This document shows positions 1 through 24,000 of a stretch of 24,000 nt of DNA, one piece after another. The notes under the pieces are model-generated. The model did no database searches. It had not been told where the DNA came from and was given only the letters and a program-made list of their open reading frames with translations. The position numbers were made by a program, and so were the translations under genes. Numbering within the stretch: position 1 is the stretch's first letter; every line of letters begins with the position of its first letter. The DNA is taken from positions 38,612 through 62,611 of the forward strand of contig CAVRFE010000002.1 in NCBI GenBank assembly GCA_963720325.1. The letters run 5' to 3'. The DNA is from an uncultured Actinomycetota bacterium (GTDB lineage Bacteria; Actinomycetota; Actinomycetes; Propionibacteriales; Actinopolymorphaceae).

Positions 1-1
1 G

Positions 2-484
2 GCCCTCGGTGTCGACAAGACGAACCCGAGCGACTACGCCGAACTCGAGGCGCTCACTCTGCGGGTGCGGGACTACCTGTCGGCGCTGGACCTGGAGCCG
101 GCGGCGTACGGTCTCATCCACGCCGACATCCACCTGGGCAACGTCCTGGTCGGGGCAACCGGCGAGTTCGTCTTCATCGACTTCGACCACTCCGGATTCG
201 GTTGGCGCGTGTACGACCTGACCAACTTCTACGAAGGCCCGGACCGGCGCGACGAGACGCAGCAGAAGTGGACCACGCTGCTCGCCGGGTACGAGAGCGT
301 GCGACCTCTCACCTCGTCCGAGCGGGACGCCATCCCGGTCCTCGCTGCGTGCCGAGGTCTGTGGGACGTGGGCGACTGGATCCGCGCGGCCAGCTGGCAC
401 GGTGCCGACTGGGATCCCGAGACGTTGTGCCAGCAGATCCTCGACCGGATCCGTCCACCACTGGCCGCCATGAACTGGACCTAG
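2..484 (+). CDS. Phosphotransferase (APH / choline-kinase-like kinase fold) family protein, C-terminal part; 5' end lies outside the window
   Basis: The frame of ORF 65..484 stays open back to the window edge (ALGVDKTNPSDYAELEAL...). It carries the catalytic-loop motif HADIHLGNVLV and the metal-binding FIDFDHSG. The gene ends at TAG 482-484. Confidence 0.8.
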   Translation, partial: ALGVDKTNPSDYAELEALTLRVRDYLSALDLEPAAYGLIHADIHLGNVLVGATGEFVFIDFDHSGFGWRVYDLTNFYEGPDRRDETQQKWTTLLAGYESVRPLTSSERDAIPVLAACRGLWDVGDWIRAASWHGADWDPETLCQQILDRIRPPLAAMNWT

Positions 485-669
485 CGCGCTGCGCCCGATC
501 ACTGGGACGCTCTCAACCCGTCGACCGGGCCTTGCCGTACAGGTGCAGATCGGTACGATCGTCGCAGCACGGATGATCATGGCGCGGAGCAATACAGCAC
601 CTGCGGTCTGGGGGAACCAAACGGGGCAGACCGTGTCAGACTGGTTGCACGAGCGTCTTGGAGGCCTCA

Positions 670-2355
670 ATGACCGTCGGCGACTCCCTTCCCCCCGGTA
701 GCGCTTTCGCGCCCAGCTCTCTTTCCTCCGACTCGCTTCCGCCTGGTGTCGACCCCACGAGGCCGAGTGCCGGCCGCATCTACGACCTGTTCCTCGGTGG
801 TACCGACTACCTCCAGGTCGACCTCAAGGTCGCGGAGGTCCTCCGGCAGTTGGCACCGGAGGCCGAGGACGGTGTCTGGGCAAACCGCGGCTTCCTCCAG
901 CGGTCCGCGCGCTGGATGGCACTCGAAGGCGTCGATCAGTTCATCGATATCGGCGCCGGACTACCGACCCGCAACAACACGCACGAGGCAGTTCAGTCGG
1001 TCAATCCCGACGCGCGGACGGTGTACGTCGACAACGACACGATGATCCTGGCGCACGCGCGCTCGCTGCTCGAGGGCACACCGAACACCGCCTACATCAG
1101 TGGCGACTTCCGGGACCCCGAGAGCGTTCTCAACGACCCCGAGCTCCGGGCAATGATCGACTTCGACAGGCCGGTCGGCCTGATGCTCACCATGATCCTT
1201 CATTTCGTCTCCAACGATGTCAACCCGGTCAGCCTCGTGCACCGGTATCTCGACGCTCTGGCGCCCGGTAGCTACCTCGCGCTGTCCCATGGCACCTCGT
1301 CACGCACCAACCCGGACGTGATCGAACGAGCCAAGGCGCTCTACGCCAATGCCACCGAGCAGCTCCACATCCGGACCGAGGAGGAGATCAACCAGTTCTT
1401 CGACGGCCTCGACTTCGTGCCGCCCTACGACGGTGCACCGGCGAAGCTCACCTACGTCGGTCTGTGGGGAGCGGAAGACCCCGAGGCGGCCGACAGTGAC
1501 GGGTCACGGTGGGTCATGTGCGGCGTCGGCCGTAAGCCGAGGCCGGTCCCGAAAGGAGTCGACACCTCCCGACCGGCGGCGGCCCGGGTGTACGACTACA
1601 TCCTCGGCGGAGAGATCAACTACGCGGTCGATCGGCAGGCTGTCGAGCACACCAAGCAAGGCGTTCCCGAGCTTCCCGACATCGCGTGGTCCAACCGCGG
1701 GTTCCATCAACGGGCCGCGAAGTGGCTCGCGGAAAGCGCGGGCATGCGGCAGTTCCTCGACATCGGTTCCGGGCTGCCGACGCAGAACAACACCCACGAA
1801 GTCGTCCAGCGGGTCGCGCCCGACGCCCACGTCGTCTACGTCGACATCGACCCGATGGTCAAGGCCCTTGCCGCCGACCTGCTGCGCGGATCGCCGCACA
1901 CCGCCGTCATCACCGGCGACGTACGCGATCCCGACGGCATCCTGCTCAACGCAGACGTACGGTCTCTGATCGACTTCAGCCAGCCGGTCGCGCTGTTCAT
2001 GACCGGACTCCTCATGTTGGTGCCGGACGAGTCCGATCCAACGGGACTGCTTCGGCGCTACATCGACGCGCTGGCACCGGGCAGTTATCTCGCCCTCACC
2101 CACCCCACCGCCGACAGGCAGGCGCCGGACAAGGCGGAGCGGATGAGCGGCGTGTTGGGCCGGGGCAGTTCGTTCACGCTGCGACCGAAGGAGTTCGTCG
2201 AGGGGCTGTTCGCCGGTCTGGAGTTCGTGCCGCCCTACCCCGACGCCGAAGCAGGGCTCACCTGGGCGGGACTGTGGGGAGCGGAAGACCCCGAGGCGGC
2301 TGACAGCGACGGTTCCCGGTGGATGTACTGCGGGGTCGCGCGCAAGCCCGCGTAG
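670..2355 (+). CDS. Fused tandem pair of SAM-dependent methyltransferase modules (PF04672 / DUF574-like 'S-adenosyl methyltransferase'), two complete copies in one ORF
   Basis: GGAGG at 660-664 lies 5 nt before ATG 670; the ORF track starts at TTG 658. Both halves carry R[IV]YDxxLGG, [AS]NRGF, F[IL]DIG[AS]GLPTxNNTHE, VYVDxD, DALAPGSYLAL[ST]H and GLWGAEDPEAADSDGSRW. The halves are joined by RKPRPVPKG with no stop codon. Confidence 0.85.
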   Translation: MTVGDSLPPGSAFAPSSLSSDSLPPGVDPTRPSAGRIYDLFLGGTDYLQVDLKVAEVLRQLAPEAEDGVWANRGFLQRSARWMALEGVDQFIDIGAGLPTRNNTHEAVQSVNPDARTVYVDNDTMILAHARSLLEGTPNTAYISGDFRDPESVLNDPELRAMIDFDRPVGLMLTMILHFVSNDVNPVSLVHRYLDALAPGSYLALSHGTSSRTNPDVIERAKALYANATEQLHIRTEEEINQFFDGLDFVPPYDGAPAKLTYVGLWGAEDPEAADSDGSRWVMCGVGRKPRPVPKGVDTSRPAAARVYDYILGGEINYAVDRQAVEHTKQGVPELPDIAWSNRGFHQRAAKWLAESAGMRQFLDIGSGLPTQNNTHEVVQRVAPDAHVVYVDIDPMVKALAADLLRGSPHTAVITGDVRDPDGILLNADVRSLIDFSQPVALFMTGLLMLVPDESDPTGLLRRYIDALAPGSYLALTHPTADRQAPDKAERMSGVLGRGSSFTLRPKEFVEGLFAGLEFVPPYPDAEAGLTWAGLWGAEDPEAADSDGSRWMYCGVARKPA

Positions 2356-2413
2356 CTGCGCAGCGGCGCGCCGAGCGACGCCACGCGCCCCGGGTCGCCG
2401 GAGTGTCCCAAGG

Positions 2414-3040
2414 ATGCTGGACGATGGTGCGATGACCACGCCGGTTGACCTCGCCCCGTCCGCTCGTCAGGTGGCATCCCTGGTGCGCGGCATCACCGAT
2501 GACCAGCTCACCGTCAGGACACCCTGTGAGGCCTACGTGGTCGGCGACCTGCTCGACCATCTGATGGGGCTGACGGTCGCGTTCAGGGACGCCGCCGAGA
2601 AGACCTCCCAGACGGCCGCCGAGTCAGGAAACGACGTCGGACCTGGGTCGCCATCCGCGGCCCACCTCGATCCGGACTGGCGCCGCCAGCTCCCGATCCA
2701 ACTCGACGCGATGGCCGCGGCGTGGCGGGAGCCGACGGCGTGGGAAGGCATGACGGCGGCCGGTGGCATCGGCCTGCCCGCCGAGGTGGCCGGTCTGGTC
2801 GCCGTCGACGAGTTGGTGATGCACGGTTGGGACCTCGCCATGGCCACCGGTCAACAGTTCGAGTGCGACCCGGCGAGCGCCCAGGCCAGCCTCGAGTTCG
2901 CGTCGATGTCGGCCGCGCCCGGGCAGGAGGCCTCCCGCGAAGGATTGTTCGGCCCGGTAGTCGAGGTCCCGACCGACGCACCGTTGCTGCACCGCGCCCT
3001 TGGCCTCGCCGGCCGCGACCCGTCGTGGTCGCCGTCCTGA
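2414..3040 (+). CDS. TIGR03086-type / DinB-like (mycothiol maleylpyruvate isomerase N-terminal-like) family protein
   Basis: The N-terminal pattern ...ITDDQLTVRTPCEAYVVGDLLDHLMG is typical of this actinobacterial family, as I recall it. GC3 is high. An alternative start is ATG 2432 (MTTPVDL). Confidence 0.65.
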   Translation: MLDDGAMTTPVDLAPSARQVASLVRGITDDQLTVRTPCEAYVVGDLLDHLMGLTVAFRDAAEKTSQTAAESGNDVGPGSPSAAHLDPDWRRQLPIQLDAMAAAWREPTAWEGMTAAGGIGLPAEVAGLVAVDELVMHGWDLAMATGQQFECDPASAQASLEFASMSAAPGQEASREGLFGPVVEVPTDAPLLHRALGLAGRDPSWSPS

Positions 3041-3062
3041 CCTGATGTCCCAGCCGCTTCCG

Positions 3063-6000
3063 TCAGGCGGCCGACAGCACCAGTCCCGTTTCCGCGCAGA
3101 TCGCCGACGCCTGCTGCTCGTACTCCGTCGCCGCCCCGGCGTCCCCGACGCGTTCGGCGACCTGGCCGAGCAGGTGCAGGGTGCGCGCCTCGCCTGGTCG
3201 GTGGGCGGTCTCCCGGTGGACGGCCAGAGCGTCCCGGGCAAGTGAGCCGGCGGTGTCCAGGTCGTCGCCGTACAGGTGGACTCGTGCGAGCAGCGTCGTG
3301 GCGACCCCGATGTACGCCCGCGCACCCTGGTCCTGCGCCGTGGCCAGTGCGGAGCGGGCGGTGTCGCGTGACCCGTCGAGATCGCCGAGCCGCAGCTGCC
3401 CAGTACCCAGGGCGAGCAGGCCGTCGATGAGTTCCAGCTGGTGGCGCCCTTCGGAGAAGATCTGAACCGCCTGCCGCCCATGGCGTACGGCGTCCTGGTT
3501 GCGTCCGAGCCGGAGTTCGGCCTCGGCGAACAGGACCAGGCTGTAGCCCTCCAGCCTGCGGTTGCCGAGCTCTTCGGCAAGCTGCGCGACCTGCGTGGCG
3601 TGCGATATCGCCTGCTCGTGGTGGCCGAGGTCGCCGCAGACGTTGGCGAGATTGGCGTACGCGGCCAACCGTGCGGACGGGTAGCGGATCTCGCAGTGGA
3701 GCGCGAGCGCCTGGTCGAGGAGGTCCTGCGCTTCGCGCAACCGCCCCTGCCAGCGGTAGATCTCGGCGAGGTTCGACAGCACCACGGCGGTCCGCTGGGG
3801 TGCGCCGGTCTCGCGGGCGAGGGCGAGGGTGTCCTCCAGCCGTTCGGCCGCGAGAGGCAGCATGCCGAGATGCCAGTAGGCCATGCCGACGTTCATCTGG
3901 TGGACGGCCTGGGACTCCCGGTTGCCGAGGGTGCGGTCGATCGCGATCGCCCGCTCCAGCAGTTCGACTCCGGACTGCAGGCCACCTTGCTCGAAGCGGA
4001 CGCCGGCCAGTTCGTTGAGTGCCAGCGACTCGCCCTCACGCCAGCCGACCTGCCGGCACAGGTCGAGCGCCCGCGCACCGTGCTCGTGCGCGCTGTCGTA
4101 GTCGCTGGTGCACCGGAAGGCCTGGGCGAGGCCGACCTCACCCGCCGCCATGCCCGTGGCGTCACCGGCCGACGAGGCCGCCGTCAGCCCGAGCGTCGCG
4201 GCAGCCACCCAGTCGGCGGGACGGTAGAAGAAGTAGAAGGCACGCAGCGCGTCGGTAAAAATCCACGCCGGCGGATCCTTCGCCCGCTCGGCAGCGCAGG
4301 CGACCATTGGCAGCAGGTTGGCCCGTTCGGCTTCGAGCCAGGCACCGGCGCTGCTGCGATCGGCGAACGTCGAACCCGCGATATCCCGGTCGAGGGGAGT
4401 GGCCAGCCGGTACGCATGCGGGAAGGCCAGCGTCACGGCGTGGTCGATCGTCGCGAGGTACCAGTGCAGCAACCGCCGGACGGCCTCGTCCCGATCGGCC
4501 GGGTCGTCCTCGTCCTGGGCCCGCCGCCCGGCGTAGAGCCGCAGCAGGTCGTGAAACGCATACCTCGCGCGGCCCCGTCGTTCGAGCAGGTGACAGGACA
4601 CCAGGCGTCGGAGTCCCAGGTCCGCCTCCTCGAGCGCCGCCCCGACGACCGCGGCAGCCGCGTCGGCGGTGAAGTCGGCACCGGGTATCAGGCTCGCCAG
4701 CCGGAAGAGGCGGCGCGTCGTGCCGTCGAGCCGGTCGTAGGACAGGTCGAGGGTCGCGGCGAGGCTGTTCTCGGTGTCGCCGTCGACCCGGATCGCCTGC
4801 AGCCGGTCGCCGACCACGAGTGCGTCGACCTGGGACGCGATGGTGGCGTGCGGGTCCGCCACCAGGTTGGCCGCGACGATCCGCAGCGCCAGCGGGAGGT
4901 GGCCACAGAGCTCGGCCAGCCTGGCCGCGGCCTCGGTCTGCGGCTCGATCCGCTCGGCGCTGAGGATCCGGGCGAGTAGCCCACCGCTCTCCTGCGGTGT
5001 CAGCCGGTCGAGGTCGACCCGTCGGGCCGCGTCCAGAGCGACCAGGCCGGTGAGCTGGTCGCGGCTGGTGATCAGGACGAGGCAACCGGGACTGCCGGGC
5101 AGCAGGGGGCGGACCTGGCTCGGCCGTCCCAGCGTTGTCGAGGATGATCAAGACCCGCTTGTCGGCCAGCTGGGAGCGGTAGAGAGCGGCGGCTTCCTCG
5201 ACGTCGGGCGGAATCCGGTCGGGTCCAATGCCCAGCGCACGCAGGAACTGCTGCAGGACGTCGGCAGGTTGTCGCGGTGCCGTGGGTGCGTGGCCGCGCA
5301 GGTTGACGTACAGCTGCCCGTCGGGAAACCGGTCGGCGATCTGGTGCGCCCAGTGCACGGCCAGGGTGGTCTTGCCGACCCCGCCGGACCCGGCGACCGT
5401 CACGATCGTGACCGCACCCGGAGCGGCCGTGGGGTCGGGCGCCAGCGCGTCGAGCCGGCGGAGATAAGCCCCGCGGCCGGTGAAGTCGGCGATGTCGGCG
5501 GGCAGCTGACGGGGAAGGGTAGGCCGTGACCCTGGCGAAGCCACCTCGACCAACGGTTGGTCGAGCTCGGGACTGCCGGTGAGCACCTGCTGGTGCAGTT
5601 CCTGGACGAACCGGCTGGGTTCGACTCCCAACTCCTCGTCGAGCTTGCCGCGCAGGTCGCGGTAGGCCGCGAGTGCGTCGGCCTGCCGTCCGCAGCGGTA
5701 GAGCGCGAGCATCAGCAGCGACCAGAGGCGTTCGCGGAACGGCTCGGCCTCGATCAGGGCCTGCAGTTCGGGCACCAGTTCGGCGTGCTGGCCGAGGGCG
5801 AGGTCGGCGTCCAGGCGGGACTCCAACACCGACAGGCGCTGCTCGTTCAACCGGTCTGCCTCGGACCGGATCGCCGCGGTCTGGGCGACGTCGGCGTACG
5901 CGGGACCACGCCACAACGCCAGCGCCTCCGCCAGTACGGTGTGGGCGCGCTCGGCGTCGCCGGTGTGGAGGGCCTGGGTGCCTTCCTGGGCAAGGGACTC

Positions 6001-6306
6001 GAACCGGTGCGCGTCGAGATCGCCCGCGCCGAGATCCAGCTCGTAGCCCGGTGACTGGGTGCGGAGCAGCTGGCCTTCGCTGTCGTCGAGTGCCGCGCGC
6101 AGGCGCCAGACGTACCCGTGGATCTGGTTCACCGAGCTGCCGACCGGACCGTCCGGCCACAGCTCCTCGACCAGCCGCTCGACCGACACGGGCCGGTTGG
6201 CGTTGATCACCAGGTTCGCCAGCAGGGTGCGCTGCTTTGCCGCTGACAGCCGCCGCCACTGGTCGCGCCCGTGAAGCTCCAACGGCCCCAGGACCCGAAC
6301 CCGCAT
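3063..6306 (-). pseudogene. AfsR/SARP-family regulator (OmpR-type winged helix + BTAD + NB-ARC P-loop NTPase + TPR), interrupted by a single-base frameshift near 5116-5117
   Basis: ATG 6306 is preceded by GGAGGA. The N-terminus reads MRVRVLGPLELHG...; Walker A is GSGGVGKTTLA and Walker B is VLIILDNA. After ...LDNAGTAE the frame of ORF 4162..6375 becomes Pro/Arg-rich nonsense. The frame of ORF 3063..4862 is open from about 5145 and reads QVRPLLPGSPGCLVLITSRDQLTGL... through the TPR region to TGA 3063. Removing one C from minus-strand GAGCCAGGTC gives an uninterrupted 1080-aa protein. Confidence 0.85.
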
Positions 6307-6441
6307 GATCCTCCTCGTCCGTTGCCACCATCGACCACGCGGTGACGCTGGCCTCCGCCCAGATGCCGTGGGCACCGAGCGTAGCCGGAATTGAGGTTCG
6401 GCTGAGATTGGCTAGAGCGACCTGGACTTAGCTCTTTGGGC

Positions 6442-8400
6442 ATGCTGGCCATGAACAGGTTGACTGCCCGGACGGCGGTGATCGCTCTCGTCGGGCTGCT
6501 GGCCGTCCTCGTCGGCGACGTAGGTCCCGCCCAGCCGGTGTACGCCGAGGAAGCCGAGCGCGGCACGCTGCTGATGGTCCTGGACTCGTCCGGCTCGATG
6601 AAGGAGCCCGACGTGTCGGGATCGACCAAGATCGCCGCCGCCAAGCAGGCCCTCACCACCGTCGTGGACAAGCTGCCGGAGGCCGCTCCGGTGGGCCTGC
6701 GGGTCTACGGCGCGACGGTGTTCGAGAAGTCCGACCCGGGCGCGTGCACCGACTCCCAGCTCGTCGTGCCGATCGGACCCGCCGACAAGCCCGCGCTGAA
6801 GCAGGCGATCGGACGTTACAAGCCGTACGGTGAGACGCCCATCGCCTACAGCCTCCAGCAGGCGGCCAAGGACCTTGGTACGAAGGGCCAACGCACCATC
6901 GTGCTGGTCTCCGACGGCGAGGAGACCTGCGACGCCGATCCGTGCGCGGTCGCGAGAGCGATCCACGACAAGGGAATCGACCTGAAGATCGACGTGGTCG
7001 GCCTGCATGTCGACGCCGCGGCGAAGAAGCAGCTGACCTGTGTCGCCAAGGCGGGCGGCGGAAAGTACTACGACGCCGACGATGCGGCCGACCTGACGGC
7101 GACCCTGGACCAGACTGCACTTCGCGCCTTCCGGCCGTTCACCTTGTCGGGTACGCCGGTGCAAGGCGCGACCACCGAGTCGGCGGCCGCGCTGCAGGTC
7201 GAGCCTGGCCAGTACACCGACGAGCTCGGTGGCACCGCCGAGGAGACCGGCCGCCGCTACTACACGATCGAGCCGGCACCCGGCGCGAGTGTGCACGTCG
7301 GGTTCACCGCGTACCCGCCGGCTCGCGAAGGCGCGCAGGGTTACAAGGATGCGGCCAAGCTGGCTTTGCGTACGCCTGATGGCACGGAGTGCGTCTCTGC
7401 GACCAGCCTGCAGATGCAGGCGGGCACCCGGCCGATTCTCGTCGGCAGCCTCGCGTTCATCCCGCAACAGGTGGACGAGGGCTCACCGTGCGCCTCGGCC
7501 GAGCACCTGGTGCTGGAGATCCAGCGGGGTACGGGGGATGCGATCGCCAACCCGGCGCCGGAGACCGGGATGATCGCGTTCGAGTTCCTGGTAGTCCCCG
7601 AGCCTCCGCTGGCCGACGACAATGGCCTGCCCGAGCCGCTCGGGACCGATACGGTTCCGGTGCAGGACGCCGTGGTCGCACCCGGCGAGCAGCGGGGGAA
7701 GACGGCCGGCGGTGGCGGGTTCTCCCAGGCGGCCACGCTGGAGCCGGGAACCTGGACCGACAGCATCCAGCCGGGCGAGGTCCTCTTCTACCGGGTGCGT
7801 GCCGAGTGGGGACAGACGCCGGCGGTGAGCTTCAAGGTGCATCCCAGCGCCCAGGCCGAACAGGTGCTGGGAGCCAGCGGTGTCAACGCGAAGCTGGACG
7901 CCTTCGGGCCTACGCGGGCCCAGGTGCACAACGCGGACCTGCACTCCGTGGTGGCAACGCAGCCGACGACGTTGACGAGTTCCCTGCTTCCGGTGCGCTA
8001 TCGCAACCGGGAGGGTGCCCTGTCGGACGGTTCCGCGCGGCGGAGGATGGCACTCGCCGGGTACTACTACTTCACCATCACCATGGACACCGCCGACGGC
8101 AAGTTCGAGCTGCCGATGGACGTCTCCGTAGCGGTCAGCGGTGAACCGTCGGGCCAGCCGAACTACGAGGAGCTGCCCTCGCCGGGGCCGAGCGCCGGGA
8201 AGGACGCGCAGAGCGGCGAGGGTGCCGGGCCTGCGCCAGCTGAGCCGGCTGGTGACGCCGTCGCCGCGGAGGAGCGGAAAGGCATCGAGATCCCGCTCAT
8301 GCCGGTCGCGCTCGCCGGAGGTGTTGGTCTGCTCGTGATCGCCGGCATCATCCTGATCGCCGTACACCTCGGCCGCCGCAACCGCCGCCGCGTCAGCTGA
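6442..8400 (+). CDS. Secreted, C-terminally membrane-anchored von Willebrand factor A (VWA) domain protein
   Basis: Signal peptide is ...TAVIALVGLLAVLVGDVGPAQPVYA/EE. MIDAS residues are VLDSSGSM, YGETP and VSDGEET. An unassigned region of roughly 350 aa follows the VWA domain (about 400 aa counting the acidic/Gly-Pro-rich stretch). The protein ends with a TM helix (VALAGGVGLLVIAGIILIAV) and an RRNRRR tail. The start is uncertain: TTG 6436, ATG 6442 or ATG 6451. Confidence 0.85.
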   Translation: MLAMNRLTARTAVIALVGLLAVLVGDVGPAQPVYAEEAERGTLLMVLDSSGSMKEPDVSGSTKIAAAKQALTTVVDKLPEAAPVGLRVYGATVFEKSDPGACTDSQLVVPIGPADKPALKQAIGRYKPYGETPIAYSLQQAAKDLGTKGQRTIVLVSDGEETCDADPCAVARAIHDKGIDLKIDVVGLHVDAAAKKQLTCVAKAGGGKYYDADDAADLTATLDQTALRAFRPFTLSGTPVQGATTESAAALQVEPGQYTDELGGTAEETGRRYYTIEPAPGASVHVGFTAYPPAREGAQGYKDAAKLALRTPDGTECVSATSLQMQAGTRPILVGSLAFIPQQVDEGSPCASAEHLVLEIQRGTGDAIANPAPETGMIAFEFLVVPEPPLADDNGLPEPLGTDTVPVQDAVVAPGEQRGKTAGGGGFSQAATLEPGTWTDSIQPGEVLFYRVRAEWGQTPAVSFKVHPSAQAEQVLGASGVNAKLDAFGPTRAQVHNADLHSVVATQPTTLTSSLLPVRYRNREGALSDGSARRRMALAGYYYFTITMDTADGKFELPMDVSVAVSGEPSGQPNYEELPSPGPSAGKDAQSGEGAGPAPAEPAGDAVAAEERKGIEIPLMPVALAGGVGLLVIAGIILIAVHLGRRNRRRVS

Positions 8401-8604
8401 GCACGTCTGCTCCCTACGGTCGTAGCCTCAGCTTCTACCCACGCGTCGTCCGAGCCACGGCAGGATCGACACGGCCGAACAGAAACTTTCTGGGTACGAG
8501 TACGCGTGGCTTTGGGGCGACCAGGTCAGCTCGTCGCGGGCGTGAGGTGACCGGCGCAGGACTCGGGCGACCCCCCCGACTTCCGTCCGTCCGGGCACAC
8601 GACA

Positions 8605-9255
8605 TCAGCCCACGTCACCTCGGACAGGTCGACGCTGTTCGAGCCGGGCGCCGCGCAGCGTGGAGTTGATGAACCAGGTGCCGGTGAGGTCGGCACCCCG
8701 CAGGTCGGCGCGGGAGAGGTCGGACCGCTTGAACACGGCCGAGCTCAGGTTGGCGCCCTCGAGGTTCGCGCGGCGAAATCCGGCGTCGGTGAGGGTGGTC
8801 CCGTCGGCGAGCGAGGCGCGTCGCAGGTCGGCACGGGAAAGGTCCACGCCGTCCAGCATGGCGCCGTCGAGTACGGCATCGGACAGGTCGGCATCGGCAA
8901 GATCGACGTTGGCGAGCGTGGCGTTGCGAAGACTTGCCCGGTGCAGGTTGGCGCGGGTGAGCTTGATCTCGTCCAGGCGCTGGTCGTCCAGCGTGGCGCG
9001 TTCGAGGTTGGCGCACCGCCAGGGCCGGCGGGCGAGGTCGGACCCGGTCACCGTACGACCGGACAGGTTGGGACCGCTCGCGCCGCTGGGGCACGTCTTG
9101 CCGTGGGTCTCCTCGCCCAGGTCGCCCAGCGCGCCGCAACCGACCAGCAGGCTCGCGGCGAGCGTGGCAGCCAGTCCCGCCGCCAGACGCGTTGCCAGTC
9201 CCGTTGCCAGTCCCGTCGGCCAGTCCCGCGGCCAGCCGCCATCGTGCACGCGCAC
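8605..9255 (-). CDS. Pentapeptide-repeat lipoprotein
   Basis: About 30 consecutive A(D/N)LxX pentapeptides (ANLHRASLRNATLANVDLADADLSDAVLDGAMLDG...). The lipoprotein signal is LAAGLAATLAASLLVGC (lipobox LVGC). The preferred start is GTG 9255 (or 9249), with GAGGTG 4 nt upstream. The ORF-track extension to 9492 runs through palindromic, low-GC3 sequence. Confidence 0.75.
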   Translation of the reverse strand: MRVHDGGWPRDWPTGLATGLATRLAAGLAATLAASLLVGCGALGDLGEETHGKTCPSGASGPNLSGRTVTGSDLARRPWRCANLERATLDDQRLDEIKLTRANLHRASLRNATLANVDLADADLSDAVLDGAMLDGVDLSRADLRRASLADGTTLTDAGFRRANLEGANLSSAVFKRSDLSRADLRGADLTGTWFINSTLRGARLEQRRPVRGDVG

Positions 9256-9313
9256 CCGCCACCTCGCAGTCGCCCCCCGCCTGTTCCGTATCCGGCCCGA
9301 GCTGTCTGCCCGG

Positions 9314-9357
9314 CCTGCCCCGCCTGCCCGGCGAGTTGCCTGCCCCGCCTGCCCGGC
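9314..9357. repeat. Perfect 19-bp direct repeat CCTGCCCCGCCTGCCCGGC x2, separated by GAGTTG
   Basis: Copies at 9314-9332 and 9339-9357. The region lies 5' of the pentapeptide lipoprotein gene. Confidence 0.8.
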
Positions 9358-9380
9358 AGGCTCCGCCGGCCCGGCCTGCC

Positions 9381-9501
9381 CGCCTTGAGTTGTCAGAGGT
9401 GGGCCGCACCTGTCAGAGGTATTCCCGCATCTATGCGCGGATACCTCTGACAGGCGCGGGGCACGTCTGACAGGTGCGGGCACCTCTGACAACTCAGGCG
9501 C
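9381..9501. repeat. Nested palindrome cluster (five copies of a TGTCAGA(GG) core in F-F-R-R-R orientation); likely composite terminator of the ABC operon and/or an operator array
   Basis: The outer arms are a perfect 15-bp pair: GAGTTGTCAGAGGTG 9387-9401 and CACCTCTGACAACTC 9481-9495. They extend to 9381/9501 with one bulge. Inner pairings are 9409-9422 with 9441-9454 (14 bp) and 9404-9417 with 9466-9479 (14 bp). These two share the same left arm, so they are mutually exclusive. Confidence 0.8.
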
Positions 9502-10257
9502 TCACCCGACGGCTCGGCGGATGCGCCGCGTTCCGACGTACAGGCCGCCGATGGCGACCACCGCCGCCGCCAGCGTTCCGGCCACCAGCGTCCCCGCCGC
9601 GAAGTCGCCGTTGAACAAGGCTCGTTCGGCGTCGACGACGTACGTCAGCGGGTTGAACGCCGACAGCGTTCGCAGCCAGGCCGGTCCACCGTCGATCGGG
9701 AGCAGCATCCCCGCGAGGAGCAGGAGCGGGAAGATCAGCGTCTGCTGCACCGCCCAGAACATCCACTCCTTGTTGCCAGAGGCGAGTGCCAGCGTGTACG
9801 ACAAGGCACCGAGCCCGAGGCAGAACACGGCCAGGATCACTACGCCGAGCAGGGCGCCCACCAGGTTGAGGCGAAACCCGAACGGCAGGGTCGCGGCCAC
9901 CAGGATCGCCGCCTGGGCGAACATCGGGACGATCTCCTTGAGAGCCCGCCCGATGATCAGCGCTGGACGCCGGAGTGGGGTCACCAGCATCCGTTCGTGT
10001 GACCCGGTCTGGATCTCGAACAGCAGGTTGGCACCGGTCGTCGACGTACCGAACAGGCACGACATCACGATGATCCCGGGGACGAACCACTGCAGTGCCG
10101 AGTCACCGCCCACGACGGTCGGGAGCAAGGGTGCGAACAGCGCCAGGAAGACCAGCGGCTGCACCATCGTGAAGATTACCGAGAACGGGTCCCGGATCAC
10201 CGGGCGGAGTTCGCGGCTGAACACAGTCACGGTGTCGCTTAGCAGAGTGGTGGTCAT
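9502..10257 (-). CDS. ABC-2 type transporter permease (DrrB-like)
   Basis: ATG 10257 (MTTTLLSDTVTVFSRELRPVIRDPFSV...) is preceded by GAGGAG. The protein is about 251 aa with roughly six hydrophobic helices. The upstream part of ORF 9502..10608 is an out-of-frame overlap with the ATPase gene. Confidence 0.85.
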   Translation of the reverse strand: MTTTLLSDTVTVFSRELRPVIRDPFSVIFTMVQPLVFLALFAPLLPTVVGGDSALQWFVPGIIVMSCLFGTSTTGANLLFEIQTGSHERMLVTPLRRPALIIGRALKEIVPMFAQAAILVAATLPFGFRLNLVGALLGVVILAVFCLGLGALSYTLALASGNKEWMFWAVQQTLIFPLLLLAGMLLPIDGGPAWLRTLSAFNPLTYVVDAERALFNGDFAAGTLVAGTLAAAVVAIGGLYVGTRRIRRAVG

Positions 10258-11302
10258 GCGGCGTTCTCCTCGTTGCTCGAAGCGTCGGACTTGTCGGCCT
10301 CGGACCTGTCGGCGTCGGACTGTCGTCTGGCGCGGCCGTACCTTCGTCGCGCAGGCTGCGACCGGTGAGGTTGAGGAACACGTCGTCGAGCGTCGGCCGG
10401 GCGACCTCGACGCTCGCGACGGTGATGCCCTCGTCGTCCAGCCCTCGCAGCAACTTCGGCGCGAGCTGAGCGCCACCGTCGACCACGAGAGCCACGTGGG
10501 CGCCCACCCGCTCGACCTGCGCACCGGCGGCCAGTCCCAGCAGCCGAGGAACCGCTCGGTCGGCGTCGCCTTCCCGGTCGAACGTGAGACTGACGCGGTC
10601 ACCGGCATGGTCGGCCTTCAGCCGCGTCGGTGTGTCGTCGGCGATGAGCTGGCCGTGGTCGATCACGATGACTCGTTCGGCCAGCTGGTCGGCCTCGTCG
10701 AGGTAGTGGGTCGTCAGGACCATGGTCGTACCGTGCTCGGCGCGCAGCCGGCGCAGGTGGGCGTGCAGGTTGGCCCGGTTCTGCGGGTCGAGCCCGGTCG
10801 ACGGCTCGTCGAGGAACAGCAGGTCCGGAGCGTGGATCAGGCCCAGCGCGATGTCGAGCCGCCGCCGCTGACCACCCGACATCGACGACACCACCCGGTC
10901 GGCGACGCCGCTGAGGTCGAGCGAGTCGACCAGCTCGGCGGCGCGGGCGCGGGCGGCCCGGACGCTCAGCCCGTACGCACGACCCTGGCTGATCAGTTCG
11001 TCCCGGCCGCGCTGGCTGTGGCCGGCGCCGTTGCCCTGGCCGATGTACCCGATCCGGGCACGGACGGCGCGCGGGTTGGTCGCCACGTCGTACCCAGCGA
11101 CTTCAGCTGTGCCCGACGTGGGCGGGAGCAGCGTGGTGAGCATCCGGAGGGTGGTCGACTTGCCGGCGCCGTTCGGCCCGAGCAGGGCGACCAGCTCCCC
11201 TGCGTGAACGCTCAGGTCGAGATCGCGGACGGCCTCGACCCGCTCCTTCTTGACGGTGAAGTGCCTGGTCAGTCCGCGGGTGCGGATCATCGTTGTCTCC
11301 AT
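10254..11302 (-). CDS. ABC transporter ATP-binding protein (DrrA-like), with an apparent 1-nt deletion near the 3' end (the literal ORF runs on to 10103)
   Basis: Walker A GPNGAGKST, signature SGGQRRR, Walker B LLFLDEPSTGLD and H-loop TTHY are all present. The start is ATG 11302, or ATG 11290 with GGAGA upstream. After ...RDEGTAAPDD the literal frame has low GC3 and overlaps the permease gene by about 155 nt. Another frame has high GC3 and ends in an ATGA overlap with the permease start at 10254-10257. Confidence 0.8.
10281..10324 (-). repeat. 15-nt tandem repeat x3; the third unit is only 14 nt
   Basis: Plus-strand units are AGCGTCGGACTTGTC (10281-10295), GGCCTCGGACCTGTC (10296-10310) and GGCGTCGGAC-TGTC (10311-10324). 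On the coding strand they encode D[KR]S[DE]A repeats. Confidence 0.85.
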
Positions 11303-11364
11303 GTCCTCGACGCTAGGACCCCTACCGGCCACTTTCTGACCGGAATATCCGCCATCCTGGGTTC

Positions 11365-12324
11365 ATGGCGAACACGAGTGGACGGATGCTGCGGCTGCTC
11401 TCCCTACTGCAGACGCACCGCTACTGGCCCGGCGGCGAGCTGGCCGAGCGGCTGGAGGTGAGCGAACGCACGCTGCGGCGCGACGTCGACCGGCTGCGTG
11501 AGCTCGGCTACCCGGTCGATGCCAACCGCGGGGTCGCCGGCGGCTACCAGTTGCGGTCCGGCACGGCGATGCCTCCGCTCCTGCTGGACGACGAGGAGGC
11601 GGTGGCGATTGCGGTCGGCCTGCGGACGGCAGCCGGTGGTGCGGTCGCCGGGATCGAGGAGACTTCCGTACGCGCGCTCACCAAGGTCGTCCAGGTGATG
11701 CCACCGCGACTGCGCCGCCGGGTCGACGCGCTACGGGCCTACACGGTGCCGGCCTCCTGGCGCGGCGGTCCGACCGTCGACGCGACCGCGCTGACCGTGA
11801 TCGCCCAGGCGTGCCGGGACGACGAGCGGCTGCAGTTCACGTACACGACCCGCGAGGGGGAGCAGGCGACGCGGCTGGTCGAGCCGCACCGACTGGTGTC
11901 GTTGGGACGCCGCTGGTATCTCGTCGCGTGGGACGTGGAGCGGCAGGACTGGCGAACGTTCCGGGTCGACCGGTTGAGCTCCCCGGCCACGACAGGCGCC
12001 AGGTTCCGGCAGCGCGACCTGCCCGCCCCCGACGCCGCGGCCTACGTTCGTGAGCGACTCGCCTCGATCCCGACCCAGTACCACGTCGTGATCGACGTGC
12101 GGGCCACAGCCGCGCATGTCCAACGCGTGGTCTCGCACTGGGGGCGGGTCGAAACCGTCGACGACGAGTCGTGCCGGTTGTCGATGAACGTGGACTCGTT
12201 CGAGTGGCTGGCGCTGTTGCTCGCCGCCATCGAAGCCGAGTTCGAGATCGTCGAACCCGCCGAGCTACGGGACTACCTCAGGACCACGGCCGAGCTCTTC
12301 CTGCGCGGAACTGTCACGCGCTGA
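11365..12324 (+). CDS. HTH + WYL domain transcriptional regulator (YafY-like)
   Basis: The N-terminal HTH reads RMLRLLSLLQTHRYWPGGELAERLEVSERTLRRDVDRLRELGYPV. The WYL core reads LVSLGRRWYLVAWDVERQDWRTFRVDRL. The gene is divergent from the ABC operon across a 62-nt spacer. Confidence 0.85.
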   Translation: MANTSGRMLRLLSLLQTHRYWPGGELAERLEVSERTLRRDVDRLRELGYPVDANRGVAGGYQLRSGTAMPPLLLDDEEAVAIAVGLRTAAGGAVAGIEETSVRALTKVVQVMPPRLRRRVDALRAYTVPASWRGGPTVDATALTVIAQACRDDERLQFTYTTREGEQATRLVEPHRLVSLGRRWYLVAWDVERQDWRTFRVDRLSSPATTGARFRQRDLPAPDAAAYVRERLASIPTQYHVVIDVRATAAHVQRVVSHWGRVETVDDESCRLSMNVDSFEWLALLLAAIEAEFEIVEPAELRDYLRTTAELFLRGTVTR

Positions 12325-12352
12325 CCCGGGGCCGGCCGGGGTCGGGATGGAG

Positions 12353-12399
12353 CAAGCGGGTGCGGCGGCGGGACGGCGGGGGTTTGCCGCACCCGCTTG
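12353..12399. terminator. Bidirectional hairpin between convergent genes
   Basis: CAAGCGGGTGCGGC (12353-12366) pairs perfectly with GCCGCACCCGCTTG (12386-12399), with a 19-nt loop. There is no clear U-tract. Confidence 0.5.
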
Positions 12400-12413
12400 G
12401 CTCGTGGGTGGCG

Positions 12414-13460
12414 TCAGGGAGTGTTGCGACGCCAGATCATTGCGTAGTTGGTCGTGAAGATGCAGCCGCCGGCAATGGTGCACGACGACTTCACGGGGTA
12501 CGACTCGAAGGCCAGCGGCCGGTAGCCGGCCTGGTCGCCGTACTGCGCGCGATTCCACAGCAGCTCGTCGGCGTCCATGTCACGCACCTCGACGGTCGCG
12601 CGGCCACGCCGGTCGCTGAGCCAGACGCCGGAGTACTTGTTGTACGCGTCGTCGATCTGCGGCCAGGTGTTGTCGATCTTGTAGAGGGCGGCGTTCACAG
12701 CCACGATCCGGTGACTGTCCTTGAGCTCGTTGAACTTGTCCGCGAACGTGTCGGTCCGCAGCCCCCACCAGAGCTGCCAGCCGAGGTGGTCGATGTTCTT
12801 GACCCAGATCGTGGCGTAGCAGTGATTGCAGCCGGAGACGCTGTACTCCTCGACGTCGACGGGCATCCGGCCCTGGTCGCGCTGCGAGTTGGCGACACCC
12901 TGCATCTGCGCGGAGGTCTTGTCCTTGACCAGGACCGCGTCGGTGGTGCCCACGCCCTCCACCCAGATGGCGGCGTACTGCTTGCCGACACCGCTGACCT
13001 GGTACGCCTCGAAGTCGGCGATGCGCAGCCCGAACGCCTTGGCGAAGTTGTTCGACGCCTCGTACTCGTCGGGCGTCATGTCGTGCTGGACCATATAGCC
13101 GAGGCCAGTGGGCTTCTTCTGGAAGACCCCGCTGTACAGAGTGGCGTTCATGGTGAGGACCTCGAGGTCGAGGAGCATGTAGCCGTCGCCGGTCAGCCGG
13201 CTGTACTCGGCGTCGAAGCCCGCCTTGTCGCGCGGTGACACAAACCTCGTGTCCGTGTGGTTGGGATCAAAGATCGGCGTCGTCGGGCCGGGGTACGCCG
13301 ACGCCGACGGAGTTGCGATGGTCATCAGGCACGTCACTGCCATCGCCGCCGCCATGGTCATTGCCATCGTCAGCCGGCGCAGGCGGCCCAGCCGCGCACG
13401 GAGACGAGGCGGTGAGCCACCGCTGATGCGTTGGCTCTGCCTGCTCGAACTACCTGTCAT
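12414..13460 (-). CDS. Secreted tandem-repeat protein (five ~50-60 aa repeats each ending Y-[AS]-x-[IV]-[WF]); resembles the bacterial tandem repeat / polyglycine-hydrolase-like structural repeat
   Basis: The N-terminus is RLRARLGRLRRLTMAMTMAAAMAVTCLMTIATPSASA/YPG (signal peptide, possibly Tat-type RR). The repeat ends are LYSGVF, YAAIWV, YATIWV, YSGVWL and YAMIWR. The family assignment is from memory only. Confidence 0.7.
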   Translation of the reverse strand: MTGSSSRQSQRISGGSPPRLRARLGRLRRLTMAMTMAAAMAVTCLMTIATPSASAYPGPTTPIFDPNHTDTRFVSPRDKAGFDAEYSRLTGDGYMLLDLEVLTMNATLYSGVFQKKPTGLGYMVQHDMTPDEYEASNNFAKAFGLRIADFEAYQVSGVGKQYAAIWVEGVGTTDAVLVKDKTSAQMQGVANSQRDQGRMPVDVEEYSVSGCNHCYATIWVKNIDHLGWQLWWGLRTDTFADKFNELKDSHRIVAVNAALYKIDNTWPQIDDAYNKYSGVWLSDRRGRATVEVRDMDADELLWNRAQYGDQAGYRPLAFESYPVKSSCTIAGGCIFTTNYAMIWRRNTP

Positions 13461-13606
13461 GTCTCTCTCAATCCGTCGTCGCCGACCGTTTGTCGGCTGT
13501 GTGACCAGGCGCAGCGGTGTGAGAAAAGGCGACGGGCCCCCCTAAGGAGCGTCGAAGACTGCGCCCGACAGGCGATCATTTCGTCGCGAATTGCGGTTGC
13601 ATTGCA

Positions 13607-13630
13607 GTTCAATTGGACGACCGCGGGTAC
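13607..13630 (+). promoter_or_regulatory. Candidate SigB/SigF-type (group 3 stress sigma) promoter upstream of the stressosome-type operon
   Basis: GTTCAA (13607-12), a 12-nt spacer, then GGGTAC (13625-30), compared with the GTTTAA-N~14-GGGTAT consensus. The spacer is about 2 nt short. The site lies about 120 nt upstream of ATG 13753, in a lower-GC intergenic region. Confidence 0.3.
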
Positions 13631-13752
13631 AACGGACGAATGCGGCTACAGGCTGTCTGACACGAGTAACAAACAGTCCGGCGACGTTCTCCGAGGGCTA
13701 GGGGAAGCGCTAGCCGTCGGGGTATGAAGAAGACACGGGAGGAGGTCTGCCC

Positions 13753-14598
13753 ATGCCTACAGTGCCGGTCGATGCGCAAGATCCCGAGGAACGCCTTCGC
13801 GAGCTCGAGGCGATGCTGAACGCGATTACCGAATACCAGATCATCAAACTGGACGTGACCGGACACATCGCCAGCTGGAACCCCGGCGCGGAGGCCGTCC
13901 AGGGCTACACGGCCCACGAGGTCATCGGCCAGCCAGTGGCGATGTTCTACACCGACGAGGATCAGGCGGCCGGATTACCGCAGCGGGAGCTCCAGACCGC
14001 GCGCGACACGGGCCGGGTCGAGTTCGAGGGGTGGCGGGTCAGACGGGGCGGTGAGCGGTTCTGGTCCAGCGTGATCCTGGCACCGATCCGGGACGAGAGT
14101 GGCGAGGTGTCCGGGTTTGTGAAGGTCACCCGCGACGAGACCGAACGCCGCGAGCAGGAGGTACGCCTACAGCGCCAGCGGGACGAGATCCTGGAACTGT
14201 CCACGCCCGTCATCCAGGTGTGGGACAAGGTGCTCGTACTCCCGATCATCGGCACCCTCGACTCCCAGCGCGCGGCCCGACTCACCGAGAGCCTGCTGGA
14301 AAAGATCGCCGAGTCCCAGGGAGAAATCATCATTCTCGAGGTCAGTGGCGTTCCCACCATTGATACTCAAGTAGGTCAGCACCTCCTCAAAACCGTACAA
14401 GCGGCTGCACTGATGGGGACGGTGAGTATCTTGAGCGGGGTTCGGGCGGAGGTTGCCCAGTCGATGGTCAACCTCGGCGTCGATCTGGGTCAGCTGCGTT
14501 CGCGCAACACGTTGCGTGACGCACTACAGCTCGCATTGCAACTGCTCCGCGAGCGACCCGCGGTGGCATCACCGTCACTGCCCGGGGAGGGCCTGTGA
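13753..14598 (+). CDS. rsbR: RsbR-like stressosome sensor: N-terminal PAS domain + C-terminal STAS domain
   Basis: GGGAGGAGG lies 7 nt upstream of the ATG. The PAS region reads ITEYQIIKLDVTGHIASWNPGAEAVQGYTAHEVIGQPV... The STAS region reads ELSTPVIQVWDKVLVLPIIGTLDSQRA...LEVSGVPTIDTQVGQHL, with Ser/Thr at positions equivalent to the RsbR phospho-sites. Confidence 0.85.
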   Translation: MPTVPVDAQDPEERLRELEAMLNAITEYQIIKLDVTGHIASWNPGAEAVQGYTAHEVIGQPVAMFYTDEDQAAGLPQRELQTARDTGRVEFEGWRVRRGGERFWSSVILAPIRDESGEVSGFVKVTRDETERREQEVRLQRQRDEILELSTPVIQVWDKVLVLPIIGTLDSQRAARLTESLLEKIAESQGEIIILEVSGVPTIDTQVGQHLLKTVQAAALMGTVSILSGVRAEVAQSMVNLGVDLGQLRSRNTLRDALQLALQLLRERPAVASPSLPGEGL

Positions 14599-14966
14599 GC
14601 GAAGCCGCCGCGCCGATCCTTCGCATCGAAGACACCCTGCTGGTGAGCTTGCAAGGCGACCTTGACGACACCACGGTGATCCGGATCGAGGACCAGCTGA
14701 CCAAGGAGGTCGTGCGCACCCACGTCACCGGGATTCTGATCGACGTCAGCGGGCTGTCCGTGATCGACTCGTTCAGCGCCCGCGTGATCGCCCGGTTCAT
14801 CGGGATGGTCCGGCTGCTCGGATCGCAGGCGGCAGTGGTCGGCATCCAACCGGCGGTAGCCATCACCTTGGTCGAACTTGGCGTGCCCATGGGACACCTC
14901 GACACCGCGCTCAACGCCGAGCAGGGCGTGGCGCTGCTTCGGCGGCTGCGTCGTGAAGACACTTGA
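14595..14966 (+). CDS. rsbS: RsbS-like STAS-domain antagonist (stressosome scaffold)
   Basis: GTGA overlaps the upstream stop at 14595-14598. The protein is 123 aa: PILRIEDTLLVSLQGDLDD...ILIDVSGLSVIDSFSARVI. The IDSF serine is conserved. Confidence 0.85.
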   Translation: MSEAAAPILRIEDTLLVSLQGDLDDTTVIRIEDQLTKEVVRTHVTGILIDVSGLSVIDSFSARVIARFIGMVRLLGSQAAVVGIQPAVAITLVELGVPMGHLDTALNAEQGVALLRRLRREDT

Positions 14967-14976
14967 GCCAACCGAC

Positions 14977-15381
14977 ATGGATCAGGTCGAGCTGACGATC
15001 TCAACCGAGGCCGACCTGATAAGGGTGCGGCAGGTTCTGCGCGCCAACTCTCAGAGCGCCGGGCTCGGCCTGGTCGACGAGACAAAGCTCATCACCGCCG
15101 GAAGCGAGCTCGCCCGCAACATCCTGACGCACTCTGCCGCCTCCCGCGGCGAGCTGGTGGTCGAGCGGGTGCAGGCCGCCGGCAAGGTCGGGGTCAGGGC
15201 GACATTCTCCGACGAGGGACCGGGCATCGCCGATCTGGACCAGGCACTGACGGACGGATTCAGTACGACCGGGAGCCAGGGCATCGGGCTTCCCGGTGCC
15301 AGGCGTCTCGTGGACGAGATGCGGATCATGACGGCGGGCGGCTCCAGTACGACAGTGGTGATCGTCAAGTGGCGGCGATGA
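14977..15381 (+). CDS. rsbT: RsbT-like serine kinase / switch protein (HATPase_c family)
   Basis: The protein is 134 aa from ATG 14977; an alternative GTG 14953 overlaps rsbS. N-box is SELARNIL, G1 is DEGPGI and G2 is GIGLPG. Length and motif order match B. subtilis RsbT as I recall it. Confidence 0.85.
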   Translation: MDQVELTISTEADLIRVRQVLRANSQSAGLGLVDETKLITAGSELARNILTHSAASRGELVVERVQAAGKVGVRATFSDEGPGIADLDQALTDGFSTTGSQGIGLPGARRLVDEMRIMTAGGSSTTVVIVKWRR

Positions 15382-16373
15382 CGGAGGCGACACATAGGCT
15401 GCTCGCGATCCGGGCCGAGGAAGACGTCGGGGCACTTCGCCGGGCCGTCGGGCAGCTGGCCGAGGACATACCGACGATCCGCCGTGGCGACGCCGACCTT
15501 GCTGCGACCGAGTTGGCGACCAACCTCATCCGGCACGCGACCGCCGGCGGCTACGTCCTGTACCGCAGGGACGGCAACGCGGTCGAGCTGATCTCGGTCG
15601 ACCGCGGACCCGGCCTGAGTTCGGGGGACCTGCCGCGGCCGAAGGCCACACCCCCGGGCCTGGGCGCCGGTCTTGCCACCATCGAGCGGCTCGCTTCGGT
15701 CTTCGACTGCTACTCGACGAAGGACGGGACGGTGATCCTCGCGCGGCTTGGGACACCGCGTCCGGACCTGCCGGGGTCGTGGCGGAGCGGATCCCTGAAC
15801 GTGCCGCGGGGTGGCGATGGCGAGTCCGGTGACGGATCCGCGCTCGCCGCCGACCACCGTGCGGCGGCCGTCCTCGTCGACGGGTTGGGCCATGGGCCGG
15901 CGGCTGCGGCGGCCTCGCGCGCGGCGCTCTCGGAGTTCGACGAACGGGCCGCATCGGATCCCGTCGACTTCGTGCGGCGGGCCCACGCGGCGATGCGGAC
16001 GACCCGAGGCGGCGTGCTCGGCCTGTGCGTCATCGACCAGGCTCGGAACGAGGTGTCCTACGTCGGGGTCGGCAACATCGTCGGCAAGGTGATCATGCGC
16101 GACAGCCGCTACCGCCTGCTCGGGCGGGACGGGGTCCTCGGTACCGAGCTCGCGCCACCTCATCCCGACGCGGGCACCGGCCGCTGGGGCCCAGGAGCCA
16201 CGCTCGTGCTCACCTCCGACGGGGTCAACTCGATGTGGGACCCGGCGACGTACCCCGGACTCCTGGACCACGATCCCGTCGTGTTCGCCGCCGTCCTCCA
16301 CCGTGATCACGGTGAGCCCGCCGACGACTCGTCCGTGCTGGTCGTCCGCGACACGAGGGGTGCCGTCGGGTGA
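15378..16373 (+). CDS. Fusion of an RsbT/RsbW-like HATPase_c module to a PP2C (SpoIIE/RsbX-like) phosphatase
   Basis: ATGA overlaps the rsbT-like stop at 15378-15381. The N-terminal half carries ATELATNLIRHA, DRGPGL and GLGAGLATIERL. The C-terminal half carries GESGDG..., VLVDGLGHGPAAAAAS, LTSDGV and DDSSVLVVRD. Confidence 0.8.
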   Translation: MTEATHRLLAIRAEEDVGALRRAVGQLAEDIPTIRRGDADLAATELATNLIRHATAGGYVLYRRDGNAVELISVDRGPGLSSGDLPRPKATPPGLGAGLATIERLASVFDCYSTKDGTVILARLGTPRPDLPGSWRSGSLNVPRGGDGESGDGSALAADHRAAAVLVDGLGHGPAAAAASRAALSEFDERAASDPVDFVRRAHAAMRTTRGGVLGLCVIDQARNEVSYVGVGNIVGKVIMRDSRYRLLGRDGVLGTELAPPHPDAGTGRWGPGATLVLTSDGVNSMWDPATYPGLLDHDPVVFAAVLHRDHGEPADDSSVLVVRDTRGAVG

Positions 16374-17638
16374 GCGGGCGGCGACGACCACAACGACAGG
16401 ACGGGTCAGCCGACAAACCCGCCCCGGCCAGACCGGCACCCGCGGACAAGACCGCGGGTGCGGACAAGACCGCGAGTGCGGACAAGACGGCGGCGGCGGA
16501 AAGACGCGCGGCGGCTGCCTCGACACGGCAGCGCAAGGACCAGGAACTCCAGGCCAAGGACCGCCAGATCGCCGAACTCCATCGCGAGTTCGAGGAGACC
16601 AACCGTGGCCTGATCGCGCTGCACGCCGAACTCGACGACGCCCGACAGGCCGAGGCCCGCCTCGCGGCGATCGTCCAGTCGTCGAACGACGCGATGTTCT
16701 CGATGACGCCGCAGAAGGTCATCCAGACCTGGAACGCCGGAGCGGAAGGCCTGCTCGGGTACTCCGCGGCTCAGATCGTCGGCCGCCCGATCGAGGTTCT
16801 GGTCGCGGGTGAGTCGCCGCCACAGTTCGACTCGGTACTGGAACGGATCCGTGCCGGTGAGCGCGCCGAGTCCTACGACACCCGCTGGCGGCGTGGCGAC
16901 GGATCGCTGACCGACGTGGTGGTCCGGGTGGCGGCGATGTGGGACGCGTCGGGTGCGCTGCTCGGCTTCTCCGTGGTGGCCAGCGACATCACCAATCGCC
17001 TACGTACGCAGGCGGAGTTGGCCGCGGCTCGCGCCGACTTCGAGGTGTCGGAGGACCGGGACCGCATTGCGCGGGACCTGCAGGACATGGTGATCCAGCG
17101 CGTCTTCCGGGCCGGTATGGCACTGGAGGGCATCGCCAGCCTGCTCAACCGTCCGGAGGCGGTCCTGCAGGTGGAGGCGGTGGTCGGCGAGTTGGACCTG
17201 ACGATCCAGGAGCTTCGGACGACCATCTTCGCCTTGCACGGCCGTCCGCAGAAGTCGGCGAGCCTGCGGGCGCAGCTGCTGGAGGCCGCGAGTGCGGCAC
17301 ATCCCGGTCTGGGCTTCGCTCCCGACGTGAGGTTCGACGGTCCGGTAGACGCCGCGGTCCCTGACGACGTCGCCCTTCGCGTGGTCGCCGTGGTCGAGGA
17401 AGCCCTGTCCAACATCGCCCGACACTCGCACGCGTCCACGACAGAGGTGTCGGTTCGCGCGGCTGAAGAGTTGGTGCTGACGGTCATGGACAACGGCGAG
17501 GACATGGACCGGGAAGCGATCGCCAGTGGACTGCGGAGCATCCGGGACCACGTGCATGCCCTCGGCGGGGCGTTCGAGGTGGTGAGCCAGTCCGACGGCG
17601 GTACCCGGATCGAGGCCCGGCTGCCCCTGTCGAGGTGA
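16370..17638 (+). CDS. PAS + HisKA_3-like + HATPase_c protein (DevS/NarX-type kinase core) lacking the phospho-acceptor His; probable pseudo-histidine kinase
   Basis: GTGA overlaps the upstream stop at 16370-16373. The N-terminus holds ADK-rich repeats and a coiled coil (ELQAKDRQIAELHREFEETNRGLIALHAELDD). The PAS region reads IVQSSNDAMFSM...WNAGAEGLLGYSAAQIVGRPI. The H-box reads DRIARDLQDMVIQRVF (Q where H is expected). N-box is EEALSNIARHS and G1 is DNGED. Confidence 0.8.
   Translation: MSGRRRPQRQDGSADKPAPARPAPADKTAGADKTASADKTAAAERRAAAASTRQRKDQELQAKDRQIAELHREFEETNRGLIALHAELDDARQAEARLAAIVQSSNDAMFSMTPQKVIQTWNAGAEGLLGYSAAQIVGRPIEVLVAGESPPQFDSVLERIRAGERAESYDTRWRRGDGSLTDVVVRVAAMWDASGALLGFSVVASDITNRLRTQAELAAARADFEVSEDRDRIARDLQDMVIQRVFRAGMALEGIASLLNRPEAVLQVEAVVGELDLTIQELRTTIFALHGRPQKSASLRAQLLEAASAAHPGLGFAPDVRFDGPVDAAVPDDVALRVVAVVEEALSNIARHSHASTTEVSVRAAEELVLTVMDNGEDMDREAIASGLRSIRDHVHALGGAFEVVSQSDGGTRIEARLPLSR
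16442..16495 (+). repeat. In-frame 18-nt tandem repeat x3 (GCGGACAAGACCGCGGGT and variants) encoding ADKTAG/ADKTAS/ADKTAA
   Basis: Units at 16442-16459, 16460-16477 and 16478-16495. A more diverged ADKPAP unit precedes them. Confidence 0.85.
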
Positions 17639-17648
17639 CATGTGTGGA

Positions 17649-17676
17649 GGTATCCCGGCAGCTTCGCCGGGATACC
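17649..17676. terminator. Hairpin 1 between convergent operons
   Basis: GGTATCCCGGC (17649-59), loop AGCTTC, then GCCGGGATACC (17666-76). The 11-bp stem is perfect and begins 11 nt after the TGA at 17638. Confidence 0.55.
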
Positions 17677-17681
17677 CCCGA

Positions 17682-17709
17682 CAGGTCGGCCGGGGACGTG
17701 GCCGACCTG
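17682..17709. terminator. Hairpin 2 between convergent operons
   Basis: CAGGTCGGCC (17682-91), loop GGGGACGT, then GGCCGACCTG (17700-09). The 10-bp stem is perfect and ends 13 nt before the monooxygenase stop at 17722. Confidence 0.55.
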
Positions 17710-17721
17710 GTCCGTAGAACC

Positions 17722-18993
17722 TCAGGCGGCCGCCGCGCGGCTGGCGATGTGCTCCACGATGTGGGCGGCATCATCGCCGACGCCGGCGAAGACCGACGAC
17801 GGTTCGGAGTGCAGCCAGGGCAGCCCGATCGCGTAGAGCCCGGGGTGGATCGTCACGCCGCGCTCGTGCCGCGGGTACCCCCACTCGTCGAACACCGGCA
17901 GGTCGACCCAACCGAAGTCGAGCTGGTAGCCGGTCGCCCACACGACCGAGCGGATCCCGGCGGCGTCGAGGTCGAGATCGGTGACGGTGGGCGGCGTGAA
18001 CGTGTCGTACCGCCGATCGTCCAGTGGCGCGTCGATGCCCGCGGCCTCGATGTACGCGTCGAACAGCGGCTTGAACTCCTGGTCGAACCCTGACTCAGCG
18101 AACGCCAACCGCTCGGCGAGATCGGCACTGAACTGCACCCGGGCGCCGTCTGCTGCCTCCAACCTCCCGTACAGATGAACGCCGTCCCGGGCGAACCGGC
18201 GCAGGCTGAGGTCGTGGCCACCATCCTTGCCGGACACGTGCGGGTCGCACCCGAACCGCGCCGCCGGCGACGGCAGGTCGGCGACCGTCGGGAAGTGGAT
18301 GCCCACCTCGGCACCGTGCACGACCGTCTGCATCAGCCAGTAGATGAGGTCCTTTCCGCGGTAGCGGCGTGGCGCGGCCGGACACATCCCGACCGCGAGG
18401 TGCACGTCACGCCCCGACTGGTACAGCTCCTCGGCGATCTGCGCACCGGACTGGCCGGTGCCGACGACGAGGACGCCACCCTCGACGAGTTGGGACGGTC
18501 GCCGGTAGTCGCTGGAGTGCAGCTGGTTGATGTGGTCGGGCAGCTGGTCAGCCGGAGACGGGATCTTCGGCTTCTGGTAGGCGCCGGTCGCGAGCACGAC
18601 GTTGCGCGCCACGTAGGTCTGCCCCTGGTCTGTGTGCGCCTCGAGCCGGCCGACGGACGAGGCCAGCCTGCGGACGCTGGTGCCGAGCCGCACCGGGGCA
18701 TCGAAGGAACCGGCGTACTCCTGGACGTACTTCACCACGTCGTCACGGGCCATGAACCCGTCGGGATCGGGTCCGTCGTACTCCATGCCGGGCAGCCGGA
18801 GGTGGAAGTTGGGTGCGACCAGCGTCAGGCTGTCCCACCGGTCCTGCCAGCTGCCGCCGAGTTGGTTGCGGCGTTCGAGGACGAGGTGGTCGACGCCTGC
18901 CTTGGTGAGCCAGTAGCTCGTCGCCAGTCCGGCCTGTCCGCCACCGATCACCAGGGTGTCGACGATCTCGCGGCCATCTTCAGTTGTGCTCAT
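17722..18993 (-). CDS. FAD/NAD(P)-dependent flavin monooxygenase-type oxidoreductase (COG2072-like)
   Basis: The FAD motif is LVIGGGQAGLA and the second dinucleotide motif is VLVVGTGQSGAQIAEEL; also ATGY. The ATG at 18993 overlaps the upstream stop (ATGA). Confidence 0.8.
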   Translation of the reverse strand: MSTTEDGREIVDTLVIGGGQAGLATSYWLTKAGVDHLVLERRNQLGGSWQDRWDSLTLVAPNFHLRLPGMEYDGPDPDGFMARDDVVKYVQEYAGSFDAPVRLGTSVRRLASSVGRLEAHTDQGQTYVARNVVLATGAYQKPKIPSPADQLPDHINQLHSSDYRRPSQLVEGGVLVVGTGQSGAQIAEELYQSGRDVHLAVGMCPAAPRRYRGKDLIYWLMQTVVHGAEVGIHFPTVADLPSPAARFGCDPHVSGKDGGHDLSLRRFARDGVHLYGRLEAADGARVQFSADLAERLAFAESGFDQEFKPLFDAYIEAAGIDAPLDDRRYDTFTPPTVTDLDLDAAGIRSVVWATGYQLDFGWVDLPVFDEWGYPRHERGVTIHPGLYAIGLPWLHSEPSSVFAGVGDDAAHIVEHIASRAAAA

Positions 18994-19907
18994 CGTGCGG
19001 TCCTTTCCTGACCAGTGCGGTCGAGAGCAGTCCGCAGTGTGCGGACGAACGCGTCGGGCGCTTCCATGGGCGGGTCGTCGCCGCAGTCCTCGATCACGTA
19101 CAACGGCCAGGCATGCCGGGCGCTCGCGGCCTCGGCGATCGTCAGCGGCGTAGCGAGGTCGTGCCGGCCCCAGATGAGCGCGGTCGGGGTGGTGATGCGG
19201 ACCAGCCCGTCCGCCGGTATCGGCGGTCCACCCATCTCGGCCATCAGGACCTCGAGCGACGCCTGGACGCTCGGCGTCTGGATCCGCTCGACGTTGTACG
19301 CCTGGAACGCCGGCCAGTGCGCACCCATGTCGCCGCGCAGCCGGTCGAGGTCGGACGCGCAGTGCTGCCAGAGCCGGTCGTGGGTGTCGTCGTTGGGCCG
19401 GCCGAGGAACTCGTGCAGCGCGAAACCGAACTGGGGCGCAGGATCGAACGGCACCAGGCCGAGCGAGTCGACCAGGACCACACCGGCAAGCGTGCCGTCG
19501 GGAACGCTGCTGGCGAAGCGGGCGGCGATCGCGCCGCCGAGGGCGAAGCCGACCAGGACGGGTGGAGCGGCACAGGTCTGCTCGACGAGTTCGCCGAGCC
19601 AGGTCAGGACTCGGTCGCCGGTCAGGTCCGCTTCGGTGAGGTGCGATTCACCCTGGCCGGGCAGGTCCGGTACGACGACTCGATGGGTCGTCACCAGATC
19701 GGGGATCACCCGCATCCAGTGGGTGGCGTTTCCGCCCGGGCCGTGCAGGAGGATCATCGGTGCGCCGGCGCCGCCTTCCAGAACGGCGGTCGAGACGCCC
19801 GCGAGCTGGAGACGGCGCTGGGTGACCGGCAGGCCGGCCAGCAGTTGGTCGCGGGCTCCGACTGTTGGCGGGGCCTCAGGTGTCGACGTGTCGATCGGAC
19901 TCATCAT
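18990..19907 (-). CDS. Alpha/beta-hydrolase-fold protein (meta-cleavage-product hydrolase-like) with substituted catalytic Ser and His
   Basis: AGGAG lies upstream of ATGATG 19907/19904. The oxyanion region is LLHGPGGNATHW. The nucleophile elbow reads LVGFALGGA (Ala codon GCC at 19542-19544). The C-terminal motif reads IEDCGDDPPMEAPDAF (Asp codon GAC at 19077-19079 where His is expected). Confidence 0.8.
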   Translation of the reverse strand: MMSPIDTSTPEAPPTVGARDQLLAGLPVTQRRLQLAGVSTAVLEGGAGAPMILLHGPGGNATHWMRVIPDLVTTHRVVVPDLPGQGESHLTEADLTGDRVLTWLGELVEQTCAAPPVLVGFALGGAIAARFASSVPDGTLAGVVLVDSLGLVPFDPAPQFGFALHEFLGRPNDDTHDRLWQHCASDLDRLRGDMGAHWPAFQAYNVERIQTPSVQASLEVLMAEMGGPPIPADGLVRITTPTALIWGRHDLATPLTIAEAASARHAWPLYVIEDCGDDPPMEAPDAFVRTLRTALDRTGQERTAR

Positions 19908-20056
19908 CGGGTGCTCCTGGTGGTTCTGTTGGTACCTGCGACGCTAAGGAGTACGTCGACCTCGGCGCGTCGGGAGAAACACGCACATCGCCGGGCAGCG
20001 GCGGCATGGGTATTTCTGTGTAGCTTGCGCGAACCACCCGAGTCGGCCGGGGCGGG

Positions 20057-21709
20057 TTAGACCAGACCGTTCTCGTACGCGTAGGCAGTCGCGGCGGCGC
20101 GGGAGGAAAGTCCGAGTTTGGTGAAGATGTTGCTGATGTGTCGCGCCACGGTCTTCTCGCTGAGGAACAGGTCGGCGGCGATGGCGCGGTTGCTCTTGCC
20201 GGCGGCAACGAGGCGGATCACCTGCACCTCGCGCGCTGTCAACCCGCGCTTGGCACCGGCGTCCGGGCCGAGCTGGGTCAGCGACTCGACGCGGGCGAGG
20301 TCGGGTCCTGCTTCGAGCTGACCGAAGACCAGCCGGGCGGCGTCGAGTTCCATCTCGGCGGTGTCGGTGTCGCGGAGTTGGCGGCACGCCAGGGCTACCA
20401 GGACCCTCGCCCTGGCCGCCTCGTACGGCGCGTCCAGCCCGTGCCAGACCCTCCAGGCGTGCCGTAACGGTGCGAGCGCCGACGTGGCGTCGCCTTCGGC
20501 GAGCAGCACCGCGCCGGCGGCGTGGTCGGCCATCGCCTGGACCGGCGGGGCGCCCAACCCCGCTGCGATCCTGGCCAGTCCGTCGGCGGCGCCGCGGGCC
20601 TGCGGTACGTCATCGTTGGCCAGACTGATCTCCACGTACGCCGACAGCAGCCTGGCGCGCAGGACCCCTTCCGGGGCCTCCTCCAACGCTCGCCGGAGCG
20701 CCGCCTCGGCCGCCTCGAGCTGGCCCTGCGCGAGTCGCAGCAGCGCCAGTCCCGGTTGCGGCTGTCGTCCGTACTGGCTGGCCTGCCGGTAGTCGTGTTC
20801 GGCCGCGGCGAAGTCTCCGCGCAACCGGTGCAGCTCGCCCTGCTGGTAGAGCGCGTCCGCGACGGCCGGCTGACCGGGTGGGTGGGACAGCAAGGTGTAG
20901 GCGCGTTGGGCGGCGTCGACCGCGCCGTGCCACTCGCCGTGCAGCTGCAGGATCTCCGAACGGTGTACGAGGCACGCACCCCGGTAGGGAACCAGGTCGG
21001 GCTGGGAGAGGCACCAGTTGTTCAGTGCCGCGGTCCACTCCCGCGCCCGGCTCAGGTCGAAGGTCTCCTGGCAGGCCCGAATCACCGCGCAGTAGACGAT
21101 TCCGACCACGATCGGGGACAGGTCGCCGGCCGTGGCGGCCACCATCACCTCGTCCAGGAGCTCGCGTCCGCCGGTGATGTCGCCACGCTCGATCAGCGCC
21201 TGTCCGCGCCCTAGCCGGCCGAACGCCAACAGGTCGGCGTCGCCGAACCGGGTACCGATGGCAACCGTCTCATCGAACAGCGCGTCGCTGCTGTCGGCGT
21301 TCTCGTCGAGCCGCACCAGCGCCTCGGGCACTATCAGGTAGCCGCGTTCAACGCAGTCTCGTCCGCACTCGTCCAGCACCCGGCGCGCTCGGGCCAGCCA
21401 GCCGCCGCTGCGCGCCATCTCGCCGCGCAGCAGCAGCAGGAGTGCCAACCAGAACCCGCAGCGTGCCGCGCGCGCGGGCTGGTCCAGGCCGACGAAGAGG
21501 TGATGGGCGCGTGCCCACAGGTCGAAGCTCTCGGCGTCCTTGCCGACCAGGTAGGCGGTCACCGCCAGCCGCTCGACGTCGGCAGCCGGCAGCGGTGACG
21601 CCTCGTCCGCGGCCACCAGCTGGGTGTACGCGGCACCCCACGCCTGCCGGTCGAAGGAGTTCCGCCCACGTTCGAGCGTGTCGGAACCATCGGCAGGTGC
21701 TGCGGTCAT
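20057..21709 (-). CDS. LuxR-family transcriptional regulator with a large N-terminal TPR-like helical domain (no ATPase module)
   Basis: The C-terminal HTH reads [51 protein letters not shown]. About 480 aa of helical repeats lie upstream of it. Confidence 0.85.
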
Positions 21710-21772
21710 ACAGCGGAAACTACCTCGACAACTGCAGGTGCGGGCAAAGACGCGAGCACCGGCCGGCTGCCG

Positions 21773-22102
21773 TCAGCCTGGGTGCACCGTGACGAGTTTT
21801 TCGAACACGAACTCGTGCTTGAGGAAGGAGACGTCGTACTCGTGACCCGGATACGGCGGCATGAGCGGCGCGCACTGGATCAGCCGCCAGCCGTCCTGCA
21901 GTGCCGCGACCCCGGTCTCGTACGGCGGCTCGTCGCTGTCGCCCGTCGTCGGAGTGGTCCGGGCGGTCCCGTCGTAGGACGACCAGCCGACGACACCGCC
22001 GTCGAGTGCGGAGGTGTTGAGGTAGAGGACGAGGACCTGCTGGCGGACGACCAGACCGGTCCCGGCGTCGGTTGCTCGCGCGCTTTGCGTGTCGGTGCTC
22101 AT
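21773..22102 (-). CDS. Small hypothetical protein (109 aa), translationally coupled to the PhyH-family gene
   Basis: An ATGA overlap at 22099-22102 couples it to the upstream gene. GC3 is high throughout. I recognised no domain. Confidence 0.6.
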   Translation of the reverse strand: MSTDTQSARATDAGTGLVVRQQVLVLYLNTSALDGGVVGWSSYDGTARTTPTTGDSDEPPYETGVAALQDGWRLIQCAPLMPPYPGHEYDVSFLKHEFVFEKLVTVHPG

Positions 22103-22983
22103 GGGGTCACCCTTCGCTGCGTGGCGGCCGTGACGACCCGCCGCGGACGGTTGCTCACGCGGGTGGCCCAGTAGTCGAGGTCGAAGGTGTCGTCACCGGT
22201 CAGAGCCCGCCACATCATGATCCGGTTGTAGAACTCCAGGCGCGCGGTGGCGTTCTCGTACCACGGGAAGCGGGTGCGCAGCTCGTCGATCACTGCCGGG
22301 TCGGCCAGGTCGTCGGTGTTCCACAGCCGGATCTGCCGCACGGTCGGGTTGAACCTGATCTTGAACATGTAGCGCTTGATGTCGCTGTCGTTGCGCCGGC
22401 CGCCGTGCCAGATGCCGTGGTGGACGATCACGACGGTGCCGGCGGGACACACGAGACGGTTCTGGCCGCGGAGGTTCTGGTAGCGCCCCGTGTCGGTCTC
22501 GTTGATCCGCCGCAGGTGGCTGCCCGGGACGCTCAGGGTGCCGCCCATCTCGAGGGTCACGTCCTGCGGGTAGTACATGAGCTGGACGTCGAACGCGTCC
22601 GTGCGTACGTCGATGATCGCGTCGCCATGCAGGTGCTGGGCCTGGCCCTGGTGCGGCTGGCGGATGTGGACCGCGTGGTGGTCGATGGTCGGATCTGGAC
22701 CGACCAGGCTGTGCAGGGCGCCGGCGATGTCGGGCAGTTCGACGAGGCGACGGGCGAAGGAACCCTCGGGATATGTCTCCTCGACGGGGGTCCCGTAGGG
22801 CGCGGCCGGGATGCCGGCCTCGAAGACGTCGATCGCCTGCGCGTTCATCTCGTCGGGGACAACCGCGTCCATGCGGACCAGCCCGTGCGCGACGAAGCGG
22901 GCCATCTGGACCGATGTCAGCAGGTGCTTCCGGGCAGGGTGGCGGGGGTCTGCGGATCCCCTCTCCACGAGATACTGGCTCAT
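22099..22983 (-). CDS. Phytanoyl-CoA dioxygenase (PhyH) family Fe(II)/2-oxoglutarate-dependent oxygenase
   Basis: The facial-triad candidates are HGD within QHLHGDAIID and the distal His in VVIVHHGIWHGG; also RYMFKIRF. The start is ATG 22983; the ORF track gives GTG 22992. Confidence 0.8.
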   Translation of the reverse strand: MSQYLVERGSADPRHPARKHLLTSVQMARFVAHGLVRMDAVVPDEMNAQAIDVFEAGIPAAPYGTPVEETYPEGSFARRLVELPDIAGALHSLVGPDPTIDHHAVHIRQPHQGQAQHLHGDAIIDVRTDAFDVQLMYYPQDVTLEMGGTLSVPGSHLRRINETDTGRYQNLRGQNRLVCPAGTVVIVHHGIWHGGRRNDSDIKRYMFKIRFNPTVRQIRLWNTDDLADPAVIDELRTRFPWYENATARLEFYNRIMMWRALTGDDTFDLDYWATRVSNRPRRVVTAATQRRVTP

Positions 22984-22997
22984 ACCCACCACGCTAG

Positions 22998-23031
22998 GTT
23001 GGGGTGCCCAACGAATGCGTGGGTTGCATTC
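22998..23031. promoter_or_regulatory. Two adjacent short palindromes in the PhyH/AraC divergent spacer (candidate operators)
   Basis: GTTGGG-gtg-CCCAAC (22998-23012) and GAATGC-gtgggtt-GCATTC (23013-23031). Confidence 0.3.
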
Positions 23032-23054
23032 ACCAATACTGGTAGTTTTTCACC

Positions 23055-23873
23055 ATGGGTCCAGATCATGGTGACCCTCGCCAACGTGTCGTCGTACGCC
23101 TCGACACCCCGCCGGAGGTCGTCAGTCTCGGTGTCGGCGTACACGGGGTGACCCGTCGGCGGGACGTCTTCCGGCTGCCCGACATGTGGCAGCTCCACCT
23201 CTACAGCTACCGCGCCGACCTCACGATCGACGGAGTCCGGCACGCCATCGGGCCGGGATACGTGAGCCTGGTGCCTCCGGGCGTGGTGGTCGAGTACCAC
23301 TACCGCGGCCGCTCGGAGCACCTGTACGCCCACGTCCGACTGCCGCGGGTCGGCGAAGCGCGGCGGGGGCGGCCATCCACCGGCATCCGCGTACCGACCG
23401 TGCAGGACGGTGGTGCGGAGACGCCGCAGCTGACCGACCTCCTGCAGCAGGCGATCGCGGCCTGGCCGCGTACACCCGCCCGGGCGGTCGCGGAGGTGTG
23501 GTCGACGCTGTGGCGGGTGGTTCAGCTGGGGGCCCGGGACGAGGCCGGTCGCCCGCACGCGGCCGTGGCGACGGCGATCGCGTACGTCGAGTCGAACCTC
23601 GCCGGACCGCTCGCCGTACCCGACATCGCACGGATCGCGGGCGTCTCGCACAACCACCTGACCCGGCTGTTCCGGGCCGAGACCGGCGGCACGGTGGTGG
23701 CACACATCCGGCGCCGCCGGCTGGAACGGGCGCGGCACCTGTTGCGGGAGTCAACCCTGTCGATCCCCACGGTGGCGGCCTCGGTGGGGATCGGAGACCT
23801 GCAGGCGTTCAACAAGGCGTGCCGGCGAGAGCTCGGCGCCTCCCCGCGAGCTGTGCGTGCCGGCGACCGTTGA
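23055..23873 (+). CDS. AraC-family transcriptional regulator (cupin-like N-terminal domain + AraC HTH)
   Basis: The C-terminal double HTH reads AIAYVESNLAGPLAVPDIARIAGVSHNHLTRLFRAETGGTVVAHIRRRRLERARHLLRESTLSIPTVAASVGIGDLQAFNKACRRELGASPRAVR. Confidence 0.85.
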   Translation: MGPDHGDPRQRVVVRLDTPPEVVSLGVGVHGVTRRRDVFRLPDMWQLHLYSYRADLTIDGVRHAIGPGYVSLVPPGVVVEYHYRGRSEHLYAHVRLPRVGEARRGRPSTGIRVPTVQDGGAETPQLTDLLQQAIAAWPRTPARAVAEVWSTLWRVVQLGARDEAGRPHAAVATAIAYVESNLAGPLAVPDIARIAGVSHNHLTRLFRAETGGTVVAHIRRRRLERARHLLRESTLSIPTVAASVGIGDLQAFNKACRRELGASPRAVRAGDR

Positions 23874-24000
23874 TCAACGTCTGGGGATGTCCACCGGAAT
23901 CTCGACCGCGATCTCGCCGCCGAGGTGCGCGCCGGACAGGCGAAGCTCGTCGCCGCTCCAGAACCGACCCGCGTCGTACCAGCTCGGCCGCCGACCCGCC
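23874..24000 (-). CDS. 3' end of an unidentified gene running in from beyond the window
   Basis: The minus-strand frame is open to the window edge with high GC3. It reads ...AGRRPSWYDAGRFWSGDELRLSGAHLGGEIAVEIPVDIPRR and stops at TGA (complement of 23874-23876). It is too short to assign a function. Confidence 0.4.
   Translation of the reverse strand, partial: AGRRPSWYDAGRFWSGDELRLSGAHLGGEIAVEIPVDIPRR

Follow-up and report, generated by a model that had tools for sequence, protein, structure and literature searches.

A stressosome operon ending in a kinase-dead, DevS-like protein: a putative stressosome-gated pseudokinase

The window, which is the whole 24,000-nucleotide stretch of DNA analysed here, carries five co-directional genes on the plus strand at 13753-17638, named R, S, T, X and K (Table 1). 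Coding-type GC3 is 0.79-0.87 across the five open reading frames. A sequence-only reading had described these genes as a chain joined by overlapping start and stop codons, and the chain stands: all five frames run on the same strand, and the overlaps GTGA at 14595, ATGA at 15378 and GTGA at 16370 are each found in the sequence. A further overlap proposed between S and T is doubtful; the GTG codon at 14953 is present, but the likelier start of T is ATG 14977, 11 nt past the RsbS stop, thus making this junction a short gap rather than an overlap. From this ATG, T is 134 aa long, matching the calls in loci L089, L090 and L172, and its alignment with B. subtilis RsbT starts at residue 2. From the overlapping or close gene spacing alone, we infer that R-S-T-X-K is one co-transcribed operon.

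Table 1. Features of the R-S-T-X-K locus (positions in the window)
Feature	Position	Strand	Remark
Upstream intergenic region	13461..13752	+	RBS GGGAGGAGG a few bases 5' of ATG 13753
R, RsbR-like co-antagonist, 281 aa	13753..14598	+	PAS ~13801-14154, STAS ~14206-14487
S, RsbS-like single STAS protein, 123 aa	14595..14966	+	start overlaps R stop (GTGA)
T, RsbT-like serine kinase, 134 aa	14977..15381	+	alternative start GTG 14953
X, fusion protein, 331 aa	15378..16373	+	start overlaps T stop (ATGA)
K, kinase-dead sensor-kinase-like protein, 422 aa	16370..17638	+	start overlaps X stop (GTGA)
18-nt tandem repeat, 3.9 copies	16442..16511	+	encodes ADKTAG/ADKTAS/ADKTAA in the disordered N-terminus of K
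TNRGLIALH core of the K N-terminal helix motif	16598..16624	+	proposed RsbT contact
Gln238 codon CAG, phospho-acceptor His position	17081..17083	+	from family alignment
Degenerate G1 box DNGEDM in the K CA domain	17489..17506	+	family consensus DNGRGL/M
Hairpin pair, between K and the convergent gene (flavin monooxygenase)	17646..17709	.	in 84-nt gap

The promoter is presumed to lie in the upstream intergenic region, where Rfam gave no match and a sigma-70 consensus scan, which is uninformative at ~70% GC, gave none either. On the other side, the gene read earlier as convergent is indeed so, and it encodes a flavin monooxygenase (17722-18993). The first hairpin has 14-nt arms (17646-17679) and the second has perfect 10-nt arms (17682-17709); both are candidate bidirectional terminators, with no T tract in either and a negative terminator consensus scan. 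No gene for a REC protein, a sigma factor or an anti-sigma factor lies within the 24-kb window, nor is a second DevS-like kinase or regulator gene visible in it, in agreement with the earlier claim that the operon has no effector gene nearby.

The stressosome core had been listed correctly, as judged by Pfam and by the closest solved relatives, and every domain assignment in the five proteins exceeds the Pfam gathering score. The STAS domain of R (PAS_9 1e-14, STAS 1.8e-13) has its closest relatives in V. vulnificus RsbR 7o0i_B (1.6e-30) and Listeria RsbR, and the alignment places Ser171 (LDSQRA) and Thr205 (IDTQVG), the two residues said to be kept, on phosphorylated residues of solved RsbR. 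A LOV domain was considered for the PAS of R and rejected, since R contains no Cys. S (STAS 4e-15) finds its best solved match in B. subtilis RsbS 6jhk (5e-27), IDSF aligning with IDSF and Ser59 with the phosphorylated residue. T (HATPase_c 6e-10, HATPase_c_2 1e-8) carries the N-box ELARN, G1 DEGPG and G2 GIGLPG ascribed to it, and is 41% identical over the full length to B. subtilis RsbT.

X joins an RsbW/T-like HATPase_c_2 domain (15378-15752; 4.9e-10) to an RsbX-type PP2C (15795-16370; SpoIIE 1.7e-11). The nearest solved relatives of the PP2C by sequence are Moorella MtX 3zt9 (E 7e-11) and B. subtilis RsbX 3w40, and the PP2C fold matches them with TM 0.90 and 0.79, respectively, in an AF2 model with pLDDT 87.8 and pTM 0.87. 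Conservation among 120 homologues is 95% or higher for the motifs ELATN, DRGPG, GLGAG, DGLGHG, SDG and DD, which include both the ATP motifs and the PP2C metal ligands. The fusion noticed earlier is therefore real but not peculiar to this locus, as it belongs to a large conserved family of at least 1,482 clusters at 50% identity (E<=1e-30), whose representatives are nearly all two-domain and full-length. SypE of Vibrio fischeri (PMC10120452) likewise has an N-terminal RsbW-type serine kinase and a C-terminal PP2C in one polypeptide and a STAS substrate (SypA); X differs in having no receiver domain (REC) between the halves, in its stressosome operon and in its presumed substrates, RsbR and RsbS.

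K begins with a disordered stretch, followed by a long helix (16475-16681), a PAS domain (16682-16987), a HisKA_3 DHp domain (16991-17242) and a CA domain (17264-17626), with Pfam matches to PAS (1.8e-15), HisKA_3 (5e-7) and HATPase_c (2.6e-10) and none to RsbU_N. The AF2 model shows the helix at residues 36-104, the PAS, the DHp helices at 208-256 and 263-291, and the CA domain. The repeat segment of the N-terminus is poorly conserved among relatives. The CA domain is nearest to M. tuberculosis DevS (3zxo, 7e-14) and DosT, and the DevS-type assignment of DHp and CA derives from the best PDB matches, 3zxo and 3zxq, together with JGI names. DHp and CA domains of this type belong to DevS/DosT-DevR of Mycobacterium tuberculosis and OsdK-OsdR of Streptomyces coelicolor; in K, the helix and PAS replace the two GAF domains of DevS/DosT, the input would be a stressosome, and the His is missing in the window copy. 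This last gene had been called a PAS-HisKA_3 protein without the His, and it is: Gln238 occupies the position of a His that 114 of 121 family members keep, its CAG codon being one transversion from CAC or CAT.

The G1 box is degenerate as well, beyond what the sequence-only reading saw, and differently so in each member of the clade (DNGEDM in the window, QSPD in L089, ENSTGSG in L003). Since the phospho-acceptor His is absent and the ATP-binding G1 box has decayed, K is predicted to be incapable of autophosphorylation. Judging by work on other kinases, a HisKA_3 protein with Gln in place of this His may retain phosphatase activity. Directly after Gln238, the DxxxQ motif (D239-Q243) is intact; in HisKA_3 kinases, a DxxxQ adjoining the His serves as the phosphatase motif (PMC3510030; PMC11502775).

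R-S-T-X followed by a helix-bearing kinase is a widespread signalling cassette of soil bacteria, and as a rule its output is a histidine kinase. Of the 80 metagenome loci with upstream sequence included, essentially all have R-S-T-X, and of 60 loci surveyed, at least 48 have a kinase directly after X. The R-S-T-X-K order (L001, L004-L009, L089, L092, L093) is also seen in Streptomyces, in Planomonospora and in many metagenome contigs; a NarL-type regulator adjoins K in one Streptomyces locus (L005), where a DevS-like GAF-GAF-HisKA_3 kinase also follows. Streptomyces orthologues of K adjoin a DevS/DevR-like pair, and also Usp and nitroreductase genes; in L001, K lies among Usp, nitroreductase and cNMP-binding genes. 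The K family is normally His-bearing and DevS/DosT-like, and ordinary His-bearing kinases are the output in at least 45 other loci.

All K orthologues, and 44 kinases 3' of R-S-T-X modules in the metagenome loci, share the helix motif EL-E/D-x-TNRG-V/L-V/I-AL-Y/H-AEL, which, right after X, leads into a HisKA H-box in 34 loci and into a PAS-HisKA_3 region in 8. In about half of the helix-bearing kinases, an RsbT-like HATPase_c_2 domain, nearer to RsbT than to the N-terminal domain of X, is fused ahead of the helix, and this fusion family has 3,638 matches in several phyla. The conservation of the helix and these fusions lead us to propose the N-terminal helix as the RsbT contact. In Vibrio, binding of VvRsbT to VvD1 was looked for and was undetected (Heinz et al., PMC9237108).

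Compared with the stressosome of Bacillus subtilis and Listeria monocytogenes, the window has the same R-S-T order and an RsbX-type PP2C, S has B. subtilis RsbS as its closest solved relative, with Ser59 conserved, the STAS of R keeps Ser171 and Thr205, and T has the 41% identity to RsbT given above. It differs in that RsbU, RsbV, RsbW and SigB are absent and the output is a sensor-kinase-like protein, in that the phosphatase stands directly after T and has an extra ATPase domain, and in that the sensor of R is a PAS rather than a non-heme globin. Moorella thermoacetica reportedly has MtR/MtS/MtT/MtX with a diguanylate cyclase, MtG (Quin et al. are said to have described it in 2012). That module, like ours, has its phosphatase (3zt9) after T and a non-sigma output, whereas MtX is without the ATPase domain and MtG, unlike K, uses an RsbU_N and GGDEF output. 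In Vibrio vulnificus, a four-gene RSTX module with the output VvD1/VvD2 has a PAS-containing two-component protein directly after it and is without a sigma factor (Heinz et al. 2022, PMC9237108), as in the window; however, the Vibrio RsbR is coupled to a globin, the PP2C is the single domain of its RsbX, and VvD1 and VvD2 belong to other kinase families, neither being kinase-dead. Since the literature already describes rsbRSTX modules with two-component sensor kinases behind them (PMC9237108; PMC12143880), the earlier claim that known wiring cannot explain how the signal leaves is overstated for the cassette; it keeps its force for the kinase-dead variant in the window and its two closest relatives. 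What is new here is this kinase-dead output in the window clade, and the R-S-T-X-kinase cassette itself is already known. The observation of the sequence-only reading is thus confirmed and its interpretation is supported in part.

The Gln clade is exclusive to three members, the window, L089 and P0002/L003, and the K frame is intact in all three taxa, down to 59% identity. The NG86 estimates, rough given dS ~0.6-1.1 and the high GC of the genome, put omega against L089 at 0.03 for R, 0.03 for S, 0.13 for T and 0.25 for K overall; within K it is 0.09 in the helix, 0.17 in the PAS, 0.11 in the DHp, 0.36 in the CA and 0.44 in the lid, with helix, PAS, DHp and linker spanning 0.08-0.17. On the longer branches to L003, lid omega reaches 1.28 and 0.98, and dN(lid)/dN(DHp) is ~5 in the Gln clade versus 0.4-1.8 in nine His-bearing pairs. 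The helix, PAS and DHp of K, including DxxxQ, are under purifying selection, and the ATP lid is relaxed.

It is possible, though unlikely, that K is a decaying relic that contributes nothing, R-S-T-X alone being functional and passing its signal to an unlinked partner, for instance a further helix-bearing kinase, a PP2C or the kinase domain of X. The relaxed CA domain and lid would fit such decay, and so would the other non-His copies (P0104, P0092), which are orphans, one adjoining a transposase. The closest RSTX relatives after L089, namely L090 and L091, keep R-S-T-X without K, so K may be dispensable. In the sister strain L172, moreover, K is the most diverged gene of the operon and has two 1-nt indels, with none in the other genes. 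The changes between the window and L172 in K (23 synonymous, 11 non-synonymous) nevertheless remain mostly synonymous in the window frame even past the L172 frameshift, which suggests assembly errors rather than decay. The constraint on helix, PAS, DHp and linker, the uninterrupted frame and the GTGA that still couples K to X also speak against a relic.

Histidine pseudokinases such as DivL (Caulobacter), ChrS_CA-fs (Corynebacterium, PMC9491836) and PsmA (Streptomyces, PMC12963549) keep the fold without autokinase activity and work via protein-protein contacts, as proposed for K; none of them is a stressosome output, and ChrS_CA-fs is of laboratory origin. By analogy, K could be a scaffold or substrate rather than an enzyme, with RsbT or the kinase domain of X binding it or phosphorylating it on Ser/Thr, and with K then relaying this state allosterically by docking on or heterodimerising with a canonical kinase, as in DivL and ChrS-HrrS. 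HisKA_3 pseudokinase-kinase heterodimers are on record for ChrS and HrrS, and the dimerisation helices and PAS of K are conserved; we nonetheless hold this to be improbable, as the window has no paralogous kinase, we found no conserved Ser/Thr acceptor site in K, and retention of DxxxQ would be unneeded. Poorest of all is the prospect raised by the sequence-only reading, a new and self-contained circuit of X and a His-less K without a transcriptional effector: the fused X, the kinase-dead K and the lack of an effector gene within 24 kb are all real, but the cassette is common, elsewhere with ordinary His-bearing kinases, two-component outputs have been described, and in actinobacteria it is routine for an orphan kinase to have its regulator encoded at another site in the genome.

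We therefore favour, at a probability of roughly 0.55, K as a stressosome-gated pseudokinase of the R-S-T-X operon. Its most probable role is to dephosphorylate or sequester a NarL-type regulator, or else to modulate a DevS-like paralogue. The predicted loss of autophosphorylation, the selection on helix, PAS and DHp and the intact DxxxQ together point to this pseudokinase. On the model of Bacillus, Listeria and Vibrio, RsbS and the PAS-bearing RsbR would assemble into a STAS-domain core with the RsbT kinase bound to it. A signal at the RsbR PAS would lead RsbT to phosphorylate RsbS on Ser59 and RsbR on Ser171/Thr205 and then to depart from the core. For the reset, the PP2C of X would dephosphorylate these same residues, and its N-terminal ATPase may dock on the unphosphorylated STAS domains or act as an opposing kinase, as in SypE. 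Across the wider family, RsbT released from the core would engage the long N-terminal helix of K and switch a DevS-like histidine kinase, which presumably signals to a NarL/DevR-type regulator encoded elsewhere. In the window clade, the pseudokinase would act on a NarL-type regulator encoded elsewhere or on a DevS-like paralogue. If this is true, the stressosome here would set a negative or gating arm, not a phosphorylating one.

The five genes between 13753 and 17638 code for a stressosome-type core of RsbR-, RsbS- and RsbT-like proteins (R, S and T), an RsbX-type phosphatase fused to an ATPase domain (X), and a final HisKA_3 protein that has lost its phospho-acceptor histidine (K). All five have coding-type base composition (GC3 0.79-0.87), and every Pfam domain assigned to the five proteins scored above its gathering score. 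That reading also had all five genes chained by overlapping start and stop codons. Four-base overlaps are found at three junctions (GTGA at 14595, ATGA at 15378 and GTGA at 16370), but the third gene, T, probably starts at ATG 14977, 11 nt past the preceding stop, rather than at the less likely GTG 14953, since 134 aa is the length given to its orthologues and its alignment with RsbT begins at residue 2. A ribosome-binding site, GGGAGGAGG, precedes ATG 13753. The downstream neighbour of K is convergent, and the 84-nt gap between them holds two hairpins; promoter and terminator consensus scans and an Rfam search gave no match, which says little for an actinobacterial sequence at ~70% GC. On the other side, 292 nt separate the operon from the divergent BTRD1 gene.

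Features of the operon and its surroundings. Omega is the Nei-Gojobori estimate for the window against L089, the closest related locus in the K clade; values are rough, given a dS of 0.6-1.1 and biased codon use.
Feature	Coordinates	Strand	Description	Omega
Methyltransferase-like gene	658-2355	+	565-aa protein, two matched stretches of Methyltransf_19 SAM-methyltransferase domain (E 4e-162)	
Pentapeptide-repeat gene	8605-9492			
BTRD1 gene	12414-13460	-	predicted secreted protein, BTRD1 (polyglycine-hydrolase-like) structural repeats	
R	13753-14598	+	PAS + STAS; N-terminal PAS sensor, C-terminal STAS	0.03
S	14595-14966	+	single STAS, 55.9 bits; RsbS-like	0.03
T	14977-15381	+	HATPase_c, HATPase_c_2; small GHKL kinase directly after RsbS	0.13
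X	15378-16373	+	HATPase_c_2 + PP2C; RsbX-type rather than RsbU	0.28
K, whole	16370-17638	+	predicted model: disordered N-terminus, one ~69-residue helix, PAS, HisKA_3 DHp, CA	0.25
K helix				0.09
K PAS				0.17
K DHp			dimerisation domain	0.11
K linker				0.08
K CA				0.36
K ATP lid			lid of the CA domain	0.44
K tandem repeat	16442-16511		18 nt, 3.9 copies, coding ADKTAG/ADKTAS/ADKTAA in the disordered N-terminus	
TPR-GerE gene	20057-21709	-	550-aa MalT-like TPR protein, C-terminal GerE/LuxR HTH	

Judged from the genes alone, R, S and T have the sequences and the gene order of a stressosome, and this order is present in all related loci that have upstream sequence. The STAS domain of R is nearest to V. 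vulnificus and Listeria RsbR, with Ser171 and Thr205 lined up on the phosphorylation sites known from RsbR. R is not a LOV blue-light receptor of the YtvA type, because it has no cysteine at all and its YtvA_fam score (122.6) lies under the cut-off of 250. For S, the best PDB match is B. subtilis RsbS (E 5e-27), with the IDSF motif aligned and Ser59 conserved. T has the N (ELARN), G1 (DEGPG) and G2 (GIGLPG) boxes; a PDB sequence search with it gave no match to a solved RsbT. Along its full length it is 41% identical to a sequence that we take to be B. subtilis RsbT, which makes this a pointer and not a database match.

The PP2C domain of X is closest in sequence to MtX (3zt9, 7e-11) and RsbX (3w40, 2e-6), and its predicted model matches the same two folds with TM scores of 0.90 and 0.79, respectively; the DGLGHG, SDG and DD motifs are conserved. 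It is not a single-domain RsbX: a conserved HATPase_c_2 domain of ~125 aa is fused to its N-terminus, and the same fusion occurs in almost all of the best 120 X homologues. Conservation among these is 95% or more for ELATN, DRGPG and GLGAG as well as for the metal ligands of the PP2C. A profile search over 1.84 billion representatives gave at least 1,482 family members at E<=1e-30, almost all of them full-length two-domain proteins. X shares with SypE a kinase-like N-terminal and a PP2C C-terminal domain but is without the central REC domain of SypE, and the resemblance is one of principle only. That so large a family joins its reset phosphatase to another ATPase domain suggests that the reset is itself regulated.

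This cassette is common: R-S-T-X followed by K recurs in Streptomyces, Planomonospora, an Actinomycetota MAG and several metagenome contigs. Scanning metagenomes with the X profile listed 80 loci, and R-S-T-X is present in all of them that have upstream sequence. A genome scan with the K alignment gave at least six true orthologues among the 80 loci listed, the others being generic HisKA_3 kinases, used solely to supply NarL-type regulator queries. Two loci (L090 and L091; ENA ERZ25039530, genes ~8376-11098) have R-S-T-X without K, with Pyridox_ox_2 after X, showing that the module of four genes may stand with no output linked to it. A four-gene rsbRSTX module with many output types, sensor kinases included, has been described (PMC9237108, PMC12143880); for a mycobacterial RsbRST complex, SigF was the output studied (PMC8115616); and an RsbR/RsbS-like operon of five genes, beginning at SCO7324, is mentioned for S. 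coelicolor (PMC7244524). In the literature searched, we found no account of an ATPase-PP2C RsbX, of the TNRG helix discussed below or of a kinase-dead stressosome output.

K matches HisKA_3 (PF07730) with 30.6 bits (cut-off 24); its model has two DHp helices and a single long helix ahead of PAS, and its CA domain is nearest to M. tuberculosis DevS and DosT. Upstream of the long helix, GTG 16370 is the sole start codon, and the K protein of L089 has another repeat (GKRAV) at the N-terminal place of the tandem repeat. That K is His-less holds up in an alignment of 121 sequences (the best 120 homologues and the window; H-box consensus RIARDLHD): Gln238 occupies the phospho-acceptor position, where 114 have His. 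Gln is shared with one 99% identical copy and the homologues P0002, P0088 and P0104, and Arg is found in P0083 and P0092. In a neighbour-joining tree, the window forms an exclusive clade with L089 (74.5% identical) and P0002, the K protein of locus L003 (59%), and the remaining non-His proteins fall elsewhere, which makes for at least three losses of His. The loss in K is real but lineage-specific. Some K-like genes stand as orphans without R-S-T-X, at L084/L085 (P0104, Gln for His) and L086 (P0092, Arg for His), and an IS110 transposase adjoins one of them.

The loss extends beyond the histidine. The N-box (EEALSN) is present in K, yet the CA domain as a whole is not intact: G1, DNGRGL in the family, has decayed differently in each clade member (DNGEDM in the window, DNGQSPD and ENSTGSG in the others). 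The DxxxQ motif beside the lost His, a phosphatase motif of HisKA_3 kinases (PMC3510030, PMC11502775), is intact (D239-M-V-I-Q243). On the longer branches to L003, omega of the ATP lid reaches 1.28 and 0.98, at or near neutrality. The ratio dN(lid)/dN(DHp) is ~5 in the window clade versus 0.4-1.8 in nine His-bearing pairs, and dN(CA)/dN(DHp) is ~3 versus 1.1-1.6 in eight such pairs, the L001-L009 pair being left out of the latter for signs of a frameshift. These substitution patterns indicate that K has probably given up ATP-dependent catalysis while keeping its helix, its sensor and its dimerisation or partner surface; K proteins of the window clade are accordingly predicted, from sequence, to lack kinase function.

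As the chief alternative, K may be in the course of being lost. L090 and L091, next in relatedness after L089, keep R-S-T-X without K, and two other non-His copies are orphans. Moreover, in the ~99% identical sister strain L172 (ENA ERZ25039516 contig_3807, aligned to window 13546-24000), two intragenic 1-nt indels occur in 10.5 kb and both lie inside K (window 16426 and 17518), which is also the most diverged gene there (34 mismatches in 1,269 nt, with 4 in 846 for R). Against this, K shows good conservation in its functional regions, and its differences from L172 are 23 synonymous versus 11 non-synonymous in the window's frame, past the shift too; the indels may thus be assembly errors or very recent decay, and we do not take them as a sign of pseudogenisation. 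From the omega values of its regions, K appears not to be a pseudogene. L172 also differs by a gene replacement ~4 kb upstream of the operon: between its VWA and ABC-2 genes it has an ECF-like sigma factor (Sigma70_r2/r4_2/DUF6596) and a YCII gene (L172 2063-3664), where the window (~8400-9500) has the pentapeptide-repeat gene.

How RsbT would reach such an output is suggested by a helix motif shared among kinases that follow X. Across 60 loci with at least 900 nt past X (metagenome loci, the window and related loci), 44 have a downstream ORF with EL-E/D-x-TN-R/Q/K-G-V/L-V/I-AL-Y/H-AEL, here called the TNRG helix; four further K orthologues and the locus L111 have variant forms. Behind the motif stands a canonical HisKA H-box (SHEFRTP) in 34 loci and PAS-HisKA_3 in 8. 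Short outputs of ~290 aa are helix-HisKA-HATPase proteins; long ones of ~590-720 aa carry an RsbT-like HATPase_c_2 ahead of the helix, nearer to RsbT than to the N-terminal domain of X, and often receiver domains after it. The RsbT-like-helix fusion family gave 3,638 hits; the MAGs they come from belong to Acidobacteriota, Planctomycetota, Pseudomonadota and Actinomycetota. Hybrid kinases at L106 (3980-6106), L159 (3110-4882) and ~20 similar loci read RsbT-like HATPase_c_2, TNRG helix, HisKA, HATPase_c and REC(-REC), stand right after R-S-T-X and are annotated only as 'ATP-binding protein'; their family runs to thousands of members and spans several phyla. Considering that the helix is the only element common to HisKA and HisKA_3 outputs and is often covalently joined to an RsbT-like domain, it is a putative site of RsbT action, in line with the proposal that dimeric helical linkers are what RsbT acts on (PMC12143880). 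An RsbU_N domain in K is rejected, with no match at E<=0.01.

As for where the signal goes, the sequence-only reading had seen no effector nearby, and the searches agree: receiver, sigma and anti-sigma genes are absent from the 24-kb window, and no REC domain, hence no cognate NarL/LuxR-type regulator, was found across it. The sole GerE HTH lies on the TPR protein, which is an unlikely partner of K: it is without a receiver domain and is missing in the syntenic L003. The adjacent monooxygenase and hydrolase genes are missing there too, and PhyH and AraC genes stand nearer K. His-bearing K orthologues are usually orphan as well. Their surroundings are suggestive all the same. In Streptomyces sp. 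B5E4, genes for a convergent NarL-type regulator, a GAF-GAF-HisKA_3 (DevS-like) kinase and a cNMP-binding protein (L005 11174-14088) come straight after the His-bearing K; in Streptomyces NBC_01451, the operon has Usp, nitroreductase and cNMP-binding genes around it, of the type that makes up the DevR/OsdR dormancy regulon (PMC7244524). These contexts give the K family the look of an additional DevS-type kinase, fed by a stressosome, that serves a DevR-like regulator.

We propose two possibilities for K in the window clade: First, it would most likely serve as a gated phosphatase or as a binding partner of a DevR-like regulator. Second, by analogy with the ChrS pseudokinase and HrrS, it might modulate a paralogous kinase. 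A further-reaching reading, to which we give a probability of about 0.3, is that the TNRG helix is a general docking and transmission element for RsbT-type kinases on histidine kinases in thousands of non-Bacillus stressosome cassettes, and that the His-less K is a selected, stressosome-gated pseudokinase, phosphatase-only or allosteric, of a NarL/DevR-type pathway, one of at least three independent losses of His in the family.

The locus bears on how stressosomes signal beyond the SigB cascade of Bacillus and on the link from RsbT to a downstream kinase, in Vibrio too. A helix common to kinases after R-S-T-X, and often fused to an RsbT-like domain, offers a directly testable candidate contact site. 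A natural kinase-dead output under selection separates kinase-independent function from phosphotransfer. If K is a gated phosphatase or scaffold, bacterial histidine pseudokinases would extend to stress-sensing hubs.

Follow-up and report, generated by a model that had tools for sequence, protein, structure and literature searches.

In HisKA_3 histidine kinases, the phospho-accepting His is dispensable for phosphatase activity whereas the DxxxQ motif is required (PMC12632262, PMC3510030). The DesK H188V variant serves as a phosphatase module and the Q193A substitution in DesK lowers phosphatase activity (10.1101/2021.11.12.468217), and the role of the DxxxQ motif has been described in that study as well as in PMC3510030. 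Proteins that keep the kinase fold without the phospho-acceptor and/or the ATP-site residues, and that function within a signaling pathway, are known as pseudo-histidine kinases (Collins & Childers 2021). The sensor protein described here is of this kind; a histidine kinase that lacks its His is in itself an already recognized phenomenon, to which this sensor adds a natural example. It is encoded in a stressosome-like operon. How stressosome-type modules that do not follow the Bacillus sigma-B paradigm exert their output is poorly understood, and our search of the literature found no characterization of the actinomycete RsbR–RsbS–RsbT–PP2C–histidine kinase operon.

The sensor and its operon

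The sensor gene (16370..17638, plus strand, as are all genes of the operon) lies in the window, the whole stretch of 24,000 nucleotides that was analyzed, and encodes a 422-residue PAS–HisKA_3–HATPase_c protein. The Pfam matches are to PAS with 57 bits (1.8e-15), to HisKA_3, the DHp domain, with 30.6 bits over residues 230-290 (cutoff 24) and to HATPase_c with 41.2 bits (2.6e-10; cutoff 26.4). All domains are modeled with confidence by AlphaFold (mean pLDDT 87), and Foldseek comparisons of this model retrieve PAS-histidine kinases, DesK and the CA domain of DosS (8sbm, TM 0.79). The PAS sensor domain (residues 96-211; 16655..17002) is followed by the helical hairpin of the DHp domain (residues 212-295; 17003..17254), whose helices extend over residues 208-258 and 262-290 in the model, and by the CA domain (residues 296-422; 17255..17635), in which the fold is kept but the catalytic motifs are partly lost. 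The pLDDT of the CA domain is mostly >90, and it matches the DevS CA domain at 6.9e-14. The sequence-only reading described the protein as DevS-like, a description that is apt for the kinase core but not for the sensor domain because the latter is PAS rather than GAF; the tandem haem GAF domains of DevS/DosT are absent, Pfam giving PAS only and no GAF match, and similarity to DevS is confined to the CA domain.

The N-terminal extension of the sensor is missing from its homologues, which have about 385 residues; it is disordered, with a pLDDT of about 50 for residues 1-40, and contains ADKTAG-like repeats encoded by a tandem repeat of 18 nt in 3.9 copies (16442..16511; TRF). A long helix formed by residues 36-104 in the AlphaFold model contains the motif E-T-N-R-G-L-I-A-L-H-A-E-L (residues 75-88; 16592..16633), which is conserved in the family, the near-invariant columns being E73, N78, G80-A83, E87 and L88. 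Among the loci compared, this motif is restricted to the sensor's own family, and it is absent from copies of the sensor located outside the operon; it is a candidate docking site.

The sensor is encoded by the last gene of a five-gene RsbR–RsbS–RsbT–(kinase-like + PP2C)–histidine kinase operon. The first gene (13753..14598) encodes an RsbR-like protein with PAS and STAS domains, assigned by Pfam on the identical gene in the assemblies L002 and L098, which has the YtvA-like PAS-STAS architecture of NCBIfam and is 89 % identical to its Actinopolymorpha orthologue; none of the operon proteins matches an NCBIfam model above the cutoff of that model. The second (14595..14966), whose start overlaps the upstream stop by 4 nt, encodes an RsbS-like single-STAS protein that is 97 % identical to its Actinopolymorpha orthologue. 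The third (14977..15381; Pfam, and gene calls in L098 and L099) encodes a small RsbT-like HATPase_c/HATPase_c_2 protein of the Ser/Thr kinase type with 134 residues, whose N-box and G-boxes the alignment shows to be conserved. The fourth (15378..16373; Pfam), joined to the third by an ATGA overlap, encodes an RsbW/RsbT-like HATPase_c_2 domain fused to a PP2C (SpoIIE) domain, the metal-binding Asp motifs of which are conserved relative to four orthologues. The motifs of these four proteins are intact. The locus combines an RsbR-type sensor with a STAS domain and, adjacent to it, an RsbS-type single-STAS protein and an RsbT-type small kinase, the components of a stressosome, together with a PP2C that is a candidate for RsbX-like feedback and is fused to a HATPase_c_2 domain. 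The histidine kinase gene begins in a GTGA overlap with the upstream stop and is translationally coupled to the operon.

Conservation of the operon extends to Streptomyces, Actinopolymorpha, Mycolicibacterium and Planomonospora, and His-bearing orthologues of the sensor occupy the same operon in many actinomycetes. No response regulator is encoded in the window or adjoins any orthologue. Two GC-rich hairpins (inverted repeats I1 and I2; 17646..17709), located between the convergent histidine kinase and flavin mono-oxygenase genes, are likely to mark the end of the operon; scans for consensus promoters and terminators found none, and nothing scored as a U-tract terminator. The possibility that the 5' half of the operon was recently acquired from Actinopolymorpha by horizontal transfer was considered and rejected, the DNA identity being only 76 % as against 89-97 % protein identity.

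Changes at the phospho-acceptor position and in the CA domain

In the H-box of the sensor, DRIARDLQDMVIQ (also given as DRIARDLQDMVIQRVF), the codon at the phospho-acceptor position (codon 238; 17081..17083) is CAG and specifies Gln where His is expected. Gln238 falls exactly on His188 of DesK in a phmmer alignment (RIARDLQD and RIARDLHD, respectively), and the corresponding column of a MAFFT alignment of 120 homologues contains His in 114, Gln in 4 and Arg in 2; with 36 additional homologues, all of which have His, the total is 150/156. The replacement of the phospho-accepting His by Gln, first noted from the sequence alone, is thus borne out. The DesK and family alignments rule out a different His at the acceptor position of the DHp domain, and they place no alternative conserved His near it. 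The same CAG, together with the sequence for DNGED discussed below, is present in L099, an identical independent assembly, and in the sibling strains L002 and L098 (99.1 % and 98.1 % identity), and these three further assemblies therefore exclude a sequencing or assembly error at 17081-17083.

The adjacent residues, D239-M-V-I-Q243 (17084..17098), constitute an intact DxxxQ transmitter-phosphatase motif in which D239 and Q243 align with D189 and Q193 of DesK. In the second DHp helix, the family Arg at codon 267 (17168..17170) is replaced by Gln, a change at a near-invariant position that the sequence-only reading overlooked. This residue has been lost together with the His: Arg is present at position 267 in 112/114 His-bearing members and in 2/6 His-less lineages (Fisher p=3e-5).

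In the CA domain, the N-box EEALSNIARHS (17396..17428) is retained, as had been recognized previously, and Asn348 is present. The G1 box (17489..17503) had also been identified correctly as D-N-G-E-D (D374 to D378) in place of D-N-G-R-G; the change, G378D, departs from DxGxG at the second Gly, a residue that every His-bearing homologue retains (113/113). The G2 region (17522..17551) reads A-S-G-L-R-S-I-R-D-H and had been regarded as degenerate because of its ASGL, but this argument is wrong because xSGL is usual for the sensor's family: position 386 is Ser in 102/120 homologues, position 385 is variable and DevS reads GSGL. Compared with the family pattern xSGLxNxRxR, S386-G387-L388 are kept and the deviations are N390S and R394H. 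These belong to a set of altered near-invariant CA positions that had been overlooked, the others being A395V, W416A, A353S and R343E; codon 416 (17615..17617), which specifies Ala where the family has Trp, specifies Cys in the sibling L098. At positions that are ≥90 % conserved in the family, the sensor deviates at 7/30 in the CA domain, 0/21 in the PAS domain and 2/28 in the DHp domain, and the excess in the CA domain relative to 3/57 elsewhere is greater than chance (Fisher p=0.03). His-bearing members have a mean of 0.85 CA deviations, and G378, R394 and D374, invariant among them, are altered only in His-less proteins. The sensor therefore has a kinase fold minus catalytic requirements (H238Q, G378D, N390S and R394H). 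Within the limits of sequence evidence, its earlier designation as a pseudo-histidine kinase is borne out, with the His absent and the G1 Gly and other invariant CA residues changed. Overall, what had been observed previously stands for H238Q, DNGED and the N-box and falls for ASGL.

The CA domain still has N348, D374, G376, G387 and G411-T412, which suggests that nucleotide binding may persist. The retention of these residues would be in keeping with a continuing part in a phosphorelay, in which the partly preserved ATP site would serve to phosphorylate a paralogous kinase on its His within a heterodimer, or a different residue would accept the phosphate. HisKA_3 kinases autophosphorylate across or within dimers, and one His-less homologue, P0088, combines Gln at the His position with a canonical CA domain (0/30 deviations), both of which are compatible with such an arrangement. 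For the present sensor, however, it is highly improbable, since G378D puts an acidic side chain into the glycine-rich ATP lid, R394H, N390S and W416A fall on residues that do not vary among active members, the sister protein P0002 lacks the Mg-binding Asn and the adenine-binding Asp, no paralogue was seen in the window, and the DHp domain offers no substitute conserved His near the acceptor position.

His-less relatives and selection on the sensor gene

P0002, the nearest relative of the sensor (61 % identity), has H238Q, R267Q and R394H in common with it, and the two proteins are sisters with neighbor-joining bootstrap values of 96, or 86 without the CA domain, although the Gln clade consists of these two lineages only and their pairing could owe part of its support to long-branch attraction. 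When P0002 was used to seed another protein search, no further Gln-bearing relatives emerged, and a metagenome scan for Q-type H-boxes found only a different, membrane-bound family. Among the matches listed by a scan of genome contigs, few were full-length orthologues. On the question raised by the sequence-only reading of whether the Gln is conserved in a clade or specific to the strain, the result is intermediate: it is present in P0002 too, but the clade is tiny and other relatives keep His. Loss of His inside an intact operon has occurred twice, both times to Gln. The His-less proteins P0104, P0092 and P0083 are stand-alone copies, and P0092 adjoins an IS110 transposase. P0104 carries G378E, which is independent of the G378D of the sensor, and an acidic residue has thus replaced the G1 Gly in two His-less lineages.

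Between the two Gln lineages, the DHp domain is the best conserved, with 77 % identity as compared with 60-71 % to His-bearing members. The CA domain of P0002 is more degenerate than that of the sensor, with N348H, D374E, G376S and an insertion in the lid. Nevertheless, the dN for the CA domain between the sensor and P0002 is 0.41, within the range of 0.35-0.43 for His-bearing pairs, and the CA fold is therefore still constrained; this comparison uses dN only, and not dN/dS, because the extreme GC3 distorts synonymous sites.

Several of these observations, namely the concentration of losses at conserved sites in the CA domain, the greater degeneracy of P0002, and the stand-alone His-less copies with the transposase beside one of them, could be expected of a relic in decay that has lost its His and its kinase function, whose catalytic domain is eroding and which has no selected function left. 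Comparison with the siblings provides evidence on both sides. The sensor gene differs from that of L098 by 23 synonymous and 11 non-synonymous changes, a ratio that rejects neutrality (p=2e-7). The PAS domain has 3 synonymous and 0 non-synonymous changes and CA residues 296-383 have a ratio of 9:3, but the last 39 codons have 5 synonymous changes as against 4 that are non-synonymous, and codon 416 continues to change, in line with decay. Both the window and the independent assembly L099 have an uninterrupted open reading frame, but frameshifts are present in the sensor gene of L002 and L098, the positions concerned being 16426, 17306 and 17518 of the window, and the last is a −1 deletion that is common to both. 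This deletion falls within GCGATCGC and could be either a systematic error of long-read sequencing or genuine; in the latter case, the CA domain is truncated in the sibling assemblies. The L002 contig has indels in several unrelated genes, typical of assembly error, and the substitutions keep to third codon positions as read in the frame of the window, and do so even beyond the putative sibling frameshifts. The 331-residue P0001 from this contig was for these reasons rejected as a naturally truncated protein, and its truncation is probably an assembly artefact. The pattern of substitution indicates that the sensor gene is under purifying selection, with the caveat that the frameshifts in L002 and L098 may be real. 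Together with the CA amino acid divergence, which is not above that of active kinases, and the start/stop overlap with the operon, which is conserved in P0002 as well, it makes decay unlikely.

Possible output and comparison with known systems

On balance, the sensor is probably a naturally kinase-dead HisKA_3 protein that acts, most likely as a phosphatase-only or sequestering protein, toward an unlinked NarL/LuxR-type regulator, given that its DxxxQ motif and DHp surface are intact and that DesK H188V still dephosphorylates. Such a sensor would be unable to autophosphorylate or to donate phosphate. It would dock the response regulator through the DHp surface and either sequester it or dephosphorylate it by means of D239 and Q243, its activity being set by the PAS domain and, through the conserved N-terminal helix, by the RsbT-like module, and it would be the terminal output protein of the operon. 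His-less HisKA_3 domains amount to 0.3 % (56/16,025); they are rarer than expected were the phosphatase-only state a common fate (PMC12632262), which counts against this assignment. In P0088 and P0104, moreover, Q243 is replaced by Gly, and phosphatase activity therefore cannot be a general explanation of His loss in the family. The nucleotide-site residues kept in the CA domain, the lack of a response regulator beside any orthologue, the small size of the Gln clade and the −1 deletion of the siblings also count against it.

The linkage and translational coupling of the gene to an operon with two RsbT/RsbW-type kinase domains are also consistent with a noncatalytic scaffold, or a Ser/Thr substrate for either the RsbT-like kinase or the kinase-like part of the PP2C fusion, that relays the stressosome signal by protein contacts without a regulator. 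The loss of the N-terminal helix motif, as a possible docking site, from copies outside the operon would fit this role, for stressosome loci of the Vibrio type it has been suggested that a downstream sensor kinase is phosphorylated in an RsbT-dependent manner (PMC9237108), and DivL offers a precedent for a repurposed His-less kinase (PMC4211667). We nevertheless consider it rather doubtful: by Pfam the sensor has no STAS domain, the known fold of RsbT substrates; an RsbT-kinase interaction was not detected in the Vibrio study (PMC9237108); and such a role leaves unexplained why DxxxQ and the DHp surface are best kept. The sequence offers no evidence for preferring it to a role in regulator binding or as a phosphatase only, and the retained DxxxQ makes the latter kind of role at least as likely.

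The phosphatase-only or sequestering role may tentatively be extended to the family of PAS–HisKA_3 proteins that close this operon: it is possible that they have a His-independent output, as phosphatase or sequestering partners of an unlinked NarL-type regulator that are switched by RsbT. This would explain at least four separate losses of His in about 150 orthologues, each of them accompanied by loss of Arg267, and, if true, the window would show how a bifunctional kinase can be turned in nature into a stressosome output that is a phosphatase only. The sensor is a ready-made separation-of-function variant, in which the His is lost and the ATP lid altered while the gene is kept by selection and the phosphatase motif is retained, and the allele could separate phosphotransfer, dephosphorylation and protein contacts as the signaling mode of the family. 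The residues lost with the His, R267 together with His238 and G378, which has become acidic in two lineages, point to coupling with phospho-His in HisKA_3 kinases.

Among the known systems, the DesK/NarX-type kinases have the same type of DHp domain, with an H-box that aligns residue for residue (RIARDL-H/Q-D...Q), the DxxxQ motif and the same short-lid HATPase_c fold. The sensor differs from them in being a cytoplasmic protein with a PAS sensor domain and an N-terminal coiled coil, and in being encoded in a stressosome-like operon with no adjacent NarL-type regulator. Laboratory His-less variants of the DesK H188V type are kinase-dead and phosphatase-competent, the behavior proposed here for the sensor, whose loss of His is natural and accompanied by changes in G1 and the G2 region. 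DevS/DosS and DosT of Mycobacterium tuberculosis provide the best sequence match to the CA domain among solved structures (3zxo, 6.9e-14; 8sbm, TM 0.79) and share the short ATP lid and xSGL motif; however, their G1 box is DNGRG rather than DNGED, and they sense through haem-GAF domains, retain the His and are paired with DevR, whereas the sensor has PAS and Gln. Of the known pseudo-histidine kinases, DivL of Caulobacter is a HisKA rather than HisKA_3 protein that carries Tyr in place of the His and senses the state of DivK, and PsmA of Streptomyces venezuelae, a hybrid kinase-like polarisome protein, is not HisKA_3; unlike the sensor, neither is linked to an RsbRST module. In the RsbRST modules of the Vibrio vulnificus/brasiliensis type (Pané-Farré 2005), RsbR, RsbS, RsbT and PP2C are followed by a PAS sensor kinase, as in the present operon. 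The actinomycete RsbR differs in having PAS in place of globin, the PP2C is fused to a kinase-like domain, and the kinase is HisKA_3, has no receiver or GGDEF partner nearby and, in this strain, lacks the His. The Vibrio-type modules and the operon are nevertheless alike in having a sensor kinase where the sigma-factor cascade would stand.

Architecture of the sensor and its catalytic motifs

The sensor is encoded in high-GC actinomycete DNA (69 % G+C in the window) by an ORF of 422 codons for amino acids at 16370-17638 (+), in which Pfam models recognize a PAS domain (residues 97-207, 57 bits), a HisKA_3 domain (residues 230-290, 30.6 bits versus a cutoff of 24), and a HATPase_c domain (residues 335-421, 41.2 bits versus a cutoff of 26.4). 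With 30 aligned sequences as input, AlphaFold gave a confident model (mean pLDDT 87) that contains a disordered N terminus (residues 1-35), a long helix from residue 36 to residue 104, a PAS fold, the helical hairpin of the HisKA_3 domain (DHp; helices 208-258 and 262-290), and an alpha/beta catalytic (CA) domain; its Foldseek matches are PAS-histidine kinases, DesK, and the CA domain of DosS (TM 0.79). An N-terminal extension of ∼37 residues, disordered in the model and present in no homologue, bears ADKTAG-like repeats encoded by an 18-nt tandem repeat (GCGGACAAGACCGCGGGT, 3.9 copies, 16442-16511). The helix preceding the PAS domain carries a motif, E-T-N-R-G-L-I-A-L-H-x-E-L (16592-16633, residues 75-88), that matches no Pfam model and is nearly invariant in the family. 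In two stand-alone His-less homologues, P0092 and P0104, this motif is degenerate or missing. The RsbT-like protein may dock at it.

The H-box stretch reads DRIARDLQDMVIQRVF, with the codon CAG at 17081-17083. In a phmmer alignment with solved structures, the DHp region pairs with DesK, and there is no gap near the H-box (EERQRIARDLHDTLGQ versus EDRDRIARDLQDMVIQ), with Q238 over His188, D239 over D189, and Q243 over Q193, and Q238 therefore occupies the position of His188. In a MAFFT alignment of the best 120 database homologues (43-60 % identity, ∼385 residues), 114 sequences have His in column 238, 4 have Gln, and 2 have Arg; all 36 further homologues retrieved with P0002, the nearest non-sibling homologue, as query have His there. 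The G1 box is D-N-G-E-D (17489-17503); its second glycine, Asp in the window, is Gly in 113 of 113 His-bearing sequences that cover the column. Both substitutions had been proposed in a sequence-only reading, which these comparisons uphold, as they do its retained N-box; its view of ASGL as a degenerate G2 box does not hold, since the family as a whole has x-S-G-L at this site and DevS has GSGL. Relative to the His-bearing homologues, the window sensor has also replaced R394 (kept in 112 of 112), N390 (107), and W416 (109), together with A395 and A353, and in DHp helix 2 has Gln at R267, which is Arg in 112 of 114. Asn348 of the N-box, D374, G376, G387, and G411-T412 are kept, which points to an ATP site that is damaged rather than erased; that it retains a role in trans seems very improbable.

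Assembly agreement and selection

Sequencing error at codon 238 is excluded. The CAG codon is common to the window, to L099, an independent assembly of another run in which the gene is identical throughout, and to L002 (99.1 %) and L098 (98.1 %), siblings from other metagenome assemblies that also encode DNGED; an identical 422-residue protein is present in public data (P0157). The sibling genes do contain frameshifts (+1 at 17306 in L002, +1 at 16426 in L098, and −1 at 17518 in both), and L002 has further indels in the genes for the RsbT-like protein, the WYL regulator, and a hydrolase. The frameshifts, like the erosion of P0002, would be expected of a decaying gene, an explanation that we consider improbable in view of the substitutions that separate the window from L098. 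These lie chiefly at third codon positions of the window frame, also 3′ of the indels, and most of the sibling indels are therefore read as assembly errors. The shared deletion removes one G within GCGATCGC at 17518 and would frameshift the last 40 codons; long reads may err systematically at this GATC/CGATCG site, which could be methylated, or else the deletion is genuine and cuts the CA domain short. Across the gene, 23 substitutions are synonymous and 11 non-synonymous (P = 2e-7 under neutrality, binomial), divided as 3 and 0 in PAS, 3 and 2 in DHp, 9 and 3 in CA residues 296-383, and 5 and 4 in the last 39 codons. The gene as a whole, most of the CA domain included, is under purifying selection. 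Substitution density between the window and L098 climbs from 5′ to 3′ (N terminus and PAS 1.3 %, DHp 2.0 %, CA 5.5 %), and because synonymous density climbs likewise, recombination of the 3′ part with a more distant allele is suggested.

Histidine loss in related sensors

P0002, on a 5.8-kb metagenome contig, is 61 % identical to the window sensor, overlaps the upstream PP2C gene by 4 nt as in the window, and shares Gln at 238, R267Q, and R394H. The two pair in neighbour-joining trees with a bootstrap of 96, or 86 on an alignment lacking CA as well as columns 238 and 267, and their DHp regions are 77 % identical, versus 60-71 % between either and any His-bearing member. The CA domain of P0002 is more degenerate (N348H, D374E, G376S, and a longer lid), and CA dN for the pair (0.41) is on par with active-looking pairs (0.35-0.43). 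Among sites with at least 90 % conservation across the family, the window sensor deviates at 7 of 30 in CA, 0 of 21 in PAS, and 2 of 28 in DHp, and P0002 at 10 of 30 in CA; His-bearing members average 0.85 CA deviations. Retention of the fold with release of catalytic positions is the usual pseudo-enzyme signature. Between a clade and a single strain, the distinction raised by the earlier reading, the outcome is intermediate: the Gln is shared with one further lineage, and the clade is small. A P0002-seeded search and a metagenome scan for Q-type H-boxes yielded no further members.

Elsewhere in the family, P0088 (Gln) lies within the operon and has a fully canonical CA domain and Q243G; the sister pair P0104 (Gln) and P0092 (Arg) stand alone outside the operon, one adjoining IS110, and have lost the N-terminal motif, P0104 also having G378E; P0083 (Arg) is a stand-alone gene. 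There are at least four independent losses among ∼150 orthologues, compared with 0.3 % His-less HisKA_3 domains in a general survey (56/16,025; PMC12632262), a difference with p = 7e-6 in a rough Fisher test on data sets that are not strictly comparable. Of 6 His-less lineages, 4 have lost R267, compared with 2 of 114 His-bearing sequences (p = 3e-5). The reverse separation of function occurs in the His-bearing P0057, P0068, and P0072, where Gly replaces Gln in DxxxQ (DLHDRVIGRVF), so that these members retain their kinase site but lack the phosphatase residue. A distinct group of polytopic membrane proteins of ∼410 residues from metagenome loci (L090, 1371-2753; L093; L094, 8462-9736 (-); L095; L097) matches HisKA_3 (31.5 bits, Pfam) with an H-box that is always DRIASDLQDRVIQRIF, Gln for His, and with no N-box, G-boxes, or HATPase_c match in the C-terminal region; the group seems to be a conserved HisKA_3 family without the His.

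Operon context and possible function

The sensor gene is the fifth and final of five translationally coupled genes, after those for an RsbR-like PAS-STAS protein (13753-14598), an RsbS-like STAS protein (14595-14966), a small RsbT-like HATPase (14977-15381), and an HATPase_c_2+PP2C fusion (15378-16373), all four with intact motifs; its stop codon is followed by two hairpins and a convergent flavin mono-oxygenase gene. The identical order, with His-bearing sensors and no adjoining response regulator, occurs in Streptomyces, Actinopolymorpha, Mycolicibacterium, and Planomonospora. Identities to Actinopolymorpha sp. B11F2 are 89 % (RsbR), 97 % (RsbS), 75 % (RsbT), 54 % (PP2C), and 56 % (sensor); constraint is far stronger on the stressosome core than on the output half. 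Recent transfer of the 5′ half is ruled out by a DNA identity of only ∼76 %, and the high RsbR and RsbS identities therefore reflect constraint. A gene for a secreted, polyglycine-hydrolase-like BTRD1-repeat protein (12414-13460 (-)) separates the WYL regulator from the operon; it is present in L002 and missing at that site in L098. A 565-residue ORF at 658-2355 (+) contains two tandem Methyltransf_19 stretches (SAM-dependent methyltransferase), of which a single-domain relative lies near the B11F2 operon (L088, 2360-3205).

Judged from its sequence, the sensor lacks a canonical acceptor and has an impaired ATP lid, with the sensor domain, dimerisation domain, and DxxxQ conserved and selection acting. 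HisKA_3 phosphatase activity requires DxxxQ (PMC3510030) but not the His (PMC12632262); DesK H188V serves as a phosphatase-state enzyme, and Q193A decreases phosphatase activity (10.1101/2021.11.12.468217). The proposed function is that of a kinase-dead sensor that would still bind an unlinked NarL-type regulator and dephosphorylate or sequester it, controlled by its own PAS domain and the RsbT-like module. We somewhat favour the broader reading, in which selection maintains a kinase-dead sensor whose output does not depend on the His, and propose a phosphatase role specifically only tentatively. The scaffold or Ser/Thr substrate first suggested for this protein has a counterpart in a proposal for Vibrio but is unlikely, the sensor having no substrate fold.

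With fold, DxxxQ, and N-box present, acceptor His and G1 absent, and G2 mixed, the sensor is best classed, on its sequence, among the pseudo-histidine kinases, with a HisKA_3 ancestor, rather than as a DevS/NarX-type kinase. The label "DevS-like" fits its CA domain only, the sensor having no GAF domain. Three features are above routine: His loss recurs within one uncharacterised stressosome-output family, R267 is lost along with it, and the G1 glycine has convergently become acidic. In Vibrio, RsbRST modules are known to feed two-component proteins (PMC9237108); our literature search found no paper on the actinomycete version described here. The category of pseudo-histidine kinases is well established (DivL; Collins & Childers; a histidine pseudokinase of Streptomyces, reported in 2026), and the sensor is of this known kind in a new context.

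Follow-up and report, generated by a model that had tools for sequence, protein, structure and literature searches.

An alpha/beta-hydrolase-fold clade with replaced catalytic serine and histidine, encoded beside a TPR-GerE regulator and variable tailoring enzymes

Few enzyme folds have been studied as closely as that of the alpha/beta-hydrolases, whose loop histidine is held to be the sole catalytic residue common to all of them. The 24,000-nucleotide stretch of DNA analyzed here (the window) encodes a member of this fold, designated ABH, in which both the catalytic serine and this histidine are replaced. The locus raises the question of what such a protein does, and with which partner. The gene and the positions on which the question turns are as follows.

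18990..19907, minus strand: ABH, a 305-aa alpha/beta-hydrolase-fold protein without the catalytic Ser and His (ORF, Pfam, AF2, Foldseek)
19914..19918, minus strand: Shine-Dalgarno sequence AGGAG, 6 nt 5' of the ABH ATG (read from the sequence)
19740..19745, minus strand: H55-G56, the oxyanion-hole motif, kept (H55 in 109/117 representatives)
19542..19544, minus strand: Ala122 (GCC), nucleophile-elbow position in G-F-A-L-G-G (PDB phmmer alignments)
19158..19166, minus strand: R248-H249-D250 of WGRHD, with the canonical acid Asp250 kept (D250 in 73/77 and R248 in 72/77 representatives)
19074..19079, minus strand: Asp277 (GAC, 19077-19079; catalytic-His position) and Asp278 (GAC), the 'DDP' motif (PDB phmmer alignments)

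Membership of ABH in the alpha/beta-hydrolase superfamily was established by scores above the gathering cut-offs of Abhydrolase_6 (E=9e-20, 72.7 bits against 26.3) and Abhydrolase_1 (E=3e-16, 60.2 bits against 25.8), and by an AlphaFold model (pLDDT 93.5, pTM 0.91) whose order of strands and helices is canonical. Foldseek searches with the model returned canonical hydrolases only, including PlaF (6i8w, TM 0.77), BphD (1c4x, TM 0.76, rmsd 2.8), HsaD and MhpC, and the probability was 1.00 for many hydrolases. In phmmer alignments with PDB sequences, GFALGG of ABH paired with GHSLGG or GNSMGG, which assigns Ala122 to the nucleophile position. Residue 122 of the model lies between a strand (117-121) and a helix (123-134), and the Sm-x-Nu-x-Sm-Sm elbow after strand beta5 has Ala in place of a Ser, Cys or Asp nucleophile. 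Similarly, DCGDDPPMEAP paired with NVGHMPILEA or NCGHVPMVERP, which assigns Asp277 to the position held by His in 4opm, 6i8w and 1j1i. In the model this residue is in the loop that leads from the last strand (269-272) to the C-terminal helices (279-282 and 284-304), where the catalytic His is expected. Both the acid residue after strand beta7 and the oxyanion motif after strand beta3 are present. The alignments, the AlphaFold topology and Foldseek therefore support the Ser-to-Ala and His-to-Asp equivalences proposed in the initial annotation. Its further observations also held: each replaced codon is one base from a Ser or His codon (GCC/TCC and GAC/CAC), the oxyanion HG and the acid D250 of WGRHD are kept, and GC3 is high throughout (0.85 for the whole gene, with each block in the range 0.80-0.93).

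The replacements are not peculiar to the window. Full-length relatives numbering ~125, from at least eight phyla, 45-67% identical and free of stops, have a non-Ser residue at position 122 together with a conserved DDP motif. A dead clade was defined by D277 and the lack of Ser122; it comprises 125 sequences in which D277 is 100% conserved by definition, D278 occurs in 96% and residue 122 is A, L, V, I, G or T. The claim that the canonical Ser-His machinery is absent from a gene under selection is borne out by these family-wide replacements across phyla. There are 29 positions conserved in the dead clade only, which are concentrated in the lid and in the catalytic loops, and the polar His, Cys, Asn and Asp residues gained specifically by this clade are 90-100% conserved. 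Three clade-specific residues are in one helix.

19359..19382, minus strand: lid helix with clade-specific H176, W180 and C183 (90%, 91% and 97% conserved in the dead clade)

The live Ser/His sisters have A, A or M, and V at these three positions, H at 277 and V, I, L or A at 278. N205 is a further clade-specific residue of the lid, and P57 is 98% conserved in the dead clade. Eight sister sequences have both Ser and His, with His at the 277 position in all eight Ser-containing sisters. Live sisters such as P0139, P0148, P0149, P0187 and P0219 resemble ABH in the family profile (E 1e-55 to 1e-94), in WGRHD, C112 and Y204 and in overall length, but keep G-x-S-x-G-G and G-H and lack H176, W180, C183, N205 and D278. 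Among them, P0139 is 49% identical to ABH and is followed by an FMO-like gene, with no LuxR gene or operator upstream in the 4.3 kb of sequence covered. Two apparent intermediates were found: in P0222 the Ser is kept and the His position is occupied by Asp, and P0156 retains His after loss of the Ser. In size the clade amounts to a minimum of 321 clusters at 50% identity, with several hundred genome loci spread over eight or more phyla. Literature searches for the ABH family or the cassette that carries it retrieved no description; the clade is a widespread and apparently undescribed branch of the alpha/beta-hydrolase fold.

The gene downstream of ABH encodes a flavin monooxygenase-like protein (FMO).

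17722..18993, minus strand: FMO, a 423-aa flavin monooxygenase-like protein (Pyr_redox_3; Pfam, TIGR04046)
18990..18993, minus strand: ATGA, in which the stop of ABH overlaps the start of FMO, for translational coupling (sequence and ORFs)

FMO scored 440.9 bits against TIGR04046 (the MSMEG_0569 family), below the cut-off of 498.35, and is therefore a sister of that family; the score against ArsO was 158.9, versus a cut-off of 425. The overlap of stop and start at ATGA is as initially annotated, and such overlaps were present in three of the five junctions examined (ATGA in L164, TGATG in L002 and L165; those of L166 and L163 were left unassigned). The order LuxR-ABH-FMO was observed in Actinopolymorpha (L002) and in all five same-genus loci, two of them from G004, one from G005 and the others a single G001 locus in two overlapping views. 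Whether orthologs linked to FMO share the replacements was a check suggested with the annotation, and in all six loci the Ser is missing and Asp takes the place of the His. The coupling of ABH with FMO is lineage-specific, being confined to the genus of the window and Actinopolymorpha. Across the family FMO is a rare neighbor, beside ABH at ~4 of roughly 70 loci, and a 73%-identical FMO is located behind the same type of regulator without ABH (L105). Thus, the obligate co-expression with an oxygenase that had been proposed for ABH was not sustained, and FMO is ruled out as its obligate partner.

The near-constant partner of ABH, overlooked in the initial annotation, instead is the regulator encoded upstream, homologs of which adjoin ABH at 52 of 62 loci.

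20057..21709, minus strand: 550-aa regulator with a 26-helix TPR-like superhelix and a C-terminal GerE (LuxR-type) HTH (Pfam, alignment, AF2)
19934..20027, minus strand: conserved operator/promoter element between regulator and cargo (alignment A3, spacer counts)
20006..20023, minus strand: distal half-sites CTACACAGAA-ATACCCAT, with the heptamer TACCCAT at 20006-20012 (alignment of loci)
19966..19988, minus strand: ATGTGCGTG-TTTCTCCCGACGCG, a degenerate third half-site and the conserved TTCkCCCGAwGCG box (alignment of loci)
19941..19946, minus strand: TAGCGT, candidate -10 hexamer (TAnnnT, in which the A and final T do not vary between loci; alignment A3)

The GerE domain (PF00196, 4.7e-19, 68.2 bits against a cut-off of 23.5) places the regulator in the LuxR/GerE family, and its PDB matches were the DNA-binding domains of VraR, NarL and DevR. 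A PDB sequence search with the N-terminal 480 residues retrieved no relative, and a fold search with the regulator, whose AF2 model has a pLDDT of 91.3, found only generic TPR superhelices, the best being TPR subunits of the APC/C. Four Cys residues (C207, C213, C233 and C246) are invariant in alignment A2. Neither Pfam nor the model revealed an ATPase domain. The PhyH gene and 109-aa ORF further upstream were rejected as parts of the module, as no homolog of either was present in 82 related loci.

The spacer between regulator and cargo is conserved in its own right. TACCCA was found in 67 of 111 such spacers versus 0 of 110 coding controls, and ACCCA, C.GA and the A..T of the -10 box are invariant in alignment A3 (70 loci). 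This conservation extends across phyla, from Bacteroidota to Actinomycetota, whatever the cargo. A scan of 17600-20200 for sigma-70 promoter and intrinsic terminator consensus sequences detected none, including no canonical -35 element. A structured RNA or riboswitch was rejected, since RNAalifold predicted 0 pairs over 70 sequences and Rfam gave nothing above noise. The only match to the strict operator pattern with the -10 box in the same genome is the copy in the window; the spacer of the ABH paralog in this genome has the proximal half only, with the TTCkCCCGAwGCG box kept.

The regulator heads a swappable cargo slot, which is occupied by ABH, FMO, a BBE-type FAD oxidase, a SAM methyltransferase and others, among them FAD monooxygenase, ACAD-like and haloperoxidase-like proteins. 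Elsewhere ABH precedes, or is fused to, the BBE-type oxidase or the methyltransferase. Two cultured isolates of different genera, Mesorhizobium and Rhizobium, encode ABH joined to methyltransferase through a conserved linker. ABH-BBE fusions were found in several independent clusters, some of them in long-read MAGs in which indel-split genes also occur, and one ABH-FMO single chain lies behind LuxR and operator on a contig at 2x coverage.

Judged from its residues, ABH is incapable of canonical alpha/beta-hydrolase chemistry. The reading that we favor, with confidence a little short of even, is that ABH is a module without hydrolytic function, which holds the small molecule of the cassette and physically partners the adjacent or fused tailoring enzyme. 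ABH would have descended from a live Ser/His hydrolase, the old active site of which was rebuilt into a putative conserved polar pocket rather than simply inactivated. This pocket, which we infer to bind a ligand, would be formed by H176, W180, C183 and N205 of the lid and D277/D278 of the former His loop, together with H55-G56 and D250. In the window the tailoring partner would be the translationally coupled FMO, presumably in a physical complex with ABH, and in other genomes the BBE-type FAD oxidase or SAM methyltransferase would take this part. The ABH-FMO operon would be transcribed from an activator-type promoter just 3' of the regulator gene. Because this promoter carries the conserved operator, expression probably is switched on by the TPR-GerE regulator upon a signal.

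The conserved His, Cys, Asn and two Asp appear to resemble a catalytic or metal site as much as a binding site, and the clade-specific H176, W180, C183, N205, D277 and D278 may leave room for an unusual catalytic mechanism. It is also plausible, at somewhat lower confidence than the partner module, that ABH is a genuine enzyme whose catalytic center was re-invented. Candidate centers are C183/H176 as thiol and imidazole, D277/D278 with R248/D250 in acid-base catalysis or water activation, or a bound metal. The reaction would be of a non-hydrolase type, such as decarboxylation, tautomerization, lyase action or one-step epoxide opening, with the oxyanion hole in support, and the step would come before or after that of the flavoenzyme or methyltransferase. 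The 90-100% conservation of the newly gained polar residues, the retention of the oxyanion H55 and the now nearly invariant P57 are consistent with this reading, as is the presence of bona fide enzymes in the same slot. Moreover, ABH is the only recognizable cargo in ~32 loci and therefore must act on its own there, which speaks for an enzyme or a sequestering binder rather than a pure accessory subunit and counts against the non-hydrolytic partner module that we prefer. The live sister P0139 already adjoins an FMO-like gene, and thus the logic of a two-step pathway would be older than the residue changes. However, D250 is lost in some sub-clades (HGRYGLQV and HGRHGLQV in Streptomyces loci) and H55 in the paralog of the same genome, which reads LVSGPG. 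In the model, H176 and C183 are seven residues apart on one helix with no obvious dyad geometry. We know of no alpha/beta-hydrolase-fold enzyme that functions without the loop histidine, which also weighs against catalysis. A broader version, rather unlikely in our estimate, sets a re-invented catalytic or metal center (C183/H176, D277/D278 and the oxyanion hole) within a horizontally mobile, phylum-spanning, inducible cassette for detoxification or modification of small-molecule substrates, which would consist of the four-Cys TPR-LuxR sensor, the operator and swappable oxidative or methylating cargo.

By analogy, ABH could instead be a co-regulator of the adjacent LuxR-type protein, acting as a ligand receptor or anti-activator on the TPR superhelix, a role that we consider improbable. 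PqsE-RhlR is one precedent for such an arrangement. The adjacency at 52 of 62 loci, the use of TPR superhelices as protein-binding scaffolds, as in the APC/C subunits that the regulator best matches, and P0215, which joins GerE and ABH domains in one chain, are in keeping with this role. A second precedent is Aes of E. coli, an esterase that inhibits the LuxR-family, TPR-containing activator MalT by binding directly to its ATPase domain (PMC10427625). Aes-MalT resembles the ABH locus in that an alpha/beta-hydrolase-fold protein is tied functionally to a regulator of GerE type whose sensor part is TPR-like. However, Aes is catalytically active and its gene is unlinked to malT, and the ATPase domain that it targets is absent from the regulator of the window. 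Mutual pairing also is missing: ABH was present in only 19 of 78 regulator-seeded loci, which reveals a one-way dependence. In the regulator tree, sister regulators can have unlike cargo, as do L005 (ABH) and L158 (methyltransferase) with 99% support, and the ABH cargo requires at least nine changes on well-supported branches. ABH is fused to enzymes, whereas P0215 is the only regulator fusion. The reciprocal scan and the tree thus rule out ABH as an obligate co-receptor. Finally, a decaying or strain-specifically inactivated hydrolase, or sequencing errors in codons that are each one base from Ser or His, can be dismissed with near certainty, as the orthologs do not carry Ser/His, the replacements are family-wide, DDP and the other clade-specific positions are conserved, GC3 is high and a 99%-identical copy (P0001) was recorded independently.

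Irrespective of whether the preferred partner module or a new enzyme emerges, a bacterial clade with both Ser and His replaced and new conserved polar residues is a natural experiment in fold repurposing, and either result, a dedicated binder or new chemistry, would be informative. A re-invented center, if true, would give the superfamily its first catalytic type independent of the His loop. The labels that annotation pipelines currently assign to members of the clade, 'alpha/beta hydrolase' or 'pimeloyl-ACP methyl ester carboxylesterase', are misleading, since canonical esterase chemistry is impossible for them. The conserved operator offers a handle for promoter-reporter screens to find the inducer and hence the substrate.

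The closest structural counterparts of ABH are the MCP C-C hydrolases, esterases and lipases (BphD 1c4x, HsaD, MhpC 1u2e, CarC 1j1i and PlaF 6i8w), which share its fold and topology (TM 0.7-0.77, 20-25% identity), the HG motif, the WGR.D acid loop and E.P after the His loop. ABH differs from them in Ala122 for the Ser nucleophile and Asp277 for the His, as well as in F121 for the Asn of GNSMGG in MCP hydrolases and D278 for the Trp after the His. An MCP hydrolase of the BphD/MhpC/HsaD type was rejected by the absence of the triad and by low scores against the NCBIfam equivalogs (41.5 versus 400 for HsaD and 24.5 versus 462 for BphD). ABHD5/CGI-58, which activates ATGL, NDRG and the neuroligins are eukaryotic, non-catalytic alpha/beta-hydrolase folds that act through partners. 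Like ABH they keep the fold and have lost the nucleophile; a partner function of this kind would find indirect support for ABH in its fusions to methyltransferase, BBE oxidase and FMO and in the translational coupling. They have no specific sequence relationship to ABH and were absent among its PDB matches listed (the best 60 of 249). ABHD5 retains the His, whereas ABH has both Ser and His replaced and new conserved polar residues in addition. Tomato methylketone synthase 1 (MKS1) is an alpha/beta-fold decarboxylase with Ala for Ser. MKS1 resembles ABH in its Ala at the nucleophile site, and the chemistry that it carries out in the old pocket is non-hydrolytic, but it retains the catalytic His that ABH has exchanged for Asp.

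The ABH gene encodes a member of the alpha/beta-hydrolase fold with Pfam matches to Abhydrolase_6 (E 9e-20) and Abhydrolase_1 (E 3e-16), and is located with its landmark positions as follows.

18990-19907, minus strand: ABH open reading frame, 305 aa
19542-19544, minus strand: Ala122 (GCC), at the nucleophile position
19077-19079, minus strand: Asp277 (GAC), at the catalytic-His position
18990-18993, minus strand: overlap (ATGA) of the ABH stop and the start of the flavin monooxygenase-like (FMO) gene, 423 aa

The best PDB-chain relatives in sequence searches were lipases, esterases and meta-cleavage-product hydrolases, including 4opm (2e-16), 6i8w, 4x00, 1j1i and 1c4x. GFALGG of ABH aligned with GHSLGG/GNSMGG of these proteins and DCGDDPPMEAP aligned with NVGHMPILEA/NCGHVPMVERP, which places Ala122 at the nucleophile position and Asp277 at that of the His. 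AlphaFold, supplied with 36 relatives, gave a confident model (pLDDT 93.5, pTM 0.91) of canonical topology: residue 122 lies between strand 117-121 and helix 123-134, and residue 277 is in the loop leading from strand 269-272 to the C-terminal helices 279-282 and 284-304. Foldseek returned ordinary hydrolases only, such as PlaF 6i8w (TM 0.77) and BphD 1c4x (TM 0.76, rmsd 2.8). The alignments and the model topology thus bear out both the Ser to Ala and the His to Asp replacements proposed in the initial annotation, and the Foldseek comparison agrees with the residue equivalences which it had suggested be verified by HMM or structure. Its further observations also held: the oxyanion-hole pair H55-G56 and the acid D250 in WGRHD are kept, GC3 is high (0.85) evenly along the gene, and the ABH stop overlaps the FMO start. 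As the nucleophile and the His are two defining features and neither was found, ABH is not a catalytic member of the fold, and canonical covalent catalysis is excluded as judged from its residues. Assignment as a meta-cleavage-product hydrolase was rejected by NCBIfam comparison, in which no model scored above cut-off.

The replacements extend throughout a clade. A word-indexed search recovered 3,890 homologues, the best 120 of which are 58-67% identical. The 25 most frequent motif variants among them cover 103 of 121 sequences; these have A, L, I, T or V at the elbow and, in place of the His, an Asp that leads into a second Asp and a Pro ("DDP"). When 1.84 billion cluster representatives were searched with a profile, 321 clusters were recovered at E <= 1e-30 within a wider superfamily of 13,200 at 1e-10. 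Of the best 150 representatives, 27 have Ser at position 122 and most others have L, A, V, I, G or T there; at position 277, Asp occurs in 40 and His in 13. Ser and His co-occur across the relatives: eight full-length sisters (P0139, P0148, P0149, P0179, P0187, P0191, P0219 and P0235) keep both GxSxGG and GH, and WGRHD is common to the two groups. Two proteins are intermediate-like, namely P0222, with Ser and Asp-Asp, and P0156, with Gly and His. When 125 sequences of the dead clade were compared with the eight live sisters, 29 positions were conserved in at least 80% of the former and rare in the latter. These positions cluster in the lid (F160, H176, W180, C183, R191, N205, M222 and R237) and the former catalytic loops (P57, A252, T253, D277 and D278). 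On this conservation pattern, the site was rebuilt rather than only switched off. Decay of the gene or sequencing error was excluded, as Ser/His replacement is clade-wide and not a local defect.

The conserved partner of ABH is the regulator encoded upstream.

20057-21709, minus strand: regulator, 550 aa, with TPR repeats and a GerE helix-turn-helix (Pfam, E 4.7e-19)

The model of this LuxR-type protein (pLDDT 91.3) comprises a 26-helix superhelix followed by the helix-turn-helix, and resembles generic TPR scaffolds only. Residues C207, C213, C233 and C246, on three consecutive helices, are invariant in 26 homologues from many phyla and are a candidate site for metal or Fe-S binding or for redox sensing. 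Eighty loci were taken from species genomes; an ABH member is present in 62 loci (60 of these plus two identified earlier), and adjoins a full-length regulator homologue in 52 of the 62. The homologues are 43-63% identical over ~545 aa and, with few exceptions, lie directly upstream in the same orientation. Among the phyla represented are Actinomycetota, Gemmatimonadota, Pseudomonadota, Bacteroidota/Balneolota, Chloroflexota, Acidobacteriota and Ignavibacteriales. In Variovorax sp. WS11 (L001) the regulator and ABH genes are divergently oriented, and a catalase-peroxidase gene (KatG-like, PF00141) follows ABH. A single 820-aa protein, P0215, carries GerE (496-527) and a hydrolase domain of the family (582-812) in one chain, which reflects either fusion of regulator and ABH or an artefact of read-through or assembly. 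The PhyH-family dioxygenase gene and its coupled 109-aa open reading frame upstream of the regulator (21773-22992, minus strand) have no homologue in 82 related loci (L001-L082) and hence are outside the conserved module.

The regulator and its cargo are separated by a conserved operator/promoter element. TACCCA follows the regulator stop in the spacers of 67 of 111 loci compared to none of 110 coding controls. Seventy non-redundant copies yielded the consensus CT(ACAyAG/GGGTGG)AAw-yTACCCAy-N~17-TTGGGTGrTTCkCCCGAwGCG-N~20-TAnnnT. Its invariant parts are ACCCA, C.GA and, within the final hexamer, the A and the last T. The element occurs in most loci across phyla, independently of the cargo.

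19934-20027, minus strand: whole element
20023-20016, minus strand: CTACACAG
20013-20006, minus strand: ATACCCAT
19979-19966, minus strand: TTTCTCCCGACGCG
19946-19941, minus strand: TAGCGT (candidate -10)
19918-19914, minus strand: AGGAG (Shine-Dalgarno)
19907, minus strand: ATG of ABH

RNAalifold predicted no pairs and Rfam provided no match, and the element is therefore DNA instead of a structured RNA. TACCCAT also conforms to the NarL-type heptamer TACYYMT. The final hexamer resembles a -10 box; a consensus scan detected no -35 sequence at the element, and the promoter therefore may be of the activator-dependent kind.

The genome harbors two further regulators. One (L084, C3:1051619-1054257) is 80% identical and is paired with an ABH protein that is only 48% identical and has lost the oxyanion His as well (LVSGPG); the spacer contains the promoter-proximal half of the element only, and no FMO gene is present within 1.5 kb downstream of ABH. 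The other (C3:166409-168022, minus strand) is 41% identical and is followed by a full element variant, GGTGGTTAGAACCACCCAC ... CCGACGCG ... TAAGGT, and then by a small open reading frame starting VPKYLIERSVPGA, for which the 40 residues tried produced no Pfam identification.

The dependence is one-way. A reciprocal scan that started from the regulator added 78 loci, only 19 of which have ABH downstream. An FMO-like gene is directly downstream of the regulator in ~23 loci that lack ABH there, including L105 whose FMO is 73% identical to that of the window. Other cargo comprises a SAM methyltransferase (MT), a BBE-type FAD oxidase (BBE), a group-A FAD monooxygenase, an ACAD-like flavoprotein, a vanadium-haloperoxidase-like protein, a canonical GNSMG/GH hydrolase and other genes.

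Gene orders downstream of the regulator (both locus sets pooled; a few loci are counted in both)
LuxR>ABH: 32 loci
LuxR>ABH>BBE: 13 loci, plus variants
LuxR>ABH>MT: 8 loci
LuxR>ABH>ACAD: 3 loci
LuxR>ABH>FMO: 2 loci, plus L102 in the order FMO>ABH
LuxR>FMO: 11 loci
LuxR>MT: 5 loci

In a tree of 115 regulators, ABH cargo requires at least nine changes on well-supported branches; the sister regulators L005 (ABH) and L158 (methyltransferase) differ in cargo with 99% support. The reciprocal scan and the tree together establish ABH as one among several swappable cargo modules and reject an obligate co-receptor role. Moreover, the tree is at odds with taxonomy, which points to horizontal spread.

Within the genus, three of five other genomes searched possess ABH, with best copies 52-63% identical, and all five loci examined are LuxR>ABH>FMO with FMO proteins 70-73% identical. 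G004 contributed two of these loci and G005 one, and the other two are overlapping views of a single G001 locus. The elbows read GFALGG, GYALGG or GHLIGG (unmatched in L163), the former His position is never His, and C[GA]DDP is present in four of the five; Actinopolymorpha L002 displays the same order and residue pattern. Orthologues with an FMO neighbor, which the initial annotation had proposed comparing, thus also lack Ser and His. Among the junctions examined (L164, L002, L165, L166 and L163), an overlap of the ABH stop with the FMO start could be made out in three: L164 (ATGA), L002 and L165 (TGATG). A 738-aa protein, P0123, joins ABH and FMO by a Gly/Ser-rich linker behind LuxR and the operator, on a 2x-coverage contig. 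ABH-methyltransferase fusions come from two cultured isolates, Rhizobium tibeticum and Mesorhizobium sp. LMG 17147, which have one linker in common, and so are real. ABH-BBE fusions form several independent clusters (P0126, P0128, P0125, P0136, P0011, L004, L036 and L059), some from long-read MAGs that also contain indel-split genes. In the long-read MAG loci L052-L058, L061 and L062, matches to ABH and the regulator are divided between two frames, most likely due to assembly indel errors rather than pseudogenes, and fusion calls of the same origin warrant caution. The live sister P0139 also precedes an FMO-like gene (37% identity), and hence the hydrolase-FMO pairing may predate loss of the triad. 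The Logan contig concerned (L168) reads SnoaL_2 - unknown - ABH - FMO-like, and its 4.3 kb revealed no homologue of the regulator.

The function of ABH is inferred from what was observed directly, namely residue identities, conservation and gene linkage. The leading reading, held tentatively, is that ABH is a putative partner of tailoring enzymes that would hold a small-molecule ligand non-hydrolytically, which is favored by its fusion with enzymes of three unrelated classes, its translational coupling with FMO, the disappearance of catalytic residues that are otherwise universal, and tolerance in sub-clades of additional loss of D250 or H55. Ranked second, a re-invented enzyme is a reasonable possibility: ABH is the sole cargo in ~32 loci, shares its slot with true enzymes, keeps the oxyanion hole and has acquired His, Cys, Asn and Asp-Asp residues that are conserved. 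A co-regulator of LuxR, which the tight linkage and the hydrolase/LuxR-type precedent of Aes and MalT (PMC10427625) might suggest, is improbable as the dependence is one-way and the regulator has no ATPase domain of the type that Aes contacts. The cargo is mostly flavin- or peroxide-dependent oxidative enzymes and methyltransferases which, with the four invariant regulator cysteines, suggests an inducible cassette for small-molecule modification or detoxification.

Literature searches aimed at this family retrieved nothing relevant on the bacterial clade, the DDP motif, or the regulator/operator/cargo cassette, for which no description was found. Non-catalytic alpha/beta-fold proteins are known, mostly from eukaryotes, and ABH therefore belongs to a kind of protein that already is recognized.
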